A DNA stretch of 56,665 nucleotides, from the IMG/VR virus record IMGVR_UViG_3300035039_000184. One strand, 5' to 3'. This document shows, piece by piece, positions 1 to 56,665 of the stretch. This DNA comes from a virus. The notes below the pieces were generated by a model. It ran no database searches. It saw nothing but the letters and a program-made list of their open reading frames with translations, and was not told the origin of the DNA. The position numbers were made by a program, and so were the translations under genes. How positions within the stretch are numbered: the stretch's first letter is position 1; each line of letters opens with the position of its first letter.

Positions 1-127
1 CGGCACAGGTTCAGGATTAGACGCAGACCTGCTGGATGGACAACATGCGTCTCATTTTGATGATGCGATAAATACTAAGGTTAATACATCGGACTACGAA
101 GATTTGGACGTGCTCAACAAGGTAAAG
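1..127. repeat. terminal overlap identical to 56539..56665 (circularisation signature of the assembly)
   Basis: cggcacaggttcagg...caacaaggtaaag occurs at both window ends. 127 nt is a common assembler k-mer length, so this is treated as an overlap of a circular or permuted genome, not a biological DTR. Confidence 0.85.
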
Positions 128-439
128 GCTGTTGACGGCGCAGGCTCCGGTCTCGACGCAGACTTGCTGGATGGTGTAGGTGGTGATGGTTATGCAACAA
201 GACCAACATCAAGCACTTTTCCTGTTGGATCTGTAGCTCTTTGTGTGTCTTCATCAAGTACTAATATATACAATGGAGGCACTGTCGCTGGTTCTCTTTT
301 ATATCTTATGGTAGGAGACACCGCTGCTAACGGAATCTATGCTACTGATGACTCTCAATCCGGTACGTGGAAAAATATAAGTGGAAGAACCTCATATTCT
401 GATGGGGTTAATACAGGATATTTTGTACGCATTGCTTAA
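2..439 (+). CDS. tail fibre protein, C-terminal part (continuation of 55886..56665 across the junction; the start at 104 in the ORF track is an artefact)
   Basis: The frame is open from nt 2. Translation GTGSGLDADLLDGQHASHFDDAINTKVNTSDYEDLDVLNKVK equals the repeat unit at the window end. The GSGLDADLLDG motif is typical of phage fibres. Confidence 0.75.
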   Translation, partial: GTGSGLDADLLDGQHASHFDDAINTKVNTSDYEDLDVLNKVKAVDGAGSGLDADLLDGVGGDGYATRPTSSTFPVGSVALCVSSSSTNIYNGGTVAGSLLYLMVGDTAANGIYATDDSQSGTWKNISGRTSYSDGVNTGYFVRIA

Positions 440-450
440 GGAGGGATATT

Positions 451-972
451 ATGAATTTTCTTAGAATCAAAAATCCAATTTACATTGACTCTACAAGAAT
501 AGATTTAACTATAGAAACAGATGAAGGAGATTTACCCTTTACCTATGATCCTGACGATACAGAACAAGCCTCGCTTTGGGTAAAAGAAAATATTGACCTT
601 ACACAAGTTTCTCCATATGTAGCACCTGTATATCCTATTGAACTATTAAAAGAAAAGAAGAAAAACGAAATAGCCAACGCACGTTACGAAGAAGAAGTGT
701 CCGGCTATGTCTTCAAAGGTCAGACCTTTCACTCCGACAGGCAATCGCAGGATAGAATATTTCAGGCGTATATGGCGAGTCTTAATGACTCAACTTTTGC
801 ACAGACGTGGAAGACAAAGGATGGCTGGGCGGAAATGACTGCTACGGATTTTGTGAATTTGTACAACGAGTTCCAGACGTTTTTGCAGGGGTTATATCTA
901 AAAGAAAAGGGCCTTCAGGATCAGATAGATTTAGCTACAACTCCAGAGGAACTTAATCAGATATCATGGTAG
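451..972 (+). CDS. tail-fibre assembly/chaperone-like protein (DUF4376-like C-terminal half)
   Basis: SD aaggaggg lies 5 nt upstream and the gene directly follows the fibre gene. The pattern KNEIANARYEEEVSGYVFKGQTFHSDRQSQDRI...WKTKDGW..MTATDF resembles DUF4376 proteins found next to phage fibres. Confidence 0.5.
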   Translation: MNFLRIKNPIYIDSTRIDLTIETDEGDLPFTYDPDDTEQASLWVKENIDLTQVSPYVAPVYPIELLKEKKKNEIANARYEEEVSGYVFKGQTFHSDRQSQDRIFQAYMASLNDSTFAQTWKTKDGWAEMTATDFVNLYNEFQTFLQGLYLKEKGLQDQIDLATTPEELNQISW

Positions 973-1304
973 TTTTGTATTTACCTTTACTCTGGATACT
1001 GCACGAAGGTGGTCATTGGCTGGCATGTTACGTGATATGCAGAAAAAGTCTTAAGTTTACATGGCACTTTGAGTATGAGTTTATTCCGGTGGGACTTTGG
1101 TACATGCCACACGGACTTACGAAACATCAGAAGAACATAATATGGGCTTCAGGTTTTGGTCTTGAATTTCTGGCTATCCCCTTTTTACCTTGGGTATACG
1201 GGCTTTGTGCGGTAATACATTTTGCGACGTATTTTTTAAGGTGTGATAATGCAGAAGCAGAGTTTTGGTTAAGACTTTTAAAAATAGAGAGGTGGTTTAA
1301 ATGA
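966..1304 (+). CDS. small polytopic membrane protein with zincin-like HExxH motif (LHEGGHWLA)
   Basis: ATG overlaps the upstream stop (ATGGTAG). There are 3-4 hydrophobic segments, and HEGGH lies inside the first hydrophobic stretch, as in intramembrane zincin/M50-like or DUF3267-like proteins. Confidence 0.45.
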   Translation: MVVLYLPLLWILHEGGHWLACYVICRKSLKFTWHFEYEFIPVGLWYMPHGLTKHQKNIIWASGFGLEFLAIPFLPWVYGLCAVIHFATYFLRCDNAEAEFWLRLLKIERWFK

Positions 1305-1783
1305 GTGATCTGACAGCAAAAATGATAAAAGATGGAAACGGAGATCTTGTACCACAGTATTACGGAGCTGACGGCCAATTTCACGTACTTAAGGGTGGAG
1401 ACGGCAGCACCGGAACAACGATAACAAACACAAGTCCTATAGATGTAGAGGTTTCCAACACTTCACCAATAGACGTCAACACTTCCGTTACCATTGCCCC
1501 AGATACATTCGGAGCCGCCCCCGTTGTCGGACAGCACACAATAACATCTGTGGCATCAGAGGTGTTTGCAGATAGCTCGGCAAAGGCGAACCGCACGAGG
1601 ATGGAGATAACAAACATGGGTGACATAGACATCTACGTCGGTCCGTCAGGAGTAACAGCGGATAACGGGCTCCCCATCTTTCCACTTGAGACGAGGGAAT
1701 TCAAGTTCAGCTCCGACACTGCGGTAGCAATATATGCGATAAGCCCCGGCAAGTCTGTTGTATGCCGGGTACTGGAGGTGTAA
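1301..1783 (+). CDS. hypothetical virion-associated protein
   Basis: 160-aa ORF with ATGA overlap to the upstream gene. It has an internal NTSPIDV(E/N) duplication and a beta-rich composition. No family recognised. Confidence 0.5.
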   Translation: MSDLTAKMIKDGNGDLVPQYYGADGQFHVLKGGDGSTGTTITNTSPIDVEVSNTSPIDVNTSVTIAPDTFGAAPVVGQHTITSVASEVFADSSAKANRTRMEITNMGDIDIYVGPSGVTADNGLPIFPLETREFKFSSDTAVAIYAISPGKSVVCRVLEV

Positions 1784-1786
1784 GGC

Positions 1787-2044
1787 ATGGACGTTAAAGT
1801 TATGAGCATAGATGCAAAGAGCAAACCGGAGATAAACCGTGTGTCTGTCGACATCGATGAAAGAGGAGTAAAGCTTCACGGAGAGTGCAACGTATCAGGT
1901 AATGACGCTCAGGCAAGGATAGTTGCACGTGCCCTTGAAAGGGACATGAGAATAAACCACCATGCAAAGTTCCCGATACCCGAACCGGAGCCGATGGAAG
2001 AATTTGAAGAGATGGAATCATCTCTCATAAAGGAGGTAAAGTGA
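1787..2044 (+). CDS. hypothetical protein
   Basis: 85-aa ORF tightly packed between neighbours (3 nt after the upstream stop, 1 nt before the next ATG). Confidence 0.5.
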   Translation: MDVKVMSIDAKSKPEINRVSVDIDERGVKLHGECNVSGNDAQARIVARALERDMRINHHAKFPIPEPEPMEEFEEMESSLIKEVK

Positions 2045-2045
2045 A

Positions 2046-3326
2046 ATGACCGTACATATCCCTGAAGTAAAATGCGTCCTTGGTGAGTCGCTTGCAATGC
2101 AGGACGCGTGGCGTAGAGCCTTTGAGTCTGCGCTTGTTGACAGATTTAAAGAGCTCGGAGCAGACGGATTTGCGAGTGCTGACGAGCGGGCAGAGTGGAC
2201 TGCTAAAATGCAGATTCTCAGCGGTGGCAAGAATACTATAAAGTGGGTAAATGACGGAGCTACTACTCCATTATATTTTCCGTCCATCATGGTTAAATTC
2301 CCGGCCGTAAGGATCAAAGACGTTCTCCAGAACAGCACAAACGAGAACCTGCATCCAGCTTTCATCGTTGGTAGCACGATTTATCCTGAGTTTTACGCTG
2401 GCAAGTATCAGGCCTACAGCATAACATCAAACGCAAAGGATATCGGCCTGTCTCTTTACGGTGTGGACCCGAAAACGAGTATTGACTTTGATGACAGTTT
2501 TACACTGTGCGGAAACGGCGGAACGGGGCATCATCTCATCACAAACGCAGAGTGGGCACTGATTTCATTACTCGCAAAGAACATTAATTCGTATCAGCCC
2601 AAGGGCAACAACTCCTACGGCAAGGATTACCAAGACCCAGACGACCTGAGATACTACGGGATCCCTACATATATTAGTGGAGACAGAATAGCCCGTGTAG
2701 GTTGTGGAACCGGTCCGGTATCGTGGGCACATGATGGCACGCCGTGGGGAGTCTATGACTTAAACGGAAACATCTATGAATACTGTTCAGGGCTAAGACT
2801 CGGAGCTGGTGAAATTAACATCATCAAAAACAACGACGCCGCTGACAGCACAATAGATGTATCCCGTGATTCAGCACTCTGGCAGGGTATATTACCTGAC
2901 GGCACACTCGTTACTCCCGAGACTACATTTATAAGTGACTCAGATGAAACACCTACTCTCGATCCAGCTAACGCAACTTTAAAGTATGACGGAACTATGC
3001 CTATCTCTGTTGTGACAGCAATAACGGTAAGACATACAGGTACAGAATCATCGTCTAATCCATTTGACGATGTATCAGGTACGAGCCTGCCAGAGATTGC
3101 ATCAAGCCTGTGTGTTGCCCCTGAAGTGTCCGGCAACAACAAGCATGGCGGAGATTATTTTTACATGCGGAATCAGTTGAGCGGTAGTTATAGCGAGACC
3201 CTCGCTCGCCGTGGTGGCCATTGGTACAGTGTTAGCCGCGGGGGTGTGTTCAACCTCCTTCTGAGCGACACCCGGTCTAACTCGTCCATCACCTTCGGGG
3301 CTCGCCCAGCTTTTGTGAATCTGTGA
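2046..3326 (+). CDS. Mtd-like receptor-binding protein with FGE-sulfatase/C-type-lectin fold and DGR-type variable C-terminus
   Basis: Motifs HLITNAEWALISLLA, WGVYDLNGNIYEYCSG and RRGGHWYSVSRGGVFNLLLSDTRSNSSITFGARPAF-stop match the FGE-sulfatase/CLec pattern of DGR target proteins. The position after the fibre genes and before an avd-like ORF matches mtd in phage BPP-1. Confidence 0.75.
   Translation: MTVHIPEVKCVLGESLAMQDAWRRAFESALVDRFKELGADGFASADERAEWTAKMQILSGGKNTIKWVNDGATTPLYFPSIMVKFPAVRIKDVLQNSTNENLHPAFIVGSTIYPEFYAGKYQAYSITSNAKDIGLSLYGVDPKTSIDFDDSFTLCGNGGTGHHLITNAEWALISLLAKNINSYQPKGNNSYGKDYQDPDDLRYYGIPTYISGDRIARVGCGTGPVSWAHDGTPWGVYDLNGNIYEYCSGLRLGAGEINIIKNNDAADSTIDVSRDSALWQGILPDGTLVTPETTFISDSDETPTLDPANATLKYDGTMPISVVTAITVRHTGTESSSNPFDDVSGTSLPEIASSLCVAPEVSGNNKHGGDYFYMRNQLSGSYSETLARRGGHWYSVSRGGVFNLLLSDTRSNSSITFGARPAFVNL
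3205..3326 (+). other. putative DGR variable region (VR) with GC-rich IMH-like 3' end (ttcggggctcgccc, 3294-3307)
   Basis: It encodes the RGGxW...FGAR segment where DGR VRs lie. No matching template repeat was found, so the boundaries are approximate. Confidence 0.5.
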
Positions 3327-3348
3327 TCTGTTTTTGTGATTATCTGGT

Positions 3349-3606
3349 ATGGTTTTTGTTTTGGATAATCTAATAATCAGGAAAAAACTTGAGGATGTGA
3401 TAGAGTACGCTTATTGCGTCTTTAGGCATTTCCCTAAATCTGAGAGATTTACACTTGTTGCTGATATGAAGAGAAGCCTTGTGAAAATGCTTGAGCTGAT
3501 TATCCGGGCCAATAACTGGGCGTCGTTTCTGGGGTATATGAAGCACTGCTCGGGGATGATGACGGTTAGGGCCGCTGGCAGAGAAATGAAAATAAAATCA
3601 ACATAA
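3349..3606 (+). pseudogene. avd: truncated avd (DGR accessory variability determinant) remnant, possibly fused to the 3' tail of a deleted reverse transcriptase gene
   Basis: There is no SD. The first ~57 aa (LIIRKKLEDVIEYAYCVFRHFPKSERFTLVADMKRSLVKMLELIIRANN) match the Avd four-helix-bundle consensus (FPKxE(K/R)FxL...IRAN). From ~3515 the sequence switches to WASFLGYMKHCSG.., which resembles a DGR RT C-terminus. Full Avd proteins are ~110-130 aa. Confidence 0.65.
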
Positions 3607-3607
3607 G

Positions 3608-3636
3608 GGCAGGAGCCTTCGGGCTCCTTTTTTATT
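3608..3636 (+). terminator. rho-independent terminator
   Basis: Stem aggagcc/ggctcct with loop ttcg, followed by tttttatt. Confidence 0.7.
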
Positions 3637-3662
3637 TCCCGAAAAAGAGGGGAGGTGTTCTC

Positions 3663-4904
3663 ATGGTTGGAAGTATCGATCCGATGTACGAGCTCTGGAG
3701 ACAGACCTTCCTCAATAGTGGGTATTCAAAAACTCCCACTGTTGATGGACAGCCGTACTATTTTTCTATAGATCCCATCGAGATGTACAAGATCGAACAG
3801 GAAAAGAAGGAAGAGGAAAAGAAAAAAGAGACAGGCAATTCAATAGATCCCATGCAGAGAGAATACGGAAGAGGCCCGGATCTCGATAAATACGGCAACA
3901 GGATGGACGCAAGGGATACACCCTATGCCTACGAGCCTGAATACTGGCATTCCGATGCCTGGGCTCCGGATTACTCTCTGGGCGATTACGCGAAGACGGC
4001 AGGATACGGTCTCGGACTCCTGAAGACCGGGAAGGGGCTTATGTCAAATATTCTCGGGCTTAATCCATTGAGCAACCCTCTGAACGATCCTGGGAATATC
4101 GAGGGCATAAGTCAGATGGGCTCTGCCTACGGATTCGATCCTGACCTGATGAAGACTGCAATTGCAAACGTTTACGCAGGTCCAGGAAGCTCGGACGCAA
4201 AGGCTCCATCTGGAATTCTCGACGGAATTATCGGAGGATTTTCCGACATAGCAAAGGACGGACTGTCTGGTTTTGGAAACTTCACAGATGCGGAGATCTT
4301 CGCAAACGACACAATAAGAGGTCTTCTCGGAATGACCACAGACAAGTGGGGCGATTACAACTGGGCAGATATGGGCTATACCACTTTCGATCCGGCAAAG
4401 GCAGGGGCCGTAAACTGGGGGAACATAGATCCTCACAACGCGAGCCAGCTCATGGATGCCTACGAAGCGAGGTCAGAAAGGACCGGAACAGGAATGCCAA
4501 GTCCCATTGAAGTTGGAATACATTCGAGACTTATAGGAGACGAGCCATATCCGGGATTCAAGAAGCTCATGGAGGAGCGGCTCGCAAACTCCGACGACGG
4601 AGATCCCACAAATAACGCAGGATTCAAACAGGCGGCAGCTGCAAAAGCGGCTAAAGACTCAGGACTGAATGACATGATGGATAAGCCGCTCGACCAGTGG
4701 GACAACGACACGATAGACAACTACATAGACAGGAGAGCAGATCTGCAAGATGACGGAAAACGGAACAGCAGCAATAACAACGGTGGAGGAAACGGCGGAA
4801 GTAACACCAACTCCGGAGGCAACAACAGAGGAAGCGGAAGAGGTGCTTCTGTTGGGGTAGGATCAAACGGACGAGGCAGCGAGGGAGACTATGGGTTCCA
4901 TTAA
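3663..4904 (+). CDS. hypothetical internal-virion/ejection-type protein (low complexity, G/N/S-rich C-terminus)
   Basis: SD ggggagg is upstream. 413-aa ORF with a compositionally biased tail (NSSNNNGGGNGGSNTNSGGNNRGSGRG), located upstream of the giant gene. Confidence 0.5.
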   Translation: MVGSIDPMYELWRQTFLNSGYSKTPTVDGQPYYFSIDPIEMYKIEQEKKEEEKKKETGNSIDPMQREYGRGPDLDKYGNRMDARDTPYAYEPEYWHSDAWAPDYSLGDYAKTAGYGLGLLKTGKGLMSNILGLNPLSNPLNDPGNIEGISQMGSAYGFDPDLMKTAIANVYAGPGSSDAKAPSGILDGIIGGFSDIAKDGLSGFGNFTDAEIFANDTIRGLLGMTTDKWGDYNWADMGYTTFDPAKAGAVNWGNIDPHNASQLMDAYEARSERTGTGMPSPIEVGIHSRLIGDEPYPGFKKLMEERLANSDDGDPTNNAGFKQAAAAKAAKDSGLNDMMDKPLDQWDNDTIDNYIDRRADLQDDGKRNSSNNNGGGNGGSNTNSGGNNRGSGRGASVGVGSNGRGSEGDYGFH

Positions 4905-4916
4905 GAGGTGAATTAA

Positions 4917-5186
4917 ATGGCAGGAATATTTGAAACTCTTTTTAAAACGCAGGAGGGCAAGAAATATCTAAGCCAGAACCCTTCGGATGGAGGATTATCT
5001 AATGATAACAATCCTGGAGGTTATATGCCACCCACAGTCGATTGGTTTCATAACTTTCGTCCTGGCTCTACTAAAACAGGACCTCCTGATCGTAGTATGC
5101 AAGAAATGGTAGATCTATTTAACATTCCTAAATATACTCAAGATGTTCTACATGCACAGCCAACTTACATGACCAACGCTACCTGA
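4917..5186 (+). CDS. hypothetical protein
   Basis: 89-aa ORF with SD aagaggtga upstream. Confidence 0.5.
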   Translation: MAGIFETLFKTQEGKKYLSQNPSDGGLSNDNNPGGYMPPTVDWFHNFRPGSTKTGPPDRSMQEMVDLFNIPKYTQDVLHAQPTYMTNAT

Positions 5187-5255
5187 AGAACTCCGGCTCC
5201 AGCCAACTGGACAATAAACTCCTTCGGGAATAACACATCATCGGGAGGTGATTGA

Positions 5256-6401
5256 ATGTCATTTGATCCTAAAAAAGTGCCGGAGACACCTCAGGGATCT
5301 TCCGGCGAGACCTTTGATCCAAACAAGGATTGGCTTCTGAAATTCCTTCCTCAGGATCTCGGATTCATGGACAACCTGTTCAAAAATCAGGTTGCCACAG
5401 CTTCACAGCAGAATCAGAACGCTATAGGAAGCATGGAAAACGCTATGAACAATGTGTCAAATGTAAACCAGACCTACAATAAATTCCTCCCCGGAGCGAG
5501 AGACGAGATGCTCGGAGGAATGGGAAGTGCCATGTCCGGATACGGGAACACGGCCAACCAGGCCACCGGAACACTGCAATCAGGAAAGAACGACCTTTCT
5601 TCAGGATATAACAACGCCACCGGGACCTATCAGAACTTCCTGAATCAGGCTCTCGGAACGGCAGGACAGTCGACCGGCAACTATACGGACATGATAAACA
5701 ACCTGACTATTCCACAGGGAGCAAACGACACGCTGAACAAGATGCTTGAAAACCAGAGAACGAATGTCGAAAGGTCCGTGAGGAACAACGCAAATCAGCT
5801 CGGCAAGAACTGGCTTGAGGGAATGGGAGCAAGAAACATGATCGACAGCTCGAGGTTTGTCAATGGAGTAACCGACATAACTAACAACGCGAATGCCGAA
5901 CTTGCTGCAATAAATCGTGACCTTGAGAACGCCATTCTCTCTAAGAAGCTGCAGCTGCCCTTTGATATCGCAAAGCAGGGACATGGCATGAATCAGGACC
6001 TTGTTAACCTTCTTGAATCTGGAGGACGTGGAATTTCCGAACTTCAGGCGAGAGGGGCAGAGCAGGGATATCAGGCCGATTCGGACATTGCCCAGCTTCT
6101 CAATCAGAGTGGGCTTAATCTTGCAGAGATGGGCTTTAACCAGGGAGAGGCGGCATATCAGTCTGCATCTGACGCATATAAACAGCTTCTTGGAGGAGCT
6201 ATGCAGGAGGCTGAGCTTCCGGCACGGTATATGCAGATGGTCAACGACGCACCGTACTGGGCACATCAGGGACAGACAGGGTACATGGACAACATGATGA
6301 ACATCTGGAAGATGCTTCTTGAGAAACAGATCGCAGACCGACAGGCAGATATAACTGAGGATGCAAACGACAAGGGTATCGAGGACTTTATCTTTGGATA
6401 G
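5256..6401 (+). CDS. hypothetical N/Q-rich coiled-coil protein (internal virion protein candidate)
   Basis: SD gggaggtga is upstream. 381 aa, rich in N, Q, G and predicted helices. Confidence 0.5.
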   Translation: MSFDPKKVPETPQGSSGETFDPNKDWLLKFLPQDLGFMDNLFKNQVATASQQNQNAIGSMENAMNNVSNVNQTYNKFLPGARDEMLGGMGSAMSGYGNTANQATGTLQSGKNDLSSGYNNATGTYQNFLNQALGTAGQSTGNYTDMINNLTIPQGANDTLNKMLENQRTNVERSVRNNANQLGKNWLEGMGARNMIDSSRFVNGVTDITNNANAELAAINRDLENAILSKKLQLPFDIAKQGHGMNQDLVNLLESGGRGISELQARGAEQGYQADSDIAQLLNQSGLNLAEMGFNQGEAAYQSASDAYKQLLGGAMQEAELPARYMQMVNDAPYWAHQGQTGYMDNMMNIWKMLLEKQIADRQADITEDANDKGIEDFIFG

Positions 6402-6413
6402 GAGGTGTAAAAA

Positions 6414-7511
6414 TTGGCAGGACTTTTGGACTATCTTATAAGATACGGACTTAACGACGCTTCACAGAGAAACGAAGCCTCCGCAATCCGAAGCCAGAGC
6501 ATTACAGACAACAACCTCGACCTGATAAAGGAACTCGGCAGAGCTTCCATCGAGCATGGATATAAGCTTGAAGATCCGAACGAGAACCTCTCAAGCTACG
6601 GAGTGCCTCTGGACGCTATAAACGGAGTTGCAGGTCAGGCTTTTCAGAGAGTTGGAGTAGGGCCTGAAGTGGAGAGGTTTTCAACTGCAGGAATGAACAC
6701 TCCGGAGGATATTCTCGGGTCCCTTTCATACGGGGACCTCAACCGTTCGAAAGGTGGAGCAGGAGAGGACTATACACAGGCCATACTTTCAAAGATCGCT
6801 CAGACTCAGGCAAACACTCCGGGGAATATCCCCTTTCTCGGGGCCAATCCCGATGTAGGAGCCGACACATTCGGGAATATGACCTCAAATCCACAGGGTT
6901 TTCTGGACGCACTTATAAGCGGCAACGCTGATTACGATGCCAGAGAGTACGGGCAACAGGCAGGTCTTGAGAACCTGAAACACGGCAATATGGTCAACAG
7001 AATTAATCTTGAACACGGCAATATTCTCGACAGAATGAGAGTGAAAGAGGAGATGAGTGCAGGATCAGGCCAGGAAGTAAACACCAATACTGTGATTGAG
7101 AGCATCCTCGATCCGGTAGCCTCTATAAGGGCCAACGCAAGAAAGACCTTCAACGAGCAGTACCAGATGATGAAGATGACCAATCCCGACCAGGAACCTG
7201 TAATGCCAGACACCTCGGACGCAGAGAAAAGGGCTATGGAGGAAAGCTATCGACTTACCAAACTGATGTACGGAGACAGTCCCGGTGTTGACTGGAACAA
7301 GGTTGACAGGCTTATGGAAATGAGGGGAATTTCGACAAGGCCGCAGAGTGCAAATATAGCGACTCCAGAATCTGTAGACAGGATGCTGAGAGAGGCCAGA
7401 AACAGGGCAAAGGAGAGCGGAGAAACTCCACCGACAAGAACTGAAATTATTAAAAGACTTCAGGACCGAGGCTGGGTAATTCAGGAAAACACTTCAGATA
7501 TGTCCGGTTAA
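6414..7511 (+). CDS. hypothetical protein (internal virion protein candidate), TTG start
   Basis: SD ggaggtg lies 8 nt upstream of TTG. 365-aa ORF. Confidence 0.5.
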   Translation: MAGLLDYLIRYGLNDASQRNEASAIRSQSITDNNLDLIKELGRASIEHGYKLEDPNENLSSYGVPLDAINGVAGQAFQRVGVGPEVERFSTAGMNTPEDILGSLSYGDLNRSKGGAGEDYTQAILSKIAQTQANTPGNIPFLGANPDVGADTFGNMTSNPQGFLDALISGNADYDAREYGQQAGLENLKHGNMVNRINLEHGNILDRMRVKEEMSAGSGQEVNTNTVIESILDPVASIRANARKTFNEQYQMMKMTNPDQEPVMPDTSDAEKRAMEESYRLTKLMYGDSPGVDWNKVDRLMEMRGISTRPQSANIATPESVDRMLREARNRAKESGETPPTRTEIIKRLQDRGWVIQENTSDMSG

Positions 7512-7525
7512 GAGGAGAGATAGCC

Positions 7526-10500
7526 ATGGATTATCTCGACGAAATAATAAGAAAATACGAGAGGGGGTCGAATGTATCGGCTCCCTCTTCTTCTTTTGAG
7601 AGGAAGGATAGGGAGAGACGGGAATCAGGAGATATCATCGACGAAGTTATAGACGGATACGAGACCGACTCTGCTTCAGGAGGTTCCAGGTTCAACTGGG
7701 ATCGTCCAGATGTACCAGAGGAGATGGACCGTACTTTAAACGACGTAATGTCAGGATATCCCGAATTTCCGTATCCATCAGGCATAGATCCAACCAGTGG
7801 AGACACTGATGAAAAAGAGCGAAGACTTCCCTACGGTACTGTCCTTGACAAGGATGTTCTCGCAGCGGATGCTGCCGACATGCTGATATCAAAATCAGGC
7901 AATGTGTCTCCAATTTCGGGACTTCCCGTTGATGAGAAAGAACCACTTTTCGGAGAGACAGGAAAAAAGATAGAGAAGGCATTTGGAGACAAGGGAATGC
8001 AGACCTTTTCAGGAATTCTCGGATCTGCGGGGGCCTTTGCAAGGAATGTGGAGAGGCTCGCTAATCCGGAAAATGAGCGAATAGAGGCTCCGGTAAATCC
8101 GGGAGTGCTTGGAACGGACGGCCAACTACTGAAAGGGATAGGAGACCGTGATCCCTACGAGAAGAAGAACACCATATTCAAGGCAGCAAAGGCAACAGCT
8201 GATTTTCTCGAAGAGGGGAATGAGCAGATACAGAAAAACCTCCTTCAAGGAGAGGACCCCACATTCTGGGATAAGGTTTTCAACGGAATAGGCTCAAGTG
8301 CCTTCTTTCTCGTTCCTGGAGCTCTTGCAGCAACGGGAATCGCAACGGCGGCAAAGTTCTCTCCGAGCGTGGCAAAATGGCTCGGTGCCGGTGTAGGCGG
8401 AGTAATGGAGGGCTTTGCAGATGCAGGAACCACATACAAGCAGGTACTTGACGACGGAGGGGACTTTCAGGACGCAAACGCAGCAGGCTCTCTTGCCTTC
8501 TGGATGAATGTGCCTCTTGACGTGATAACCGACAAGCTCGGTTTCTTCGGGGATAATAAGGCCACAAAAAGCTTGATAGCAAAGTCTCTCAGTGTCTTCG
8601 TGAAGAACCCGGCACTAAAGAACACCATGTCAAACGTGGCCGGAGGAATGGCAGGAAGAGGGCTTAACGAGATGTTCCAGGAGGGTGCACAGAACCCGAT
8701 CCAGGAGACTCTCACAGAAAAAGCTCTGGAGAAGTCAGGCAAGGGGACCCTGACATGGGCCGACGCTGTTAAGGCAATGCCAGAGATATCGGAAAGAGTA
8801 CCGGAGAGTATATATAACGAAGGGCTTCCGGCCTTTGTCTCTGCCGCAATATTTGGACTTCCAACTCATATGATGCAGATGGATCAGGAGCAGAGGGTGG
8901 AAGAAGAGAAATCGGCAAGAGAGAAGACCGTACAGGAACAGAGAACGAAGGGAATAATGGACGAAGCCTTTGAATCTGTTACGGGAATACCTTCAGGAAC
9001 AGAGGTCCGGCCAATAGTGGCAAAAAGAGACGAGGACATTTCCAGCCCGAGTGCTGGTGATGCTGTTGGAACGTACCTTGAGGGCGAGAAGGCCAAAACA
9101 ATAGACGCGGCCATAGACAAAGTTGCTGGAACACAGCAGGAGGCAGACGTAGCCAGATCCGAAAGATGGGCCGGTACGGTTGACGCTGTTAACGCCGTAA
9201 ATAAATATCTTGACGAGATGGAGCGTCAGCAGCAGGAACAGGACAAAAAGGAGAATGAGCCAGTCCAGAACGCAAGAAAAGACCTTCCTCAGGACATGCA
9301 GGATAATCTGAACGTTAACGATCTTGAGGGTCAGGTTCTTAAAAGATACAACAAGGACATGGACTTTCTCCAGGATCTCCAGAGAAGAAGAGAGGAACTT
9401 GGAGAGCAGGGTTATCAGGATCTGCTCAAGACTGCACTCAATAACCCGAAGGTGTATTCGGACTTCCGGAACAGGCAGAAACCTGTCCAGAAAGAAGAGC
9501 CCGTGAATCAGGATACCGCAAGGGCCGAAGAGATTGTTACCCCTGAAATCGAGGGGGAAAATGTCCAAGAGGTTGAAAAGCCTTCAGAGCCGGAGTCAAT
9601 CAAAAAGGGCGAAGTTGGGCAGAAACTCGGGTCCGGTGAAGTTGTCCTGACATCAACTGGCAGAAAAACAACTCCCTTCCCGAAGGTAGACATGTCCACA
9701 AACAGAAAAGCCGCCAACACAGTCAAGCGAGTTGACAGATGGCTTATCCAGAACGCCATCAATGAAGCGGAGCAGAGGGGAGACGAGTTTAATCTTTTGC
9801 AGTTCAGGGGGTCTCTTGATAATCCATCTCAGGCGGACAAGGACAGTGCTGCATATTATCTTTTCGACGAAGAGTTTATACAAAAGCCTGATCCTAAGAT
9901 TTTAAAGGACATGACCAAAGAACAACCATCGAAGTCAACAGACGATATTAAGCCTGGAGATACAGTATACCGCAAGGATAACGGTCAGGCCCTTGAGGTG
10001 GTAAATGCCGATGATCCTTCTCTTTTGACTGTGAAGCACCCAAAAACAGGGACACAGTTCCAGATGGGGAAAGGAACGGTCGAACTTGCTCCTGAAGGCC
10101 AAAATTTAGCTCCTGAGTCAATTCCCGAACCAGAGCCGACAAATACCCCTGATAAGGGGGATACAGGACGAACTGAGCCAGATATTCAGGCCGAGGGTCA
10201 AAAAAGAACCATCCAAGACCTCCAATCATTAACCTTTGACACCATCGAAATGGGTCATTGGGATAAGGAAACAGAGGGTGTCGGAAAAAACAAGGGAATT
10301 AAATACAGAACTGCCAAATATGCTGCCATTGACAGGGACGGCAAAGAGAGAATTTTCCAGGTCAAGGTTAGCAGTAACGGCAAAACTCAGGTTAAACCTC
10401 TTGGGAGAACCGACAGCCAAAAGGATGCTGATGACCAGTCAGAGTGGAGCAAGGTGCCAGAAGATGTACAAAGACTTGTAAATCTTCATTGGCCTGATCT

Positions 10501-13500
10501 GAACCTTTCGCAAAAAGCAACGATAGGGAAGATTGCTGCAGGGTTGCCAGTAAATGAAATGACTGCAAATGCTGTTCTTGGTGGGTCCGCAAGAAACAAA
10601 ATGCTTGAGCTTTTCCCGAATATCAAGACACTTGAAGATGGGAAAAGGGCTTTGCAAGAATACGTCCGACTAAAGAGAGAAGAAAAGAGTTCCGATATTG
10701 AGGCCGAGGGTCCAGGATTTACAGGTCTCGTGGGCGAGAAGACGCCAAGGGCTCTGGAGTCTCTCAAGCAATTGCTCGATGATCCCAATGCTGTCCATCT
10801 TAAAGGCAGATCCCTTAAATATGTAGAAGAAGACGGCAAGGGCTATTATGAAGACGAGGAAGGCACAAGGATGCCCGACTGGACCCCAATTCCGGGGAAT
10901 CCTGGATATTCCGCAAGGCAGTATGTCCGTGACAACACTCTTGAACCTGCCAAGGCAGTGCAGGAAGTGATGATAAACGAAAACGGAGCCATTGCCAGAA
11001 GGGTCTACAGAGACGGCGAACAGGAAGCCTATGGAGGATTTGAGGCAGAGGACAACCTTAAAAACTTCATGGCAGGAAAACCCTTTGAGGCGTTTTTCGA
11101 CTTCTTTAACCAGAAGCCTGATCAGATACAGGCCCCGGCGGAAGAAGCTCCGGAAGCAGCGCAGCCAGAGCTCACGGACTACCAGAGACAGAGGGAAGAG
11201 AACAGCAAGGCTGCCGATGAGGTCAGGACCTTGCAGACCAAGGGTCAGAACTCCGTTCCCGGCGTGAGGATCGAAGCTGCCGAAGAAGCCGGAAGGATGA
11301 GAGGTCTTCTTGAAAGCGGAGAGATCACCCAGGAAGAGTGGGACAGCTACGTTCAGGATCTCAAGGACTCCGGGAAAGTGGAAGCAGATGAAAGTGAGTC
11401 CAGTCCGGCAGAGAAAGAAACCTTGACCTACAGCCATGAAGATATCACGAGAAAAACTTACTCAGAGGGAGACCTTGTTCGCTTCCGCAAATCTATGGAC
11501 AAGAGCCCGAGAAAGATCGTGGAGATTGACAAGTCAGGGAAGGTCAGGCTTGAGGGTTCGGATGTATTGCGCGACACAGCCGAAATCGTTAAGGTCTCCG
11601 AAGAAGGGCAATCGGAGCAGAAGCCGGCTAAAAAACAGAAGAAATCACCGGCGAAAAAACTAAGGGGAGATTTTTCCAAGATCCCTGAGAAATACGCGAG
11701 CAAGATAGACACCGGAGAGAATATGGACGAGGACTGGGCTCGAAAGCAGGCTTTCATGGACGACGCAGCCAACTATCTCAGGAGCCTTGGAAAGGATCTC
11801 GGGTGGGAGCCATATCGAGGCAAAAACGGCAAGGGAAGCATTGTCAATAAAAATCCTTCCGGCCCAGCCACGAAGGGGAGCGTATCTGCTACATTCTTTG
11901 TGCCTAACCGGGACGAGGGCGTGTATATAACAATTGACGCAGATGGATCTAACATTTCCGGAGTAAAGTCCGCACCATACGGAACTCACATAATGTGGAG
12001 ATCCACCACGAGAAAGGATCCGTTCGGAGGAGGAACCAACCGTTTCGAGAATTGGGATATAACCACAGATGCCCTTTCATCCACTATAGAATCTGAACTT
12101 GACAGTGTAATTGCCAGAAACGACGGGAAAGCACAATCTCAGAAAAGTGATACAATAGTAAACAAAGGAGAGGGGGTAATCCCTAATGAGCCGGAAAGAA
12201 CTGTTAACGGAGATCGAGAAAGAACTGAACAAGAGAGCCAGCGAGGAGGACAGGAGCTTCCTGATGGCGGAGATACCGAAGGCGGAAGCGCTGTTGCCGC
12301 AGGCGGACGAGAACAGCCAGTCTTGGAAGACTCTGGTCAGAGGGCTGACGAAGATGTACGCGGAGCTGAACCTCCAGCTCGGGATGGTGTGCGAGAAACT
12401 GAACTATCCGACGAAACAGTGGGAATGGAAGGACAGCCAGCCACTGAGGATACTGGCGAGGAGCTACCATGGAATAGAGGCAACGGACTGGTACCAACGT
12501 CAGCTCGGGATGATGCTGACGCCACAGGACCATCCCTGGTATCGGATAATTACGACCTAAGAAACAAGGAACCTGTTCTCCTAACTAAGGGAGAAAGAAG
12601 GAGAATAAACGACCAGGCAAGGGAGCTTCTAAACAAGAAAGAGCCACTTACGGAAGACGAAAAGGACATCCTCCGGCAGTATACCGGGGAGGGTGGTCTT
12701 TCATCCGGATCTGTAGAGGCTTTAAATCAGCACTATACAGACTACCAGACCATAAGGGCAATATACGGAGCCCTGGAAAGGTCTGGTTTTTACTTTGAGA
12801 AGGCTCTTGAACCTGCTGTAGGCTCCGGAAACTTTATCGGCAACGCCCCAAGGGGTGTTGACTGGACCACAGTAGATATCGACAGCACAAATCACCAGAT
12901 AGCATCAAAACTGTATCCAGAGGGTAACCATTATCTTCTTTCCTACGAGCAGTTCAAGAAGAGTGGTTTTGACCTTGTTATATCAAACGTTCCATTTCTT
13001 CAGGAGCGAGGAGCAGGGGGGCTTAAAGTCAGGCCGGATATACAGACTCTTCACGACTTCTATTTCGTTCATTCTCTGGACAGGGTTAAGGACAACGGCA
13101 TTGTGGCCTTTATAACGTCCAAGGGAACCATGGACAAGAAGAATTCCTCCGTCAGAAAGGAGATCGTGGAAAAGGCCGATGTGCTTGGAGCCTTCCGTCT
13201 GCCTGGAGGGCATTTCGAGAAGAACGCCCATACCTCCGTTATAACCGACATTATTTTTCTGCAGAAAAGGCCCGAGGGGGCTGTGCCAAGTTCGGAGCAG
13301 AAGGCCATAAACGATTCTTTCGTTAAGGCAACGGAAACAGGGGATGGAATAGTTCTCAACAACTACTATCATGACCGTATGGAATCCAACTTCCTCGGAG
13401 AAGTGGAGGTTGGGAAGGATAAAGCGAGGTTCGGAAAGATCACCTACACCATAAACGGACAGGCAGACCTTTCCCGGATCGACATAGGACCCTATAGGCC

Positions 13501-16500
13501 ATACAAGATCCAGAAGAAGGAAAAGGCTGCTCCTGAATCCGTGGATGTTGACGAAATCCCGAGAGACTCCAAGGACTTCCAGAAATGGGCCTCTGAAAAC
13601 GACATCCTTACCCGTCAGAATATAACGAGGACGGGAACGGATCGAGACGGAAACTCCTTCGAGATCAAAGAGAGAGACCCCGGATTTTCCGAGAACATCA
13701 TCATAGAGTCTGATGCGGTGTACGCAGTGGATAAAGTCATAGACTTCGAGGACGTATCTGGCTCCGCAAAGATATACCGGGAGGTCTCATACAAAGAGAG
13801 AGACAGGATAAAAGATCTCGACTGGATAAGAAGAGACGCAGCTTCCTTTCAGGAGACATCCGATCCGAAGTATGCAGAGAGCGGAAAGAAGCTTATAGAG
13901 AGCTACCGGCAGATTCACAAGGTCCATCCTAAAAAAGACAAGAAGCTCCGGAAGATTTTCAAAGATGCAGGAGAGCAGACACTGTTTGCCGAGCTCTCGT
14001 CATTCTTTGACGAGGACTTCAACCCAGCTCCTGTCCTGGATATACAGACAAGATATTCGGACAGCGGAAGAGCAGAGGTCACAGATGATTCTCCTCTTTC
14101 CATAAGAGCCTTCGCAAATGAGGATAACAAGGGGATTGTCGATATCTCAAAAGCAGAACACCTCTCAATGGACGAACTCGGAGATCTTCTTCACAGTGGC
14201 TATTCCCTTGTTTCCATGGGCGAAGAAGGGGCTGTTGTCCAGAACGACGTGCTCTACTACTCAGGCAACATATACAGCAAAATAGAGAGCGCGGAGAAGA
14301 TCAAGAAGGACATCGAACTCGGCAGAGTTGACGACGGTCACGCAATTGGAGAGAAGCTCGACGAGCAGATACGAAGCCTTGAGGAGATAAAGCCATCTCC
14401 GAAGACTGTTGACGACATCAACTTCAAGGGAAACGAGAACTGGCTTTTGCCCATAATCAAGAAATACGGGATATGGGATATAGACAGCTCCTACGACAGG
14501 AAGAGCGGAAAGATCCAGTACGAAGCGACAAACGCAAGGGGCTTCCCTGACAGTGTGTACTCGAACTATCTTAACAACAATGTCCTCATAAAAAGAGACT
14601 TTGACCAGAGGACGCAGATGCAGGAGCCCATATCCTCATATCTGTCACGCATGAGAGAGGCCGAGGAGCACGTGACGGAGGTCGTGGAGACCATAAAGGA
14701 GCGGATCAAGAGTGATCAGCAGGCTGCCGAAGAGATAGAATACGCCTACAACTCCAAGTTCCGCGCCTACGTAAAACCCAACTACTCAAGAGCCCAGTAT
14801 CTTATTCAGGACGTTCTGAACGAGATAGAGGCAGAGTCCGTCAATCCCAAGGAAGCCGGACAACCGGTAAAGCTTCGCAAAAATCAGATCGAATGGATCA
14901 TCCAGGCGGTATATGAGGGCAAGGGAATAAACGCCCATGATGTTGGCGGAGGAAAGACCTTTGCCTCGATTGCGCTCGCGAGGGTGCTAAAAAAGAGGGG
15001 AATAGCCCACAAGCCTCTCTTCGTCGTCCCGGCGAAGACTATCAACAAGTGGGAGAGGGACATAAAGACGCTGTTTCCGAAAGCCAGAGTCCTCAACCTC
15101 GGACAATTGAGCAAGAACAAGAGGACAGAGCAGCTCTTTGAGCTGGCGAACAACAACTTTGACTATGTTGTGATAAGCCACGAGGGGTTCAAGGCGATAA
15201 AGCTTCCACTCGACACGGAGATGAAATATTTCGACGACGTTGTAAACGAGCATATCGACGATCCGGATATGAAGGGGAGTCAGGCCGCAAGGAACATGGA
15301 AAAGATAGAGAAGTATCGCACGGTCCTGAAGGAGGCCGAAAGAGATTCAAGGCTGACCTTTGACAAACTGGGAATAGACGCGATCATAGCCGACGAGGCT
15401 CATGCCTTCAAGAACATAGGCATACGGGGAGAGTTGAACAAGTTCGGGCTCGGGGCAGCCTTTGGATTCAGCAACCGGCAGAAAAACAGAAAGGATCCAA
15501 AGACCGGAAAGATAATGTACGGAGAAAACGGCAAGCCGCTGAAAGAGGATTCCGTATCGCTCATGTCCTCAAAATCCTACGACTTCCGGTTCAAGTCCAA
15601 CTGGATCATCGAGAACAACAACAATAAGAACGTATTTCTTCTCACTGCCACTCCGACGCCCAACAAACCCATGGAGATATACACCATGCTGAGACACCTC
15701 GGCAAGGACATCTTTGACGAGTACGGACTTGGAAGGGACATCGACTTTTCGAACAACTTCTTCCATCTCGGAACGGTGCAGAAGCCCGACGACCCCGGAC
15801 AGACCAAGAACGTCCTCTCCGCCATAATCAACGCCCTTGAGCTGAGGGGGATACTGAACCGGTACGTTGACAAGATATCCATAGAGGATATGCCATGGAT
15901 AAAGATCCCGGAGGCGAAAGAGTATCGCCAGTTCCTGAACATGTCAGAAGGATACCGGCTGATCGCCGAGGATCTTGCTGAAAGGCAGTCTCGCGCCGGA
16001 AGCGGAAGAAAGGGAGCCGGAGAAGACAACATCATTGCCATATACTCTGGAGGAAGAGCCGCCTCTGTCGACCCGAGGCTCTACGGAGGGGAACACGCAA
16101 ACGTTGAAGTTGACGTTAGGTCCTACGATCCTGGCGACGACAAGATCCAGTGGACCATCGAATCCGTGGCGGAGGTTGCTAAAAAGAACAGAAAGGCGGG
16201 GCAATTGATATTCCTCGACAAGGTGGGCTGGGAGCAGATCGAAAACGAGAAGCTCGCAGAGGACATGCACAGCGAGATAAAGAGTTCCCTCGTGGATATG
16301 GGGTTCAAGGAGAAGGAGATCGCCATAATCAACGGCAAGTATGTAACCAACCCCAAGACCGGAAGAGAGGTTGCGAGCGGAGACAAGAACCAGAGGAAGC
16401 AGGATATTGCCGACATGTACAACGAGGGCAAGGTCAAAGTAGTCATAGGATCTACCGACTCCATGGGAGAGGGCATGGATCTCCAAGTGAAGACCACGGA

Positions 16501-19500
16501 CATATATCACCTCGACATTCCCTGGACTCCCGGAGGATTCCGTCAGCGAAACGGCAGGGGCCTGCGGTTCGGAAACGAGAATGATTCCGTAAACATCCAC
16601 TATCTTCTCATGAGGGGGACCTTTGACGCCATAAGCATGGACGTTGTGATGCACAAGAAGGGATGGAACGAGGCCCTCTACGACAAGGAGGACGCCGACG
16701 TAATTCCCACTGCCGAGGAAATGGCAGGAGGGGCTATTCCTCCAAGGGAGCAGCTTCTTATCGAGCTTGAGACAGACCCGATAAAGAAACAGCAGCTTAT
16801 ACTGAGCTTCGACTACAAGAGGATGCAGGGAGAGCTCGGAGAGTACAATCAGGCTGCCTACCGAATAAGGAACCGTATCAGCACCGCACGAGAGGCGATA
16901 AAGGCCAACAGGCTGAGGCTCCAGGAGCGAGAACAGAAGCTGAGGGAGTCCAGTCCCAACGAGAAGATAAAGGACGAGAAGAAGCGTAAGGAACAGCACG
17001 AGAAGAGCAAGGCTTTTCTCAGAAAGGGTATAGAGACGTCCAAGAGGAAGATTCAGGAGATCGAGGACAAAATAACAACTCTCGAAAAGACCCTGGATGA
17101 GCTTGGAGAAAAGGCGAGAGACGCGAACGAGAGAATAAGCAGGTTCGAGGAAAGCTACCTCGACGAGGAGAAGAACTTCAGGAGAGACGTAATCGAAAGG
17201 CTTGCGGCAACAGAGGACAACCTCGACAACTCTCCGGCTCCGGACGAGAATTCCGGGACGGACACTGCCGAAGAGTTAGACCCTGACGAGGAGGTAACAC
17301 GGAGGATCAACGAAGCCTACGAGGAGAAAACTCCACCTGCCGGAGCCTCTGTCAAGTTTCTCAGGCCGGACGCTCTCATAAAGGCCCTGGACAGCAGAAA
17401 AAAGAACCAGGGCGTCAACGACTTCTTTGTCAAAAAAGACAAGAAGAAAAAGGACAGCGAGAGTGATCCCCGGACCTTCGAATTCACCGACAAGGAGATG
17501 GAGAAGGCCCACAAGGCGTACTCAAGGGGCATCGACAAGGAGAGTACGTGGAGCAAACTGCTTGAAGCCTTTATGGACATGAAGAACCGATCCACAAGGA
17601 CATTCCGGCACCTTCCGGGCGGAGCTCCCTTTGCCGTGGCAAGACATGTGCTGCTGCAGCTCAAGAGGACTATTCCTTCGGCACAGATGGACGCTGAAGA
17701 GAAGATAAGCGCCATTCTGACCAAGGAGACATCCGAGGGGATACAGCTCTACGATCGCACTGACCTGGACCTCTTCACGAGAAAGGTATATCTCGAGGAT
17801 TTTGCGAGAGACGCCAGAGACGGACTTTCACTTCCGGAAGGATACACTGAAGAGAACGTCAACGTGGAGCTCCAGAGGTTAAACGAGCACCTCAGGGAGA
17901 ACGCGCCCTGGATCCTCGACAGCTACCGACTGAGAACGGAGATGTGGAGAAAGGCAAAGAAGGAGTACATACGACAGGCAGGCAGGGCCGGAACGGACAT
18001 GTCCAAGAAGTTCACCAAGGGAGACTCCTATTTCCGTCATCAGGTCCTTGCTCACATGATGGACCAGGGAAGGTCCATATACGGGACCGGCAACAAGCTC
18101 AAGTCACCGGTTACGAGGGGTTTCCTGAAGGAAAGAAAGGGCTCTGAGCTTCCCATAAATCTCAACTACGCCCAGGCGGAATTCGAGGTTCTTGCTCAGA
18201 CCCTTGCGGATACCCATGTATGGGAGACAATCGCGATCATCGACGAGAACTACAGCATAACCGACAGGCTCAAGAAGATGGCTGTCGAGATGAACAACAA
18301 CAACTTCAAGGGGCTTATGGAGGAGCTCGTAAGGATAGAGCAGGGAGTCAAGACGGTGGACGAGGACGTCAGACACGAGGCCCAGAAGAGGATCAACAAG
18401 CTTTCCCAGAAGCAGGCCATAGCTCTCTCCCGGCTCAGCGAACTTGCAGCAATGGGAGAGCTGCCGACAGGCCCCAAGGGACAGTTCTCCCGGATCGTGC
18501 AGGAACTCGGCGATTACTACATGCTGAAAAAGGAGAACAAGAAGGACGACGTAGATGTAGGCAAGGTCAAGTTCAGTCACAAGGAGCTCATGAAGTACCT
18601 GTCCTGGCTCTCGAAACAGGAGGGAGACGGACAGGAGACCATTCTTTCCAGGACCTTCTTCAAGGGCGTGGCCGAGAAGAAGAAGGCTATAAAGGCCACC
18701 CTGAAGGCAGGAGATATCAAGGAGGTAAACTGGAAGGACCTTGTGCCAGACGACTACACCATATATCAGCCGAGGGAGGGTTCCGTCTTCTACAAGGCAT
18801 ACACCATACCGGAGCAGATGGCTGAGAGCATAGCCTCAGGTCTGCTCACAGGGCTGGACCTCACTCCCAACCAGGTCAAGGCCGTTCTCGCAAGAGGACC
18901 GAGGCACAAGGAGATGTGCATACCGACTCCACTTGCCGCGACCCTGGAGGAACTTAACCCCATGGGCTCAAGGAAGGAAGGGCCCTTTTCCGAGCTCTAC
19001 CATACTGGCATAAGGACCCTGAAGAAGTTCTGGCTATACGGACCTACAAGGTGGGTAAAGTACGCCTTCAGAAACCTTACCGGCGACTCAGAGGCCGTGG
19101 TTCTCGGCAGACAGTGGGACACTCTCAATCCGAAGCACCTCAAGAGGGCTACATGGGAGCTCTACCAGGCTGTTATGGCCCATCGAAAGCCGTCCAAGGA
19201 GTTCAAGGACTGGGCCCAGATGGGCGGATTCATGACCTTCGACAGGATCCAGGAACTTGGGGAACTCAAGGCACTTGAGAGGCTGCAACACCTTGAGGTC
19301 CCGGACGAGAGAGCCCTTTCGAAGATCAAGGACAAGACCTGGGACCGCTACTGGAGGGCCATCGACAAGGCGGAAGGAATAAGGGAGGGAGTTCTCCGTT
19401 ACGCCAGCTATCTGTCCTATCTCGAACAGATGGAGAACAACGAGAACGGAGAGCCGAACAACTTCGGAGCATCCAACCGAGATGAGATCATGGCCCTGCC

Positions 19501-20608
19501 CGACAAAAAATGGAGGGCCTTCCGGCTGTCAAATACCCTTTTAGGCGGATATGACGAGCTTACGGAGACCGGAGAATGGATGAGAAACAACATCTGGCCC
19601 TTCTGGAGCTTCCAGGAGATAAACCTGAAGAGGTATTTCTGGACCTTCAAGAACGCCTACATCGACGGCAGGACCGCAGGCAAGGCAGGAGAAGCCGTAA
19701 TGGGCTCCGCGATAAAGAGCTCTCCCTTCATAGCCATGAGGATAGGGACCTTCGCGATAAGGGCAAGCCTCTGGTGGGCGGCGATGCAAGCCTTCAACCG
19801 CTGGAGATGGCCCGAGGAGGAAGAGAACCTGCCGGAGCACGTTAAGAACAGACCTCACCTGATCGTGGGCAAGAACGACGCAGGAGAGGTGAAGGTGATG
19901 ACCAGGCTCGGGCTTCTGCCGGATCTCCTGGAATGGTTCGGAGACGAAACTCCTCCGAGATATGCCCGTGAATGGCTCAACGGCAACATGACCATTAAGG
20001 ACATTGGCGAGGAGATGGCCTTCGGAGTCATAAACAAGACCGTATCCGGGACTTTCCCCTTCATGAAGTTCTTTTACGAGATGTCCAGCGGAAGGTCCAC
20101 CTTTCCTGACGTGAGAAGACAGAGGCAGATACGGGATAAGTGGGAGTATCTCTACGACTGGGTTGGCCTCGGAGACTTCTACCGAGTGGCCACGGACCTC
20201 CCCGACAAGGGATGGACGGACCTTGCGGAGAGAGCTCTTTCCAACAAGTATGATCCTATGGAAAGTTCCTATTGGGACACCGTTTCCAGGGTATACGAGT
20301 GGAAGGAGGATGTCCTCGGACAGAAGGGGCAAGGCTACTATGAATCTCCGAAGTCCCAGGCCCTGTACTATTACAAGAAGTCCATAAGGTACGGAGACAA
20401 GGAAGCCGCAAAGAAATATCTTCTGGATTACTTCAGGGCAGGGGGAACAGCGAAGGGATACGAGCAGTCAATGAGGTGGCTTAACCCCCTTGCTGGAATC
20501 GCAAAGAAGTATTGGCCTGTCTTCTACAACTCCCTGGACGAGGGGGAGAAGAAGGCTTATAAGAGGGCAATGGCCTACTATCAGCAGATGCTGAACGTGG
20601 GCCCATGA
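7526..20608 (+). CDS. giant (4,360 aa) polyvalent virion-module protein with N6-adenine methyltransferase and SNF2/DEAH helicase modules (DarB-like)
   Basis: A single uninterrupted ORF of 13,083 nt with SD agaggagag upstream. It has N-terminal hydrophobic helices (aa ~250-300), MTase motifs I and IV, and helicase motifs I-VI (see sub-features). A terminator follows. Confidence 0.85.
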   Translation: MDYLDEIIRKYERGSNVSAPSSSFERKDRERRESGDIIDEVIDGYETDSASGGSRFNWDRPDVPEEMDRTLNDVMSGYPEFPYPSGIDPTSGDTDEKERRLPYGTVLDKDVLAADAADMLISKSGNVSPISGLPVDEKEPLFGETGKKIEKAFGDKGMQTFSGILGSAGAFARNVERLANPENERIEAPVNPGVLGTDGQLLKGIGDRDPYEKKNTIFKAAKATADFLEEGNEQIQKNLLQGEDPTFWDKVFNGIGSSAFFLVPGALAATGIATAAKFSPSVAKWLGAGVGGVMEGFADAGTTYKQVLDDGGDFQDANAAGSLAFWMNVPLDVITDKLGFFGDNKATKSLIAKSLSVFVKNPALKNTMSNVAGGMAGRGLNEMFQEGAQNPIQETLTEKALEKSGKGTLTWADAVKAMPEISERVPESIYNEGLPAFVSAAIFGLPTHMMQMDQEQRVEEEKSAREKTVQEQRTKGIMDEAFESVTGIPSGTEVRPIVAKRDEDISSPSAGDAVGTYLEGEKAKTIDAAIDKVAGTQQEADVARSERWAGTVDAVNAVNKYLDEMERQQQEQDKKENEPVQNARKDLPQDMQDNLNVNDLEGQVLKRYNKDMDFLQDLQRRREELGEQGYQDLLKTALNNPKVYSDFRNRQKPVQKEEPVNQDTARAEEIVTPEIEGENVQEVEKPSEPESIKKGEVGQKLGSGEVVLTSTGRKTTPFPKVDMSTNRKAANTVKRVDRWLIQNAINEAEQRGDEFNLLQFRGSLDNPSQADKDSAAYYLFDEEFIQKPDPKILKDMTKEQPSKSTDDIKPGDTVYRKDNGQALEVVNADDPSLLTVKHPKTGTQFQMGKGTVELAPEGQNLAPESIPEPEPTNTPDKGDTGRTEPDIQAEGQKRTIQDLQSLTFDTIEMGHWDKETEGVGKNKGIKYRTAKYAAIDRDGKERIFQVKVSSNGKTQVKPLGRTDSQKDADDQSEWSKVPEDVQRLVNLHWPDLNLSQKATIGKIAAGLPVNEMTANAVLGGSARNKMLELFPNIKTLEDGKRALQEYVRLKREEKSSDIEAEGPGFTGLVGEKTPRALESLKQLLDDPNAVHLKGRSLKYVEEDGKGYYEDEEGTRMPDWTPIPGNPGYSARQYVRDNTLEPAKAVQEVMINENGAIARRVYRDGEQEAYGGFEAEDNLKNFMAGKPFEAFFDFFNQKPDQIQAPAEEAPEAAQPELTDYQRQREENSKAADEVRTLQTKGQNSVPGVRIEAAEEAGRMRGLLESGEITQEEWDSYVQDLKDSGKVEADESESSPAEKETLTYSHEDITRKTYSEGDLVRFRKSMDKSPRKIVEIDKSGKVRLEGSDVLRDTAEIVKVSEEGQSEQKPAKKQKKSPAKKLRGDFSKIPEKYASKIDTGENMDEDWARKQAFMDDAANYLRSLGKDLGWEPYRGKNGKGSIVNKNPSGPATKGSVSATFFVPNRDEGVYITIDADGSNISGVKSAPYGTHIMWRSTTRKDPFGGGTNRFENWDITTDALSSTIESELDSVIARNDGKAQSQKSDTIVNKGEGVIPNEPERTVNGDRERTEQESQRGGQELPDGGDTEGGSAVAAGGREQPVLEDSGQRADEDVRGAEPPARDGVRETELSDETVGMEGQPATEDTGEELPWNRGNGLVPTSARDDADATGPSLVSDNYDLRNKEPVLLTKGERRRINDQARELLNKKEPLTEDEKDILRQYTGEGGLSSGSVEALNQHYTDYQTIRAIYGALERSGFYFEKALEPAVGSGNFIGNAPRGVDWTTVDIDSTNHQIASKLYPEGNHYLLSYEQFKKSGFDLVISNVPFLQERGAGGLKVRPDIQTLHDFYFVHSLDRVKDNGIVAFITSKGTMDKKNSSVRKEIVEKADVLGAFRLPGGHFEKNAHTSVITDIIFLQKRPEGAVPSSEQKAINDSFVKATETGDGIVLNNYYHDRMESNFLGEVEVGKDKARFGKITYTINGQADLSRIDIGPYRPYKIQKKEKAAPESVDVDEIPRDSKDFQKWASENDILTRQNITRTGTDRDGNSFEIKERDPGFSENIIIESDAVYAVDKVIDFEDVSGSAKIYREVSYKERDRIKDLDWIRRDAASFQETSDPKYAESGKKLIESYRQIHKVHPKKDKKLRKIFKDAGEQTLFAELSSFFDEDFNPAPVLDIQTRYSDSGRAEVTDDSPLSIRAFANEDNKGIVDISKAEHLSMDELGDLLHSGYSLVSMGEEGAVVQNDVLYYSGNIYSKIESAEKIKKDIELGRVDDGHAIGEKLDEQIRSLEEIKPSPKTVDDINFKGNENWLLPIIKKYGIWDIDSSYDRKSGKIQYEATNARGFPDSVYSNYLNNNVLIKRDFDQRTQMQEPISSYLSRMREAEEHVTEVVETIKERIKSDQQAAEEIEYAYNSKFRAYVKPNYSRAQYLIQDVLNEIEAESVNPKEAGQPVKLRKNQIEWIIQAVYEGKGINAHDVGGGKTFASIALARVLKKRGIAHKPLFVVPAKTINKWERDIKTLFPKARVLNLGQLSKNKRTEQLFELANNNFDYVVISHEGFKAIKLPLDTEMKYFDDVVNEHIDDPDMKGSQAARNMEKIEKYRTVLKEAERDSRLTFDKLGIDAIIADEAHAFKNIGIRGELNKFGLGAAFGFSNRQKNRKDPKTGKIMYGENGKPLKEDSVSLMSSKSYDFRFKSNWIIENNNNKNVFLLTATPTPNKPMEIYTMLRHLGKDIFDEYGLGRDIDFSNNFFHLGTVQKPDDPGQTKNVLSAIINALELRGILNRYVDKISIEDMPWIKIPEAKEYRQFLNMSEGYRLIAEDLAERQSRAGSGRKGAGEDNIIAIYSGGRAASVDPRLYGGEHANVEVDVRSYDPGDDKIQWTIESVAEVAKKNRKAGQLIFLDKVGWEQIENEKLAEDMHSEIKSSLVDMGFKEKEIAIINGKYVTNPKTGREVASGDKNQRKQDIADMYNEGKVKVVIGSTDSMGEGMDLQVKTTDIYHLDIPWTPGGFRQRNGRGLRFGNENDSVNIHYLLMRGTFDAISMDVVMHKKGWNEALYDKEDADVIPTAEEMAGGAIPPREQLLIELETDPIKKQQLILSFDYKRMQGELGEYNQAAYRIRNRISTAREAIKANRLRLQEREQKLRESSPNEKIKDEKKRKEQHEKSKAFLRKGIETSKRKIQEIEDKITTLEKTLDELGEKARDANERISRFEESYLDEEKNFRRDVIERLAATEDNLDNSPAPDENSGTDTAEELDPDEEVTRRINEAYEEKTPPAGASVKFLRPDALIKALDSRKKNQGVNDFFVKKDKKKKDSESDPRTFEFTDKEMEKAHKAYSRGIDKESTWSKLLEAFMDMKNRSTRTFRHLPGGAPFAVARHVLLQLKRTIPSAQMDAEEKISAILTKETSEGIQLYDRTDLDLFTRKVYLEDFARDARDGLSLPEGYTEENVNVELQRLNEHLRENAPWILDSYRLRTEMWRKAKKEYIRQAGRAGTDMSKKFTKGDSYFRHQVLAHMMDQGRSIYGTGNKLKSPVTRGFLKERKGSELPINLNYAQAEFEVLAQTLADTHVWETIAIIDENYSITDRLKKMAVEMNNNNFKGLMEELVRIEQGVKTVDEDVRHEAQKRINKLSQKQAIALSRLSELAAMGELPTGPKGQFSRIVQELGDYYMLKKENKKDDVDVGKVKFSHKELMKYLSWLSKQEGDGQETILSRTFFKGVAEKKKAIKATLKAGDIKEVNWKDLVPDDYTIYQPREGSVFYKAYTIPEQMAESIASGLLTGLDLTPNQVKAVLARGPRHKEMCIPTPLAATLEELNPMGSRKEGPFSELYHTGIRTLKKFWLYGPTRWVKYAFRNLTGDSEAVVLGRQWDTLNPKHLKRATWELYQAVMAHRKPSKEFKDWAQMGGFMTFDRIQELGELKALERLQHLEVPDERALSKIKDKTWDRYWRAIDKAEGIREGVLRYASYLSYLEQMENNENGEPNNFGASNRDEIMALPDKKWRAFRLSNTLLGGYDELTETGEWMRNNIWPFWSFQEINLKRYFWTFKNAYIDGRTAGKAGEAVMGSAIKSSPFIAMRIGTFAIRASLWWAAMQAFNRWRWPEEEENLPEHVKNRPHLIVGKNDAGEVKVMTRLGLLPDLLEWFGDETPPRYAREWLNGNMTIKDIGEEMAFGVINKTVSGTFPFMKFFYEMSSGRSTFPDVRRQRQIRDKWEYLYDWVGLGDFYRVATDLPDKGWTDLAERALSNKYDPMESSYWDTVSRVYEWKEDVLGQKGQGYYESPKSQALYYYKKSIRYGDKEAAKKYLLDYFRAGGTAKGYEQSMRWLNPLAGIAKKYWPVFYNSLDEGEKKAYKRAMAYYQQMLNVGP
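12600..13300 (+). other. N6-adenine DNA methyltransferase module of the giant protein
   Basis: AdoMet motif LEPAVGSGNF (12806-12838) and catalytic motif ISNVPF (NVPF at 12985-12996), a (D/N)PP(Y/F)-type variant. Confidence 0.7.
14870..16650 (+). other. SNF2-family helicase module of the giant protein
   Basis: HDVGGGKTF (motif I, ~14945), IIADEAHAFKN (DEAH, 15392-15403), LLTATPTPN (motif III), STDSMGEGMDLQ (motif V), FRQRNGRGLRFGN (motif VI, ~16544). Confidence 0.8.
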
Positions 20609-20630
20609 GAGACGAGAGTCAAATAGAGAA

Positions 20631-20660
20631 GAGGATCCTTTCCAGGGTCCTCCTTTTTTT
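20631..20660 (+). terminator. rho-independent terminator after the giant gene
   Basis: Stem gaggatcc/gggtcctc (one G-U pair), loop tttcca, then cttttttt. Confidence 0.65.
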
Positions 20661-20680
20661 ATGAGAAAGGAGGTGTCCAT

Positions 20681-21313
20681 ATGACTTATCGCACAAACAC
20701 AGATGACTACAATCTTTTCATCGAAGCACTGGAATTCGTTCTCGACAAGGAGGGCGGACTTAACGACGATCCCGACGACAGGGGAAACAAGGGAGGAGTC
20801 ACCTGGAAAGGCGTCACACCGGGTGCTCTTGCCGCAGCGAGAAGGGCAGGAATAACGGACAAGTCCAGAACCACGGACCTCACGGACAAGGACATCGAGG
20901 ATATCTACTATCAACTCTTCTGGAGAGGTGCACACTGCCACGAGATACCGGATCCCCTGTGCTTTCCGATGTTCGACATATCCGTAAACCACGGAGCCGG
21001 AGGAGCAGTTCACATTCTGCAGGAGACGCTCAACGACTTTTTCCGGGATGAGCACGAGGTAGCTGTTGACGGTGCATGGGGACCTCAGACACACAAGGCA
21101 CTCATGCTCTTTGAAAGGCTATCAAAAATAGTTGGTGATACGGAGGCAGGGAAGTATCTGGAGCCTCTTGTGGCCATAGCCTCATGTGTGGCACTTTACG
21201 AAAGGGCCGAAACCTATGCGGAGATTGTGGAGAGCCGCCCGGTGAACAGGAAATACTTCTACGGCTGGATCAGGCATCGTGTAAAGGATCTGGGCAAAAG
21301 ACTGGGGTTTTAA
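20681..21313 (+). CDS. endolysin, glycoside hydrolase family 108 with C-terminal peptidoglycan-binding (PG_binding_3-like) domain
   Basis: SD aaggagg is upstream. The N-terminal motif LDKEGGLNDDPDDRGNKGGVTWKGVT matches the GH108 signature EGGxxxDPxDxGGxTxxGI. Confidence 0.8.
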   Translation: MTYRTNTDDYNLFIEALEFVLDKEGGLNDDPDDRGNKGGVTWKGVTPGALAAARRAGITDKSRTTDLTDKDIEDIYYQLFWRGAHCHEIPDPLCFPMFDISVNHGAGGAVHILQETLNDFFRDEHEVAVDGAWGPQTHKALMLFERLSKIVGDTEAGKYLEPLVAIASCVALYERAETYAEIVESRPVNRKYFYGWIRHRVKDLGKRLGF

Positions 21314-21315
21314 CC

Positions 21316-21624
21316 ATGCTCAATGACCCCAACTTCAAAATGCTCTTTAAGTCCATGGACAAGAAGCTGGACAAGGTTTCGGACTCCCAGGACAACATAC
21401 AGGAGAGGCTTGCCCATATCGAGCAGCAGCAGCTTGACCAGAAGTCTATCTGCATAGAGAGACACAAGATGCTTGACGCTCACGAGATGAGGATCCGTCA
21501 GATAGAGATAAACGAGGGGAAGACAAACTGGAAGCAGCTGTTCATGACCGGTTCAATTGGTGGGGCTATTGGCTTTGTCTGTGCCAAGTTCAACATCCCT
21601 ATACCCAAGATATTTGGAGGTTAG
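21316..21624 (+). CDS. lysis-associated coiled-coil protein with C-terminal transmembrane anchor
   Basis: ATG lies 2 nt after the endolysin stop. 102 aa, helical N-part plus hydrophobic FMTGSIGGAIGFVCAKF. The longer ORF-track start at 21184 overlaps the endolysin gene and is rejected. Confidence 0.55.
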   Translation: MLNDPNFKMLFKSMDKKLDKVSDSQDNIQERLAHIEQQQLDQKSICIERHKMLDAHEMRIRQIEINEGKTNWKQLFMTGSIGGAIGFVCAKFNIPIPKIFGG

Positions 21625-21626
21625 GC

Positions 21627-21767
21627 ATGAAGAGAACGAGGTGTGAAATCTACAGCAGGGTCGTGGGTTTTCTCTCTCCTGTCTCGCAGTGGAACAGGGG
21701 AAAGAAGGAGGAATTCAGGGACCGAGTGACCTTTAAAGGAGAGGAGGTGGAAAACAGAAATGCTTAA
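21627..21767 (+). CDS. 46-aa micro-ORF resembling the glycyl-radical C-terminus of anaerobic ribonucleotide reductase NrdD
   Basis: SD ggagg lies 6 nt upstream. MKRTRCEIYSRVVGFLSPVSQWNRGKKEEFRDRVTF.. matches the NrdD C-terminal pattern YSR(I/V)xG(Y/F)xxPVxxWNxGKxxE(F/Y)xDR. It is below the ORF-track length cut-off. Confidence 0.55.
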   Translation: MKRTRCEIYSRVVGFLSPVSQWNRGKKEEFRDRVTFKGEEVENRNA

Positions 21768-22164
21768 ATCTCTATCTGAACTAATACCCGGAATAGCACA
21801 AATAGCAGATGATCTCGTAACAAGCGACGAAGAGGTAAGGGCAAAGATCCTTGAAGAGAAGAGGATAGACACCGATGTAGTAAAGGCCCGGCTTGGAGTG
21901 CAGAGGGCATGGCTTTCCAGCAAGAGTCCCTATGTCGCCGGAGCCATACCCACGATACTGTGGATGATATCGCTGGTGATATTCTTCAACCATATACTTG
22001 CTCCGATTCTGGAGTGGGCGACAGTCAAGGATGTTCCCATCCTGGATCTTCCGGACTATTACGTAGGTTTCGGGAAGTGGATAGTCCTGGGGCTGTTCGG
22101 CAAAAAGGCATGGGACAGCTCGGAGGTAAAGATCGGAGGAGTCTACAGTCCCAAAAGGGATTAA
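21760..22164 (+). CDS. holin, 3-TM GTA-type (GTA_holin_3TM-like)
   Basis: The N-terminus LIPGIAQIADDLVTSDEEVRAKILEEKRIDTDVVKARLGVQRAW is followed by hydrophobic helices, matching the pattern of the holin-of-3TMs family. The gene sits in the lysis cassette. Confidence 0.6.
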   Translation: MLKSLSELIPGIAQIADDLVTSDEEVRAKILEEKRIDTDVVKARLGVQRAWLSSKSPYVAGAIPTILWMISLVIFFNHILAPILEWATVKDVPILDLPDYYVGFGKWIVLGLFGKKAWDSSEVKIGGVYSPKRD

Positions 22165-22303
22165 CATGTCCTAAGGGGGCATTACGGTGTCCCCTCTGTA
22201 AAGGCTTCACTCGCTGAGCCAGCCTGGCAGATCAGCGAGCTATCCGGAAATTCCGGACATCCGGCAATAATGAATTAATCACCACAATACGGAGGTGTTC
22301 GTA

Positions 22304-22429
22304 ATGCAATTTATGATAACCGCAGTGCTGATAGTCCTGTTCTTTGTTTTTATCGAATGGGACAAGAACAGAAAGGGAAGGAAGGGACCCATCGGCAAGA
22401 TTCTCGGCAGAAAACTGTTTAAATACTGA
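22304..22429 (+). CDS. 41-aa single-pass membrane peptide
   Basis: SD ggaggtg lies 7 nt upstream. MQFMITAVLIVLFFVFIEW is followed by a basic tail KNRKGRKGPIGKILGRKLFKY. It is the last ORF before the operon terminator. Confidence 0.45.
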   Translation: MQFMITAVLIVLFFVFIEWDKNRKGRKGPIGKILGRKLFKY

Positions 22430-22513
22430 CATTTACTTGCAACGACAATAAACTGTGCGATAATTAAGAGAGAGACGAGAGTTATATTTTCATCATTCTC
22501 TCCTTCCTATTTT

Positions 22514-22551
22514 CAGGGATCCTTGTGATGGGGGATCCCTGTATCATTTTT
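22514..22551 (+). terminator. rho-independent terminator ending the late/lysis operon
   Basis: Perfect 9-bp stem cagggatcc/ggatccctg, followed by tatcattttt. Confidence 0.7.
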
Positions 22552-22585
22552 AAGGTGTCATATAATATATGTTATGTTGCATTGT

Positions 22586-22882
22586 TCAGAATTTTGCAGT
22601 AAATTGCCTTATTCTTTCCTGAATCTGGTTTGCACTCTTCTTTATCATTTCCAGGTTCAGTCCCACCTTTATTCCGCACCTTTCCGCATTTTCGGTCCAC
22701 TCCTTGCCGGTAACCGTGACTCCTATATCACGAACTCTTGTCATTATCACAGATCCGGCATCAATTATTCTCCTGGATCTTTCAAGATCCTTCTGGGATG
22801 GCTCCCATTCCTTTTTCAGAACTCCCTCTGCATAGAGTTTGGGCTGCTCGGCCTTGGGCAGCGAATAGACTATAAGAGACAC
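22586..22882 (-). CDS. hypothetical protein (reverse strand, GTG start), possible regulator
   Basis: 98-aa ORF with the purine-rich stretch gaagagga 7 nt upstream of GTG. The same frame stays open for a further ~47 codons upstream (to 23023) without any ATG/GTG/TTG. Confidence 0.5.
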   Translation of the reverse strand: MSLIVYSLPKAEQPKLYAEGVLKKEWEPSQKDLERSRRIIDAGSVIMTRVRDIGVTVTGKEWTENAERCGIKVGLNLEMIKKSANQIQERIRQFTAKF

Positions 22883-23047
22883 GAGAAAATCCTCTTCCCT
22901 GTCTTGTGAAAAAAGCCACTTGTAGAATCCCTGCGAAATGTCCTCCGGTGCTTTTCTGGCTGCGAGAGTTGCGAGAAAGAAGGAACGAAGTTTTCTCTTT
23001 TTCCCGGCTTCCTTTCCAAAGGGGGTTATTTAATTGACTTTTTGGGG

Positions 23048-23076
23048 TTGACATATTTGATAATCAGGTGTAGATT
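23048..23076 (+). promoter_or_regulatory. sigma70-type early promoter
   Basis: TTGACA (23048-23053), 17-nt spacer, TAGATT (23071-23076). It faces the early operon in the gap between divergent genes. Confidence 0.55.
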
Positions 23077-23158
23077 TGAAAGGCAATATTCAATCCACAC
23101 AGATCCATCACAACTTTCAACGAACCTTGAAAATCGAATAGGAAAGGAGAGAGGCCAC

Positions 23159-23251
23159 ATGTCCCCAACCATCACAGACCAGCATGAACTGTCCACTTTC
23201 ATCGACGCAGCCTTTGGATATCGGGAGGAGGTGTCAGACAATGGTAATTGA
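23159..23251 (+). CDS. 30-aa hypothetical peptide, first ORF of the early operon
   Basis: SD aaggagag lies 7 nt upstream of ATG. Short, so weakly supported. Confidence 0.3.
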   Translation: MSPTITDQHELSTFIDAAFGYREEVSDNGN

Positions 23252-23516
23252 GACTTTTCCCGAAATCGAGGACGCAAAGGAGACATTTATGGACAAGATC
23301 TTTCCTCTCATGGAGAAAAGGTTTTGCTCGAAATGTCCTTATGCACGTATCAACCGTGCCCACTGGGACGATTATTTCGGAGGAAGTCCGGAGGAGTTTG
23401 AATGTCTGAGAAAAACGGAACCGGGAGACCGGGGCTGCTACTTCGAGGACAACGCAAGAGAAATAAGAAGCAAGCTTGAGGAGGTTGGAGAGTTATGCAG
23501 GAAACTGATGTATTAA
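23241..23516 (+). CDS. hypothetical Cys-rich small protein
   Basis: SD gggaggagg is upstream of the ATG at 23241 (an internal start of ORF 23184..23516). Contains CSKC...C...C, a possible zinc site. Confidence 0.5.
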   Translation: MVIETFPEIEDAKETFMDKIFPLMEKRFCSKCPYARINRAHWDDYFGGSPEEFECLRKTEPGDRGCYFEDNAREIRSKLEEVGELCRKLMY

Positions 23517-24787
23517 TCCAGAGCCCTTCCGAAAAGCGTGAAGCCTATCCCTACAACGAGAAATATTTCTACACGGGCAAACGTTTCGGAGACGCACTGG
23601 TATTGATGGAGACAGGCAGAATGGGTCACGAGGAATGGGAGGCCATAAGAACGGATCTTCCCTGTATCGGGGGATCGGACGCAGCTACGGTGCTCGGATA
23701 CAACAAGTACAAGTCCCCCATGATGCTATGGAGTGAACTTTCGGGAATTACCAAAAGACCACGAAACGATGATCCCTCTACATACTGGTATCCGTTCATT
23801 TCAGAACCGGCCTACTGGGGGCATGTCCACGAACCCCAGATAAGAAACACCATCAAAGGGATCCTCGAACCTCGGGGGTGCAGGATTGAGCAGAGAAACG
23901 CAATCCTTACACATCCGGAGCACAAGTGGATGATATGCGACCTTGACGGAGTTATCTACGCTCCGGCGGAGGGAGTGAAAGTGACGGACTCCACGGGAAC
24001 GGATTTTGTCCTCGAAGGCAGGGGAGTGCTGGAGTGCAAGTCGGCCTCTGAATATCTCAAGAACGAATGGACAGGCGACGATCTTCCGATGGCCTACTAC
24101 ATTCAGGTTCAGCACAATCTCGCAGTAACGGGGTTTCAGTGGGCCATCGTTCCGGCTCTTGTGGGAGGAAACCGTTTCAACTGGAAGGTTATCCCCAGAA
24201 GCCAGGAGTACATCGACGCAATAGTCGGAGTCGAGAAGAAGTTCTGGCACGAGCATTACCTCGCTTCCGAGCCTCCGGAGCTCGACGGATCGGCGGCCAC
24301 GGAGAAGTGGCTGAAGGAACAGTATCCAGAGGACCTTACCGATGATGTTGTAGTGGCCAACGAGGAGCTCGACGAGCTTGCCAGGAAATATACGGAAGCG
24401 AAGGCAAGGCTCGAAGAGCTCAAGAAAGAAGAGGCCGAATACAAGAACAAGATCATCCAGCAGATAGCAGAGGCTCCCGGAGCAAAGGGATCCAGATACA
24501 AATGGACCCTGAGCTACAAGAAGGGCAAGGATTCCGTCAAAACTACCACGGACTATGAGGCCGTAGGGAAAGAGATAGAGGACGGAGTTCCCGAGGAGAT
24601 CATCGAGAAACACACGAGGGTCACCACCTACTGGGAGGACGTAGTGAAGGAAATTCTGGACTCGGAAGAGGACGGCCCATTGAAGGATATCGTTTCGGAG
24701 ATAGTTGACAAGTATTCCGAAAGCAAGGTCACGAGAAAGGGATCCAGGACATTTCGCTTTAACTGGGAAGATGAGGAGGTGGCATAA
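23495..24787 (+). CDS. YqaJ-like (lambda Exo-type, PD-(D/E)xK) recombination exonuclease with C-terminal coiled-coil extension
   Basis: IGGSDAATVLGYNKYKSPMMLWSELSG and DLDG...GVLECKSA match the YqaJ viral recombinase motifs. It is adjacent to recT. Confidence 0.8.
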   Translation: MQETDVLIQSPSEKREAYPYNEKYFYTGKRFGDALVLMETGRMGHEEWEAIRTDLPCIGGSDAATVLGYNKYKSPMMLWSELSGITKRPRNDDPSTYWYPFISEPAYWGHVHEPQIRNTIKGILEPRGCRIEQRNAILTHPEHKWMICDLDGVIYAPAEGVKVTDSTGTDFVLEGRGVLECKSASEYLKNEWTGDDLPMAYYIQVQHNLAVTGFQWAIVPALVGGNRFNWKVIPRSQEYIDAIVGVEKKFWHEHYLASEPPELDGSAATEKWLKEQYPEDLTDDVVVANEELDELARKYTEAKARLEELKKEEAEYKNKIIQQIAEAPGAKGSRYKWTLSYKKGKDSVKTTTDYEAVGKEIEDGVPEEIIEKHTRVTTYWEDVVKEILDSEEDGPLKDIVSEIVDKYSESKVTRKGSRTFRFNWEDEEVA

Positions 24788-25729
24788 ATGGCAGCCACTA
24801 ACAGAAACGGGAGCAAGGAAGAGCTTGAGAAACTGAAGGAAAAGGCCGGAACCGAGCTTGAGGCAACATCCAAGTCCAAAGAAAACGCCAAGAACTCTCC
24901 TCTGAAGAGTTTTAAGGCCACAGTGGACCGGATGAAGGGCGAGATCGAGGCGGCTCTGCCTCAACATCTGAAGGCAAACTCGGACAGATACGCCCGGAAT
25001 ACCGTAACTCTGTTCTCCCAGAATCCGTCATTGCAGCTTTGCCGGCCAGTGACGATCCTGGGAGCTATGATGACAGCGACAGCATTAGGGCTGGACCTTT
25101 CCCCTCAGTTGGGACAAGCATACATCATCCCTTACCAGAACAGCAAGTATATGAACGGCAAGTGGGAGAAAGTCTGGGAGGCTCAATTCCAGTTTGGATA
25201 CAAGGGCCTTGTGGCTCTCGCTCATCGCAGTGACAAGATAGCCTACATCGCAGCTCATCCGGTCTACGAGAAGGACGTTTTCGACTACTCCTACGGAACG
25301 AAGGAATATCGGGTCCTGAAGCACAAACCGAGCCCTCTTCCTAAGAAAGAGGACCTCGAAAACAAGGACGACAACCACAGGGGAGATATTAAGTTCTACT
25401 ACGCAATCGCAGAGCTGACAAACGGCGGAGAGAATTTTCTGGTCTGGCCACGAGTGGACGTTATAGCTCATGCCAAAAAGTTCTCCAAAAGTTACTACAA
25501 GTGGGACAAGTCTGGCAACCGGACGGTCAATTCCAACTCCCCATGGGTAAAGGATGAGATAAGCATGGCCCAGAAAACCCTTCTTATCCAGCTTTGCAGA
25601 TATCTTCCGGTCTCCGTTGAGCTCGGCAAGGCCATAGCCCAGGATGAAACAACGAGGGATGATCTGAGTCTGCTTGAGAGGGAAAAGGACATCATCGACA
25701 TTACGCCGTCAGATTCACCGGCGGAGTAA
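24788..25729 (+). CDS. recT: RecT-family single-strand annealing protein
   Basis: 313-aa ORF immediately after the exonuclease gene. RecT-like core (QFQFGYKGLVALAHRSDKI..., WVKDEISMAQKTLL). Confidence 0.75.
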   Translation: MAATNRNGSKEELEKLKEKAGTELEATSKSKENAKNSPLKSFKATVDRMKGEIEAALPQHLKANSDRYARNTVTLFSQNPSLQLCRPVTILGAMMTATALGLDLSPQLGQAYIIPYQNSKYMNGKWEKVWEAQFQFGYKGLVALAHRSDKIAYIAAHPVYEKDVFDYSYGTKEYRVLKHKPSPLPKKEDLENKDDNHRGDIKFYYAIAELTNGGENFLVWPRVDVIAHAKKFSKSYYKWDKSGNRTVNSNSPWVKDEISMAQKTLLIQLCRYLPVSVELGKAIAQDETTRDDLSLLEREKDIIDITPSDSPAE

Positions 25730-25736
25730 ATAAACA

Positions 25737-25768
25737 GGGGAGGGCGGATCTTCCGCCTTCCCCTTATT
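25737..25768 (+). terminator. strong hairpin, terminator or attenuator between recT and the methyltransferase gene
   Basis: 12-bp stem ggggagggcgga/tccgccttcccc (one G-U pair), followed by ttattgt (weak U tract). Confidence 0.45.
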
Positions 25769-25779
25769 GTGGAGGGAAT

Positions 25780-26667
25780 ATGGGGAAACTGAAAATGCTT
25801 GACCTCTTCAGCGGCATAGGCGGGGTCAGCCTTGGAGCGGAAATGACAGGTTGTATTGAGACAGTGGGGTTCTGTGAGATAGAGCCGTTCTGCCAGAGGG
25901 TACTTAAAAAACATTGGCCTGACGTGCCGATTTACACAGACATAAAGGAGTTGACGGCAGAAGATGTGGGATCAGTTGACATTGTTGCAGGTGGTGCCCC
26001 TTGTCAACCATACTCTGTCAACGGAAAAAGACAGGGAGGAAAAGACGAAAGACACCTATGGCCTGAAATGTTCCGATTGGTCAGAGATATCAGACCCAGT
26101 TGGATGGTTTTTGAGAATGTCCCTGGAATCCTGTCTGGAACAATCGACGAGATCCTCAGTGACTTGGAAAGCGAAGGGTACAAAAGCTGGACATATGTAT
26201 ACGGAGCTAATCTATTTGGAGCAGAGCACAAAAGAAACAGGGTCTTCGTTATTGCAGAAAAGAGGGCAATATGGCCCGGAGAATATATATGGGAAGAAGG
26301 ATGGGAAGAACCATACTGCCCCGTTTGCCGAGTTGAATTTGGAAGTAACGAGTGTTTCCACGACGGAATCACAAGTTGGTTTGATGAAAAAATATCCGAT
26401 GATCCCGACACTGAGAGCCAGCGAATGGAAAGGATGTGGCCCGAAGGGGTCAAAATCCCACAACCACTGGTTAAAACACTTTTACCTCTCCGCAATAGTA
26501 ACGGACAGTGGGAAACTGAACCCGACTTTCGCAGAACGGATGATGGGATTCCCGGAAGGGTGGACAAACATAAATCAGCAAGATTGAAAGCCCTCGGCAA
26601 CGCAGTAGTACCGCAGCAGATATACCCTATATTCTGGGCGATCAGTCAAATGGAGGTGCAGAAATGA
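25780..26667 (+). CDS. DNA (cytosine-5) methyltransferase
   Basis: Motif I LFSGIGG, motif IV GGAPCQPYS, motif VI ENVPG, motif VIII KRNRVFVIA, motif X LGNAVVPQ. Confidence 0.85.
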   Translation: MGKLKMLDLFSGIGGVSLGAEMTGCIETVGFCEIEPFCQRVLKKHWPDVPIYTDIKELTAEDVGSVDIVAGGAPCQPYSVNGKRQGGKDERHLWPEMFRLVRDIRPSWMVFENVPGILSGTIDEILSDLESEGYKSWTYVYGANLFGAEHKRNRVFVIAEKRAIWPGEYIWEEGWEEPYCPVCRVEFGSNECFHDGITSWFDEKISDDPDTESQRMERMWPEGVKIPQPLVKTLLPLRNSNGQWETEPDFRRTDDGIPGRVDKHKSARLKALGNAVVPQQIYPIFWAISQMEVQK

Positions 26668-27194
26668 TTTCATCGCAAACAGATACATCATCAGCAATGA
26701 ATACTCGTCTTCTGGAGGCTTCGATGCAGGAAAAGCTTGACCAGAGGGGGGTAACACTTTTCATGCTCAAGAAAGAGATCCTCGAAAAAATGAGGATATG
26801 GAAGGACCCAGTTAGTTTCTCCAAGATCATAGATCTTATCGGCAACGACAAATATGCCGGAGGGTCCATAACATACCAGGCCATTATAGAACTGATAAAA
26901 GACGGACTGGTTGTTGAGGAGGAAAGGAAGGGGAACAGGGTATTTATCGCTCTTCCTGAAACCTTTCTTGGCGAACCCGGAGCATCTCCGGAATATCCAA
27001 GAGTGATCTTTGAGGATGAAGAGACAAGTAATTTCCCCTTTCGCATTGTGCAGATGAGCGAGAATTCCTTTTATCCTGAAGAGTCTACCGACGTGGACCT
27101 CATGGGAGATAGGCAATGGGATGAAGTGGAAGAGCCGTCTTTTGAACACATAAGAGCTCTCGCGAAAGAGATAGTCAAACTGAGGGGTTGGTGA
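26664..27194 (+). CDS. hypothetical protein, possible winged-helix
   Basis: 176-aa ORF with ATGA overlap to the upstream gene. The segment ITYQAIIELIKDGLVVEEERKGNRVFIAL resembles a wHTH. Confidence 0.5.
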   Translation: MISSQTDTSSAMNTRLLEASMQEKLDQRGVTLFMLKKEILEKMRIWKDPVSFSKIIDLIGNDKYAGGSITYQAIIELIKDGLVVEEERKGNRVFIALPETFLGEPGASPEYPRVIFEDEETSNFPFRIVQMSENSFYPEESTDVDLMGDRQWDEVEEPSFEHIRALAKEIVKLRGW

Positions 27195-27196
27195 TA

Positions 27197-28009
27197 ATGG
27201 CAATCTATAGAACAAGTAAGGAAGACCGCCCATTTGTAATGCTGGACAAGACAAGCCTGGAGGATCCCCGGTTGAGCATGGCAGCAAAGGGGTTACATGC
27301 TTACCTCATGAGCAGACCTGACAACTGGACTCCGAGAATAAACCAGCTGACAAAGATCTGCAGCAATGGCAAGGCCCACATAAAAACAACTCTTCGCAAT
27401 CTGGAAGAGGCCGGATATGTCTGGAAACGAAAGATCCGGGATGAGCAGGGAAGGTTTCAGGACTGGGAGTATGTAATATTCGAGACACCGAGAGCCGAAA
27501 ATCCGTTTTCGGAGTCACCGAGAGCCGAAAAACCGACGTCGGAAAAACCGAGGTCGGAAAATCGGCCCTTTAATAATAATTATAAAGATAATAATAATGA
27601 CTCTAATAATATACCCCCTATAGTCCCCCATGAAATTTCTAATGACTCTGACGGCTATGAAGAATTCATGGAGATACATCCAGCAGGAAAGATGGGCAAG
27701 CCCGAAGGAAGAAAGAACTGGAATTTGTGCCTGAAGGACGGATGGACAAAGGATCAGCTTCTCTCCGCAGCAAAAAGATACGCCCACTTCATCACCATGC
27801 GAGAGCAGATGGAGGACGACGTGAAGGTCAAGTATCCCCAGGGCTTTTTAAACCCCAGAAAACTGTACTTCGAACCGTGGATCCCCGGAAACGAGAACCG
27901 GGAATATCAGCGAACTCTCGCAAGGTTTAACAAGCACAAGCGAAAGGGAGTTGCGCCGGTATCGGACTTTTCAAACGTGAAGAAGGGAGAGTGGAAACGC
28001 CATGCATGA
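27197..28009 (+). CDS. replication initiator / replisome organiser (DnaD-like N-terminal HTH)
   Basis: ATG at 27197, after the upstream stop at 27192-27194. N-terminus FVMLDKTSLEDPRLSMAAKGLHAYLMSRPDNW..., followed by the P-x-x-E-x-P repeats PRAENPFSESPRAEKPTSEKPRSENRP typical of this family. Confidence 0.65.
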   Translation: MAIYRTSKEDRPFVMLDKTSLEDPRLSMAAKGLHAYLMSRPDNWTPRINQLTKICSNGKAHIKTTLRNLEEAGYVWKRKIRDEQGRFQDWEYVIFETPRAENPFSESPRAEKPTSEKPRSENRPFNNNYKDNNNDSNNIPPIVPHEISNDSDGYEEFMEIHPAGKMGKPEGRKNWNLCLKDGWTKDQLLSAAKRYAHFITMREQMEDDVKVKYPQGFLNPRKLYFEPWIPGNENREYQRTLARFNKHKRKGVAPVSDFSNVKKGEWKRHA

Positions 28010-28823
28010 ACATCCACAGAGCACGAAAGATTTTATGGAACGGATGTTCTCAGGGATAGCAGAGCAGGTGAAATGGGAAAATGAAATAGAAAATGGTGGC
28101 AAATGTCCAGGATGCACCCAGGGCAGGGTTTCAAAGCTGCTTGAAATTGACGGTAAAGAGTGCAGGGTAACAATCGACTGCCCTCTCTTCAAGCTCAACG
28201 GAGAGAACTGCGAGTATGGCAGGGAAGTGCATAAGGTGATCCAGGACGAGATATACAAAAGGCTCGCAGAAAAGGGCGTTCCAAAGCGTCACCTGAAGCC
28301 AGCGGACGAGATAGACACTAACCAACCGGCATACAAGGCGACAAAAAACTGGGACGGATGGGGCAATCTCACTCTCTGCGGAAACGTCGGAACAGGGAAG
28401 TCCTTTGCAGCAGTATGCGCCCTGCGTCGGTGGGTTGGGTTGAGGACAAGCAGAAGCATTGATGCAGGAGCAGGGCTGCCCTACATAAGGGACAATATCC
28501 GCTACACCGTTCTGCCCTACGTTGAGTGGAAACGCGCCTTCGAGATATGCGACAATCGGGAGTTCCGCGAGAAGGCAAAGAAGGCGGCTATCCTCGTTCT
28601 GGACGAACTGGGAGCGGAAAGCCTGAACGAATACAGCACGGCCATTCTGAATGATCTGTTATCTCACAGATACGACAATGACGCTCTGGCAACGATCATC
28701 ACGACAAATCTGACTCCCGACGCCTTGGAGCAGAGATACGGTCCGAGAATGATGGACCGGCTTTCGGGGGAAGAGGGGAAGATCATAGTTGTGGACGGGA
28801 AGAACATGAGGTTTGAAAGATGA
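28002..28823 (+). CDS. DnaC/IstB-like AAA+ helicase loader
   Basis: Walker A GNVGTGKSF and Walker B ILVLDELGAE, with an N-terminal Cys cluster (CPGC...C..C). It overlaps the initiator gene by 8 nt. Confidence 0.75.
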   Translation: MHEHPQSTKDFMERMFSGIAEQVKWENEIENGGKCPGCTQGRVSKLLEIDGKECRVTIDCPLFKLNGENCEYGREVHKVIQDEIYKRLAEKGVPKRHLKPADEIDTNQPAYKATKNWDGWGNLTLCGNVGTGKSFAAVCALRRWVGLRTSRSIDAGAGLPYIRDNIRYTVLPYVEWKRAFEICDNREFREKAKKAAILVLDELGAESLNEYSTAILNDLLSHRYDNDALATIITTNLTPDALEQRYGPRMMDRLSGEEGKIIVVDGKNMRFER

Positions 28824-28890
28824 TCCTGGCATTGATCCTGATAGATCCTCCTATATGGACTCTGGCCTACATGATAGGGGCGATTCCGGC

Positions 28891-29067
28891 ATGAAAAAGA
28901 AAAGAAACTGCTCGACATGTGCCCTCTGGGACAACGACAAAAAGGAATGCAGGGCCGGACACATCCTGATCGGAGACATCTATTCATCTTACCAGTGTTT
29001 TTACTGGCAGGAGCCGGAGAAGGATATAGGGGAAGGGGATCACAAGGATCAGAAGGTGCTGTTTTGA
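28891..29067 (+). CDS. hypothetical small Cys-containing protein
   Basis: Internal ATG of ORF 28813..29067 (MKKKRNCSTCALWDNDKKEC...). The start is uncertain: the TTG at 28813 is the alternative. Confidence 0.4.
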   Translation: MKKKRNCSTCALWDNDKKECRAGHILIGDIYSSYQCFYWQEPEKDIGEGDHKDQKVLF

Positions 29068-29081
29068 CAGGAGTTGATGGT

Positions 29082-29447
29082 ATGGCAACAGACATTCTGG
29101 AAGAGCTGGACGAACTTATAGGATATGTTGACAAGGTTCCGGAAAAAGGTCCGGAGTGGAGTCTGCCGAACTGGGCTCCTCAATACGAGATAAACGAACT
29201 CTACCATGTAGCAGGATCCCAGGGGGAGAACAGAATAACAGAGGAGACAATCCTGGCAAGTCCTCTGTTTATATATCTCGGGGCGACTATGGGGAAGCAT
29301 ACTCAGATACATGTCTTCCGGTCTCTTAACGCAAAATACAAGGTGGCCTGTTCGGACATTCAGGCCAAAGAGACAGTTCTCCCGGTCAGGGATAGGGAAA
29401 GGAAGGCTCTTAAATGGGATTTGAGGAAGTTGTATGTGCGTACTTAA
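29082..29447 (+). CDS. hypothetical protein
   Basis: ATG at 29082 with caggag 8 nt upstream. The upstream part of ORF 28917..29447 overlaps the preceding gene. Confidence 0.5.
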   Translation: MATDILEELDELIGYVDKVPEKGPEWSLPNWAPQYEINELYHVAGSQGENRITEETILASPLFIYLGATMGKHTQIHVFRSLNAKYKVACSDIQAKETVLPVRDRERKALKWDLRKLYVRT

Positions 29448-29514
29448 AGGTCTGCTTTACAGTCTATGTGGCTATAGCAGTATTCATTTTGGCAGGAAGG
29501 GGAATTGTGAAGAC

Positions 29515-29802
29515 ATGCAGGATAACGGCATTGATCATCCGGCGTATTACAACCAGGGGGATATCGAGGCGATAGATTTTATCGAGAACCTACCCTACAA
29601 CGAGGGTGCTGCGATTAAATACATCGTGAGGCACAGATATAAGGGAGAAGCCCTGAAAGACTTGAGAAAGGCAAGATGGTACGTAAACCGGCTCATTCAA
29701 AACGAGGAGGCGAGGCTGAAAAAGAGGGATGAGCAAAGGGAGGCGATAGTCAGGGATTCAATGGAGAAAGGCCTGAGAAACGCTGCACCACAAAATCTTT
29801 AA
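29515..29802 (+). CDS. DUF3310/SaV-like protein
   Basis: IDHPAYYNQGDIEAIDFIENL...GAAIKYIVRHRYKGEALKDLRKARWYVNRL matches the hP.hY...E.id.ie...gNaiKYi.R...Kg...DL.KA..Y pattern of DUF3310. Confidence 0.65.
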   Translation: MQDNGIDHPAYYNQGDIEAIDFIENLPYNEGAAIKYIVRHRYKGEALKDLRKARWYVNRLIQNEEARLKKRDEQREAIVRDSMEKGLRNAAPQNL

Positions 29803-29804
29803 AA

Positions 29805-29830
29805 GTGAGGTGAGACCTCACTACCTTTTT
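29805..29830 (+). terminator. rho-independent terminator
   Basis: Stem gtgaggt/acctcac with loop gag, followed by taccttttt. A second hairpin (gggcgagg/cctcgccc, 29859-29883) has no U tract. Confidence 0.55.
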
Positions 29831-29906
29831 ACAGATAAGGGAATTTATGATGTCGACAGGGCGAGGCGTTATGAACCTCGCCCATTAACTAAAGGGGGAA
29901 GAGTAA

Positions 29907-30140
29907 ATGAAAGAGAATATTAGAGATCAGATATATGATTTAGAAAGACAGCTCAGCGACGCTGCAAGTGCATACATCTCTACGTGCCATTTCTGTTATG
30001 GGTGTGAACATAAAATGAGAGATGATTGTTCCATAGCTGAGGAATTTGGCAGTCTGGGGTGTATATACAGAGCTGAATATGTTGAACTATTAAGAGCTCT
30101 GATCAATGCTGACGATGTAGTCATGGAGGTGGGGGAATGA
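29907..30140 (+). CDS. hypothetical Cys-rich protein
   Basis: 77-aa ORF with SD agggggaagag upstream. Contains CHFCYGCEHKMRDDC. Confidence 0.5.
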   Translation: MKENIRDQIYDLERQLSDAASAYISTCHFCYGCEHKMRDDCSIAEEFGSLGCIYRAEYVELLRALINADDVVMEVGE

Positions 30141-30508
30141 CAAATCAAGAACTGCGTATCAAGGTTGCGGAGGCAAGAGGGTGGAAACAGAAAACATATG
30201 TAGATAGAGACCCCGGTGGTGCAATACATAGGTATCCGAGGTGCTGGTTTAACGAGAACGAATACGGTGATATTCCACTGAATTTGCCTGAATATACAAC
30301 CAGCATGGATGCTTGTAATGAGTTAAAGAATGAAATGCTACAGAAGGGTAGAATTCTTTATATTTCTGGATGGAAAAATTTGAGAGGATTTAGGTGGGAT
30401 GTAACTCTTACAGATTGTGATCATGTCCACATCGCAGGTAGTTCATTTTGCAAAACCGAGGAGGAAGCAATCTGCAAAGCATATCTGGCATGGAAGGATG
30501 GACAGTGA
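30137..30508 (+). CDS. paralogue family A member 1 (phage ABA-sandwich-domain-like)
   Basis: ELRIKVAEARGW, YTTSMDAC and a C-terminal AYLAWKDGQ are shared with 31791..32141 and, in the C-terminal part, with 37430..37792. Confidence 0.6.
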   Translation: MTNQELRIKVAEARGWKQKTYVDRDPGGAIHRYPRCWFNENEYGDIPLNLPEYTTSMDACNELKNEMLQKGRILYISGWKNLRGFRWDVTLTDCDHVHIAGSSFCKTEEEAICKAYLAWKDGQ

Positions 30509-30723
30509 TGGATTTTAAGTGGCGACTCGAAGCATTTATTGAAAGAGAGCGGCTAATGCCGTTGCAACAGGAGACAAAGGAAGCACTTCTTGACCTTTTA
30601 AACGCAGTGGATACGGTGATCTTCCAAACGGGATACAAGGAAGACAGTAGAGGTAGCTTCTCTGTGAGACAAGACGAAATGGATTGGCTTGTTGAGGCAC
30701 GCCAAGAACTGGAGAAACAGTGA
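30508..30723 (+). CDS. hypothetical small protein (MDFK.. family)
   Basis: TGATG overlap with the upstream gene. The N-terminus MDFKW and the ARQELEKQ end parallel 32141..32251. Confidence 0.5.
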   Translation: MDFKWRLEAFIERERLMPLQQETKEALLDLLNAVDTVIFQTGYKEDSRGSFSVRQDEMDWLVEARQELEKQ

Positions 30724-30914
30724 TGGATATTGCAGAGAAGATAAAAAAACTTGAAAAGAAACTTGATGTTGTAGAAAAAAAACTTGCGGAAAATGAGGCA
30801 AGGGGACATGTTACTGGGATAGTAAGGAGTGCCTTTTTGGCGAGTGCATGGTGTAGGCTTACCGACGAGATAGAAAGACTTAAGGAGCGCCAAAAGCTGG
30901 GAGGTGGGGAGTAA
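30723..30914 (+). CDS. hypothetical coiled-coil small protein
   Basis: TGATG overlap. It ends ..ERQKLGGGE because the next gene's SD is embedded in the coding sequence. Confidence 0.5.
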   Translation: MDIAEKIKKLEKKLDVVEKKLAENEARGHVTGIVRSAFLASAWCRLTDEIERLKERQKLGGGE

Positions 30915-31141
30915 TGACAAATATAGAACAATTAAACGATACGATTGAAAATTTGCGAATAAAGATAGATAAATTGGAAGACGAAAACAAAAAACTACGA
31001 GAAGAGTTACGGACTACTGAATCACACTTACGCTCTGCTAAATTCCGGATAACTGAGGAATTAGAGCCAAGGATTAAAGAAGGTAAAAAAGCGTATGACA
31101 CGTGGGTATCTTCTCCAAATCGCATGGGAGGCGATGAGTAA
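30914..31141 (+). CDS. hypothetical coiled-coil small protein
   Basis: TAATG overlap at both ends. Heptad-like IENLRIKIDKLEDENKKLREEL. Confidence 0.5.
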   Translation: MTNIEQLNDTIENLRIKIDKLEDENKKLREELRTTESHLRSAKFRITEELEPRIKEGKKAYDTWVSSPNRMGGDE

Positions 31142-31791
31142 TGGAAAAATATCACAAGATACAGACAGTGTTTAAGCGCGATCCTGAGACAAAATTTAAG
31201 ACTATTCTTGAAGGTGAATATTCACTTCCTGAATTTGAATTTTTGAAAGACGCTACTTGGGTATGTACAGAAAAGGTAGACGGTACAAATATTCGTGCAA
31301 TCTGGGACGGAGAGAAAATTACCTTCAAGGGTAAAACAGACAACGCACAGATACCACCCTTTCTATTAGAAGCCCTGCAAAATGAGGTTTTTGATTTATT
31401 CACGGTTGAGTTGATTAGAAGCATTTTTAACGACACACCTGTATGTTTCTACGGAGAGGGATATGGAGCAAAAATACAGAAGGGTGGCGGTAATTATCGC
31501 AAAGATAATTCCTTTGTGTTGTTTGATATTAAGTGTAACAACATTTTCTTTGCCAGGGAAAAGGCCGAAGACATAGCCGATAGTCTTGGGATAGAAATAG
31601 TTCCCATTGTCGAGGAATGCAATTTATTTGAGGCTGTCGAAATTGCAAGAGAAGGATTCCAGTCATGGTGGGGGAAATTCGATGCAGAGGGGCTTGTCAT
31701 GAAACCCAAATGTGAACTATCAGACAGGAATGGGAACAGGATAATCACGAAGATTAAGCATAAGGATTTTAGAGATAAGGGGGAGCAGTGA
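31141..31791 (+). CDS. ATP-dependent RNA-ligase-like nucleotidyltransferase
   Basis: Motif I KVDGTN (31273-31290), motif III FVLFDI, motif IV EGLVMKP, motif V ITKIKHK. The N-terminus KYHKIQTVFKRDPET is typical of small bacterial/phage RNA ligase family proteins. Confidence 0.7.
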   Translation: MEKYHKIQTVFKRDPETKFKTILEGEYSLPEFEFLKDATWVCTEKVDGTNIRAIWDGEKITFKGKTDNAQIPPFLLEALQNEVFDLFTVELIRSIFNDTPVCFYGEGYGAKIQKGGGNYRKDNSFVLFDIKCNNIFFAREKAEDIADSLGIEIVPIVEECNLFEAVEIAREGFQSWWGKFDAEGLVMKPKCELSDRNGNRIITKIKHKDFRDKGEQ

Positions 31792-32141
31792 TGGCAATGG
31801 ATGTTCTACGTATCAAGGTTGCTGAAGCAAGAGGCTGGAGAATCTTTGATGAACAGGGAAACCCAATAGCATATCCATTTAACGAGGTTGACTTATCGGG
31901 GATACCACCAGGTGAAGCAATGGATGAACCTGTTCCATCATATACCACCAGCATGGATGCTTGTATGGAGTTGTTGGATGAGCTGAGTGAAAATAACGTA
32001 TCATGGATGCTCGAAAACTACGGTAAGTCTGGTTACAGATTTATAATCATTTTCGACGAAGAGAGAGCCTTAGCGTTTAGATCTGATCAGATATGCATGG
32101 CAGTTTGTGATGGGTATATGGCATGGAAGGAGGAGCAGTGA
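31791..32141 (+). CDS. paralogue family A member 2 (phage ABA-sandwich-domain-like)
   Basis: VLRIKVAEARGW, YTTSMDAC and GYMAWKEEQ, a paralogue of 30137..30508. Confidence 0.6.
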   Translation: MAMDVLRIKVAEARGWRIFDEQGNPIAYPFNEVDLSGIPPGEAMDEPVPSYTTSMDACMELLDELSENNVSWMLENYGKSGYRFIIIFDEERALAFRSDQICMAVCDGYMAWKEEQ

Positions 32142-32251
32142 TGGATTTTAAGGAGATACAAAAAGTTTACCATGATGAGTTACTCATTCCCTTGTGGAAA
32201 AAGTGGTTTGAGCTTAACCAGGCACGCCAAAAGCTGGGAGGTGGGGAGTGA
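32141..32251 (+). CDS. 36-aa ORF (MDFK.. family, short form)
   Basis: TGATG overlaps at both ends. MDFKEIQKVYHDELLIPLWKKWFELNQARQKLGGGE. It is below the ORF-track cut-off. Confidence 0.4.
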   Translation: MDFKEIQKVYHDELLIPLWKKWFELNQARQKLGGGE

Positions 32252-32616
32252 TGGGTAGTAATAAATTAAAAAAGTGGGTGTGTAGTGAATACCCAGAACA
32301 GGGATATGTTGTTGCCAGAACAAAAGAAGAAGCACAAAAAGAATTCCGTTGCAGTGAGTGTGAAACCCAAGAAATAATACTCGATTGCGAAGGGCCTCAA
32401 GTCCTGCGAGACAAAGATGAATATTTTGAAGACATCACTAACCAAATAGCAAGACTCCAAGCCGAAAACGCACGGTTGAGGGAGGCGTTGTTCAAGATAA
32501 CTTATCCGAATCTCTATATTGATAAAAATCAATATGGGGCAACATGGAAGAGTATAGCGAGAAAATATTATGAGATAGCGGAAAAAGCCTTAAAGGAGGG
32601 CAATGATGAAAGATAA
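32251..32616 (+). CDS. paralogue family B member 1 (ENARLREA coiled-coil family)
   Basis: Shares an identical 23-mer gaaaacgcacggttgagggaggc (32464-32486) with the next gene, and the C-terminal motif EIAEKALKEGNDE. Confidence 0.55.
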   Translation: MGSNKLKKWVCSEYPEQGYVVARTKEEAQKEFRCSECETQEIILDCEGPQVLRDKDEYFEDITNQIARLQAENARLREALFKITYPNLYIDKNQYGATWKSIARKYYEIAEKALKEGNDER

Positions 32617-32890
32617 AGGTTCAATGAATGTGGCTTTGAGTGATATGGTAGATACGGTTATGAGACTTGACCGTGAAAACGCACGGTTGAGGGAGGCTAT
32701 TACTGAATTTGCCAAAGCCGACAAGGGGTTGAGAAGGGACTACACAGAATATTGCGATGAAGAAGGTTACCCACCAGACTGGGTTTACGAGGAAGACGAA
32801 GCCTTTCACAATATGTGGGATAAGGCAGTAGCCAATCTTCTCGAAATAGCAGAAGAAGCCTTAAAGGGAGGTGGGGAGTGTAATGATTAA
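32603..32890 (+). CDS. paralogue family B member 2
   Basis: RENARLREAI (23-mer at 32675-32697) and EIAEEALKGGGE. Confidence 0.55.
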   Translation: MMKDKGSMNVALSDMVDTVMRLDRENARLREAITEFAKADKGLRRDYTEYCDEEGYPPDWVYEEDEAFHNMWDKAVANLLEIAEEALKGGGECND

Positions 32891-33146
32891 TTGGTTAAGA
32901 AAACTTTTTAAAAAACAAGAGAACTCGGTCAAACTAAACAATACAGGAGACTCTTTGACTGAAGTACAGTTTACATGTGCTTGTGAGAAAGGTGTTGGGT
33001 GGATAGCTAAAGACAGATTGACAGAACCATGTCCCTATTGTGGCAGGATGTATATCGGCAAATATAATCCCAAAACATACACAATAGATACTGTTGAAGT
33101 GTCAGAATATTGGGTAGCTTGCCAAGATTGGGGAGGTGGGGAATGA
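32883..33146 (+). CDS. hypothetical zinc-ribbon-like small protein
   Basis: ATG at 32883 after the SD gggaggtgggga. Contains CAC...CPYC. Confidence 0.5.
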   Translation: MINWLRKLFKKQENSVKLNNTGDSLTEVQFTCACEKGVGWIAKDRLTEPCPYCGRMYIGKYNPKTYTIDTVEVSEYWVACQDWGGGE

Positions 33147-33457
33147 TGGAAGACCGTAAATATATAACTGATTTTGTAAAAGCGGTGTATCCGGAATCAA
33201 CGGAACTTTCCATGATGGCGAACAGAGAGAAGGAATGTTTGCAAGACGCAACAACTTTAATAACACAACTTAAAGCAGCAAATGAATGTTTCAAAGCTGA
33301 GAACACACGGTTGAGGGAAGCTTTGAGGTGGGTGAATATGAGTCTGTGTGCTTATTTAGACCATGCTCCGGCCAATCTCAAGGAGTTGGCATATTATCCT
33401 GAGAAGGCTGTATCGAATGCGTTTAGATTATTGGAGGGCAATGATGAGGGATATTAA
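33143..33457 (+). CDS. paralogue family B member 3
   Basis: KAENTRLREAL (33301-33321) and the C-terminal LLEGNDEGY. Confidence 0.55.
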   Translation: MMEDRKYITDFVKAVYPESTELSMMANREKECLQDATTLITQLKAANECFKAENTRLREALRWVNMSLCAYLDHAPANLKELAYYPEKAVSNAFRLLEGNDEGY

Positions 33458-33914
33458 GTTTCGAGGTAAACGAGTAGATACAGGTGAGTGGGCGTATGGA
33501 CACCTCTTTAGCGAAGGATGTTACTGTTTTATTATTGGAAACGATTCTGATACTGAGTGGAATATCGATCTCGGTGTTTATTTAATCAATGGCAATGGAA
33601 TGATAGAAATAGACCCAGCAACCGTAGGGGAATACACCGGACTCACTCTCAGCGATGGGACAGACATTTATGAGGGTGATGTCCTGAGACTGTATGGCGA
33701 AGAACCTTACGACAATGGAGTTGTCGGCATGGATTATGACTGGGAGTTTTTCGGAACAGTGGTGTTTCAGGATGGCTCATTTGTAGTGCAGGAATTTAGT
33801 GACAAGTGCTGCATCTGGATAGACGCAATATTCTGTGAAGATATTGACGTTGAGAAGCTTGGCAACATTCACGATAACCCGGAGCTGGTGTTTGGAGAAG
33901 AGGTGGAACAATGA
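33441..33914 (+). CDS. YopX-family protein
   Basis: N-terminus MMRDIKFRGKRVDTGEWAYGHL and C-terminus GNIHDNPEL, characteristic of YopX. Confidence 0.7.
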   Translation: MMRDIKFRGKRVDTGEWAYGHLFSEGCYCFIIGNDSDTEWNIDLGVYLINGNGMIEIDPATVGEYTGLTLSDGTDIYEGDVLRLYGEEPYDNGVVGMDYDWEFFGTVVFQDGSFVVQEFSDKCCIWIDAIFCEDIDVEKLGNIHDNPELVFGEEVEQ

Positions 33915-34195
33915 CACCAGTGGAGACTAAGCAGCAGGTTCGAAAGATCCTCATTGCAAACCTCGGACCGACAGTCAGGGAATTGAGGCAGGATCTTGGG
34001 TACACGGTTGGGGATTTTGCGAAGGATATTGGAGTGGCGAGGCATGCAATAGACTCCTGCGAGAAGCAGCAGGGTATACCTACAATGGTCAATCTCGCCG
34101 TAATAGCTATGGGTTTCGGGATGACACTGGCGGAACTGTGCCAGGCCGTCATGGACAGGATAGCTCGTGAAAGACAGAAAGGAGAACAGTCATGA
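33911..34195 (+). CDS. XRE-family HTH transcriptional regulator
   Basis: LGYTVGDFAKDIGVARHAIDSCEKQQGIPTMVNLAVIAMGFGMTLAEL resembles an HTH_3 domain. Confidence 0.65.
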   Translation: MTPVETKQQVRKILIANLGPTVRELRQDLGYTVGDFAKDIGVARHAIDSCEKQQGIPTMVNLAVIAMGFGMTLAELCQAVMDRIARERQKGEQS

Positions 34196-34686
34196 GAGGA
34201 TTTAACAAGGCGATACTGATAGGCAACCTGACAGGAGCACCGGAACTGAGATACACACAGTCAAAAAAAGGAGTGGCCACGTTTACGGTCGCAAGCAACC
34301 GGACATGGAAGGATAAGGAAGGAAAGACTCAGGAGGACGCTGACTTCTTGAGGGTGGTTACCTGGGGAGCGACAGCCGAAAACTGCGAGAGATATCTGTC
34401 GAAAGGTTCTCCAGTCCTTGTCGAGGGCAGGATCCAGAGCCGAAGCTACGATGACAAGCAGGGGAACAAGAGGTACATAACCGAGATAGTGGCACAGAAC
34501 GTAACATTCCTGGGGACAAAGAGCGACAGCAGCGGCGGCGGCGAAAAGAGCAGTGGAGGCGGACAGAAACAGAGTAACTTTGCGAGTGCGAGGGACAAAG
34601 GGTTTGATGAAGAGGAATTTCCGATGGACATAAGTGAGGAGGTGGATGCAGAGAATGAAGAGGAAGAAGTCGACATCCCATTTTAA
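34192..34686 (+). CDS. ssb: single-stranded DNA-binding protein
   Basis: OB-fold N-terminus NKAILIGNLTGAPELRYT, a G/S-rich linker and an acidic tail ending DIPF. Confidence 0.9.
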   Translation: MRGFNKAILIGNLTGAPELRYTQSKKGVATFTVASNRTWKDKEGKTQEDADFLRVVTWGATAENCERYLSKGSPVLVEGRIQSRSYDDKQGNKRYITEIVAQNVTFLGTKSDSSGGGEKSSGGGQKQSNFASARDKGFDEEEFPMDISEEVDAENEEEEVDIPF

Positions 34687-34939
34687 CACCGGGAAAACCT
34701 ATAACAGCAGACCCAGGAAGGGCGGCTGGAATCCCGGACCTCTGGTCAAGTGGAGGAAGATAAACGGGTTCTCTACAAAGGAGGTCGCCGAGTCTATAGG
34801 TGTAGGAGAGAGACAGTACGCCAGATATGAGACCGGCAGAAACGAGCCGGCAATTATAACGCTGAAAAAGATCATAGACCTGACCGGCATAAAACCGATG
34901 GACCTTATGAGAGAGATCCCGGAAGAGGATGAAGAGTGA
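34646..34939 (+). CDS. XRE-family HTH protein (start uncertain: 34634, 34646 or 34655)
   Basis: KWRKINGFSTKEVAESIGVGERQYARYETGRNEPAIITLKKIIDLTG resembles an HTH_3 domain. The 5' end overlaps the ssb 3' end. Confidence 0.6.
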   Translation: MQRMKRKKSTSHFNTGKTYNSRPRKGGWNPGPLVKWRKINGFSTKEVAESIGVGERQYARYETGRNEPAIITLKKIIDLTGIKPMDLMREIPEEDEE

Positions 34940-35361
34940 TGTATGTTCTTTCTATCCCGAGCACCGAGGCAGTCCTTGTGGTCACTGGGCATAAAAACAT
35001 ACTAAACAAGGGATTCGGTTGCCCGGATCGGGTTCTCGGAAAGAGGTTTCTTGTCCACAGTTCCGGGACATCGGACATGAAAAAGATCGAGGACTCAATT
35101 CCGGAAGGTATAGAGAAGGGTCCCATCCTGAATGATCCTCAGGTCCAGAGGCTTATCACCGTCTCGGAGGGGGTTATAGGATCTGTACTGCTCGCTCAGT
35201 GCATACACGAGACATCCTCCCCATGGGCGGATAAGTACGGGGCCAAGTGGGACCTCCGAGATCCGGCAGCATTTGAGAACGTATATCACTGCAGGGGCCA
35301 TTACGGATTTTTCGAGATTGACGAAGATCTGATTCAAAAAGAGGAGGCAATAAATGAATAG
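34939..35361 (+). CDS. ASCH/PUA-like domain protein
   Basis: VLSIPSTEAVLVVTGHKNILNKGFG..VLGKRFLVHSS resembles the ASCH N-terminal pattern lSI.qPwa.lI..G.K..E.R......G..l.IHa. Confidence 0.45.
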   Translation: MYVLSIPSTEAVLVVTGHKNILNKGFGCPDRVLGKRFLVHSSGTSDMKKIEDSIPEGIEKGPILNDPQVQRLITVSEGVIGSVLLAQCIHETSSPWADKYGAKWDLRDPAAFENVYHCRGHYGFFEIDEDLIQKEEAINE

Positions 35362-35893
35362 CGACAGGCTCAAAGAAGCAGCAATGGATGTGTGCAACAT
35401 GTTCCTGGAAGTATCATCGGTTGGAGATAACGGGAAAAGAAGCCCTCTTTCAGTGGAATATGCAGTGGAGAAAGACGATTCCTTGGGTTCAGGTGTTACG
35501 AATTCTGTTAGATTGGTTGAGGCAATGAAGAGTTCCAGGGTGGGGCTAAAGCTCGTAAGGCTGTATGAGCTTGCCTCCAATGTGAATGATTCCGAAGAGG
35601 GAATCTGTGAATGCCAGGAAGAGGACTCCCTCCCCGATAAACTGGGACTCTACGACGTGCAAAGCAGGATAGTAAGCGAGCAGTTCGAGACCTTTGGCAA
35701 GACTACGGTGGGACATTTTACCCTGGTTAACGGATTTGAGATCGTGACAAGCTCTGCCTGTGTGGATCCTGCCAATTACGACCATGAAATAGGATGTAAT
35801 CTCTGCAGGAACCATGCTATAGACAAGATCTGGGAACTTGAGGGATATCTACTACAACAAAAACGATACGAGGTGAATAATAACTATGCATAA
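35354..35893 (+). CDS. N4 Gp49 / Sf6 gene 66 family protein
   Basis: TVGHFTLVNGFEIVTSSACVDPANYDHEIGCNLCRNHAIDKIWELEGYLL matches that family's core. Confidence 0.6.
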   Translation: MNSDRLKEAAMDVCNMFLEVSSVGDNGKRSPLSVEYAVEKDDSLGSGVTNSVRLVEAMKSSRVGLKLVRLYELASNVNDSEEGICECQEEDSLPDKLGLYDVQSRIVSEQFETFGKTTVGHFTLVNGFEIVTSSACVDPANYDHEIGCNLCRNHAIDKIWELEGYLLQQKRYEVNNNYA

Positions 35894-36305
35894 AAGGGCA
35901 CTCGCACCGCACAACCTGAGGACGTTGACAAAGGAGCACTATTACGACGCAGGGCTTGATATCGCCGCACTGGAGGACACTACAATCCCTGCAAGAGGCA
36001 GGGCAATGGTCAGTACGGGAGTGACTCTGGCTGTTCCGGAGGGGAGTGTGGGCCTTTTATGGTCCCGGTCGGGCATGAGCGCGAAGCACGGAATAGAGTG
36101 CGGAGCCGGATGTATAGACTCCACGTATCGGGGAGAGGTCAAGGTGGTTCTTTATAATCACACCGACGAGGACTACCAGGTCAAAAGGGGAGACAGGATA
36201 GCGCAGCTGCTGACGATTCCGATTGATCCTGATCCTTACGAGAGGGTTGCCGAACTGTCGGAGACAAAGAGAGGCACAGGCGGTTTCGGTTCGACGGGAG
36301 CGTGA
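35886..36305 (+). CDS. dut: dUTP diphosphatase
   Basis: AGLDI, GRAMVSTGV, SRSGMSAKHGI, IDSTYRGEV, GDRIAQL and RGTGGFGSTG are the five dUTPase motifs. Confidence 0.9.
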   Translation: MHKRALAPHNLRTLTKEHYYDAGLDIAALEDTTIPARGRAMVSTGVTLAVPEGSVGLLWSRSGMSAKHGIECGAGCIDSTYRGEVKVVLYNHTDEDYQVKRGDRIAQLLTIPIDPDPYERVAELSETKRGTGGFGSTGA

Positions 36306-36309
36306 TCAG

Positions 36310-36795
36310 ATGATATATGTAGGTATAGATCCAGGGTTCAAGGGTGCGATATCTGCGATAAACTCAGAGGGAGACCTGATCTGTCTACACGACATGCCCG
36401 TCATAAGCGACGGACGTAAGAATCATTACAACGCTGCCATGATGGTAGACATCCTCCGGAAGCTGTCTCTGGAGGGCAAGCTCCATGCAATGCTGGAACG
36501 CTCACAGGCCATGCCCGGTCAGGGCGTGACCAGTATGATGAAAATAGGCATAGGATATGGAGTCTGGCTCGGCATTTTCGCCGGGCTGGAGATCCCCTTT
36601 TCAACCGTCCGGCCTCACGAGTGGGTACGTAAAATTCTTTCAGGGCTGCCCGGCAAGGGCAAGGAGAGATCCGTTCTCTGGGTGCAGCAGAATTTTCCGG
36701 AGGCTGAGCTGACTCCCGGCAGATGTCGAAAACCAAAGGACGGCCGGGCTGACGCAATCTGTCTCGCAAAATACGCACAATCGGTTGTGGTCTAA
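36310..36795 (+). CDS. RuvC-like Holliday junction resolvase
   Basis: ATG at 36310. IYVGIDPGFKGAI (catalytic D), ..LERSQAMPGQGVTS.. and ..DGRADAICLA, the phage RuvC-family pattern. Confidence 0.7.
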   Translation: MIYVGIDPGFKGAISAINSEGDLICLHDMPVISDGRKNHYNAAMMVDILRKLSLEGKLHAMLERSQAMPGQGVTSMMKIGIGYGVWLGIFAGLEIPFSTVRPHEWVRKILSGLPGKGKERSVLWVQQNFPEAELTPGRCRKPKDGRADAICLAKYAQSVVV

Positions 36796-37212
36796 ATGGG
36801 TCCGAAAATCCTGGAGGCAGCTGAAGAGGTTCTGAAGAGCGTGAAGGCCTGGCGAAGGGAATACGAGCAGCAGAAGAAATACATCGAAGAAAAGTGCATG
36901 GGCGGATCCTGCATGAGCGACAAGATAGACGGCGGCGACATGACGGCACAGCAGGAGAGAATCTCGGACCAGATAGCAGAGGACGTGACATGCCAGTCCC
37001 TGCTGGAGAGAATAAATGTGGCCATGAGAGGGGTACAGGGAGTGAAGGAATTCGATGAACTGCACGGAGATATTCTGATGTCCCTGATCCTGCAAAAGCA
37101 CCAGGACAGCGTATGTACGGAGCTCAATATATCGAGAGCGAGATATTACAGGAACAAAAAGCAAGCCCTTGTTGAGCTTGCACCCAGGATATTTGGAGAG
37201 ATAGGGAGATGA
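36796..37212 (+). CDS. ArpU/RinA-like sigma-related late transcription regulator
   Basis: The C-terminal LNISRARYYRNKKQALVELAPRIFG resembles a sigma region-4 HTH as in ArpU-family regulators. It is the last gene of the early/middle operon. Confidence 0.5.
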   Translation: MGPKILEAAEEVLKSVKAWRREYEQQKKYIEEKCMGGSCMSDKIDGGDMTAQQERISDQIAEDVTCQSLLERINVAMRGVQGVKEFDELHGDILMSLILQKHQDSVCTELNISRARYYRNKKQALVELAPRIFGEIGR

Positions 37213-37214
37213 AA

Positions 37215-37250
37215 AAGGGAGCCCGAAATGGACTCCCTTTTATTATTTAT
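37215..37250 (+). terminator. rho-independent terminator (+ strand)
   Basis: Stem aagggag/ctccctt, followed by ttattatttattattt. Confidence 0.6.
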
Positions 37251-37269
37251 TATTTGTTTAGCTGCCTCA

Positions 37270-37294
37270 TAAAAAAAGAGGGCCGAAGCCCTCT
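37270..37294 (-). terminator. rho-independent terminator (- strand)
   Basis: On the - strand: agagggc ttcg gccctct followed by ttttttt. It overlaps the stop codon of the HTH gene. Confidence 0.65.
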
Positions 37295-37436
37295 ATATCA
37301 ACTTGTCGATCTCTTTTTGCTCAACCACCCACATAAACCCGATCTTCTGCCCTTTGATCCGTCCCTGTCGGCACAACCGACGGAGGTAGGATTCCGACAC
37401 TCCGACGAGTTGTGAGGCTTGTTTGAGGGTTAGCAT
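37293..37436 (-). CDS. 47-aa excisionase/MerR-type HTH (HTH_17-like) protein, copy 1
   Basis: MLTLKQASQLVGVSESYLRRLCRQGRIKGQKIGFMWVVEQKEIDKLI. It overlaps the upstream gene end by 7 nt. It is below the ORF-track cut-off and ~95% identical at DNA level to copy 2. Confidence 0.7.
   Translation of the reverse strand: MLTLKQASQLVGVSESYLRRLCRQGRIKGQKIGFMWVVEQKEIDKLI
37297..37436. repeat. direct repeat copy 1 (~140 nt, pairs with 38701..38839)
   Basis: Aligned by eye there are about 7 mismatches over ~140 nt. The copies are ~1.4 kb apart in direct orientation. Confidence 0.8.
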
Positions 37437-37792
37437 GGTTGTTCCATCTTTTTGTCAATCCCATCAATAATCTCTCGATGGGAAGGTCCATCTTTCCACA
37501 AAAGCCACTGTTTATACAATTTCTTTACAGCTTGCGGGAAGGTTTTTGCTTCTCCGGAATGGGCACGTACTGGCCCGCCCATAAGAGTCACGCTCCACCA
37601 TCCACCGCAGTATCTGGCTTCCAGAGTGTGGTGTAAATGCCCGCTGTTTGTCATCTCTTCTATCATTTCTTCTATCCACTCCATTTTTGCAACACTCCCT
37701 ATAGGATTATCCGCTCTTAGTAAAAGCCCTCTCGCCACGTCAAGGCGGCGGATTTTGAGAGGGTGCCGGGGCAAGCCCGGCAGGGTTAGCAT
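37430..37792 (-). CDS. paralogue family A member 3 (C-terminal part), N-terminus derived from an HTH-gene start
   Basis: TAATG overlap with the upstream gene. It begins ATGCTAACCCT, identical to both HTH gene starts. The C-terminus WSVTLMGG..AVKKLYKQWLLWKDG parallels 30137..30508. Confidence 0.55.
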   Translation of the reverse strand: MLTLPGLPRHPLKIRRLDVARGLLLRADNPIGSVAKMEWIEEMIEEMTNSGHLHHTLEARYCGGWWSVTLMGGPVRAHSGEAKTFPQAVKKLYKQWLLWKDGPSHREIIDGIDKKMEQPC

Positions 37793-38664
37793 TATAATCT
37801 CACTTCCTTAAATACGGGTGGTTTTTCTGATAACAGGTCTAAACAATCTTTTTCAAAATCTGTTAATTTTCGGGCTTTCCCTGTAGGATACACATTCCAA
37901 TAATCACCATCTCTAAGTCCGCCCGGTTCTACTCCTTCAGCCACTGCATACGCAGGGTTGATAACGTATCCAACATCAAAAATATTTCTGCAATGGAATT
38001 TGAGTTCTTCATCTGTGTTTTTATTCTTGCATTTCACTATAGCTATGTAATCCGGCCCCTCTCCGCCTTTGATAGTTTTTCTTTCAAGGATCTCTGTTTC
38101 TATGTGCTGATATTTTTCGTTGATTCTCTTTTCTTCTTCTTGCTTTTTTTCTTTGACTATTCTCTTTCTTTCTTCACGTGCCTTTTCTTTCGCAATCTCT
38201 TTATCAAACTGCTCTTTCACATGTTCTTCTGTTATCCCGTCTATTTCATAATATTTTGCGATCTGCTTTATTTCATCTTCAAGTTTTCTATCATCGATGG
38301 TTACTTCATGCGATTCCCAGCCATGAACAAAAAAGGTATGATAATGTGAAAAATGTTCTTCTTGGAGTGCTCCGTATCCTTGTTTTACTTCTTTGATCCA
38401 GTCCTGCATATCCTCTGTGATCTTTATAGATGCCGTGCCATCGGGAGATTCAGAGCATGAAAATTTGATACCTTCAAGAAAGTTTCCGTCTTTGTCTCTA
38501 AGAGTCCTTAGTTCTCCGTCTTTAATTTCTATTTTTTTACTCCCAGTATCTGCCCAGCCAGTGAAAACAAGATTAGTGCGGAGGAATTCGTCTTTAAAGT
38601 TCGCTGTGATCTCAACTTCTGCATTTTTAGATGTTTTCCCTTTGTAAGTTTTTATTGCCTTCAT
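37792..38664 (-). CDS. hypothetical protein with central K/E-rich coiled coil
   Basis: 290-aa ORF with SD aagggggagaaa upstream. No family recognised. Confidence 0.55.
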   Translation of the reverse strand: MKAIKTYKGKTSKNAEVEITANFKDEFLRTNLVFTGWADTGSKKIEIKDGELRTLRDKDGNFLEGIKFSCSESPDGTASIKITEDMQDWIKEVKQGYGALQEEHFSHYHTFFVHGWESHEVTIDDRKLEDEIKQIAKYYEIDGITEEHVKEQFDKEIAKEKAREERKRIVKEKKQEEEKRINEKYQHIETEILERKTIKGGEGPDYIAIVKCKNKNTDEELKFHCRNIFDVGYVINPAYAVAEGVEPGGLRDGDYWNVYPTGKARKLTDFEKDCLDLLSEKPPVFKEVRL

Positions 38665-38692
38665 TTTTTTCTCCCCCTTGATTTTTAAATTG

Positions 38693-38839
38693 TTACTTAA
38701 TCAACTTGTCGATCTCTTTTTGCTCAACCACCCACATAAACCCGATCTTCTGCCCTTTGATCCGTCCCTGGCGGCACAACCGCCGGAGGTAGGATTCCGA
38801 CACTCCGACGATTGTTGAGGCTTGCTTGAGGGTTAGCAT
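38693..38839 (-). CDS. 48-aa excisionase/MerR-type HTH (HTH_17-like) protein, copy 2
   Basis: MLTLKQASTIVGVSESYLRRLCRQGRIKGQKIGFMWVVEQKEIDKLIK. ATG lies 1 nt after the upstream stop. The longer ORF-track start at 38881 is rejected. Confidence 0.7.
   Translation of the reverse strand: MLTLKQASTIVGVSESYLRRLCRQGRIKGQKIGFMWVVEQKEIDKLIK
38701..38839. repeat. direct repeat copy 2 (pairs with 37297..37436)
   Basis: See copy 1. Confidence 0.8.
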
Positions 38840-38840
38840 G

Positions 38841-39413
38841 TTAGTTGTCCCCTTTTCCCACATCATTCTTTGCCCAGTCAACTATTTCATCAATCGGGGC
38901 AGTTGCAACCCATTCGATATGCTCATCCCAGTTTGACCAGTCGTAGAAAATAATGTCTTCGTATTTTTGTAGTTCAGGAATATTGTTTACTCGCTCGTGT
39001 GCTTCATGGTCCCAATGTTCTCTGACAAAATCACCAAAATCATCAAAATCATCAACATCGCTTACATCAGCGTCAGGGAAAGACGTGTAGTCTATCTGGA
39101 AGTCGGTAAACTTTACGAGAAGAAATAAATTAGTTTCGTTAATCTCAATATTCTGGCTGCTCAAAAGTTCTCTTGCTGTTGTCATTTTCGTTTCCCCCTT
39201 ATAATTTTTCTTCCACTCGCTAATTTCATTGAGTGGTGCGGTTGCTACCCATTCAAGACGATCACGGAAGTCATTGTTATTCTCAACATTTACATCTGCG
39301 TCTGGGAACTGTTGGTAATCTATATCGGAGTCTGTGTATTTAGTGAGTAGGAATAGATTAGTCTCATTAACTTCCAAGTTCTGGCTGCTCAAAAATTCTC
39401 TTGCTGTTGTCAT
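38841..39413 (-). CDS. strongly acidic protein made of two tandem homologous modules (DNA-mimic / anti-defence candidate)
   Basis: ATG at 39413 with SD aaggggg. Module 1 runs 39186-39413 and module 2 runs 38841-39185. Both start MTTARE(F/L)LSSQN(L/I)E(V/I)NETNLFLL and contain FPDADV and EWVATAP. The internal Met (39185) has its own aaggggg SD. The protein is very D/E-rich. Confidence 0.65.
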   Translation of the reverse strand: MTTAREFLSSQNLEVNETNLFLLTKYTDSDIDYQQFPDADVNVENNNDFRDRLEWVATAPLNEISEWKKNYKGETKMTTARELLSSQNIEINETNLFLLVKFTDFQIDYTSFPDADVSDVDDFDDFGDFVREHWDHEAHERVNNIPELQKYEDIIFYDWSNWDEHIEWVATAPIDEIVDWAKNDVGKGDN

Positions 39414-39437
39414 TTTGCTTACCCCCTTATGTATTTG

Positions 39438-39485
39438 TGTTCCTCGTTCGGAACAATTATAGTATAGTACCACGCTCGGAACTTG
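39438..39485 (-). promoter_or_regulatory. promoter region with repeated TCGGAAC/GTTCCGA operator-like motifs
   Basis: A - strand TATAAT (39461..39456) is flanked by GTTCCGA at 39454..39448 and 39482..39476. The proximal copy is part of the inverted repeat GTTCC-N6-GGAAC (39439-39454). Confidence 0.4.
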
Positions 39486-39599
39486 TATATAGGTCTTAAG
39501 ACCCATAAAAACAACAAAAACATGAGTCTCAGGTCTCATCTTTGATCTGAAAGGCAATAATTAGACATTCCTGGGTATACCATTCTCGGGAAAAAAGAG

Positions 39600-39660
39600 G
39601 TAAAATACTACAATAGGGAGGAGGGAGGGGCAATATCTATCATCTTACCCACTCCCTCCG
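39600..39660 (-). terminator. hairpin terminator between the two - strand units
   Basis: Stem ggagggag(ggg)/(ccc)actccctcc (39620-39630 / 39648-39659). On the - strand a T-rich tract tattgtagtatttta follows. Confidence 0.4.
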
Positions 39661-39708
39661 GAAAAACTTCATATCTGAGCTATGCTACAGAACGGTAGTT
39701 GAAAATCC

Positions 39709-39906
39709 TTAAATCCTTTCCCACCTTCCTGGATAGCTGCGATAATCGTATTTCTTCGCTTTAGATTCCCTGAGCTCCCTACGAAAATTCCCCAGGAACC
39801 TCAAAAACAGTGATCCAAGAAACATCCCGAGAAAACCTACAGATCCTGCATATAGGAAAACAAGAAACAAAAACCTCCAGAATTCAACTTCAGTCATCGT
39901 GATCAT
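39709..39906 (-). CDS. 65-aa membrane protein
   Basis: Hydrophobic WRFLFLVFLYAGSVGFLGMFLGSLFLRFL followed by a basic tail. ATGA-type overlap with the upstream gene. Confidence 0.5.
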   Translation of the reverse strand: MITMTEVEFWRFLFLVFLYAGSVGFLGMFLGSLFLRFLGNFRRELRESKAKKYDYRSYPGRWERI

Positions 39907-40124
39907 ACCAAAATCCTCTCCTTTTCAAGGAAAAATAAATAGCTTTCTTCGAGAAAACTTCCGTTGATGTTTCTGCTGTTGATCAGGTTGACAACTTCCT
40001 CCCTGTCTCTCTGATCAATAACATTTCCGGCATGATCGGAACATCGTAAAACGGATTTTCCATTCAGGTTTGTGCTAATAGTAATGTCTACAGAGTTGCA
40101 GTTTTTTGTGAGGTAAATAGTCAT
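39903..40124 (-). CDS. 73-aa hypothetical protein
   Basis: ATG at 40124 is preceded by ggaagggagag. The ORF-track GTG start at 40157 has no SD. Confidence 0.45.
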   Translation of the reverse strand: MTIYLTKNCNSVDITISTNLNGKSVLRCSDHAGNVIDQRDREEVVNLINSRNINGSFLEESYLFFLEKERILV

Positions 40125-40301
40125 TGATATTTCTCTCCCTTCCTGGTGTTTTTTCACTTCGATAAAATTTGATTCTTAGCTCCGTGATGGTTGATAGCTA
40201 CTGGAAAGATATTGCTGTCACTTTAGTTGAGAAAAGTTTATAAATACCTCCCTTTGAGAAATTTACTTCAGAAATTTGCCTATTAATCAACTTATATAGC
40301 A

Positions 40302-40330
40302 AAAATACGCCCAAAAAGTCATGCTGTCAA
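40302..40330 (-). promoter_or_regulatory. candidate - strand promoter
   Basis: On the - strand: TTGACA (40330..40325), 17 nt, TATTTT (40307..40302). Confidence 0.35.
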
Positions 40331-40357
40331 GCATAATTTGCTTAAAAAGTCAATTAC

Positions 40358-40389
40358 TTGCCTAAATTCTCAAAAAAATGTGGTAAAAT
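40358..40389 (+). promoter_or_regulatory. candidate + strand promoter with extended -10 (late operon leader)
   Basis: TGgTAAAAT at 40381-40389. TTGCCT at 40358-40363 is 20 nt upstream, which is suboptimal spacing. Confidence 0.35.
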
Positions 40390-40488
40390 ATATAGTGTGT
40401 AGTTGTGTCAGTAAAGATATTGTAATAAACAGTTGCTGCCATTGTTACTACCTCCTTATAAATGCTCCTGTTGCAGCAGGAGCAGGAA

Positions 40489-40526
40489 GGGCCGCCTAAA
40501 CACCCCCAGGCGGCTCTTTTTATTTG
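40489..40526 (+). terminator. rho-independent terminator inside the leader upstream of terS
   Basis: Stem (g)gccgcct/aggcggc(t), followed by ctttttatttgtattt. It is preceded by a second perfect hairpin tgctcctg/caggagca (40463-40484). Confidence 0.6.
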
Positions 40527-40620
40527 TATTTAATTTTAACGAGCTCAATAGAGCGATTCTAAGGGGTATGACTTTGTAGGGTGCGTATGATTTCATCCTC
40601 TTCTATAGGAGTGATTTTTC

Positions 40621-41199
40621 GTGACAAAAAGAGACAAAAAACTCACGGACAAACAGATGATGTTCTGTCACGAATACGGAAAGGACATGAACGCTACCCA
40701 GGCTGCGATACGTGCAGGATATTCAAAAAGGACGGCAGCAGCTATGGGACAGAAGCTCCTCAATCTTCCTCACGTAAAAAACTATCTCTCAAAGCTGACA
40801 AACTGCCGATTTGAAAACGTTAACATCGAGACAGAGGCCGTGTTGAAGGAGCTCGGAACTCTCGCTTTCAGTTCGATGAAAAACCTCGCACGATGGAGTG
40901 ATCCCGAAGGAGTGGTAGTTAACAGCTCTGATGATATCCCAGACGATATCGCACGCTGCATATCCTCAGTAGAGGACGTGATCGACAAGGACGGAAACAA
41001 ATGCGGCGTCAGGATAAAGCTTCACGACAAGATCAGACCTCTTGAGATCCTCGCAAAATACGTGAACATTCTCGTTCAGCCTGCTTCCGGAAAGAAGGAC
41101 GATCCGGTCCATACGAAGGATCTGGGAGCGATCCTGGAGAAAGCCTGGGCAGAGGTAGAGCAGGAGAAACAGGAGGCTGAAAAGGAAAATACAGAATGA
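40621..41199 (+). CDS. terS: terminase small subunit (Terminase_2/P27-type), GTG start
   Basis: LTDKQMMFCHEYGKDMNATQAAIRAGYSKRTAAAMGQKLL is the typical N-terminal HTH of this family. It lies directly upstream of terL. Confidence 0.8.
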   Translation: MTKRDKKLTDKQMMFCHEYGKDMNATQAAIRAGYSKRTAAAMGQKLLNLPHVKNYLSKLTNCRFENVNIETEAVLKELGTLAFSSMKNLARWSDPEGVVVNSSDDIPDDIARCISSVEDVIDKDGNKCGVRIKLHDKIRPLEILAKYVNILVQPASGKKDDPVHTKDLGAILEKAWAEVEQEKQEAEKENTE

Positions 41200-43136
41200 T
41201 CCAGGTAGAGGAAAGGATTGTTGCTGCCACAAAGCAGTTCATTCTACATCCTGTCCCGTTTGTGCAGAAAGTGATCCATGCAGAACCGGATACATGGCAG
41301 AGAGATGCCCTGAATGCCCTGGTCACGGAACCGCGTATCTCCATCATGTCAGGGCACGGAGTCGGAAAGACTTCGTTTGAGGCTTTTTCAATTCTCTGGT
41401 TTCTTGCGACACGTCCCTATTGCCGGGTTGTGGGCACTGCTCCTACGTTTCCTCAGTTGATGGACGTGTTGTGGCCGGAAATCGGCAAATGGTTGAACCG
41501 TTCAGACCTTTCGGACGTGTTCAAGTGGACCAAGACAAGGATCTACTACACAGGAGATCCGGAAAACTGGTTTGCCACTGCGAGGACATCGAATAAACCG
41601 GAAAACCTGGCAGGCTTTCACGAGAGGCATATCCTATTTGTCTGCGATGAGGCGTCAGGTATCTCTGAGGATATCTACGAGACCATTGAAGGAGCTCTTA
41701 CAACTGACGGAGCGAAACAGATCCTCTGCGGAAACCCAACGAAGAATACAGGAACATTTGTTGACAGCTCGGACAGAGACAGGGCCCTTTACTGGTTCCG
41801 GCGTGTTCCCTGCTACGAAAGTCGGCTTGTCAGCCCTGCCTACTGGGAACGGCTTGCACGAAAGTATGGAAAGGACAGCGATGTATATCGAGTTCGCGTT
41901 GAGGGGCTGCCTCCGAAGGCCGAGCCTGATGTTCTGATTCCCATTGATCTGGTCGAGAGCGCGATTAACAGGGACATAGAGACGGAAGACGATCCTGTTG
42001 TCGAGCTCGGAGTCGACGTTGCCCGTTTCGGAAACGATGAGACCGTCATTGCAGGAAGGGTCGGAAACATACTGACAAGGCTGGAGACACGGCACGGACA
42101 GGACACCATGGTCACTACAGGGATGGTCATTTCAACGGCCATGCAGATGCACGAGGAATACCACCCTTCATATATAAAGGTAAAGATCGACGATGACGGA
42201 GTAGGCGGAGGCGTCACGGACAGGGCGCGTGAGATAGTCCGCGAGAAGAAGCTGCCCATACAGATAGTCTCCTGCCACAACGGAGGCAGGGCCTACAACC
42301 GGGACATGTTCCGAAACTGGGGCACGGAAAGCTGGGTGCACTTCAAGAATCTTCTCCTGGACGAAAAGATATCCCTGATCGAAGACGAGGACATGGTAGG
42401 GCAGTTCAGCACAAGGAAATACCGGACCCTCTCAAGCGGACAGATGCAGCTCTGGACGAAAGAGGAGATGAAAAAAGAGGGAGTATCTTCACCGGACAGG
42501 GCGGATGCAATTGTGCTCTGCTTTGCCGAGACGGAAGGAGTTGCGGAGATGGTAGTTCCAGAGTTCGAACCGGGAAAGCACATTGTGAAACCTCCGAAGT
42601 TCGACCGGGCGGATCCTCGCTACATCGCGATAAAGCCCATTCCAGGAGGCAAAATGTCGGCTCTCTGGCTGACAGTCACGAGGGAAGGAGGTATGTATGT
42701 ATCCGATGAATTTACAGAGAGCACCACTGTAGCGGACTTCTGTCAGTTGGTAAGAAGAAAGACCGGAGTTGATCCGGTGGCAATGCATATCATTGATCCG
42801 AAAGCATGTCTGAGAAACGGAGTGACAGGCGAGATCTGGGCAAATGAATTTAGAAAGAACGGATTGCCGGTCATCGAAGGTGCAAAGGACCATAATCGGG
42901 GGATCATGCTGATACGTGAGCAGCTATCAGGTTCCGTAGGCAGGCAGGACCTCAAGATCTGTTCTCACTGCACCGAGACGCTCAGACAGCTTTCGACATG
43001 GCAGACAGGACATGAAGAGGATGACAGGTTCGCACTCATGCAGTGTCTGTGGAGAATTCTCAGTGTGAACCCAAAGTGGCAGGACATGGATAAGTTCGAC
43101 GAACCTCTTGAATACCAGGAGGCAGACGTGCCGTAG
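41196..43136 (+). CDS. terL: terminase large subunit
   Basis: Walker A SGHGVGKTS and Walker B ILFVCDEASGI, with a C-terminal nuclease-like half. 646 aa. Confidence 0.85.
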   Translation: MIQVEERIVAATKQFILHPVPFVQKVIHAEPDTWQRDALNALVTEPRISIMSGHGVGKTSFEAFSILWFLATRPYCRVVGTAPTFPQLMDVLWPEIGKWLNRSDLSDVFKWTKTRIYYTGDPENWFATARTSNKPENLAGFHERHILFVCDEASGISEDIYETIEGALTTDGAKQILCGNPTKNTGTFVDSSDRDRALYWFRRVPCYESRLVSPAYWERLARKYGKDSDVYRVRVEGLPPKAEPDVLIPIDLVESAINRDIETEDDPVVELGVDVARFGNDETVIAGRVGNILTRLETRHGQDTMVTTGMVISTAMQMHEEYHPSYIKVKIDDDGVGGGVTDRAREIVREKKLPIQIVSCHNGGRAYNRDMFRNWGTESWVHFKNLLLDEKISLIEDEDMVGQFSTRKYRTLSSGQMQLWTKEEMKKEGVSSPDRADAIVLCFAETEGVAEMVVPEFEPGKHIVKPPKFDRADPRYIAIKPIPGGKMSALWLTVTREGGMYVSDEFTESTTVADFCQLVRRKTGVDPVAMHIIDPKACLRNGVTGEIWANEFRKNGLPVIEGAKDHNRGIMLIREQLSGSVGRQDLKICSHCTETLRQLSTWQTGHEEDDRFALMQCLWRILSVNPKWQDMDKFDEPLEYQEADVP

Positions 43137-43145
43137 AAAGGAAGG

Positions 43146-43475
43146 ATGAAGATGTCTGAAAAAGCGACAGGATTTGAGATGTTATTAGTGTTTTTGGTGG
43201 CTATAGCTTCAATGGTTCTTCACGGGGCTATTTTTTCTGTTTTATGGGAATGGTTTTTTGTTCCTCTTGGTCTTCCTGGAATATCTATTGTTCACGCAAT
43301 GGGGATTGGCATAACAATAGCCTGGTTAACTAAACCAGCGAGCAAAAAGCCAACAGATAAGGACTCTTTGGATAAGTGGGAAAACATCAGGCGACAACTT
43401 GAATCCTTTAAACAGGTCTGGATATACGATCTTATTACCTTTGGAACTTTATACATTGTTCATGTATTTGTTTAG
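43146..43475 (+). CDS. hypothetical membrane protein (3 predicted TM segments)
   Basis: 109-aa ORF with hydrophobic segments LLVFLVAIASMVL, FSVLWEWFFVPLGL and GIGITIAWL. Confidence 0.5.
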   Translation: MKMSEKATGFEMLLVFLVAIASMVLHGAIFSVLWEWFFVPLGLPGISIVHAMGIGITIAWLTKPASKKPTDKDSLDKWENIRRQLESFKQVWIYDLITFGTLYIVHVFV

Positions 43476-43484
43476 ATAGAAAGG

Positions 43485-43862
43485 ATGGGGAAAATGGAGA
43501 CTGAGAAGTACGGATACTGGTTTATAGTTCCGTGTGCGGGTCGAAAGGACCTATTGGGATGTGAAACTATGTATGAAGAAACCCTTGCGAATGAAAAACT
43601 TTACGAGGATGAACTTATCCTTAGTGATATTGTAAACACTTTATCGGATTCACTACGTGCTATAAAACAAGGCATTGGCATCATATCCGATACAAAGACT
43701 TGCAGTGAGTGGCTTGAAGAGCAGGGAAAGTTTTCTCCATATGCAGAGCTGAGGTGCACAAGTTCTCTTCAGCCAGTATATGATGGCAGGCGTACTATAA
43801 AGATAAGACTTGAGTTAATAGAACCGGAGAATGTGGATTATGATGACACCTCAGAGGCATGA
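43485..43862 (+). CDS. hypothetical protein
   Basis: 125-aa ORF with SD aaaggatgggg upstream. Confidence 0.5.
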   Translation: MGKMETEKYGYWFIVPCAGRKDLLGCETMYEETLANEKLYEDELILSDIVNTLSDSLRAIKQGIGIISDTKTCSEWLEEQGKFSPYAELRCTSSLQPVYDGRRTIKIRLELIEPENVDYDDTSEA

Positions 43863-43884
43863 AAATTAGAGAGAAAGGAAAAAA

Positions 43885-44310
43885 GTGATGTCCAAGAAGA
43901 AACCATATGTAGAAGATCCACTTGAAATAGCTAAGGAATTGGTGGCGAAATGGCAAAAGATTCTGTATCTGCAACCGTGGAATATCGTTGTGGACACTGC
44001 GAGCAGGGATGATATGGAGACTGACGGACAGGCCGAGGTGTCTCTCAACAACTACTGCAGAAATGCCCTTGTTAGGATCCTGTCCCCAAAGGAATTCAGA
44101 AAGAGCATGAACGGCTGGGACCAGTATTTCAAACGTGACATAGAACGTTCGGTAGTCCACGAGCTTCTGCATATCAAGATGGATGAGTTTGTGGGTCAAG
44201 TGGATGGCAAAGACGAAATGCTGTACGAGAGGTTTGTAGACAATATGGCAAAGATTCTTGTCGGGATGGAAAGGAGTGGCCATGACGGAAGAAAACAGGG
44301 AAAAAGCTGA
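43885..44310 (+). CDS. hypothetical protein with HExxH motif (VVHELLHIKMDE), zincin-like
   Basis: 141-aa soluble ORF. The HELLH motif is followed 6 residues later by E/D. No family recognised. Confidence 0.45.
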   Translation: MMSKKKPYVEDPLEIAKELVAKWQKILYLQPWNIVVDTASRDDMETDGQAEVSLNNYCRNALVRILSPKEFRKSMNGWDQYFKRDIERSVVHELLHIKMDEFVGQVDGKDEMLYERFVDNMAKILVGMERSGHDGRKQGKS

Positions 44311-44509
44311 AGAGCAGATACTGAAGAGAGTTCAACATGTTAAAAAATATTTCTCTTCGCGGCGTATACCGAGACAGAAGTGGAAATGGATCAATTCCGG
44401 ACTGAGAGGCGAGGAGTGTATCCGTGCCTGCTGTGACTACTGGTGTGCATACATGTTCCGATACTGGAGAATGAAAAAAGAGGCCGAGGAGCTGTGGCCA
44501 TTGCTTTAG
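44282..44509 (+). CDS. hypothetical basic/Cys-rich small protein
   Basis: ATG at 44282 with aaggag upstream. It overlaps the previous gene by 29 nt. Confidence 0.4.
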   Translation: MTEENREKAEEQILKRVQHVKKYFSSRRIPRQKWKWINSGLRGEECIRACCDYWCAYMFRYWRMKKEAEELWPLL

Positions 44510-44597
44510 GCGACACCTTGCCGTCCAGGGTATCCATGGTATCCCAAGTGGTGTGACGGTGGGAGAGACCATAAAACACAGAAGGGAGACTGAAGAT

Positions 44598-44963
44598 ATG
44601 GGAAGAATTATCATCGACAAGGCAGGAGAAAGTTACGAGGGGTGCATTACTAACAATCCTGACTACAATCCATTGAACCTCACAAAGACTCCTGTCCCTG
44701 AAGCTGAACGCAAGAAACAGATTGAGAAAGCGGAGAAGGGAATTGAAGACCAGCTTGGTCCTGAACTACTCGAAAGACTGAAGGATGAGGGACTTGCACT
44801 GCTTGTCGAGCTCATAAACAACGGACCGGCATATGTCGAGGCAAACCTCGAAAACCTTCCGATGGACCCCACAAGGCCGGCAAATGCGAGCAACAATCCT
44901 CTCCAGGTCGGGCTTTCGATGAGCCTTACCAGGGACAGCGAGGAAAGCGAGGATCCCGAATGA
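44598..44963 (+). CDS. hypothetical protein
   Basis: ATG at 44598 with gaagggag 9 nt upstream. 121 aa. Confidence 0.5.
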   Translation: MGRIIIDKAGESYEGCITNNPDYNPLNLTKTPVPEAERKKQIEKAEKGIEDQLGPELLERLKDEGLALLVELINNGPAYVEANLENLPMDPTRPANASNNPLQVGLSMSLTRDSEESEDPE

Positions 44964-45763
44964 TAACTATCATAGCAGGGGAAAACCAGACCTTCATCTT
45001 TTGCGACACCGAAGAGGAGAAAAGCGCGGAAGTACTGAAGGGGCTCGGAAAGGAGATCATAGAGATGGCAGAGGACGAGGAAAGATTTGAACACGCCGGA
45101 GAGATAGGCGACCAGGAAGAGGGTGGATATTCCGAGTGCATAGAGTCGGAATATGACAAGAGGATCTACCAGGAAGACCTTCATCTCGACGGAAGACCTG
45201 AGTATATGAGATTGTTGAAGTTCCAGGGGAACTTTGCGGACGCGGTACATGCCATGCAGAACGGCCTCGCTGTTCGAAGAAAGTCATGGGGAGACGACCA
45301 GTGGCTTGAGATGATGGACACCGTGGGAGCACACGACGACATCTACGTGAACGACGTTCTTATAGTCAAGTGCCCGAACGAGACCTACGACTGTTATCTC
45401 GCGACCGATGAAGACCGGTTCGAGGTGGAGGACTGGGGCCTTGTGGGAGCTCTCAAGTACCGCCTCAAGATGGAACAGGAGAAGTACCGCGAGGACATCG
45501 TTACAGACGACGAGAAGAGGATCCTCGGAAACTTCATAAAGTCCAGGAAGTTCTTTCATAACTACATCATGGAAAGAGGCAGTCATGTGCTGTTCTCCAC
45601 AGACGCCAGACAGAAGCTGTTTGAGGAGATATCTTCAATATATATCCGTGAGAACGTTGAGGAGATAGCCTACCAGACGGGCAAGATCAGCGACAAGGAC
45701 CTGTGGCTGGACTGCGTGATGGCCTCGGATATAGGAAATGAGAAAGGAAGGAATGAGAAGTGA
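44960..45763 (+). CDS. DUF2829 (Tad2-like) domain-containing protein
   Basis: Residues ~88-163 (nt ~45225-45450): NFADAVHAMQNGLAVRRKSWGDDQWLEMMD...YLATDEDRFEVEDWGLV fit the DUF2829 pattern F..A...m..G..v.R..W...D....DW..v. Extra N- and C-terminal regions are present. Confidence 0.6.
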   Translation: MITIIAGENQTFIFCDTEEEKSAEVLKGLGKEIIEMAEDEERFEHAGEIGDQEEGGYSECIESEYDKRIYQEDLHLDGRPEYMRLLKFQGNFADAVHAMQNGLAVRRKSWGDDQWLEMMDTVGAHDDIYVNDVLIVKCPNETYDCYLATDEDRFEVEDWGLVGALKYRLKMEQEKYREDIVTDDEKRILGNFIKSRKFFHNYIMERGSHVLFSTDARQKLFEEISSIYIRENVEEIAYQTGKISDKDLWLDCVMASDIGNEKGRNEK

Positions 45764-46110
45764 TGACCGAATCAAATTGTGATGCGTGCAGAGAAAGGAA
45801 GGGTATAGATATCTTAACTTCGGATGTCTGTGCAGAGGGAGAAGTGGCAAGCAACTGGGACGAGATATTGACCGATCTTTACAATTTAAGAGACAAGGCA
45901 ACAGAAATCTCCGAAAACACGGAAAAAATGACGATCTTCTTCGTCGGAGGCGTCAAGGACCCAGAACCTGTCGAGGGACATGCCAGTAAGGAAGTTGGGA
46001 AACCGGAGAACAGGAGCTACATAGACAGGATCTTTACGCTATTTGGCGAGATAAGAGAGGAACTGTACAAGATAGAGAATAACCATAACAAACTTTCGAG
46101 AGGATACTAA
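45763..46110 (+). CDS. hypothetical protein
   Basis: TGATG overlap with the upstream gene. 115 aa. Confidence 0.5.
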   Translation: MTESNCDACRERKGIDILTSDVCAEGEVASNWDEILTDLYNLRDKATEISENTEKMTIFFVGGVKDPEPVEGHASKEVGKPENRSYIDRIFTLFGEIREELYKIENNHNKLSRGY

Positions 46111-46118
46111 GGGAAAGG

Positions 46119-47069
46119 GTGAAAACCTTGAAACGTACAGGAATTATGTATCACCTGGCAGATCTTGACGGACACTGTTCCGGAGCTCTCGCCAGGTTTT
46201 TTTGTGAGATTGAGGGTTCCTATCCGTGCATGTTCCCCATGAACTACGGATACAAGGTCCCGGAAGAGATCTTCGGAATGGACAACGTGGTAATGCTCGA
46301 CTTCTCCCTTGACTATGACTCCATGTCAGGGCTGAAAGAGGTATTCGGAGACAACTTTGTCTGGATAGATCATCACGGCCCGGCGATCAACGAAATGCTG
46401 GAGCTCTTTATCCATGGGAAACAGAAGACTGGAGAGGCTGCGTGTGAACTGGCGTGGAAATATTACGCACCTTCATTTAAAGAGACGAAGGGTCTCGACA
46501 TGCCGGAACTGGTAGAGCTTCTCGGACGCTACGACGTCTGGGACCAGTCCGACAGCACGAGATGGAGTGAGGAGATACTCCCTTTTCAGTACGGAATGAG
46601 GGTAATGGAGACCTGTCCAAAGCGGAACTATGCATGGTGGCAGGACAGGTTCAAGGAATATATCTATCCCGGTGCTTCCGCATTCGAGAATAAGAAAAGA
46701 CTTTACAGGGTGATTACAGAGAAGCAGCGAGATGGCAGGGTAATACTGGAGTACCAGAAGCAGCAGGACAGGAAGTACATGGACGCATACGCCTTTGATT
46801 GCAAGTTCCGTGGACAGCCGGCAGTTGCCGTCAACCGTGGAATGATAAATTCAAGGAGCTTTGAGAGCGTCTACAATCCTGTCATTCATACGTTCATGAT
46901 TGCATTTTCGAGAAAGAGTAACGGTAAATATATCGTCTCTGTCTATTCAGAGGAAGAGGGAATACATTGTGGAATCATAGCCAAGGAGTACGGAGGAGGA
47001 GGCCATGCCGGAGCGGCAGGCTTTACACTTTCCGTTGATCCCGTTACAGCAGGGGTAATTGAGATATAG
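46119..47069 (+). CDS. DHH/DHHA1-family phosphoesterase (NrnA-like size)
   Basis: Motifs HLADLDGHCS (DxD), VVMLDFS, WIDHHGP (DHH) and EYGGGGHAGAAGF (DHHA1 GGGH). The start is GTG 46119 or ATG 46146. Confidence 0.75.
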   Translation: MKTLKRTGIMYHLADLDGHCSGALARFFCEIEGSYPCMFPMNYGYKVPEEIFGMDNVVMLDFSLDYDSMSGLKEVFGDNFVWIDHHGPAINEMLELFIHGKQKTGEAACELAWKYYAPSFKETKGLDMPELVELLGRYDVWDQSDSTRWSEEILPFQYGMRVMETCPKRNYAWWQDRFKEYIYPGASAFENKKRLYRVITEKQRDGRVILEYQKQQDRKYMDAYAFDCKFRGQPAVAVNRGMINSRSFESVYNPVIHTFMIAFSRKSNGKYIVSVYSEEEGIHCGIIAKEYGGGGHAGAAGFTLSVDPVTAGVIEI

Positions 47070-47078
47070 CCGAAAGGG

Positions 47079-49214
47079 GTGGTGATTTATGACATGCCGG
47101 ACTTGATTGAGGGAGCAGGATATGAGCCTACAGAGGCAGTAGACGCCACTACCGTATCTCTGCTTGACGAAAAGAACGTTGACACAGAGGGACCTCCAAG
47201 TGAGGAGACAATTGTCAGATGGATAAAGGCAGATATTGATGACGCCGAAGAACTCCAGGACGAACTGAGGGAGATTCGGCGTCAATGTTATCAGCTTTAC
47301 AGAGGAAAAAACGCAGACAAGGAGCGTGAGGGCAGAAGCAACATAGTCTCAACGGAGATAATGAACGCAGTTGAATGGGTAATACCATCCCTTATGAGGA
47401 TCTACTTTCAGTCAGATCAGATAGTAGTATGTGAGGGAATGGGCCCTGAAGACGTCCCCAAGGGCGAACAGATGACCCGCGTCCTGAACGACATGTTCAC
47501 ACGCAGACAGGGTGGGTTTATAAAATGCCTTAAATGGTTCAAGGATGCCCTTGTATATGGCCTCGGGGCAGGGAAAATCACCTGGGAAGAGGAATTCCAG
47601 GAGTCCGAGCTTTATTATAAGGAGCTGCCTGAGGATGCCTTTGATCTTCTCACTTCAGATCCCACTATTCATGTAGAGCATTATGTGGTCGAGGAAGAGG
47701 AACAGGAGACAGCAGGACTCGGTAAGCTGGCTACAATGTTCGGAATTCCATCTCAGACAACAGAGCCAATTGTCAAGAAGACATATTCCGATGTAAGGGT
47801 AACGGAGGCTGTAAAGACCTATGAAGGGATAGCCTTCGAGGTCCTTCCTCTTGAGGATTATCTCTACGATCCAAAGGCCGAGGATACCGGGGACTGTGAC
47901 TACCAAATACACAGGGTGGAGCTGTCTATAGATGAATGCCTGAGAAGAGAAGAAGAGGGCATTTACAAGAATGTAGACGAGCTTATCTCCATAGCACAGA
48001 CCGGACAGGAGCCAAACGACGGTAGGGGAGACGCAGAAAAGGCGGAAAGATACGCCGAAAACAACAGGACGGATCCCAACTCAATAAGCACCACTAACGA
48101 TCCTGACCAGATTGGACGCCAGAAGGTGACTGTCTACGAGTGGTGGGGAGACCTCGACATTGACGGAACAGGGAAGCTCAAACCCTACGTTGTGGCAGTG
48201 TGCGAGGACGTTCTGATCCGTTGTGATCCCAATCCATACAATCACCAGAATCCCCCCTTTGTCACATTAAGACCAATGCTTGATATTCATACCTTCGAGG
48301 GTATAGGAATGGCGGACCTGTTGAAGGAAGAGCAGCAGACTCTTACCGCAATAACGAGACAGTATCTCGACAATCTGTCATGGCAGAATAACGGCATGTG
48401 GGAGACGGACCGAAACGCAAGAGTTGAGATGTCGTCTCTTCTCAAGCCAAGACCTGGAGGAGTAGTGAGGACCGACAGAATTGGATCTGTAAAATCCCTT
48501 GCACCTCCCGACATAGCCTCACAGGCTCTGCAGGGTATTGAGTTCATGAGAGATGCCTGTCAGGCGAAGAGTGGAGTCACGAGATATTCACAGGGGCTTG
48601 ACGCAGACGCCTTGAACAAGACCGCCACTGGCATAACGGCTATCATGAGCAAGTCCGATGCAAGGATCGAGCTCATAGCTCGCACCTTTGCGGAGACAGG
48701 AGTAAGAGACCTCTTTGTGATGGCTAACTCCCTTGTGCAACAGTTCATGACCATGGACTATTCGGTCAGGGTATACGGAGAACCAATACAGGTAGCACCT
48801 GACGACGTTAAGGGCAACTTCGATATTATCGTAAGTGTGGGGACCAATCCTGGAAGGCAGGAGCAGATAGCACAGCAGATGCTCCAGCTTATAAACATGT
48901 CCGGGGCTCTCATGCAGAACGGAGTAATGACGGCTGACAACATGTACCAGATAGTTATTAAGCTGCTGGAATGCTGGGGACACAAGGATACAGAGCACTA
49001 TCTCACAGATCCTCAGGTCATGCAGCAGATGCAGGGAACTATACAGGGACTGAGACAGCAGATAATTCAACTGACGGGAGTTGATCCATTTGGACAGCAA
49101 CAACAGCAACCCGGAAATGCAGGAGGAGGTCCAGGCGGCCCAGGAATTCCTGGCCAAATGCCGGCTGGTGGATCTGGAGGCCCTCCGGGAGCTCCACAGA
49201 CACTATCAGGATAG
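47079..49214 (+). CDS. portal protein (candidate)
   Basis: 711-aa ORF positioned upstream of the scaffold and major capsid genes, with a Q/G/P-rich C-terminal tail. Assigned by size and synteny; no motif verified. Confidence 0.6.
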   Translation: MVIYDMPDLIEGAGYEPTEAVDATTVSLLDEKNVDTEGPPSEETIVRWIKADIDDAEELQDELREIRRQCYQLYRGKNADKEREGRSNIVSTEIMNAVEWVIPSLMRIYFQSDQIVVCEGMGPEDVPKGEQMTRVLNDMFTRRQGGFIKCLKWFKDALVYGLGAGKITWEEEFQESELYYKELPEDAFDLLTSDPTIHVEHYVVEEEEQETAGLGKLATMFGIPSQTTEPIVKKTYSDVRVTEAVKTYEGIAFEVLPLEDYLYDPKAEDTGDCDYQIHRVELSIDECLRREEEGIYKNVDELISIAQTGQEPNDGRGDAEKAERYAENNRTDPNSISTTNDPDQIGRQKVTVYEWWGDLDIDGTGKLKPYVVAVCEDVLIRCDPNPYNHQNPPFVTLRPMLDIHTFEGIGMADLLKEEQQTLTAITRQYLDNLSWQNNGMWETDRNARVEMSSLLKPRPGGVVRTDRIGSVKSLAPPDIASQALQGIEFMRDACQAKSGVTRYSQGLDADALNKTATGITAIMSKSDARIELIARTFAETGVRDLFVMANSLVQQFMTMDYSVRVYGEPIQVAPDDVKGNFDIIVSVGTNPGRQEQIAQQMLQLINMSGALMQNGVMTADNMYQIVIKLLECWGHKDTEHYLTDPQVMQQMQGTIQGLRQQIIQLTGVDPFGQQQQQPGNAGGGPGGPGIPGQMPAGGSGGPPGAPQTLSG

Positions 49215-49230
49215 GGCACTTGTGGAGCTT

Positions 49231-49395
49231 ATGAAGGTGGAAGATCCCTATTCGAGAGAGGCTGGATCAATAGTCGCGAGGATACAGGGAGCTAATGACT
49301 TCATAGCGGAGATAGAGGCAACAAGAGAATATTCGGCAAGTGTGATGGTAGCCGACAGCTACATGAAAGAAGATCAGGAAGATCAACCCGGATAA
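49231..49395 (+). CDS. hypothetical small protein (weak)
   Basis: First ATG after the portal stop within ORF 49081..49395. The SD spacing is poor. Confidence 0.3.
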   Translation: MKVEDPYSREAGSIVARIQGANDFIAEIEATREYSASVMVADSYMKEDQEDQPG

Positions 49396-49453
49396 GGGAG
49401 TCTTCCTTTTATTTTAAGCCACGACAAGGGTGGCAAAAGGAGAGTGAGGAGAA

Positions 49454-50536
49454 ATGGGTAAAAAGACCAACCGAGAGGAGTCTTTTGACCAGGAGCAGTT
49501 CGACCGTGAATTCTTTGGCGAGGTTGAGGAAGACGACACTGGTCTTTTTTCAGGAAGGTCCGACGATGACTTCGAAGATGAAGACGAAGAAGTTGAAGAG
49601 GAAGACGAAAGCAAGAAGTCAACTGAGGAACCGGATGCCGAAGAAGGGAACGAAGGCGAGGAATACGAGGAGGATATCCTTGGAGACGATGAGGAGCCGG
49701 ACGATGAGGAGTTAGAGCAAGACGAAGAGGACGAAGAGGAGGACTCCAAAAAGGACGAGGCCAGTCCCAAAAAAGGAGCAACCGAATCAGATCCCCTTGT
49801 CACTCTCGTTCATCAGGGACGGGAAATTCCGATTCGATCAAAAGAGGACCTTGCAATTCTCGCACAGCAGGGGCTTGACTATACAGCAAAGACTCAGGCC
49901 CTTTCGCCATGGAGAAGTTTAATTCAATATCTGAACTCCAACCCTGAGGTGTTACAGGATATACAGGCGAGGATGGAGGGTAAGGAACCACAAAAAGAGG
50001 ACAAGGAAGAAAAAACAGCCCTCCCGGAACAACGAGAAGATGAGACCTACGAGGAATACGTAGCCAGGGTTGCGAGAGAGAGTGCAAAGCAGGAGTACGA
50101 GAGCAGACAGAAAAGCGAGAGCAGGAAGAATGACCAGATTGCCCGTACTGTAAGCAACGTGCAGAAGGATCCCCTCTTCCGACCTGTGGTCCAGTTAATG
50201 ACCGAGGACCTCAAGAACGGAAGATTGAGCCAGGAAGAGTATCAGAGAGCCAACAAGGACCCAAACGCATTTGCGGAGCTTTACACGAGATATCGCACCA
50301 CAGCGGATGTCCTGATACGAAACTCCCAGAAAAAGAAGAAGGAGCCCGGAGTGCCGGAACCAACCGACAAAAAGACTCCGGTAAAGAAGAAGACAAGAAA
50401 GACCTTTACCGAGAAGTCACGGAGGAAAAAGGCAACTCCGTCTTCTAAGGAGATAACCGACAGGGCAATCGAGGAAATGGACAACGAATCCCTCGAACAG
50501 CTCATCGAGCGAGTGAAAGGAGGAGAAAAAATTTAA
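49454..50536 (+). CDS. scaffolding protein (candidate)
   Basis: 360 aa with an extremely acidic N-terminal third, then a K/E/R-rich helical region. It lies immediately upstream of the capsid gene. Confidence 0.6.
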   Translation: MGKKTNREESFDQEQFDREFFGEVEEDDTGLFSGRSDDDFEDEDEEVEEEDESKKSTEEPDAEEGNEGEEYEEDILGDDEEPDDEELEQDEEDEEEDSKKDEASPKKGATESDPLVTLVHQGREIPIRSKEDLAILAQQGLDYTAKTQALSPWRSLIQYLNSNPEVLQDIQARMEGKEPQKEDKEEKTALPEQREDETYEEYVARVARESAKQEYESRQKSESRKNDQIARTVSNVQKDPLFRPVVQLMTEDLKNGRLSQEEYQRANKDPNAFAELYTRYRTTADVLIRNSQKKKKEPGVPEPTDKKTPVKKKTRKTFTEKSRRKKATPSSKEITDRAIEEMDNESLEQLIERVKGGEKI

Positions 50537-50550
50537 CCGAGGTGATATAA

Positions 50551-51474
50551 GTGAACACCACAACCAGTTTACCTTCAAGGGTGGAGAAATTTTACGTTCG
50601 CACCCTTCTTAAAAGGGCACTGCCCTTTCTTTGCCATAGAAACTGGGCTCAGCACAAGCCAATGAAGAAAAACAGCGGAAAGCAGATCAACTTCACAAGA
50701 TTTGCTTCCCTGGGGCTTGCCACAACTGCCCTTACCGAAGGTGTGACACCTGAAGGACAGGACCTCTCACAAAGCACCATCACTGCGACACTCAAGCAGT
50801 ATGGCGGCTGGGTTCCTGTTACCGATGTTGTTACACTTACCAATTTTGACCCTGCCCTTACTGAGGCCATCGAGCTTCTTGGAGAGCAGAAAGGTCAGAC
50901 CGTAGATGTCCTCATGAGAGACACTATGCTTGCCGGAACCAACGTATGGTACGCCGGTGCAGTTGCGGCACAGAGCTCCATAATCACAGGCCCCTCTGAG
51001 GCAGATCTGAGGGGAATCGTGAGGTTCCTCAAGAACGCCAACGCCAAGAGGATTACTCGGATGATCAATCCCACCACGGGAGTGGGCACCGTTCCGATTC
51101 CTCCATGCTTTATCGCCATATGCGATACCGACGCTTCCGACGACTTTGAACAGCTCTCTAACTTCACGAGGGTTGAGGAATATGCATCCCAGAAGGGAGT
51201 AATGGAGAACGAGATCGGCAAGATAGGCATAGTCCGTTTTGTCGAGACCACTCTCGGCAAGGTGGAATCAGCTGCCGGAGACGCGGTAGGGACCAGCGGA
51301 CTCATAGCCGCAGACGACACCAATGTGGACGTCTACAAGACTCCCATCTTCGGTGCCGAGGCTTACGGTGAGTCTCCGCTGAACGCCGGAACTGTCGGAG
51401 TTATCGTGAAGAGTCACGTCAAGAACGATACTTCCGATACTTCGGACCCATTGAACCAGAGAAACACGGCGGGT
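50551..51474 (+). CDS. major capsid protein (N4-gp56 family), exon 1
   Basis: KFYVRTLLKRALP..KPMKKNSGKQINFTRF..LTEGVTPEGQDLS..TATLKQYGGWVPVTD..ELLGEQKGQTVDVLMRD..GTNVWYAG matches that family. The exon ends ...DPLNQRNTAG with the last nucleotide T. Confidence 0.85.
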
Positions 51475-52711
51475 AAACATTTACAGGCAGCTGCCTGATC
51501 CTGCTCGCCTTAAACCTCTTCTGATTAACTGGGGAACCCCTAACGATAAAGACGAGGGCAACCCACAACAAGGTCACTTGGCAAGGCCAATACCGGTTGC
51601 AACGACTGAGTGAAGAGGCCATGCAAAGCATGGAAGCGACAGTCTGAACTGCATGGAAACATGCAGAGCGAGATCCGAAGAGTTCTCGCCGCTTGGGATT
51701 ATTGACACAACTGACACCCTCAACTAAAATAGTATTGTTGGAGGTGTTGAGATGACAAAGGAGATTTTTACACGGGAATTATTGGAGCATTTCAAAGGGA
51801 TGGGCTTGACTACAACTGAAATTTCTAAAATGATTTATGGACATCCTGAAAATTACAGAAATATCAGGAGAGCCTATAGGCGTCATAGTATCGAGCCTTG
51901 CAAGACACAACCGCTTAAGCCGTCGAGGGAAGAACTTGAACAAATGATTAACAGTGGCAAGACTCCATATGAGATAGCTAATGAACTTGGATATGGAAAT
52001 GGTGGATGGAGTAATATTTACAAATATTGCAGAGACTATGGAATTACAGATTTTGACTTCTCTACAAACGCCGAGGCAAAGAGTAGAGAAGTTAAGGGAG
52101 ATATTGCTTCTGTTGTATTTGGGACGCTTCTCGGTGACGCAACAGTAAATAGTTATGGAGCTCTTGTGGTTTGTCATGGAGAAAAGCAACTCTCTTATTT
52201 GAAATGGATAAAAGAAAAACTTGGGTGGCTTGCCATGCCTAAGCTTTACAAATCCGATAGGCCTCATAAACCTCCATTTAGCAAATTGCCAACATATTCA
52301 GTACGTAGCCATCATCATCCTTTTTTGAAAGAACTGAGGGAAAAGCTATGGATTAATGGAGAAAAGCGAATATCATCTCTCTTGGATCGATGTTATTTTG
52401 ATGAACTATCTTTAGCGGTTTGGTATTTTGATGATGGGTCCCTTAATAAGAATTCTGGTGTAGTTACATTTGCGACCAACGGGTTCCCTGTAGTAGATGT
52501 GGAACTCATAAGAGAGTTTATGCGCGAAAGGTTTGACATACAAACAGTTTTGGAACCAAGGAGAAACAACACGTATTCTATAAGAATCAATAAATCAAAA
52601 ACTCCACGGTTCTTTGATCTCATAAAATCCCGTATAGAGAAAACTCCACCGTCAATGGAGTATAAAATCCCAAGTCAGTAGGAGGAGCCCACCTCCGAAA
52701 GTAACAGAATG
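51475..52711 (+). mobile_element. self-splicing intron (group I-like) carrying a LAGLIDADG homing endonuclease
   Basis: The capsid frame is broken after GGT (51474) and resumes at TGG (52712), giving ..NTAG|WKVLWAGEILDDDHIVRYEH, the conserved family C-terminus. The 5' exon ends in U and the intron ends in G (52711). A candidate P1 pairs GGCGGGU with gctcgcc (51503-51509), giving a U-G wobble at the splice site. Confidence 0.7.
51752..52681 (+). CDS. LAGLIDADG homing endonuclease (double-motif) with N-terminal HTH-like region
   Basis: Own SD ggaggtg. Motifs VVFGTLLGDATVN and LAVWYFDDGSLNKN. It is AT-richer than the flanking capsid exons. Confidence 0.8.
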   Translation: MTKEIFTRELLEHFKGMGLTTTEISKMIYGHPENYRNIRRAYRRHSIEPCKTQPLKPSREELEQMINSGKTPYEIANELGYGNGGWSNIYKYCRDYGITDFDFSTNAEAKSREVKGDIASVVFGTLLGDATVNSYGALVVCHGEKQLSYLKWIKEKLGWLAMPKLYKSDRPHKPPFSKLPTYSVRSHHHPFLKELREKLWINGEKRISSLLDRCYFDELSLAVWYFDDGSLNKNSGVVTFATNGFPVVDVELIREFMRERFDIQTVLEPRRNNTYSIRINKSKTPRFFDLIKSRIEKTPPSMEYKIPSQ

Positions 52712-52810
52712 TGGAAAGTCTTGTGGGCAGGAGAGATCCTGGACGACGATCATATCGTAAGGTATGAACACGGAGTCAACGAGCTTGGTGCAATGAGTGA
52801 AAGTGCATAG
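52712..52810 (+). CDS. major capsid protein, exon 2
   Basis: WKVLWAGEILDDDHIVRYEHGVNELGAMSESA-stop, in frame with exon 1 after removal of the 1,237-nt intron. Confidence 0.8.
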   Translation, partial: WKVLWAGEILDDDHIVRYEHGVNELGAMSESA

Positions 52811-52817
52811 ATTTACG

Positions 52818-52847
52818 GGGCCGGATATTTCCGGCCCATTTTCTTTG
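52818..52847 (+). terminator. rho-independent terminator after the capsid gene
   Basis: Stem gggccgga/tccggccc with loop tatt, followed by attttctttg. Confidence 0.7.
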
Positions 52848-53085
52848 ACTGAGAGGTGAGTAAATTGATACCAGCAAAATACTTTGCGGAGAACAATAAG
52901 ATATTGCCATAGGTGGTAGAGGGAACTCCTACATCTGCCGATGTTTTGCCCGGCAAGATATATACATTGACACTACAAACAAGGCCATAGATATAGTTGT
53001 GGCCGTCGGAGATGACAATGCCCTGACAACCGTGGAGCTCGCAAGCTACGCCACTTAGGGAATAGTCTGAATAAAACAATCCAGG

Positions 53086-53116
53086 GAGGGAGGGCTTATG
53101 CTCTCCCTCTTTTTTG
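53086..53116 (+). terminator. second terminator-like hairpin
   Basis: Stem gagggaggg/ctctccctc (one G-U pair), loop cttatg, followed by tttttt. Confidence 0.55.
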
Positions 53117-53138
53117 TGAATGAAAGGGGAAATGAAAG

Positions 53139-53621
53139 ATGAGAGGCAGAACAAACGAGTTTATAAAACCAAGCCATACATATGAGGCTATTGTCTACGA
53201 CCACAGGAATTCAACTGCAGAGACCTTCTCTGCTGCCCTGAATGGAAAGAGAGTAATGAGACCTGTGGGAATTCCGACAAAGATCCCCGGCTGGGCGATT
53301 ATCGTTATCCAGGAGGCCGTCGTAAAGAGGCCGATCATGAGCAACAACAAGGAAAACGGAATGCCGGAGATAGTTGGATACAAGAGAAGCCCGAGATATT
53401 CGGTCGAGGTCCTGAGCGATCTTACCGACAAGAAGGAACACCATCTTCCACGTATCGCTAATGAGTCAGTGGAGCTTCTCACAGTAGAGGACAAAGAAAG
53501 ATCTCTTGACGACATGACGAGAGACGATCTTAGGGAGATGGCAAAGCAGATGGGAATTACGAGAGCCACAGCGATGAGCAAGGCGGATCTGATCAAGAAC
53601 ATAGAACTTATGCGAACCTAA
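53139..53621 (+). CDS. hypothetical head-associated protein with C-terminal Rho_N/SAP-like motif
   Basis: The C-terminus MTRDDLREMAKQMGITRATAMSKADLIKNIE resembles the Rho N-terminal-domain motif seen on many phage head proteins. Confidence 0.5.
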   Translation: MRGRTNEFIKPSHTYEAIVYDHRNSTAETFSAALNGKRVMRPVGIPTKIPGWAIIVIQEAVVKRPIMSNNKENGMPEIVGYKRSPRYSVEVLSDLTDKKEHHLPRIANESVELLTVEDKERSLDDMTRDDLREMAKQMGITRATAMSKADLIKNIELMRT

Positions 53622-53642
53622 ACCCGAGGGAGGGGAAGTTGA

Positions 53643-54365
53643 ATGATATTAACGAGTTCGATAATAACAAAAATCTGCAGGGAGCTTGAAGATCCCAGAT
53701 CCGATCCCGAGGACGAGAGGGAGTACAGTACACAGGCCCTGCTTGACTGGCTCTATGACGGTTATCGGCTTCTCCTCCCACTGATCATCGAAAACAATCC
53801 GGCTATGGTGTGGAGAAAAGACAGAGTTGATTTCACGGAGCCAGATGACGGATCGAAGGATTTGGCATTTACTCCAATTGCAGCCATAGCTGCCTACTAT
53901 ACAAATAAAAACTACTGGTTAAGCCCGATAAGGGACTCCTTTTCAATCCCAAACGTTATAGTATACGGCTCCGCTGTCGGGGCACCGGCAATGCCCATGA
54001 TGTCCTTCACCGACTTTGATCCGGAGGAGACCGGACATCCAGTGGCATATTTCATCGAGGGAGAGAAAACACTGTCTCTTCGGCCAATACCTGCAGAGGA
54101 TATAAGGATAACTCTGTGGTCAGTGGAGGATCCAGAGAGTTTCGAGTGGGACCCCGGGGAGGAAGAGGATACTCAGATAAATATTCCCTCCTTTATGGAG
54201 CCATATCTGAAGGAATATACCCTTGTTAGGGCGAGAAACCGGGGAGAGGCAAGCATGAATCTGGAGGCATCCTTCATGCAGAACTGGGAGAAGGAAATAA
54301 GATACCAGCTTGAAAAGAGAGCTGGAGGAATGCTTACGGCAGGATCGAGCTATGTCGCAGAGTAG
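53643..54365 (+). CDS. hypothetical structural protein (head-tail adaptor candidate)
   Basis: 240-aa ORF with SD gagggagggga upstream. Assigned by position between the capsid and tail genes only. Confidence 0.4.
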   Translation: MILTSSIITKICRELEDPRSDPEDEREYSTQALLDWLYDGYRLLLPLIIENNPAMVWRKDRVDFTEPDDGSKDLAFTPIAAIAAYYTNKNYWLSPIRDSFSIPNVIVYGSAVGAPAMPMMSFTDFDPEETGHPVAYFIEGEKTLSLRPIPAEDIRITLWSVEDPESFEWDPGEEEDTQINIPSFMEPYLKEYTLVRARNRGEASMNLEASFMQNWEKEIRYQLEKRAGGMLTAGSSYVAE

Positions 54366-54376
54366 GAGTTGGTCTC

Positions 54377-55882
54377 ATGGGAAGATATAAAAACCCCTTT
54401 GAAGATCCTGTAGAGATAGGAATAGGAGGTCTAAACGTTTCGAGACCACCTCACAAGATACACGATACGGAGATAGCAGGAGGATACAACTTCTGGCTGA
54501 CTCCAAATGGGGAGTTCGGTACAAGGCCGGGGACGACTGCGATACTTGATTCGGCTATGTCGGACTCGATAAGGGCTATTTTCTACTATGTTCCCGGCGA
54601 CGAGATAGTCTTCGTGTCGGGGACAAAGGTGTACGTGGTCAACAGGACTGGTGGAGTTCCAGTTGAGCTCGGAGCAATAAGCTCGGGGCTCGATTCAGGA
54701 GAGGTAACAGGGGAGATGTTCTGCGGATATCTCTTCATAGCGTCTGGAGGAGCCCTTCAGTATTATGACGGGTCGACTCTTTCAACCCTTTCGTCAGGGA
54801 GCACTTACTCTCTTGACCCTCCATCTACAGTGAGCCTTTTGGCAGTTGTCAAGAACAGGATGTGGCTCGGAGAGGGCTCGGATATTTTCTACTCCGGAGT
54901 TGCCAACTATCAGGACTGGGGAAGGGACCCGACGTCACCTGAAGGAGAAGGAGCCCGGCTGAACGGAGGATCTTTCTCTGTGCAGAACCAGGACGGAGAC
55001 AGTATAACAGCCTTTGCCACCTTTCAAGGAGACTTGCTCGTGTTCAAGGGTGTAAACAACAACACAATCCACGCAGTACTCGGCGAAACTTCTGATGATT
55101 TCTATCCCAAACAGAAGTCAAAGGGATTGTCATGTGTGAACTCCATGGCGGCAGGGACCGTCGATTCTGACGTTCTTTTCTGCGGAAACGGTGGAGTCTA
55201 CAGCTATCGTGTTGTAGACACCGTAGGCAATACACAGGCAGTGCCGATATCTCTCAAGATCAATCCGGAGCTCGATATCTCGGATGTGGTGTCAGCCACC
55301 TATGCACCTTCAATAGGATATTTCTTCGTGATCATGGGGAACGGATTTACATATCTGTACCACAAGCCGACCCAGACCTGGTATAAGTGGATACTTGAAT
55401 TTTCTCCGGTAGATGTTGCGGAGTTCAAGGATTTTATCTACTTCGGGGCATCTGATGGTCAGATATACAGACTGAACGATGATTCGAAAACTGACAATGG
55501 AAACGAGTTTTACTCAGTGGTCAGAACAAAGGTATTCAAAGGTTCTTCTCCGAGGGCTATAAACATACAGAGACTGTATGCATGGATAAAATACAAGAGT
55601 TCTGGAATTCTGAATATGACTGCTTACGGAAAAATTGGAGAGGAAAAGCTCAAGTCAAGATCAAATACTGGAGAGGGAATAGATATATTCGCTTTTGGCT
55701 CTGATTCTGCCGTATTTGGCGGAGAGGGAGTTGTCTTCGGAAGCGTGGTTCAGACCAGAAAACTCATGTTCAAGATAAACAGGGAAGCTGACGACGTACA
55801 GATAAAATTTACTACAAAGGCAAAGATAATCATCATGCACATCTCTTTAGACGGTGCATACCTTTCCAAGAGGGGGAGATAA
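54377..55882 (+). CDS. tail structural protein (beta-rich, tail tubular/nozzle-type candidate)
   Basis: 501-aa ORF. The N-terminus GGLNVSRPPHKIHDTEIAGGYNFWLTPNGEFGTRPG resembles the start of podovirus tail tubular proteins. It lies directly upstream of the fibre gene. Confidence 0.45.
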   Translation: MGRYKNPFEDPVEIGIGGLNVSRPPHKIHDTEIAGGYNFWLTPNGEFGTRPGTTAILDSAMSDSIRAIFYYVPGDEIVFVSGTKVYVVNRTGGVPVELGAISSGLDSGEVTGEMFCGYLFIASGGALQYYDGSTLSTLSSGSTYSLDPPSTVSLLAVVKNRMWLGEGSDIFYSGVANYQDWGRDPTSPEGEGARLNGGSFSVQNQDGDSITAFATFQGDLLVFKGVNNNTIHAVLGETSDDFYPKQKSKGLSCVNSMAAGTVDSDVLFCGNGGVYSYRVVDTVGNTQAVPISLKINPELDISDVVSATYAPSIGYFFVIMGNGFTYLYHKPTQTWYKWILEFSPVDVAEFKDFIYFGASDGQIYRLNDDSKTDNGNEFYSVVRTKVFKGSSPRAINIQRLYAWIKYKSSGILNMTAYGKIGEEKLKSRSNTGEGIDIFAFGSDSAVFGGEGVVFGSVVQTRKLMFKINREADDVQIKFTTKAKIIIMHISLDGAYLSKRGR

Positions 55883-55885
55883 CAG

Positions 55886-56665
55886 ATGCCGATATTTACC
55901 AAGAGAGAGGAGGATTTTGTTCTCGGTCAGGACATTCTTCCAGGACCGTTTAACAGCCTCTTTGACGGAATATATACAGACCTGAACCTTCTGGCCGTAG
56001 ACTTTTATGGTTCGAGCGAGCCCACGAGCACGGCCTATGGTATGAAGTGGCACGATACTGGTGAGACTCCGAACGTGATTCGGGTCTATACATCCGGCGA
56101 TACCGATCGCTGGCTATGGATGGGAATATGGATCGGAGCGGAAGTCAACCGTCCTTCCTACCCTGCAACAGGAGCAATATGGATAGACAGCGAAAACAAC
56201 TATTATGTCCATGTATATACCGGGTCTGCATGGCAGGCTACTGGGATATCAGCCGCAAGTGTGGTGTACGACAACACCGATTCCGGCCTGACAGCAACTG
56301 ACGTGAAGGCTGCCATAGATGAGATAGTTACATCTATAAATACTAAGGTTAATACATCGGACTACGAAGATTTGGACGTGCTCAACAAGGTAAAGACTGT
56401 TGACGGCACAGGTTCAGGATTAGACGCAGACCTGCTGGATGGACAACATGCGTCTCATTTTGATGATGCGATAAATACTAAGGTTAATACATCGGACTAC
56501 GAAGATTTGGACGTGCTCAACAAGGTAAAGACTGTTGACGGCACAGGTTCAGGATTAGACGCAGACCTGCTGGATGGACAACATGCGTCTCATTTTGATG
56601 ATGCGATAAATACTAAGGTTAATACATCGGACTACGAAGATTTGGACGTGCTCAACAAGGTAAAG
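55886..56665 (+). CDS. tail fibre protein, N-terminal part (open to the window end, continues at nt 128 of the circle; see 2..439)
   Basis: ATG at 55886 lies 4 nt after the upstream stop. There are exactly 260 codons to the window end without a stop. It was not listed in the ORF track because it lacks a stop. Confidence 0.8.
   Translation, partial: MPIFTKREEDFVLGQDILPGPFNSLFDGIYTDLNLLAVDFYGSSEPTSTAYGMKWHDTGETPNVIRVYTSGDTDRWLWMGIWIGAEVNRPSYPATGAIWIDSENNYYVHVYTGSAWQATGISAASVVYDNTDSGLTATDVKAAIDEIVTSINTKVNTSDYEDLDVLNKVKTVDGTGSGLDADLLDGQHASHFDDAINTKVNTSDYEDLDVLNKVKTVDGTGSGLDADLLDGQHASHFDDAINTKVNTSDYEDLDVLNKVK
56336..56665 (+). repeat. in-frame 135-nt (45-aa) perfect tandem repeat in the tail fibre gene (copies at 56336, 56471, 56606; third copy diverges after the junction at nt ~128-202)
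   Basis: The unit ataaatactaaggtt...cattttgatgatgcg encodes INTKVNTSDYEDLDVLNKVKTVDGTGSGLDADLLDGQHASHFDDA. The period was measured from the coordinates 56336/56471/56606. Confidence 0.85.

Follow-up and report, generated by a model that had tools for sequence, protein, structure and literature searches.

Very likely decay of a diversity-generating retroelement in an SU10-like phage by a single old deletion, followed by recombination onto different variable regions

The diversity-generating retroelement (DGR) of the phage genome studied here has very likely decayed through a single old deletion, after which recombination appears to have brought the deletion allele next to different target genes and variable regions (VRs). 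The genome is IMG/VR record IMGVR_UViG_3300035039_000184, and its whole stretch of 56,665 nt is referred to as the window. An intact target gene is followed by a chimeric open reading frame (ORF) in which the 5' part of the accessory gene avd runs into the 3' end of the reverse transcriptase (RT) gene, and related cassettes allow the lost segment to be delimited.

Results

Target gene and variable region

The target gene (2046..3326, + strand) encodes a 426-aa protein, probably a receptor-binding tail protein, and both this gene and the shorter ORF downstream (3349..3606) are present as claimed in an earlier note on this DNA. A profile of the target family (25 sequences) matched PDB 5VF4 with an E value of 5.5e-78 over chain residues 13-384/385, a sequence-profile comparison that covers the C-type-lectin domain as well as the VR-bearing C terminus. 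5VF4 is TaqVP, a DGR variable protein of Thermus aquaticus with a C-type-lectin fold (PMC6328139), and because the match is nearly full length, we consider the target a genuine DGR-type variable protein. The homology extends to the C-terminal VR segment (...RGG.W..G..AG...L.L...R....GARPAFV), although TaqVP is chromosomal and belongs to the complete DGR of a thermophile, whereas the window gene is part of an SU10-like phage's tail module and has had its DGR deleted. The protein also matched phrog_2889 (E 2e-82). A precomputed match to the Pfam family FGE-sulfatase (PF03781) is present in several of its 598 homologues, but its own score for this family is below threshold (E 0.013, 15.6 bits; gathering cut-off 23.3). 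The FGE-sulfatase/C-type-lectin signature noticed before holds as regards the C-type-lectin family, by way of 5VF4, and not as a PF03781 assignment of the window protein itself. Likewise, the label "Mtd-like" is right in pointing to a C-type-lectin-type DGR variable protein, the fold being common to both proteins, but the target is nearer in sequence to TaqVP than to Mtd, and "TaqVP-like" is the better label.

At the 3' end of the target gene lies an orphan VR (3200..3311, +), which aligns without gaps to the template repeat (TR) of L007, a relative present on a partial contig. Substitutions confined to TR adenines are the classic signature of a DGR. The L007 TR (L007:541-655) and the VR of the same contig disagree at 19 of 29 adenines but nowhere among the 83 other internal positions, and the window VR departs from the same TR at 16/29 adenines versus 8/83 other positions, which bears out the VR-type C terminus proposed for this gene. 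The VRs of relatives also depart from that of the window mostly at TR-A sites. Several of the eight non-adenine differences (TCG; CGG TCT; CCCAGCT) are shared with related VRs or TRs and thus reflect a slightly different ancestral TR, not decay; TCG and CGG TCT, for instance, are among those shared with L008, L009, L017 or the L003 TR. The C-to-A change in CCCAGCT, which might have been taken for post-deletion decay of the GC-rich element, is present in both the TR and the VR of L017. This IMH-like element (GGGGCTCGCCCAGCT; 3297..3311, +) forms the 3' end of the VR. No stable BPP-1-like hairpin was found 3' of the VR (-2 kcal/mol, z = +1.0).

Chimeric ORF and deletion junction

The 5' part of the 85-codon ORF (3349..3515, +; codons 1-55 plus 2 nt) encodes the N-terminal half of the accessory protein. 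Its residues 1-55 are 100% identical to the N terminus of the 115-aa Avd of L007 and L017, and likewise to that of P0123, a full-length Avd of a relative that matched the structures 4DWL (BPP-1 Avd; E 5e-6) and 8UB7 (E 4e-5). The ORF scored above the cut-off of 40 for PF22296 bAvd (E 3e-12, 47.3 bits) and matched phrog_3206, "Avd protein of DGR" (E 1e-13). In the Pfam alignment, residues 8-56 fall on profile positions 1-49/107, so the ORF holds only part of the four-helix-bundle domain of ~107 positions; Avd proteins of relatives measure 111-115 aa. The 3' part (3516..3606, +) comprises the last ~30 RT codons in the RT frame, with the stop codon. This tail (WASFLGYMKHCS / WASFLGYMKHCSGMMTVRAAGRE) aligns to residues 331-356 of the 366-aa L003 RT (WASFLGYMRHCSSLSTVR; pairwise E 4e-10), the C terminus of which reads ILKQVWASFLGYMRHCSSLSTVRVAYEETLNILKEDDN, and to the L017 RT tail VWVSFVGYMKHCSSLITVK. 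A terminator-like hairpin (AGGAGCC-TTCG-GGCTCCT, 3611..3628) and a T-run follow, the whole spanning 3611..3637 (+) and belonging to the conserved deletion allele. The recognition of the first part of the ORF as Avd and of the second as an RT end agrees with the earlier description of an avd fragment of ~57 aa fused at ~3515-3520 to an RT-tail-like sequence and followed by a terminator.

The extent of the loss can be read from L017, the closest relative with a full cassette, a 13-kb JGI contig with a target 90% identical to that of the window. The window is 100% identical to L017 from the 3' end of the VR to 3480 and is the same as L007 up to 3449. It tracks the L017 avd through ...GC(C/T)AATAA and re-enters at ...CTGGG in the RT gene, which places the junction AATAA/CTGGG at 3515..3516 (+) and makes codon 56 chimeric. 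The absent 1,428 bp (L017:1986..3413), a multiple of 3 that keeps the frame, correspond to the 3' half of avd, the TR, a spacer and the RT codons to ~330. This single gap shows that, as proposed, one deletion took out the second half of avd together with the TR and most of the RT gene. A microhomology-mediated deletion was considered and rejected: no bases are common at the junction in comparison with L017, and AAATGCT, which occurs on both sides, sits at different offsets and off the junction.

Relatives with complete cassettes

Complete cassettes occur in L017, L007 and L003, the last representing a more distant lineage. In L003, the order is target (411 aa), avd (111 aa), TR and RT (366 aa, RVT_1), followed by an amidase. 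The comparison with genomes that keep avd-TR-rt, which the earlier note had called for, yields the ancestral state from L017 and L003 and identifies the 85-aa ORF as an avd/RT chimera. Control contigs with a complete cassette (L003/L004, L005, and L006) are identical over 2.2 kb except for 15-20 VR positions; a few further sites differ within the TR and at the 3' end of the RT gene.

The RT frames of L017 (L017:2400-2950) and L007 (L007:760-930) share a conserved in-frame TGA ('GE*IST') where L003 has TGG. In L017, a second in-frame TGA lies upstream and no ATG, GTG or TTG is found in frame before 2944; the frame is open for ~348 codons. These features could mean that stop codons are read through, that translation starts at a non-canonical codon or that the RT was disabled recently.

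The L017 TR (L017:2196-2310; JGI 3300005882, Ga0080455_1003625), with which L018 agrees over the part that it holds, has only 11 adenines, compared with 29 in the L007 TR, and shows VR-like random bases at former AAC/AAT codons. The five positions at which this TR and the L017 VR disagree are all TR adenines (0 non-A). It looks like a TR that was overwritten by a mutagenized copy, via VR-to-TR conversion or cDNA homing into the TR, and that later still wrote the VR.

Template and RT search in the closed genome

The genome (~56.5 kb) is closed: the first 127 nt of the window recur as its last 127 nt, and a second, independent contig measures 56,536 bp. An adenine-tolerant scan of both strands of the whole genome detected no TR, only an A-rich chance region; tblastn of the L003 RT and the L007 RT fragment on the genome gave nothing below E=1 except the tail; and no RT families (Pfam/PHROGs) were found among the 26 major ORFs scanned. 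In other words, of the RT the window contains the terminal codons and no catalytic domain, and it contains no matching TR. The claim that the closed genome has no TR or RT thus stands, apart from this tail. The family scans of the major ORFs describe an SU10-like phage (portal, adaptor, TerL, and capsid) that also has methyltransferase and replication loader genes. RecE-like and RecT-like genes are located at 23495..25729.

Spread and age of the deletion allele

The identical junction, AATAA/CTGGGCGTC, occurs in L008, L009, L019, and L020, which come from other samples and have target genes that are only 84-86% identical. A metagenome contig scan for junction carriers gave L009 only, and further carriers were found via protein cluster look-ups. 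The exact junction was not found in IMG/VR viral contigs, and a DNA search with window 1300..5200 against 50,697 phage records returned no match. From the junction through the RT tail to the terminator, the window, L009, L019, and L020 agree at 100% identity. The terminator-like hairpin is identical in L008 as well, although the L008 copy of window 3498..3597 (the junction and most of the RT tail) is only ~73% identical, from which it follows that the deletion allele has had time to diverge. The shared junction and the divergent RT tail of L008 contradict the idea that this DGR was caught just after inactivation. The RT remnant is diverging freely.

Within the window clone, the VR is uniform. 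Four further contigs from four other samples match the window over 3.5-6.3 kb with 0-1 mismatch, no VR differences exist among the five assemblies, so that ongoing variation is absent at the assembly level, and the 426-aa protein is the sole member of its 90% identity cluster. In contrast, the VRs of the window, L009, L019, and L008 are all different, making four VRs on one junction. The description of the VR as frozen is therefore apt for this clone, as far as the assemblies show, but fails across contigs with the same junction. The window and L008 VRs differ at 18/29 A-type sites and 16/83 others, and the L019 VR has changed from an L007-type TR at 26/29 A sites and only 1/83 non-A positions, compared with eight for the window VR. 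The VRs on the deletion allele were thus written by at least two TR types. A single deletion event can have had only one TR; at least one of these VRs must therefore have joined the allele afterwards.

Traces of such exchange are visible around the junction and in the target gene. The avd fragment of L019 is a mosaic, first L008-like, then unique, then L009-like, and reaches full identity with the window no earlier than ~10-30 nt ahead of the junction. L009 contains a short foreign patch with 8 differences in 23 nt, the sequence around it being identical, and window 2101-2300 forms a 200-nt block at 100% identity to L008, compared with 82-86% over the rest of the target gene. Short-patch recombination is frequent in this phage population. 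Recombination with cassette-bearing relatives is our favored source of the VR diversity on the deletion allele, a conclusion drawn from the mosaic blocks and not proven for each case; we favor it because of these blocks, the RecE/RecT genes and the existence of full-cassette relatives with identical flanks.

Recurrent decay in the clade

Three further independent in-frame avd::RT-tail fusions were identified at the DNA level in L014 (309-566), L015 (4932-5099), and L016 (845-1090). In L003 coordinates, the breakpoints run from 3145 to 4588 in L014, from 3082 to the last RT codons in L015 (where the right breakpoint is placed at these codons only, not to the base), and from 3169 to 4621 in L016. 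Between 8 and 25 terminal RT codons remain behind avd in these fusions, each of which runs 11 nt into the start of the following gene (by annotation, a GH108 endolysin in L016). Possibly, this overlap is the reason why the last RT codons were kept in these contigs. L021 (1057-1305) and L022 (1169-1372) were rejected as RT-tail fusions, being other avd truncations without an RT tail. The left breakpoints of the independent avd truncations in these five relatives all fall within L003:3082-3176, approximately the middle third of the 111-codon avd, a clustering that may be partly an effect of the search that recovered the relatives.

In L001 and L002, a VR bearing the adenine signature is present but no avd, TR or RT lies within 8 kb, so that the cassette has either been lost wholly or lies far from the target. 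Both are IMG/VR UViGs (JGI 3300042257) with targets 88% and 76% identical to that of the window, respectively, and their VRs (L001:9156-9284 and L002:9093-9227) fit an L007-type TR. In both, another gene starts immediately after the target stop codon. In L001, this gene encodes a small HExxH membrane protein; the window has a homologue (31% identity, E 2e-8) that precedes its own target gene, at 966..1304.

Discussion

We propose that the ancestor carried the order target(VR)-avd-TR-spacer-RT, as in L017 and L003, and that avd codon 55/56 came to adjoin RT codon ~331 through a single non-homologous deletion of 1,428 bp that kept the frame. All that mutagenic retrohoming needs would have been lost at once, namely the C-terminal half of Avd, the RNA template and the catalytic domain of the RT, after which the VR would no longer be rewritable in cis in this genome and the receptor-binding tip would be fixed. 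The deletion would have arisen once, and not recently, and junction, RT tail and terminator would travel together as a single allele through a phage population that recombines and in which complete-cassette relatives are present as well. Recombination, probably aided by the phage's own RecE/RecT, would have put this allele beside different target genes and VRs. Taken as a whole, this history of a decayed DGR, with a single old deletion and subsequent recombination onto different targets and VRs, is in our judgment very likely.

Two observations count against it. First, the samples of the window clone yielded no relative with an intact cassette. Second, L009 shares the junction, and between flanks identical to the window for ~110 nt upstream and ~170 nt downstream, it differs from the window almost solely in the VR, at ~23 positions that are nearly all TR-A type sites; this is also the footprint that homing in trans would leave. 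Conceivably, the orphan VR is still being diversified by TR cDNA of a co-infecting full-cassette relative that homes into it. The acceptor end, consisting of the IMH-like element and the downstream flank, is intact and shared with L017 and L007 as far as indicated above, and two TR types stand behind the VRs of one allele. Moreover, avd-TR-brt supplied in trans works experimentally for BPP-1, as cited in PMC5758913, which makes such homing mechanistically plausible. Still, one VR is present in all five assemblies of the clone, the single-member cluster of the 426-aa protein offers no VR-only variant, and no full-cassette relative was recovered from the same samples as the window clone. The breakpoints between VR and junction are directly visible and sufficient to explain the data. 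A DGR acting in trans, which the earlier note had put forward as an alternative, is therefore not needed, and we regard it as rather unlikely. That orphan VRs are live acceptor sites, rewritten in trans by avd-TR-RT relatives upon co-infection, is likewise doubtful. If it were true, DGR-minus phages would profit from the hypermutation machinery of their relatives without carrying it, and the repeated keeping, by independent deletions, of the first ~130-200 nt 3' of the VR would represent selection for acceptor competence.

The 85-aa ORF might also have been retained as a functional protein, e.g., a two-helix piece of Avd that acts in a new way or interferes. Its reading frame is open in all five contig types (the window, L008, L009, L019, and L020), the independent avd::RT-tail deletions seen at the DNA level are all in frame (4/4), six avd truncations keep roughly avd codons 1-37 to 1-68 (L003 coordinates), and the avd part of L019 has 13 nt differences but only one amino-acid change. 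However, the tail shows no conservation between the window (CSGMMTVRAAGREMKIKST) and L008 (CSSLRTVRKAAEDLQGYFT), and the synonymous bias in the avd part can stem from recombination donors with a working avd. Counted over all truncations, in-frame events amount to 4/6, which is not significant against the expected one third, and the clustering of left breakpoints arises in part from a search query of only 55 aa of Avd. Considering also that avd is wholly absent from L001 and L002, we think a retained function improbable and infer that the chimeric ORF is a leftover and not a working protein. An assembly artifact, or a working DGR missed elsewhere in the genome, is extremely improbable: aside from the general risk of repeat (TR/VR) collapse in assemblies, nothing speaks for it, and such a collapse would not fuse avd codon 55 to RT codon 331. 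Independent assemblies from at least five samples, made with different pipelines (JGI and Logan), gave the same sequence, and both the whole-genome tblastn and the adenine-tolerant scan were negative.

The decayed DGR that we favor resembles the BPP-1 DGR (mtd-avd-TR-brt) in that the full-cassette relatives of the window share the order of a target with a C-terminal VR, avd, TR, and RT, in that their accessory protein is homologous to bAvd (P0123 versus 4DWL and 8UB7), and in that their TR/VR differences are adenine specific. It differs from the BPP-1 system in that the window is devoid of the Avd C-terminal half, the TR and the RT catalytic domain, has a target that is TaqVP-like and not Mtd-like in sequence, and forms no stable post-VR hairpin. 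Decay of this kind has precedent. Among crAss-like phages, some genomes keep complete DGR cassettes, while in others "the RT gene was fragmented or deleted" (PMC11054128; PMC12386605). There, too, the DGR decays beside a receptor-binding protein gene and within one phage group, whereas the window belongs to another lineage (SU10-type portal, adaptor) in which the ancestral state and the exact breakpoints are resolved and the allele can be traced from a single origin onto different VRs. Given that cassette decay in phages has been reported, the present case is a new, well-resolved instance of a known phenomenon. What goes beyond the literature examined here is the single-origin allele beside several VRs from more than one TR type, the repeated avd::RT-tail deletions, and the adenine-depleted sibling TR.

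The window thus provides a clean example of how a phage loses targeted hypermutation, with the ancestral cassette, the breakpoints to the base, the single origin of the allele and its later history readable from public assemblies. At the population level, loss of the machinery does not lock the receptor-binding tip, as evidenced by one allele with four VRs and at least two templates. Ranging from complete cassettes through an adenine-depleted TR and several independent internal deletions to outright loss, the clade constitutes natural material for asking when a DGR is worth keeping. Of note, a recent theoretical study models only the loss of TR adenines and names RT inactivation as unmodeled (bioRxiv 10.64898/2026.02.18.706561). 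With respect to annotation, an 85-aa "bAvd" match beside a lectin-type tail gene should not be taken as an active DGR.

Other features of the genome

A single ORF of 4,360 aa (7526-20608, +) takes up 23% of the genome. It shows SNF2/ResIII/Helicase_C matches at residues ~2450-3016 and a weak Eco57I-type methylase match at ~1800-1884, and its position in the virion module suggests a giant injected protein of the anti-restriction type. The window further encodes a protein with a Tad2-like (anti-Thoeris) domain (44960-45763), a DHH/DHHA1 phosphoesterase directly upstream of the portal gene (46119-47069), and, immediately downstream of the capsid gene, a homing endonuclease of the LAGLIDADG type (51752-52681). 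A perfect 135-bp tandem repeat of 2.4 copies (56336-56665), which continues into the 127-nt terminal overlap (1-127), lies within a tail-fibre-like gene (...LDADLLDG... motif), and its copy number in the assembly may be collapsed or variable.

Follow-up and report, generated by a model that had tools for sequence, protein, structure and literature searches.

A giant podovirus protein carrying a DarB-type methylase-helicase dyad between conserved terminal modules

A single gene of an uncultured podovirus encodes a protein of 4,360 aa with a methylase-SNF2 dyad at its centre, which sequence comparison firmly supports as being of true DarB type. The protein is probably a packaged and ejected modular ("polyvalent") internal virion protein, in which an N-module and a C-module form a chassis and the anti-restriction dyad is the cargo. 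Proteins of this kind are already known, equivalents being present in podoviruses of Burkholderia, Ralstonia and Pseudomonas. The novelty of the analysis is that the dark ends of such giants consist mostly of conserved modules, which recur in thousands of phage proteins. The gene lies within the window, that is, the whole stretch of 56,665 nt analysed here (IMG/VR record IMGVR_UViG_3300035039_000184). We infer the packaging and ejection of the giant, as well as the roles of the N- and C-module in these steps.

The gene and its genomic setting

The giant gene is delimited by the following features:

7526..20608, plus strand: giant ORF with an ATG start, 4,360 aa, no internal stop
7512..7517, plus strand: ribosome-binding site GAGGAG, read from the sequence, 8 nt before the ATG
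20631..20652, plus strand: terminator-like hairpin (9-bp stem, T-run), 23 nt past the end of the ORF

The preceding ORF (6414-7511) ends with its stop codon immediately before the ribosome-binding site. Both ends of the window share an exact 127-nt repeat, which indicates a circular genome of ~56,538 bp; the giant ORF occupies 23.1% of this ~56.5-kb podovirus genome.

An earlier note on this DNA had described an uninterrupted ORF of 13,083 nt, and had asked that chimeric assembly and frameshifts be excluded. Both the ORF and its integrity are borne out. Apart from the unusual length, nothing speaks for an assembly chimera or for several genes fused through sequencing errors. At least four contigs that were assembled independently, from different samples, encode an identical 4,360-aa product (a JGI contig of 56,536 bp and contigs from three Logan runs). 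About 10 relatives of 2,700-4,300 aa display the same domain order, and a frame of 4,360 codons would, given the base composition, stay free of stops by chance with a probability of ~1e-107. An artefact is thus extremely improbable and effectively already refuted; the giant ORF is a real gene.

Within the virion module, the giant is the last of the large genes. The lysis cassette that the earlier note had placed after it is indeed directly downstream, with a GH108 endolysin at 20681 and a holin at 21760. The three ORFs upstream (3663, 5256 and 6414) yielded no family match, so that the 'internal-virion-type genes' of the earlier note are putative at most. A DGR considered for a bAvd-like ORF upstream of the giant was rejected, no TR/VR repeat pair being found. 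Terminator-like sites are overall as numerous in the region as expected by chance; in the annotated record of phage H66, a terminator stands at the place equivalent to the window hairpin. Among the portals compared, those of T7-supergroup podoviruses come closest to that of the window phage, at no more than 30% identity.

In 50,697 phage records, no match was found to the ORF by megablast or to the C-terminal 1,160 aa by tblastn. Internal repeats were not found within the protein. A word-index homologue search returned no match for aa 891-1200 and nothing for the N-terminal 1,700 aa, where the known H66 match was missed too, probably because the index was swamped by low-complexity linkers.

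A DarB-type methylase-helicase dyad

The centre of the protein comprises two enzymatic domains:

12596..13501, plus strand: DarB-type N6-adenine methyltransferase, aa 1691-1992 (P1 DarB alignment, PHROG)
14075..17083, plus strand: DarB-type SWI2/SNF2 helicase or translocase, aa ~2184-3186 (Pfam, PHROG, P1 DarB)

Over aa ~1690-3050, the giant is collinear with DarB of phage P1 (2,255 aa), which has the same order of an N6-adenine methyltransferase followed by a SWI2/SNF2 helicase. Three blastp blocks define this collinearity: the methyltransferase block pairs window aa 1691-1992 with P1 DarB aa 47-364 (E 6e-20), and window aa 2324-2837 and 2961-3047 pair with P1 DarB aa 732-1243 and 1463-1548, the helicase N-lobe and C-lobe matching at E 1e-18 and 2e-17. 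The methyltransferase motifs LEPAVGSGNF (motif I, aa 1761) and ISNVPF (motif IV, aa 1819), together with the helicase motifs GGGKT (aa 2474), DEAH (aa 2623), TATP (aa 2707) and QRNGRG (aa 3007, within QRNGRGLR), are all located where the earlier note had read them. Every catalytic motif is present, with SF2 motifs I, II, III and VI intact. The motif IV variant NVPF of the window recurs identically in P1 DarB and in 7 of 10 further dyad relatives in the alignment, so that a core of DarB type, as had been proposed, is upheld by both the alignment and this shared motif. Most other dyad relatives have an insert of ~45 aa after YTGxGG, which is missing from both P1 DarB and the window protein.

Profile significance, on which the same note had made its claim depend, was obtained for both domains. 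The helicase exceeds the Pfam cut-offs for SNF2-rel_dom (E 8e-15), ResIII and Helicase_C, matches phrog_11801 (E 5e-148) and finds INO80, ISWI and SsoRad54 among PDB sequences. For the methyltransferase, the only Pfam methyltransferase match is Eco57I, below its cut-off (19.5 versus 25.3 bits); its significance comes from the P1 DarB alignment and from PHROG matches (E 1e-122 to 1e-148) that include 'DarB-like antirestriction' and related families. The same dyad is present in 10 of the 150 best representatives of the C-module family described below. The methylase-helicase dyad and capsid-packaged polyvalent proteins have been described previously (Iyer et al. 2017), and the giant, with a methyltransferase, an SNF2 domain and at least five further modules in a virion-gene context, is a polyvalent protein in this sense.

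A protein of this composition might also remain in the cell as an unpackaged methylase-helicase, for example for self-protection or superinfection exclusion akin to type ISP, DISARM or BREX systems. In NCBIfam, the helicase C-lobe matches DISARM DrmD and a PLD anti-phage protein weakly and well short of the cut-offs (E ~1e-10), which points in this direction, but Pfam and NCBIfam scans of the giant found no nuclease or other defence partner domain, the gene closes the late virion operon, the cargo of the family is typical of polyvalent proteins, and homologues from phages H66 and JC1 occur in virions according to mass spectrometry. An intracellular role is therefore very improbable.

The N-terminal region and the mosaic

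The N-terminal part of the protein contains three features:

7526..8047, plus strand: N-terminal leader, aa 1-174 (composition; low AF2 confidence)
8048..8956, plus strand: conserved N-module, aa ~175-477 (iterative HMM, alignment A3)
8276..8362, plus strand: hydrophobic segment within the N-module, aa 251-279 (Kyte-Doolittle 19-residue maximum 1.59)

The first ~95 aa of the leader are acidic and rich in polar residues (stretches aa 20-55 and 58-93). The N-module is alpha-helical and Gly/Ala-rich, with the blocks SRxxESxxEAGxTY, EAxEEGxQE and GGxxGxGxG, and was recovered by iterative HMM in 30 of the 150 best family representatives, always near the N-terminus. Its HMM matches gp25 of Escherichia phage PTXU04 (E ~1e-10 to 6e-10) and, weakly and in Gly/Ala-biased regions, H66 gp60 (aa 43-331, E 5e-7, 18 bits) and Gervaise gp28 (aa 279-611, E 6e-6, 14.5 bits), in both cases over nearly the full profile; P1 DarB gave no match. 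Pfam and PHROG had no match for aa 1-480.

The earlier note had called this N-terminus pore-former-like and had reported hydrophobic helices near aa 250-300 and aa 4010-4060. Only the first of these regions is upheld, aa 251-279 being the only segment of membrane-helix-grade hydrophobicity in the giant; the region around aa ~4010-4060 is weakly hydrophobic, with its best window at aa 4068-4086 (Kyte-Doolittle 1.11). AF2 models the N-module at pLDDT 65 overall and above 80 over most of aa ~289-430, with low confidence over the hydrophobic segment, and Foldseek of this model against PDB, a weak test given that confidence, gave a best, non-significant E of 0.76. The pore-former label is thus unsupported by the predicted fold.

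The regions between the conserved modules and the dyad are composed of small modules and linkers:

8963..12565, plus strand: mosaic region, aa ~480-1680, small globular modules between acidic or polar linkers
9545..9994, plus strand: module aa 674-823 (46% identity to H66 gp60 aa 637-774; also P0024 and phrog_11358)
10196..10747, plus strand: module aa 891-1074 (42% identity to family member P0096)
11744..12112, plus strand: module aa 1407-1529 (32% identity to family member P0135)
16916..17476, plus strand: charged coiled-coil linker, aa ~3131-3317, with the coiled-coil stretch at aa ~3090-3230 (composition)

The mosaic matches other giants only in patches. It gave no Pfam match and no PHROG match apart from phrog_11358, and phmmer of the N- and C-terminal thirds of the protein against PDB sequences yielded nothing meaningful. 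The module at aa 674-823 is common to F116-type giants and P0024. Only weak Pfam matches of coiled-coil type were obtained for the linker behind the dyad; composition corroborates the coiled-coil and acidic linkers seen at first reading.

The C-terminal module and its family

The last quarter of the protein is formed by a module with one insertion:

17477..20605, plus strand: conserved C-module, aa 3318-4360 (alignments A1 and A2; exhaustive profile search)
18284..18730, plus strand: helical insertion of ~150 aa in the C-module, aa ~3587-3735 (alignment A1)

The predicted structure of the C-module is mostly alpha-helical (AF2 pLDDT 75, pTM 0.71). An exhaustive profile search assigned 2,499 clusters to its family, with protein lengths of 927-5,484 aa; window aa 3318-4357 scores 1,044 bits against the family HMM. 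The module measures ~880-1,040 aa across the family and is almost always C-terminal, with a median of 6.5 residues left between its end and that of the protein. The copy in the window is 33-39% identical to 49 members, each from a separate 50%-identity cluster. Among 50 diverse members, 35 positions are invariant, with polar or charged residues (D, E, R, K, H, N, Y, S) at 20 of them, and the conserved motifs include YFRHQVL, RGFLKxRxGS, KYNxRNxxGD, PFWSW and RPHII. Pfam, PHROG and NCBIfam have no model for the C-module, and Foldseek of its model against PDB gave no significant match, whether to a solved ejection or core protein or to an enzyme. BFVD returned 32 matches, which are pieces of polyvalent phage proteins annotated as 'large polyvalent protein associated domain-containing'. 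The idea that the C-module is a divergent PLxRFG / tail-700 domain was rejected at the sequence level (NF032893 scan negative, hhalign probability 0.1).

Contigs with family members have been binned into MAGs from many bacterial phyla, and two sphingomonad isolate genomes have members too. The cargo of other members includes SLT, PBECR3, ART-PolyVal, GGDEF, a Sno-type helicase and other methyltransferases, and short members (927-1,300 aa) have little or no recognisable cargo. The helical insertion is missing from short members: a C-module span of at least 960 aa occurs in 69-78% of members of at least 2,500 aa versus 4-8% of those below 1,700 aa. At one locus (L041), the dyad and the C-module are encoded by separate neighbouring genes, which ties the two together in function. 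The upstream genes of two members (P0002 and P0003) and of 37 genome loci have almost nothing in common with the other window genes; the family thus crosses phage lineages, and readings based on neighbours are limited.

According to the earlier note, the unassigned flanks might hide new effector domains. This expectation mostly did not hold, as aa 3318-4360 and ~175-477 are modules conserved across differing cargo, and the 1,200-aa mosaic is the sole remaining place in the giant where such domains might turn up. Since the N- and C-modules occur with entirely different cargo, they look like a chassis. An enzyme or effector in the C-module itself, which would make the giant a string of effectors, is rather improbable. 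The 20 invariant polar residues, in motifs such as YFRHQ, RNxxGD and RPH, would fit an enzymatic role too, and several unassigned LPD domains look enzymatic (Iyer et al. 2017); against this, the C-module has no fold match to any enzyme, and a mostly helical domain of ~900 aa that is almost always strictly C-terminal, whatever the cargo, is typical of anchoring or assembly.

Comparison with giant proteins of known phages

The window protein possesses both the N-module and the C-module, which P1 DarB lacks, and is about twice as long. P1 is a myovirus in which darB is not beside lysis genes, whereas the window giant lies upstream of them. In P1, darB is dispensable on non-restricting hosts, and the partners DarA, Hdf, DdrA, DdrB and Ulx incorporate DarB into the head. 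The protein resides in the virion head and shields incoming DNA in cis against type I restriction (Iyer et al. 2017). By tblastn, P1 DarA, DdrA, DdrB and Ulx gave chance-level matches in the window (E at least 0.49); the authors of the JC1 study reported no Dar partner homologues in that phage.

The size of the giant, about twice that of DarB, had been regarded as unusual. This view is not sustained, given that DarB-like giants of 4,500-4,600 aa, amounting to ~22% of the genome, are known in Bcep22-like and Ralstonia podoviruses. Bcep22 gp75, JC1 gp69 (4,515 aa, 22.1% of the genome) and Gervaise gp28 (4,511 aa) belong to the same size class, the genome share being 22-23% with the window included. 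JC1 gp69, which was found in virions by mass spectrometry, is encoded upstream of lysis genes as in the window, with two short opposite-strand genes between them in JC1, a phage that has 933W-type head genes according to its authors. The Gervaise giant is likewise the last large gene of its virion module, upstream of lysis genes. It is 24% identical to the window protein over ~1,560 aa (the dyad) and shows the weak N-module match, but the regions before the dyad in Gervaise and Bcep22-like giants are otherwise unrelated to the window, and the Gervaise C-terminus is undetected by the window C-module HMM.

H66 gp60 (3,787 aa; F116-like, Hollowayvirus) is a 'PLxRFG domain-containing' giant whose record notes verification in virions by mass spectrometry. 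Its gene occupies the same position as that of the window, with a terminator, holin, endolysin and spanin directly after it. The two proteins share the 46%-identical module, aligned over window aa 681-823, and gp60 gives the weak N-module match mentioned above; it has no blastp match to the window dyad, is not matched by the C-module HMM, and ends in the NCBIfam PLxRFG / tail-700 domain, without detectable relation to the window C-module. This domain is absent from PTXU04 gp25 and Gervaise gp28. Homology to the Gervaise and H66 giants is therefore limited to some modules and does not extend over the whole protein.

The putative polyvalent protein gp25 of PTXU04 (2,197 aa), half the size of the window protein and with no DarB dyad detected, combines the N-module with a C-half that resembles the C-module in structure, and its gene likewise borders lysis genes where the virion module ends. 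Foldseek aligned the C-module model with this C-half over ~1,100 columns (E 4e-8, probability 1.0, TM ~0.4). In hhalign, the C-module profile was not significant against it (probability 0.3), a few motifs looking alike, so that the likeness is structural only and is based on a predicted model. Knockdown of gp25 strongly lowers plating, the protein being needed for plaque formation (PMC11879866); a structural or ejection role fits this result better than a dispensable accessory one, although the effect could stem from polarity or from the cargo rather than from the chassis.

These comparisons bear on the proposal that the giant is a purely accessory DarB-like head protein, whose terminal modules are packaging tags with no conduit or assembly role and whose gene is dispensable on non-restricting hosts. 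Homology to P1 DarB, described only as a head protein shielding incoming DNA, is in keeping with it, as is the lack of a fold match between either terminal module and a known ejectosome protein. The proposal is nevertheless unlikely: P1 DarB manages without the terminal modules, its partners DarA, DdrA, DdrB and Ulx are not encoded in the window, the chassis is kept even in the 927-1,300-aa members, and the N-module-bearing gp25 is essential to plaque formation.

Two further podovirus proteins resemble the giant in design or position. The N4 virion RNA polymerase gp50 (~3,500 aa) is a giant, capsid-packaged and injected podovirus protein, to which the likeness is one of design only: no sequence or fold relation was seen, and Pfam, PHROG and NCBIfam scans found no RNA polymerase family in the window giant. 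T7 gp16 is an internal core (ejectosome) protein with an SLT domain. The window gene similarly follows the head and tail genes of a phage with a T7-supergroup portal, and some short C-module family members (1,200-1,600 aa) carry an SLT lytic transglycosylase; the window giant itself has no SLT domain and no match to any solved ejection protein.

Proposed mode of action

The genuine DarB dyad, together with a gene position shared with the giants of H66, Gervaise and JC1, makes packaged and injected counter-defence the best reading of the protein. To this extent the earlier note, which had proposed an injected counter-defence and ejection protein, is supported; its pore-former and the novelty of size are not, nor, for the most part, are the hidden effectors. 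The giant gene closes the virion operon; its product would be made late, and a few copies would enter the capsid. The chassis modules may supply the encapsidation and ejection functions, in the manner of N4 vRNAP, whose N-terminal part serves injection and whose C-terminal part serves encapsidation, with the enzyme between them (Iyer et al. 2017). At infection, the giant would pass out through the tail together with the DNA or before it. Its cargo would be the dyad (aa ~1690-3190), preceded by the mosaic (aa ~480-1680). Once in the cytoplasm and supplied there with SAM and ATP, the dyad might load on the entering genome and shield it in cis against type I-like restriction, as P1 DarB does. It counts against this scheme that, in sequence comparisons, the C-module appears unrelated to the C-termini of giants with shown virion association.

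Implications

The giant adds one more example, from an uncultured phage, to a known strategy in which a podovirus devotes about one-fifth of its genome to a single packaged DarB-like protein. Beyond this case, it is conceivable, though less likely than not, that the N-module and the ~1,000-aa C-module constitute a widespread, unnamed delivery chassis, an ejectosome or internal-core component of podovirus-like phages of many phyla, comprising at least 2,499 clusters and bearing an insertion that scales with cargo size. Such a chassis, if real, would accept almost any cargo, including anti-restriction dyads, ADP-ribosyltransferases, nucleases, cyclases and lytic transglycosylases, and inject it with the DNA; it would represent a major unannotated phage structural family and a natural programmable scaffold for protein injection. 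PTXU04 gp25 and the prophages of Sphingopyxis flava R11H and Novosphingobium FKTRR1, which are culturable close relatives, offer tractable models for the packaging and ejection of half-megadalton proteins, and naming the C-module family would improve the annotation of a common large phage gene.

Authenticity and genomic setting of the giant gene

The window represents a circularly closed phage genome of ~56.5 kb, its ends having an exact 127-nt repeat in common. As the earlier note described, the giant ORF at 7526-20608 (+) is uninterrupted: it runs from an ATG through 4,360 codons without a stop, is preceded by a GAGGAG ribosome-binding site and occupies 23.1% of the genome, and the chance of a stop-free frame of this length is ~1e-107. 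A JGI contig 56,536 bp long has the same gene. Since at least four contigs, assembled independently from different samples, encode an identical 4,360-aa product, a chimera or frameshift artefact, a concern raised by the earlier note, is effectively excluded. A strong hairpin at 7559-7589 (+), just 33 nt into the ORF, has a 13-bp stem with 7 G-C pairs and a T-rich tract after it. Attenuation, control of translation or chance could each account for it; terminator-like sites in the region are no commoner than in shuffled sequence.

When gene order is read across the circular junction, the giant ORF is the last gene of the virion operon.

Gene order around the giant ORF
41196: terminase
47079: portal
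49454: probable scaffold
50551-51498: major head protein
51752-52681 (+): LAGLIDADG homing endonuclease (phrog_11023, E 4e-19)
54377: Hc3-like head-closure protein
junction, 451, 2046: tail-fibre genes
3663, 5256, 6414: three ORFs with no family assignment, between the tail-fibre genes and the giant ORF
20631-20652: terminator-like hairpin 3' of the giant ORF stop codon
20681: GH108 endolysin, after the giant ORF
21760: holin(s), then RecE/RecT

The endolysin and holin(s) bear out the lysis cassette that had been proposed downstream; the three ORFs upstream, which match no family, are at most putative internal-virion-type genes. The nearest cultured relatives of the portal are T7-supergroup podoviruses, at no more than 30% identity, and the giant ORF has zero megablast matches among 50,697 phage records; the phage belongs to an uncultured, distant podovirus lineage.

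Several other features of this genome were recorded. The homing endonuclease ORF lies directly 3' of the major head protein gene, within the structural operon, and imperfect DNA repeats within the junction-spanning tail-fibre gene (window 1-200 and 56466-56665) encode a DGxGSGLDADLLDG-type motif. An 85-aa ORF at 3349-3606 (+), immediately 3' of the tail-fibre-like ORF at 2046-3326, has a precomputed match to bAvd (Pfam PF22296), an accessory protein of diversity-generating retroelements. A search for a template/variable repeat pair found none, and no called gene of the region has a reverse-transcriptase Pfam match; the ORF may be what is left of a retroelement, or an Avd-like protein that serves a different purpose. 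A separate gene at 25780-26667 (+), adjoining RecE/RecT, encodes a C5-cytosine DNA methyltransferase (PF00145), and the phage therefore has a second methylase besides the DarB-type m6A enzyme, presumably one that is not packaged.

A DarB-type dyad in a known class of giant virion proteins

All methyltransferase and SNF2 motifs quoted in the earlier note were recovered in place, and their combination proves to be a DarB-type dyad. Pfam reports SNF2-rel_dom (E 8e-15), ResIII and Helicase_C above cut-offs, and for the methylase an Eco57I match alone, below threshold. PHROG matches are far stronger, namely phrog_11801 (E 5e-148), the 4,647-position profile phrog_10089 "DarB-like antirestriction" (E 2e-122) and phrog_1685. 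Phage P1 DarB aligns to the giant protein in three collinear matches, covering the methyltransferase (window aa 1691-1992 with DarB 47-364, E 6e-20), the helicase N-lobe (aa 2324-2837 with 732-1243, E 1e-18) and the helicase C-lobe (aa 2961-3047 with 1463-1548, E 2e-17). P1 DarB has the same methylase motif IV, NVPF, as do 7 of the 10 further dyad relatives aligned; unusual as it looks, this form is therefore the family norm and no sign of decay. The helicase has intact SF2 motifs I, II, III and VI, and the solved sequences closest to it are chromatin-remodeller ATPases and SsoRad54. Iyer et al. (2017, PMC5512222) described the "DNA methylase-helicase dyad" with DarB as its archetype; DarB resides in the virion head and shields incoming DNA in cis against type I restriction.

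A tblastn search with the central 1,500 aa matched 142 phage records. Giants of this type had been described before. Ralstonia phage Gervaise gp28 (4,511 aa, annotated "DarB-like antirestriction") is 24% identical to the window protein over ~1,560 aa, with the lysis module ~1.2 kb downstream and two short opposite-strand genes between. JC1 gp69 (4,515 aa, 22.1% of the genome) was found in purified virions by mass spectrometry and lies upstream of the lysis module, with two small reverse-strand genes intervening; according to the same paper, all Bcep22-like phages encode such a giant DarB-like protein (PMC9144972). Pseudomonas phage H66 gp60 (3,787 aa), whose record states "verified by mass spectrometry as part of the virion", is followed by a terminator, holin, endolysin and spanin, and has a module in common with window aa 681-823 at 46% identity. 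With giants of comparable size known near lysis genes, the premise that the size and position of the window protein are exceptional fails, and this protein is an uncultured member of the known giant DarB-like polyvalent virion proteins of podoviruses.

Conserved N-module and mosaic region

Iterative profile building from window aa 100-480 defines a ~300-aa N-module (aa ~175-477), which is present in 30 of the 150 best matches to the C-terminal module and always near the N-terminus, and whose alignment contains real conserved blocks. The profile matches PTXU04 gp25 at aa 225-363 (E ~1e-10) and, more weakly, H66 gp60 and Gervaise gp28 at their N-termini; P1 DarB gives no match. The N-module contains the sole membrane-grade hydrophobic segment of the giant protein, aa 251-279. 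Of the two hydrophobic regions previously proposed, this one stands, and that near aa 4010-4060 is weak. The structural model of the N-module is of moderate confidence (pLDDT 65, low across the hydrophobic part) and matched no solved fold, and a pore-former-like N-terminus is still a guess.

Between the N-module and the dyad, aa ~480-1680 form a mosaic of small globular pieces separated by acidic or polar linkers. Three of them (aa 674-823, 891-1074 and 1407-1529) recur singly in other giants; the pieces have no Pfam match and no PDB sequence match, and aa 674-823 alone has a PHROG match (phrog_11358, of unknown function). The earlier note had suspected hidden effector domains on both sides of the dyad; the two ends turn out to consist mostly of the conserved N- and C-modules, and only this mosaic could still harbour undiscovered effectors.

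A very large C-terminal family

The last ~1,040 aa (aa 3318-4360, the C-module) have no tblastn match in phage records and are covered by no Pfam, PHROG or NCBIfam model. A word-index search recovered only an identical fragment and two relatives (1,390 and 1,620 aa), whose similarity to the window protein is confined to the C-module region (38% identity). When 1.84 billion representatives were searched exhaustively with a profile, 2,499 clusters emerged at E <= 1e-3, including 1,829 at E <= 1e-30. Among the best 150 of these 2,499, the median distance between the end of the module and the C-terminus is 6.5 residues (more than 50 residues follow in just 6) and proteins range from 927 to 5,484 aa. 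The sequence upstream varies, comprising PBECR3 nuclease, SLT, GGDEF, ART-PolyVal, a Strawberry-notch-type helicase, other methyltransferases or nothing recognisable; the same DarB-type dyad occurs in 10 of the 150, all of at least 2,716 aa.

A scan of genome assemblies added five loci with dyad and C-module, three of which (a contig binned as Nitrospira and two sphingomonad isolate genomes) have ORFs of at least 4,090-4,340 aa. In L041, a Denitrovibrio-binned contig (107-12631), a 2,099-aa gene of its own encodes the dyad and lies two genes upstream of a C-module divided between adjacent ORFs of 1,317 and 340 aa; this is a natural unfused version of the same system, possibly decaying, and the dyad and C-module occur both fused and unfused. 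The sphingomonad loci, in Sphingopyxis flava R11H and Novosphingobium sp. FKTRR1 (match coordinates 10001-13012), lie in large chromosomal contigs of cultured isolates, and their ORFs, each at least 4,340 aa long, include the dyad and the C-module. These loci are probable prophages and could serve as experimental models.

A helical insertion of ~130-150 aa in the C-module (window 18284-18730, aa ~3587-3735; family members P0004-P0151) is present in 69-78% of members of at least 2,500 aa versus 4-8% of those below 1,700 aa, and may scale with cargo size or merely mark one clade. G+C content is 0.53-0.55 at 16001-20000 (helicase end and C-module) versus ~0.48 genome-wide, which may stem from amino-acid composition or a different origin of the C-module.

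From 50 diverse members AlphaFold2 produced a usable, mostly helical model (pLDDT 75, pTM 0.71). Against solved structures the model gave nothing significant (best E = 0.48); against predicted viral structures it gave 32 matches at E <= 1e-3, most of the best aligning across roughly the entire ~1,000-aa module. The targets are mainly fragments of long phage proteins, many of them bearing the annotation "large polyvalent protein associated domain-containing"; labels, where given, include LT_GEWL, RelA/SpoT, zeta toxin, ART-PolyVal and DNA methylase. Among the targets are proteins of Cellulophaga phage phi19:3, Anabaena phage A-4L ("tail protein"), Ralstonia phage Alix and Escherichia phage PTXU04. 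An enzymatic role of the C-module, one of the main rival explanations, would also fit its 20 invariant polar residues.

H66 gp60 terminates in a PLxRFG / tail-700 domain; this was considered as a relative of the C-module and rejected at sequence level, no relation being detectable, and it is also absent from PTXU04 gp25 and Gervaise gp28. The C-terminal modules of these giants are thus several sequence families, alike at most in fold.

A proposed chassis for protein delivery

The resulting architecture flanks variable cargo with the conserved N- and C-modules, the two ends together forming a chassis. PTXU04 gp25 resembles it in the N-module by sequence and in the C-module by fold, and plating drops strongly when this "Fit" gene is knocked down (PMC11879866). 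In design, the nearest precedent is the N4 virion RNA polymerase, of which the N-terminal region is needed for injection and the C-terminal region for encapsidation (Iyer et al. 2017, PMC5512222). Given this architecture, the physical presence of the H66 and JC1 relatives in virions, the PTXU04 knockdown and the N4 precedent, our preferred reading is a chassis protein, packaged and then ejected, that would bring the dyad into the cytoplasm, where it would shield the entering genome from restriction. The other main rival holds that the giant protein is a purely accessory head protein, its ends being packaging tags alone. Of the P1 packaging partners, DarA, DdrA, DdrB and Ulx were searched for and none is encoded in the window, so incorporation must differ from the P1 mode. 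The injected counter-defence and ejection protein of the earlier note is right in outline: homology, architecture and synteny are directly observed, and from them and the relatives we infer packaging, ejection, the roles of both modules and the anti-restriction activity of this particular protein.

The added value lies in recognising the terminal modules as a family-wide chassis, chiefly the very large unnamed C-terminal family. Should the chassis prove to be a general protein-injection scaffold, the finding would gain in interest.

Follow-up and report, generated by a model that had tools for sequence, protein, structure and literature searches.

The 46-amino-acid (aa) open reading frame (ORF) at positions 21627–21767 on the plus strand of the 56,665-nucleotide (nt) viral DNA analyzed here (IMG/VR record IMGVR_UViG_3300035039_000184, the whole of which is referred to as the window) is a stand-alone gene for the glycyl-radical loop of class III ribonucleotide reductase (RNR). 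Its product is homologous to the small subunit of a naturally split NrdD found in anaerobic bacteria, and it is very probably a functional copy of that subunit. As far as can be read from the genome sequence, the phage carries this 46-aa tail and no other RNR part. On the whole, we consider it probable that the phage supplies a detachable, oxygen-consumable radical subunit to the NrdD and NrdG of its host.

The ORF and its lysis cassette

The window represents a phage genome, encoding a large terminase, a portal and a major head protein, and no tRNA genes were found in it. An exact 127-bp terminal overlap (1–127 and 56539–56665) indicates that the contig is probably a complete circular assembly. 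The overlap falls in 135-bp in-frame tandem repeats of a fiber-like gene (near 56336–56665), where the repeat number is uncertain. Elsewhere, the phage encodes a Tad2-like domain protein (44960–45763), a DHH/DHHA1 phosphoesterase (46119–47069) and an RNA ligase (31141–31791).

The lysis cassette consists of four genes, all on the plus strand. The first encodes an endolysin with GH108 and PG_binding_3 domains according to Pfam (20681–21313), assigned as endolysin by PHROGs as well. Two nt past its stop codon begins a gene for a 102-aa protein (21316–21624), taken from gene calls on related contigs, which has no family match and no match among the PHROGs. The TAG stop of this gene (21622–21624) lies 2 nt before the 46-aa ORF, which runs from the ATG at 21627 to the TAA at 21765–21767 and encodes MKRTRCEIYSRVVGFLSPVSQWNRGKKEEFRDRVTFKGEEVENRNA. 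A Shine-Dalgarno (SD) sequence, GGAGG, can be read at 21616–21620, 6 nt upstream of the ATG, and is retained in variant contigs whose ORF starts with GTG (L005 and L007). The last gene encodes a holin of the GTA_holin_3TM type (21760–22164; Pfam PF11351, PHROG holin), whose ATG at 21760 overlaps the end of the 46-aa ORF by 8 nt and whose own SD sequence, GGAGG at 21744–21748, sits within the 3' codons of the ORF. The original prediction had described the position amid the lysis genes, the SD sequence 6 nt upstream, the 2-nt gap and the 8 nt shared with the start of the holin gene, all of which hold in the sequence.

Consensus scanning revealed terminator-like hairpins on the plus strand upstream (20631–20652) and downstream (22514–22541) of the cassette and no promoter-like (sigma-70-like) or terminator-like sites within 20681–22164. 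The gapless packing of the genes, with hairpins located only outside the cassette, suggests that they form one late transcription unit. An Rfam scan of 20000–23500 gave no match. The 102-aa gene is the most variable of the cassette, as 33 of its 103 codons differ in L005, where the 46-aa ORF and the holin gene are almost unchanged. It appears as a mosaic hot spot, with a 67-aa ORF and a gap in its place in contig L010.

Two other readings of this region were rejected. A fusion with the upstream gene by read-through or frameshifting was ruled out, since the two genes are in different frames and no start codon lies between the preceding in-frame stop and the ATG at 21627, so that the ORF cannot extend upstream. 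An antisense ORF of 100 aa (21621–21923) was taken as a shadow of the coding strand.

Similarity to the NrdD C-terminus

The resemblance to the C-terminus of NrdD, which had been proposed from the letters of the sequence, proved significant when the product was aligned to family profiles. The Pfam profile NRDD (PF13597) matches residues 4–36 with an E-value of 4.2e-9 and 36 bits (cut-off 26.2), and the match covers columns 531–562 of 562, i.e., the last 32 columns of the profile. The NCBIfam equivalog TIGR02487 (NrdD) matches the ORF in the same manner with columns 549–580 of 581. On the structure of T. maritima NrdD (4COI), residues 5–29 of the ORF align to residues 612–636 of the chain, with Gly14 falling on the glycine of the structure. 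Codon 14 (GGT, 21666–21668) therefore encodes the glycine that both the profile and the structure alignment place at the radical glycine of the RVVG(F/Y) motif. The motif of the ORF reads SRVVGF..PVSQWNRGKKEEFRDR, with the radical glycine in RVxG(F/Y) followed by WNxGKxxE..DR. All 14 invariant and 7 near-invariant residues of the family are present in the phage ORF (alignment A1), including the invariant Gly14 column, and the codon in L007 is the synonymous GGC.

No zinc ribbon (CxxC/H ... CxxC) precedes the loop on the same chain, as the ORF begins past the ribbon. The product does not belong to the Gly_radical family of the pyruvate formate-lyase (PFL) type (PF01228), since a Pfam scan at E ≤ 10 returned NRDD only. 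In PHROGs v4, there is no family for the peptide, which shows only a weak match, to the final part of the PHROG for full-length NrdD. An AlphaFold2 model of the lone peptide was of low confidence (pLDDT 63.6, pTM 0.19).

With two large chains of NrdD and a single NrdG as queries, tblastn against the window gave nothing at E ≤ 1e-3, which bears out the earlier statement that no full nrdD or nrdG is present in this genome. Likewise, a D. peptidovorans RNR chain of the class I/II type gave noise alone (E ≥ 0.89). As the phage genome encodes neither NrdD nor NrdG, the partners of the peptide must come from the host.

A naturally split NrdD in cells

A search restricted to small proteins identified 90 stand-alone homologues of 33–81 aa, for which the named sources are Synergistales (Dethiosulfovibrio and Synergistales bacterium 53_16) and Halanaerobiales (Iocasia, Halanaerobium and Halarsenatibacter). 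In both groups, nrdD ends just after the zinc ribbon, and the radical loop is a separate gene encoding 40–60 aa located after nrdG. For example, the operon of D. peptidovorans comprises nrdD (679 aa), nrdG (228 aa) and an ORF of 50 aa. The C-terminus of its NrdD large chain, ..CPLCAAEAEAEREREEVISS (also given as ..CPIHGYIAGEHEFCPLCAAEAEAEREREEVISS), lies past the ribbon and has no radical motif, and in the split hosts the zinc ribbon remains on the large chain (..CPIHGYIAGEHEFCPLC..). Together, the two D. peptidovorans proteins tile the NRDD profile, with the large chain covering columns 1–533 and the small ORF columns 531–562. On 4COI, the large chain corresponds to residues 104–610 and the phage ORF to the segment 612–636. 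Iocasia displays the same nrdD-nrdG-small layout with an NrdD ending in ..CPKCDAEQGYSKAETRVSV, and the layout is found in all three contigs carrying the closest relative of the phage ORF (P0004) as well as in loci L097–L112. G009, a close relative from the same phylum with a one-chain enzyme, reads ..CPICGSKTEVYSRVVGY.. (also given as ..CPICGSKTEVYSRVVGYY..) at the junction, and since this chain is continuous there, the split is a simple, clean fission.

DPANN archaea and CPR bacteria commonly have another gene order, nrdD-small-nrdG. In one such locus (L113), the ATG of the small ORF overlaps the stop of the large gene (ATGA) behind an AAGGAGG site. Among the best 80 cellular loci, the radical loop is fused to nrdD in 36, the order is nrdD-small-nrdG in 23 and nrdD-nrdG-small in 10. 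The remaining loci comprise six with a lone small ORF, four whose small ORF shares the locus with a more distant nrdD or nrdG, and one with a full nrdD and an extra stand-alone domain.

The phage ORF resembles these small subunits in being 46 aa long (within 40–60 aa), in starting at the post-ribbon junction with a basic leader, MKRTRC, and in having the residues of the family. It differs from them in its surroundings, as neither a truncated nrdD nor nrdG lies beside it or anywhere in the phage genome. Inspection of the split enzymes also showed that the large chains end in a short acidic tail (AEAEAEREREE, L001:7230–7289), and that the small subunits, including that of the phage, start with a basic leader (KRTR, KGKTR or KRQK). 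The acidic tail and the basic leader may form a charge-complementary docking aid.

Other arrangements were observed in metagenome-assembled genomes (MAGs). In a Minisyncoccales MAG (L134:6122–6412), an ORF of 92 aa lies between nrdG and a complete nrdD of 717 aa that has a radical loop of its own, in the order nrdD, 92-aa ORF, nrdG. The 92-aa ORF consists of a CxxC...CxxC zinc ribbon and a near-identical radical loop, so that this locus has a true spare-part arrangement next to a one-chain enzyme. In Smithellaceae and Desulfobacterales MAGs (L115, L142, L160 and L164), a radical loop forms the end of open frames of 100–166 aa and a conserved ..L(K/R)N(F/Y)Q.. motif stands before it; the fetched flanks contain neither nrdD nor nrdG. 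Finally, in the MAG 'bacterium' bin.193 (L161:2225–3801), the small ORF, with nrdG behind it, lies about 1.5 kb past the point where the match to the NrdD large chain ends.

Closest relatives and likely host lineage

The closest relative of the phage ORF, P0004 of Synergistales bacterium 53_16, is identical in 33 of 35 core residues, and its gene sits after nrdD-nrdG. Core identity to the ORFs of D. peptidovorans, L098 and L099 is 88%. The phage ORF has the signature of Synergistales (RTRCE.., GFLSPVSQ, RDRVTF) and not that of Halanaerobiales (RQKCE.., FLTPVSQ, DRKTY). In a tree of 54 radical loops, which is based on too few columns, the ORF groups with Synergistales sequences in a part that lacks resolution, and moderate support was obtained for the pairing of the Iocasia prophage and host copies alone (94/80). 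We infer the likely host of the phage from these relatives of the ORF itself.

A survey covered 268 species genomes from the phylum of G001, the Synergistales genome containing L098, and operon layout was checked in G001–G003 and G028–G031. Strong matches (78–99 bits) in short frames were found in 32 of the 268 genomes, and two further genomes had 70-bit matches in a one-chain NrdD. About 100 genomes had weak matches in frames of ~700 aa, in which the one-chain NrdD belongs to a more distant type. The open frames of 289 and 461 aa that surround two Synergistota matches were discarded as high-GC artefacts, as the small ORFs have their own Met. In addition, homologues of the phage portal were found as distant prophages with 37–40% identity in 23 of the 268 genomes, and the three genomes with the best portal homologues encode a one-chain NrdD.

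Lone copies in phages and extra copies in cells

In IMG/VR, 354 stretches were confirmed. Among the best 80 of these loci, 70 have the small ORF on its own, their flanks containing neither NrdD nor NrdG, eight have a full nrdD, and two others have the small ORF with NrdD or NrdG elsewhere (L017 and L031). In L031, an NrdD match alone is found near the small ORF. The stretch of L017 is jumbo-sized (203,584 bp) and carries nrdD, nrdG and the small ORF directly past nrdG, i.e., the whole split system on a virus; its nrdD match shows a break past residue ~390. The invariant residues are the same in the phage copies, in the small subunits of cells and in fused C-termini, an agreement that is partly imposed by the search patterns.

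A second phage copy with a similar position was found in a myovirus-like prophage of Iocasia frigidifontis (L015:6001–6132). This 43-aa copy follows a tail-fiber assembly gene and directly precedes a holin of the Phage_holin_4_1 family, a different family from that of the window, which is followed by an Amidase_2 endolysin. It is thus a second, unrelated phage in which the gene for the peptide adjoins a holin. A further small ORF of Iocasia, with the locus-tag prefix GM661 and apparently in the same genome, follows nrdD-nrdG.

Multiple copies were also seen in cells, as genomes G028–G031 contain 2–4 copies each, one of which follows nrdD-nrdG in every case. In G031, one copy separates terS from terL in a prophage that has a P22-type portal (L190:8001–8126), and another locus (L192) has an extra copy near an integrase and an IstB-like gene. 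Chromosomal copies with an identical core lie beside a gene for a PAS-GGDEF diguanylate cyclase in G031 (L189), G030 (L193) and G029 (L198). Class I/II RNR gave no match in G029 and G031 and matches in G001–G003.

GenBank phage records gave two weak matches alone, to ANMV-1 and an unannotated gut phage, and no cultured phage with the ORF. In the archaeal virus ANMV-1 (KP703175), the annotation as anaerobic RNR belongs to a 144-aa protein (CDS AJP62049, L177:3680–4114) that consists of a zinc ribbon and a radical loop alone (..CPKCFNLDRTLRNYQTCEMYSRIVGYLRPV..).

Proposed role during infection

In the proposed mechanism, the ORF would be co-transcribed and translationally coupled with the lysis genes, and the host NrdG, a radical-SAM activase, would install the radical on Gly14 of the phage peptide. 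Activases of glycyl-radical enzymes work on a radical domain that has flipped out of the barrel, and the activated phage peptide could then dock into the large subunit of host NrdD, either replacing or adding to the host small subunit. Oxygen cleaves the chain of glycyl-radical enzymes at the radical glycine; in a split enzyme, oxygen or side reactions would destroy only the radical-bearing chain, and with the damage confined in this way, the small subunit would become the consumable part. Extra copies provided by the phage may consequently keep or raise dNTP synthesis for replication of phage DNA. By analogy, we infer that the peptide could be the functional counterpart, for NrdD, of what GrcA/YfiD and T4 Y06I are for PFL. 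A spare part for damaged NrdD had been among the original suggestions and comes close to this reading, yet it missed that the nearest lineages have a natural two-piece NrdD. Because these lineages encode the radical subunit separately, the phage would copy an existing detachable subunit rather than mimic the tail of a one-chain enzyme. For the broader picture, in which a two-component class III RNR is widespread and many unrelated phages, along with at least one virus of archaea, encode just its exchangeable ~45-residue peptide with the radical glycine so as to work with host NrdD and NrdG and sustain dNTP synthesis, the balance tips just slightly in favor. Against the supply of a radical subunit, it can be said that a gene for nucleotide supply would not obviously be expected to be expressed late, together with lysis genes, and that the nearest prophage portals sit in genomes with a one-chain NrdD.

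Among the other explanations, an antagonistic one deserves to be weighed first, namely that the peptide is a decoy or dominant-negative form that titrates NrdG or blocks the NrdD large subunit and thereby lowers host dNTPs, for host takeover or the exclusion of other phages. The peptide appears to have all residues needed to bind NrdG and NrdD, and a productive and a blocking subunit look the same at the level of sequence. Yet a phage without its own RNR would starve its own replication, and the phage copies retain the radical glycine and all invariant residues, as catalytic subunits do. Moreover, the fact that hosts keep 2–4 copies, some of them chromosomal beside the PAS-GGDEF gene, suggests that extra copies benefit the cell, and we therefore regard a decoy as unlikely.

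It could also be speculated that the peptide acts as a spare part of the GrcA type in the strict sense, rescuing an oxygen-cleaved one-chain host NrdD that has a radical loop of its own. Stand-alone radical domains do adjoin full-length NrdD, as the 92-aa ORF of L134 illustrates, the archaeal virus ANMV-1 has its 144-aa version, and the one-chain NrdD of the genomes with the nearest prophage portals would fit as well. However, the close cellular relatives of the ORF (88–94% core identity) are all the third gene of a split nrdD-nrdG-small operon, and the one-chain NrdDs of the phylum match the profile of the small ORFs weakly (17–33 versus 78–99 bits). In addition, the ORF lacks the zinc ribbon that is kept by the longer spare-part-like proteins. 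Rescue of a one-chain enzyme is thus quite unlikely, and supply of the small subunit to a split NrdD remains the preferred reading.

Selection and genomic position

Compared with the Synergistales genes, synonymous sites of the ORF are saturated (pS 0.74–0.95), while pN is 0.08–0.145, giving a pN/pS of ~0.1. DNA homology to these genes is limited to ~98 nt of the ORF, and because the flanks are dissimilar, the acquisition is old. Among the related contigs, which are 92–100% identical over kilobases, the ORF shows a change of the start codon from ATG to GTG and two synonymous third-position changes, one of them in the codon of Gly14; as the 10 contigs examined were retrieved by exact protein identity, their ORF conservation is biased by ascertainment, and the invariance among them is a weak point.

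These data bear on the third option of the original prediction, a gene remnant, i.e., a neutral hitch-hiker or decaying fragment that kept its SD sequence by chance. The gene is indeed very short, lies between lysis genes and has no partner genes in the phage. Against decay stand the saturated synonymous sites with pN ~0.09, the retention of all 21 constrained residues with no frameshifts or stops, the variant contigs with GTG, likewise a start codon, in place of ATG and nothing else but two synonymous changes, and the lone copies at differing genomic positions in several unrelated phages. A remnant is accordingly very improbable, and this option was rejected.

Least plausible of all, with hardly any probability left to it, is a role in lysis, whether as a leader ORF setting holin translation or as an oxygen- or radical-sensitive lysis timer: the 8-nt overlap, the holin SD sequence inside the ORF and the Iocasia prophage copy directly before a holin would suit it, but the peptide is highly charged with no hydrophobic stretch, transmembrane segment, lipobox or conserved association with holins, holin homologues of 57% and 50% identity (L202 and L203) are preceded by PAAR and baseplate genes and no such ORF, other copies lie between terS and terL or near an integrase, and a leader-ORF function would not conserve NrdD residues. 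With holin homologues lacking the ORF, and with a different holin or terS and terL as neighbors in other phages, the place of the ORF among the lysis genes looks like an insertion site for cargo and not like a lysis function.

Implications

If the broader picture of a widespread two-component class III RNR with phage-borne radical peptides is true, the peptide would represent the first detachable radical cofactor outside PFL as well as a new class of viral auxiliary gene. A natural NrdD with a separate, replaceable radical loop makes the spare-part question directly testable with three small genes, and for enzymologists the NrdD radical peptide would be a minimal substrate of the NrdG activase. 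For the virus, the strategy would be economical, as 141 nt rather than the ~2.8 kb of nrdD and nrdG would suffice to act on the dNTP supply of strictly anaerobic hosts. There are also consequences for annotation, since such ORFs are labeled 'anaerobic ribonucleoside-triphosphate reductase' or 'hypothetical', and a truncated nrdD is scored as complete.

Previous work offers points of reference for these implications. GrcA can replace the cleaved domain of PFL, the single repair known for oxygen-damaged glycyl-radical enzymes. According to a 2026 review, formate lyases are the sole glycyl-radical enzymes with identified spare parts, and it is left for future work to show if any further ones exist (PMC13450708), which agrees with the earlier remark that no spare-part system had been described for NrdD. 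A survey of RNR insertions and extensions covers the split class II RNR and not a split class III enzyme (PMC9669993). The survey of phage RNRs by Dwivedi et al. (2013) describes nrdD split by introns, inteins and homing endonucleases and no lone tails (PMC3653736). In the literature searched, nothing was found on a split or separate NrdD radical domain, an autonomous NrdD glycyl-radical cofactor or a phage RNR spare part, and the RNR and glycyl-radical enzyme papers searched do not describe the nrdD-nrdG-small layout.

Comparison with known systems

Compared with the one-chain NrdD and NrdG systems of phage T4 (1H78/1H79), E. coli, T. maritima (4COI/4U3E) and P. copri (8P23), the ORF is homologous to the C-terminal radical loop. 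It differs from them in that the last ~35 residues form a separate protein without the barrel, the ATP-cone and the zinc ribbon.

The split class II RNR of Pseudomonas aeruginosa, NrdJa/NrdJb, provides a parallel in which a catalytic chain is likewise distributed over two genes with the C-terminal module on the second. However, it belongs to another RNR class, and its second chain is large and folded and carries reducing cysteines instead of the radical site. To our knowledge, no phage carries the small piece of NrdJa/NrdJb alone.

GrcA/YfiD of E. coli and Y06I (vs.6) of T4 are, like the ORF product, small stand-alone carriers of the radical-glycine motif of a glycyl-radical enzyme, and here too a phage version exists. 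GrcA is activated by the activase of its parent enzyme and can replace the radical domain, and by analogy the ORF product might do the same for NrdD. Yet the two belong to different families, as the ORF matches NRDD and not Gly_radical, and they differ in length (46 versus 127 aa). In the host lineage, moreover, the small piece of NrdD is an obligatory subunit, whereas GrcA is a back-up.

Finally, the ORF can be compared with the RNR auxiliary metabolic genes of phages, with which it shares the derivation of a phage gene from the nucleotide-reduction machinery of the host. Those genes represent whole nrdD with or without nrdG, or adjacent pieces of nrdD, whereas the phage of the window carries the 46-aa tail alone. 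What is new here is a probable GrcA-like detachable radical carrier for class III RNR, borne alone by a phage.

Follow-up and report, generated by a model that had tools for sequence, protein, structure and literature searches.

A likely mobile, self-regulated cassette in a hypervariable phage slot, with a predicted autorepressor and a candidate HDV-like self-cleaving element

Genes and borders of the cassette

The window analysed here is a 56,665-nucleotide stretch of viral DNA (IMG/VR record IMGVR_UViG_3300035039_000184). Judged from its relatives, the minus-strand segment at 37261-39503 is the variable part of a low-GC island located between the gene for a DUF1492/ArpU-like late activator and the small terminase gene (GC 35-43% in the island vs 50-55% in the flanks). 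The genes of this segment are oriented opposite to the flanking late genes and have their own promoter and terminator. In order of transcription, they encode an acidic 190-aa protein, a first HTH_17 protein (HTH1), a 290-aa protein, an 84-aa protein and a second HTH_17 protein (HTH2). A gene for a 65-aa membrane protein lies directly upstream of the cassette, and the closest terminase relatives of the phage infect Firmicutes.

The slot holds five different contents in one and the same phage backbone (those of the window, L009, L001/L002, L013-15 and L016), sister phages having at least four other gene sets there, and the promoter-cargo-HTH unit is also found beside the small terminase gene of another phage type (L004, L008). 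As delimited by these comparisons, the moving unit, which the initial annotation had not recognised as a mobile cassette, is a palindrome, a sigma-70-type promoter, cargo, a 47-50-aa HTH_17 gene and a terminator. Its left border is the 12-bp perfect palindrome GGTCTTAAGACC (39492..39503, no strand assigned), which is unique in the window and is the point from which all other cassette types, also those in the different phage backbone, are similar. At the right end is the intrinsic terminator AGAGGGCUUCGGCCCUCU, followed by a U run (37268..37294, minus strand; called at 37294-37277), which is common to L009 and has an analogous counterpart in L004; the conserved backbone restarts just past it, at about 37261.

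The first gene (38841..39413, minus strand) is a fused tandem duplicate. As the initial annotation had proposed, it encodes two homologous modules (40% identical, E 7e-23), module 1 at 39413-39186 and module 2 at 39185-38841, both on the minus strand, and the second module has its own Shine-Dalgarno (SD) sequence and ATG (internal Met at 39185). Both modules go back to a repeat at the DNA level, 141 nt long with 77% identity, in which the SD and ATG are contained, and the TAA stop upstream of module 1 corresponds to GAA at the module junction. Each module consists of an N-domain (MTTAREFL...FPDA) and a C-domain (...EWVATAP..EI..W), with an additional (DDF)n acidic linker in module 2.

HTH1 (38693..38839, minus strand), the gene for a 48-aa HTH_17 protein and putative autorepressor, begins 1 nt past the stop of the acidic gene, and HTH2 (37293..37436, minus strand; 47 aa) is the last gene before the terminator. 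The two copies, described from the outset as near-identical, share 95% of 147 nt and 96% at the protein level, and the single-cargo allele L009 has an HTH protein identical to that of HTH2. Between them lies the 290-aa protein gene (37792..38664, minus strand), whose product has a conserved C-terminal domain of ~100 aa (CRNIFDxGYVINP...EPGG) and gave no family or fold matches. Its 5' flank, TAACAATTTAAAAATCAAGGGGGAG, and a 3' hairpin/ribozyme element travel with this gene as one module, and an identical gene is present in the different cassette of L013-L015.

The 11-mer ATGCTAACCCT, which starts both HTH genes and also ORF 37430..37792, had been taken to mark an old recombination joint, and our data agree with this view. 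It occurs exactly three times in the window (0.02 expected), and the third copy (37782..37792, minus strand), a remnant of the first four HTH codons, extends over the stop of the 290-aa gene. In L008, the 292-aa homologue of this gene is apparently retained, followed by ATGCTAACCCTT, at which the contig ends, and the ATGCTAACCCT joint is also present in L014, which is without an HTH gene. The two further genes called ahead of HTH2 are present, but ORF 37430..37792 (120 aa) is not coding throughout: its first ~105 nt are conserved non-coding sequence, found in L014 as an intergenic stretch ahead of a different gene. Most likely, the real start of the 84-aa gene (MEWIEEM...; 37430..37684, minus strand), which has its own GGGAG SD, is the Met at 37684; its product gave no family matches. 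Seen against its relatives, and unnoticed in the initial annotation, the window holds a composite of two cassettes, of which the first comprises the promoter, the acidic protein and HTH1, and the second the 290-aa gene, the HTH-start remnant, the hairpin/ribozyme element, the 84-aa gene, HTH2 and the terminator.

Operator-like sites and the HTH_17 proteins

The promoter features reported in the initial annotation are all present: a TATAAT box (39461-39456) between two GTTCCGA motifs (39482-39476 and 39454-39448), and an inverted repeat, GTTCC-N6-GGAAC, over the likely transcription start (39454-39439). As a repeated 7-mer, however, GTTCCGA is not rare (13 in the window vs 6.9 expected), and relatives have GTTCCAA in place of its second copy; what is conserved is the 16-bp GTTCC-N6-GGNAC (2 in the window vs 0.37 expected). 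The first operator-like site, O1 (GTTCC-GAGCGT-GGTAC; 39467..39482, minus strand), occupies the spacer from a TATACA -35-like hexamer to the -10 region. Its arms are kept in L004, L008 and L009, with N6 spacers reading GACCTT in L004 and GCAATC in both L008 and L009. The -10 region, TATACTATAAT (39456..39466, minus strand), is kept in the same three loci and holds overlapping TATACT and TATAAT hexamers, while the -35 element is weak. The second site, O2 (GTTCC-GAACGA-GGAAC; 39439..39454, minus strand), is a perfect 5-N6-5 inverted repeat at the expected transcription start, with invariant arms and N6 spacers of AAGGAA (L004), AAGAAA (L009) and AAGGGA (L008). Two 16-bp sites of the form GTTCC-N6-GG(A/T/C)AC, invariant in their arms and variable in their spacers, flank the -10 box in four independent cassettes. 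Among 141 loci, such pairs occur only upstream of these cassettes, and the 16-bp sites are found nowhere else in the genome. Promoter and site pair accompany the HTH_17 gene in different phage backbones (L004, L008, L009). Moreover, the HTH-less alleles of the slot (L001, L014) have no operator-like sites and a different promoter.

Both HTH proteins score above the Pfam gathering cut-off for HTH_17 (PF12728; 40.4 bits for HTH1 and 40.6 for HTH2 vs a cut-off of 27), the match spanning residues 1-47 in the 51-position profile, and VGVSESYLRRLCRQG, the presumed recognition helix, does not vary among the four HTH copies compared. The HTH gene is located downstream of the cargo in the same operon, as required of an Aca gene, and L004 and L009 have the same layout. 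Since the sites are present with the HTH gene and absent without it, and since their arms are invariant while their spacers vary, the comparison supports the view that the HTH_17 protein is an Aca-like autorepressor. The protein would bind the two 16-bp GTTCC-N6-GGNAC sites, probably with each half-site taken by a single subunit (11 bp separate the half-site centres). One of these sites fills the -35/-10 spacer and the other covers the transcription start, and the promoter would be shut when enough HTH protein is made, in the manner of Aca proteins. Against this model count the weak -35 element and the fact that the 47-aa protein has no obvious dimerisation domain. Xis and similar HTH_17 relatives bind to direct repeats, and do so as monomers. 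An autorepressor of this kind would bring to the Aca-like toolkit a new class of very small regulator whose 16-bp operator is defined, and would allow several phage protein families that lack annotation, including a ~46-aa domain (291 representative clusters), to be approached through guilt by association.

The best PHROG matches of the HTH protein are excisionase families (E 2e-7 to 6e-7), and a weaker one is a small-terminase family. In this respect, the HTH_17 protein might be an excisionase/recombination directionality factor or a packaging accessory, and the repeats recombination or pac-related sites, considering that the cassette always adjoins the small-terminase gene and that recombination joints are marked by the 147-nt HTH repeats and the 12-bp palindrome. 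We find this very improbable. As the initial annotation had stated, the genome appears to lack an integrase: the ORF list and non-exhaustive family scans revealed no integrase-sized ORF or match among the scanned early-region ORFs, and an excisionase role is therefore unlikely. In addition, the sites straddle the -10 box of the very operon that codes for the HTH protein, and sister phages L001 and L014, which share the same terminase, have neither the HTH gene nor the sites, so that neither is needed for packaging.

An HDV-like RNA element between the 290-aa and 84-aa genes

Beyond the third ATGCTAACCCT, the transcript forms a hairpin and a 55-nt P4-less HDV-like double pseudoknot that the initial annotation overlooked. 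The stable hairpin GCCGGG-CUUG(C)-CCCGGC (37765..37781, minus strand) ends 1 nt before the predicted cleavage site, and analogous hairpins end 1-3 nt ahead of the element in many family members. The candidate minimal HDV-like self-cleaving ribozyme that follows (37709..37763, minus strand) comprises CCCUCUC (P1), AAA, AUCCGC (P2), C, GCC (P3), UUGACGU (L3) and GGC in its 5' part, and GAGAGGG (P1'), CU, UUUA, CUAAGA (J4/2) and GCGGAU (P2') in its 3' part. It is the sole match in the window to an HDV-like descriptor that was relaxed after the element had been seen and that matched in 0 of 300 window shuffles. P1 (7 bp) and P2 (6-7 bp) are interleaved and P3 (3 bp) lies inside, forming a nested double pseudoknot whose layout fits published minimal drz segmentations (PMC10879173). 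Features listed for HDV-like ribozymes include U19, C23 and G24 of L3 (reverse wobble) and a C-N-R-A J4/2 with the catalytic C (PMC6326823). The element retains U19, C23 and G24 in its L3, and its J4/2 conforms to the CNRA of the published descriptor (PMC6326823), reading CUAAGA in the window; relatives have CCAA, CAGA or CUAA. The element is also kept as non-coding sequence 3' of the 290-aa gene in another cassette (L014).

Elements of the same kind are found in viral contigs, and P1, P2 and P3 covary within this family. P1 and P2 are both formed in 22 of 105 core occurrences in viral contigs, against 0.005 expected. Across the family, six of the seven P1 pairs covary and there are 17 distinct complementary P2 helices, in sequences that had been selected for pairing. 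P3, which was left free in the search, varies between GCC/GGC and ACC/GGU, and two members have a small P4 hairpin precisely where expected. Family members adjoin RAGATH-15, GOLLD and twister-P5 RNAs. Rfam 15 does not detect the family: typical members have no Rfam match, and the best match of the window element, to RF02682 (HDV-F-prausnitzii), reaches 22.4 bits, below the gathering score of 44. In this match J4/2 is misplaced by cmscan because the RF02682 model is blind to the P2 pseudoknot.

One could argue that the operator-like repeats and the pseudoknot arose by chance in an intergenic region rich in A and T, given that the GTTCCGA 7-mer alone is not significantly enriched in the window. 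However, the 16-bp sites are kept in four cassettes with variable spacers, and we consider that a chance origin, whose probability is negligible, is effectively refuted by the shuffles (0/300), the P1+P2 passes (22 vs 0.005), the number of sites (2 vs 0.37) and their distribution over 141 loci.

We also identified differences from known HDV-like ribozymes next to the active site. Published descriptors fix a G1-Y pair at the cleavage site and a two-bp P1.1 (C20-G37, C21-G36) (PMC6326823). The window element and 35 of 35 family members passing P1+P2 have C1-G instead, and P1.1, in which the UG of L3 lies opposite the CU after P1', is reduced to one flipped G-C pair and a U-U mismatch, again family-invariant; in C1-type elements, both pairs next to the active site are thus inverted (C1-G35, G21-C36). 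Either C1-G or the altered P1.1 could by itself abolish catalysis. The element might then be a structured non-catalytic RNA, such as a decayed ribozyme, an mRNA stabiliser/insulator or a protein-binding pseudoknot. These two departures from fixed positions, with P1.1 keeping a single Watson-Crick pair, point in that direction, as do the low Rfam score and the absence of the window element from the published theta and minimal drz lists searched. We nevertheless think a non-catalytic element rather unlikely. C1-G and the flipped G21-C36 are invariant across at least 35 members with 20 different P1 and 17 P2 helices, and such invariance amid varied helices indicates selection on a specific core, not decay. 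Furthermore, neither the J4/2 cytosine nor the L3 U...CG motif has been lost, and family neighbourhoods are ribozyme-rich, as is typical of self-cleavers.

The element probably cleaves the operon mRNA. Self-cleavage would most likely take place 5' of C37763 (between A37764 and C37763), separating the 290-aa gene from the 84-aa gene. The upstream mRNA would then end in the protective hairpin, and the downstream mRNA, carrying the 84-aa gene and HTH2, would have a 5'-OH and a compact fold at its start; cleavage into such halves would uncouple their fates. More tentatively, C1-type elements could be an active, unrecognised HDV-like subclass that sets phage RNA ends, acting here as an operon insulator between the cargo and second-regulator mRNAs. 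In that case, phages may use them to define 3'/5' ends in operon mRNAs as well as in large ncRNAs (GOLLD, RAGATH-15). If C1-type elements cleave, HDV-like ribozymes are currently searched for with rules (G1, CC/GG P1.1) that are too restrictive, and a whole phage-borne subclass has escaped them. Natural ribozyme processing would then take place inside a bacterial-virus operon, as well as beside GOLLD and RAGATH RNAs, whose maturation lacks explanation, and the window would hold the first self-cleaving ribozyme inside an acr/aca-like operon.

Cargo and relation to known systems

The acidic protein (190 aa, 44 D/E, net charge -29, pI 4.1) is built from N- and C-domains that are separate, widespread and unannotated phage families. 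Its AF2 model is all-helical, with small helical domains (C-domain pLDDT >95) connected by low-confidence acidic linkers. A fold search gave no PDB or BFVD match at E <= 0.001, Ocr and ArdA included, and the protein has no PDB sequence match. The idea that it is a DNA mimic had acidity as its only basis, and is not borne out by any fold match to Ocr/ArdA. Likewise, the cargo gave no Pfam, PHROG, NCBIfam or PADLOC matches and no PDB/BFVD fold match that would identify it as anti-defence. The acr/aca-like architecture proposed in the initial annotation has comparative support; the link of its cargo to anti-defence does not. A counter-defence role for the cargo is nonetheless plausible, and the cargo proteins, built from phage-restricted small domains, are most likely host-takeover or counter-defence factors.

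Another possibility is that the cargo forms a moron, a superinfection-exclusion or a toxin-antitoxin-like module that benefits a lysogen or keeps competing phages out, with the HTH protein as a repressor or antitoxin-like regulator. The cassette has its own promoter and terminator and runs against the flanking late genes, the 65-aa membrane protein gene is immediately upstream, and in ~100-aa proteins the C-domain frequently follows a ribbon-helix-helix N-terminus, an arrangement reminiscent of antitoxins. On the other hand, no integrase or clear lysogeny module was found, the cargo has no toxin-like domain, PADLOC gave no match beyond a generic HTH match, and stand-alone C-domain genes sit in small-gene clusters of phage contigs. 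On balance, we regard such a module as unlikely. We think it slightly more probable than not that the locus is a mobile self-regulated cassette in a hypervariable slot, with a predicted autorepressor, a self-cleaving HDV-like element and host-takeover or counter-defence cargo.

This cassette bears parallels with several known systems. Like phage morons and hypervariable slots, it is a low-GC block with its own promoter and terminator, oriented opposite to its flanks, whose contents differ between otherwise near-identical phages; in contrast to them, the unit includes a cognate regulator/operator pair and recurs beside the small terminase gene in two phage lineages. The acidic protein shares with Ocr and ArdA a strongly negative charge and a phage accessory gene, but is modelled as small helical domains with low-confidence acidic linkers and resembles no PDB or BFVD entry in sequence or fold.

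The RNA element aligns with RF02682 in P1, P3 and L3 (CCU..ACGUGG..GAG), whereas the Rfam family has a 21-nt P4 region and G1. Its resemblance to the drz-Mtgn/theta ribozymes of gut Caudoviricetes is more extensive: P1, J1/2, P2, P3, L3 (U-NN-NCGU) and P1' have the same order and lengths, followed by a 2-nt P1.1 strand, a short U/A-rich linker where P4 would be, a CNRA J4/2 and P2', and both are found in phage genomes, in sense orientation, in non-coding spacers. Unlike these ribozymes, the element has C1-G for G1-U/C at the cleavage site and a flipped P1.1 pair (G21-C36) beside a U-U mismatch, and its family is a candidate one, known from sequence and predicted to self-cleave. Theta ribozymes are further characterised by a cleavage site no more than ~5 nt from a tRNA 3' end; there is no tRNA at 26 element-bearing loci, and the window element follows a protein gene.

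In acr-aca operons, anti-CRISPR genes are followed by the gene for an Aca autorepressor, Aca1-13 being HTH proteins and Aca14 an RHH protein. The cassette similarly has small cargo genes followed by a gene for a small DNA-binding protein, inverted repeats over the operon's own promoter and transcription start, and cargo that is swapped among mobile elements while regulator and sites stay linked (PMC13551039, PMC9410906). The HTH_17 regulator of the cassette is of the excisionase/MerR type and just 47-50 aa long, and a 2026 survey of Aca proteins names no excisionase or MerR-type regulators among Aca families. The cassette further differs from acr-aca operons in that its cargo includes no known Acr or anti-defence protein, in that the regulator gene is duplicated, and in that a ribozyme-like element is found inside the operon.

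A mobile cassette in a hypervariable slot

The window represents a tailed-phage genome, in which we recognised genes for an endolysin, RecE/RecT, a DNA methyltransferase, a replication initiator, a DnaC-like loader, an RNA ligase, a Holliday-junction resolvase, a DUF1492/ArpU-like activator, and the small and large terminase. The + strand carries nearly all genes, including a single 4360-aa ORF in the structural region (7526-20608, +) that is unusually large in a 56.7-kb phage. An island at 37.2-40.6 kb lies on the - strand and has a GC content of 35-43%, against 50-55% in its flanks. The initial annotation had described the genome as free of an integrase, and none was seen in the ORF list or in family scans of early-region ORFs. 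Blastn of the region against isolated phages found no nucleotide similarity, and the cassette promoter had no match in 185,579 species genomes, so that no host could be assigned.

The - strand stretch 39490-37293 has the organization that the initial annotation gave it. A TATAAT box (39461-39456, -) is flanked by two copies of GTTCCGA, one of them part of GTTCC-GAACGA-GGAAC (39454-39439), a perfect inverted repeat. An acidic protein of 190 aa (44 D/E, net charge -29, pI 4.1) is encoded first (39413-38841, -); it is built of two modules that are 40% identical (E 7e-23). Two HTH_17 genes, HTH1 (38839-38693) and HTH2 (37436-37293), each score ~40 bits in Pfam against a cut-off of 27 and share 95% identity across 147 nt. 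The stretch that separates them contains a 290-aa gene and a 120-aa ORF, and the unit ends in a terminator. The 11-mer ATGCTAACCCT occurs three times in the window, against 0.02 expected.

Among contigs with the same backbone, the contents at exactly this slot differ. In one allele (L009), promoter and terminator are those of the window, and they enclose a single 224-aa cargo gene and an HTH gene identical to HTH2. A second (L001/L002) has another promoter and genes of 230, 168, and 144 aa, without an HTH gene, while a third (L013-L015) shares this other promoter and carries genes of 76, 290 (identical), 166, and 145 aa. Common to all alleles are two small upstream genes and a spacer of ~200 nt up to a 12-bp palindrome, GGTCTTAAGACC (39492-39503), unique in the window; shared sequence resumes from ~37261. 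The unit recurs in another phage type, whose terminase differs. There too it adjoins the small-terminase gene, and the two are transcribed in divergent directions. It comprises the promoter, an 85-aa gene, a 224-aa gene, an HTH gene, and a terminator in L004, and the promoter with a gene for a 292-aa homologue of the 290-aa protein in L008. In the latter contig, ATGCTAACCCTT stands 3' of the homologue, at the contig end, a joint that fits an ancestral order of 290-aa gene followed by HTH gene. Compared at the sequence level, these loci show a cassette structure and a composite origin of the window's version.

Upstream of the slot, all alleles share a separate conserved unit in which a good promoter, TTGACA-17-TATTTT (40330-40302), precedes two genes, one of 73/84 aa and one for a 65-aa membrane protein. 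A long GGAGGGAG...CUCCCUCC hairpin, and then the ~200 nt conserved spacer, follow on the 3' side; unit and 3' sequence together span 39709-40157 (-) and 39505-39700. Elsewhere in the window, a RecE-like exonuclease, a RecT-like annealing protein, and the DNA methyltransferase are encoded consecutively (23495-26667, +). DNA methyltransferases are a known route of phage self-protection against restriction. The RecE/RecT pair could drive short-homology shuffling of the cassette and, together with the repeated HTH and SD sequences, would offer a plausible route for it.

Operator-like sites and cargo proteins

Alignment of four cassette promoters revealed two 16-bp sites on the - strand, O1 (39467-39482; GTTCC-N6-GG(T/C)AC) and O2 (39439-39454; GTTCC-N6-GGAAC). 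Their arms are the same in all four promoters except for one degenerate O1 position, and the N6 spacers vary (O1: GAGCGT, GACCTT, GCAATC, GCAATC; O2: GAACGA, AAGGAA, AAGAAA, AAGGGA). O1 fills the promoter spacer, with a TATACA -35-like hexamer on one side and the -10 region on the other; O2 begins one base past TATAAT and covers the expected transcription start. The whole 56.7-kb window holds two copies of the 16-bp site, against 0.37 expected, and among 141 loci the pair was found solely upstream of these cassettes. The GTTCCGA motif singled out by the initial annotation is indeed present twice at the promoter, but the 7-mer is not rare in the window and is not kept in relatives; the alignment identifies the 16-bp site, rather than the 7-mer, as the conserved unit.

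Within the four HTH proteins compared, VGVSESYLRRLCRQG is invariant while other positions vary, and we read it as the putative recognition helix. The HTH-less alleles have a different promoter with TTGCCAT-N4-TTGCCAT direct repeats (L001 9930-9960; L014 498-520). Comparison shows a linkage between operator-like sites and HTH gene, which is the pattern that would be expected if the protein regulates itself through these operators. In the HTH-less cassettes, the last gene (144/145 aa, N-terminus MKITIRISERAAEKL) resembled a ribbon-helix-helix (RHH) protein by eye only, and Pfam and PDB gave no support for this assignment; as an impression, its appearance together with the other promoter hints at a swap of regulator and operator.

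The two modules of the acidic protein derive from a 141-nt DNA repeat (77% identity) that takes in the SD and ATG. Since the frame upstream of module 1 has a TAA stop where the equivalent codon at the junction is GAA, two adjacent paralogous genes have fused, and a separate 114-aa second module may still be produced from its own SD. The acidic linker of module 2 (DDF-DDF-GDF) is encoded by three 9-nt tandem units (CAAAATCAT/C; 39026-39059), a small expandable repeat. A word index gave only two homologues of the acidic protein, and exhaustive phmmer searches gave 291 representative clusters. Nearly all of these match a C-terminal domain of ~46 aa (consensus RV..PEL..Y.D.IFYDW....EH..WVATAP..EI.DWA), which occurs alone (57-70 aa), or fused to an N-terminal part that is either RHH-like or otherwise variable. 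The ~45-aa N-domain (MTAREFL...NE.NL..LT.Y...D..QFPDAE) is matched by a second family. Where the C-domain is encoded alone, the gene belongs to a small-gene cluster of a phage contig, often opposite to adjacent blocks and twice near a terminase, while the short contigs around one RHH-fused protein were uninformative. WVATAP-domain relatives include P0016, P0113, and P0125. Some proteins with this domain bear a basic tail (...SALG.K.S..K..SS.ANG.KGGRPRK) and others RHH or NikA-like N-termini; the domain is thus repeatedly joined to nucleic-acid-binding modules.

Both domain families are missing from Pfam, PHROGs, and NCBIfam. The C-domain had no tblastn match in phages or plasmids, a PDB profile search with the acidic-protein family found nothing, and when all cassette proteins were scanned against Pfam, PHROGs, NCBIfam, and PADLOC, the HTH proteins alone had matches. 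The AF2 model of the acidic protein is helical (pLDDT 76.5 overall, >95 in the C-domain) and had no Foldseek match at E <= 0.001 in PDB or BFVD. The 290-aa protein has a conserved C-terminal domain of ~100 aa; its model (pLDDT 70.6) had no PDB match at E <= 0.001 and bears a faint resemblance to an OB-fold, nothing more. A 49%-identical homologue heads a replication block (SNF2 helicase, primase-like, DnaB-like) in another contig (L007 34-2826), so the family is not confined to the terminase-proximal slot. Given that the cargo has no family or fold match, any counter-defence role is one that we infer from architecture alone.

An HDV-like element with a C1-G pair

The initial annotation had placed the start of ORF 37430..37792 at the third copy of the 11-mer (37782-37792). 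L014 has an identical 290-aa gene and, 3' of it, the same ~90 nt as the window (ATGCTAACCCT, then a hairpin and an element up to GAGCGGATAA), but the gene that comes next is a different one. This stretch is therefore non-coding and forms a conserved 3' part of the 290-aa module. The actual start of the 120-aa ORF is most likely Met 37684, which leaves an 84-aa gene, and the sequence after the 11-mer holds a C1-type minimal HDV-like element, a candidate ribozyme (37709-37763, -).

In Rfam, the element scored 22.4 bits with the HDV ribozyme of F. prausnitzii, below the gathering score of 44; weak matches to MicX, nhaA-I, and twister-sister were rejected as chance. Segmented against the minimal HDV-like ribozymes of Kienbeck et al. 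(PMC10879173), every piece fits: CCCUCUC, AAA, AUCCGC, C, GCC, U-UG-ACGU, GGC, GAGAGGG, CU, UUUA, CUAAGA, GCGGAU. By a published feature list (PMC6326823), it has P1, P2, P3, the L3 motif U...CG, and a J4/2 beginning with C, without P4. A relaxed HDV-like descriptor matched the element alone in the window, with no match in 300 dinucleotide shuffles. The element departs from the canonical definition at two points, and self-cleavage therefore stays a candidate activity: its first pair is C1-G where the definition has G1-Y, and its P1.1 consists of a single flipped G-C pair plus a U-U mismatch. It is absent from those parts of the published theta/minimal drz tables that were searched.

A P3/L3-core scan of viral contigs yielded 105 unique occurrences, 22 of which form a 7-bp P1 and a 6-7-bp P2, against 0.005 expected from shuffled flanks. 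Among the 19 unique elements, 14 versions of P1 and 10 of P2 occur, with covariation at six of the seven P1 pairs; since the elements had been selected for pairing, this count is partly circular. With P3 left free, another scan recovered GCC/GGC 39 times and ACC/GGU 24 times, a compensatory change not imposed by the search. Its 35 full matches comprise 20 distinct P1 helices and 17 distinct P2 helices. Every member has C1 paired to G and CU after P1'; two have a small GCA-GAAA-UGC hairpin precisely at the P4 position, and many have a hairpin ending 1-3 nt 5' of the predicted cut. This comparison shows a conserved pseudoknot.

Some C1-type elements lie near other structured RNAs, at 28-32 nt on the 3' side of RAGATH-15 or ~300 nt on the 5' side of GOLLD, or share a locus with twister-P5, which suggests that they act in the processing of large phage ncRNAs. 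Loci with such neighbours are L024 1432-1811, L049, L080, L025 2381-3134, L084, L090, L125, L074, and L126. No tRNA adjoins family members, and a typical member had no Rfam 15 match at a cut-off as loose as E <= 10. Convincing copies of the core in the 185,579 species genomes were confined to two MAGs, most matches being chance ones in coding sequence.

The phage also encodes an RNA ligase (31141-31791, +; Pfam PF09414, 61 bits; phrog_548). Since the ends left by ribozyme cleavage are a 2',3'-cyclic phosphate and a 5'-OH, the presence of ligase and HDV-like element in one phage may be more than coincidence. Kienbeck et al. (PMC10879173) report a strong enrichment of RNA ligases among phages that carry minimal HDV-like (theta) ribozymes.

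Proposed regulation and relation to Aca systems

We propose that the HTH protein would occupy O1 and O2 and repress its own promoter, and that the transcript would cleave itself 5' of C37763. Cleavage would leave an upstream mRNA (acidic gene, HTH1, 290-aa gene) with a hairpin at its end and a downstream mRNA (84-aa gene, HTH2) that opens with a 5'-OH and, 10-15 nt 5' of its SD, a compact fold, so that the stability and translation of the two halves could become uncoupled. The cargo would have its targets in the host. The acr/aca-like reading of the initial annotation holds in part: the linkage of operator-like sites and HTH gene stands, but counter-defence is as yet argued from architecture. 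The operon is best read as a variant of the acr/aca-type design with an unassigned HTH_17 regulator, and the published regulatory logic of Aca proteins agrees with the linkage found here (PMC13551039, PMC9410906).
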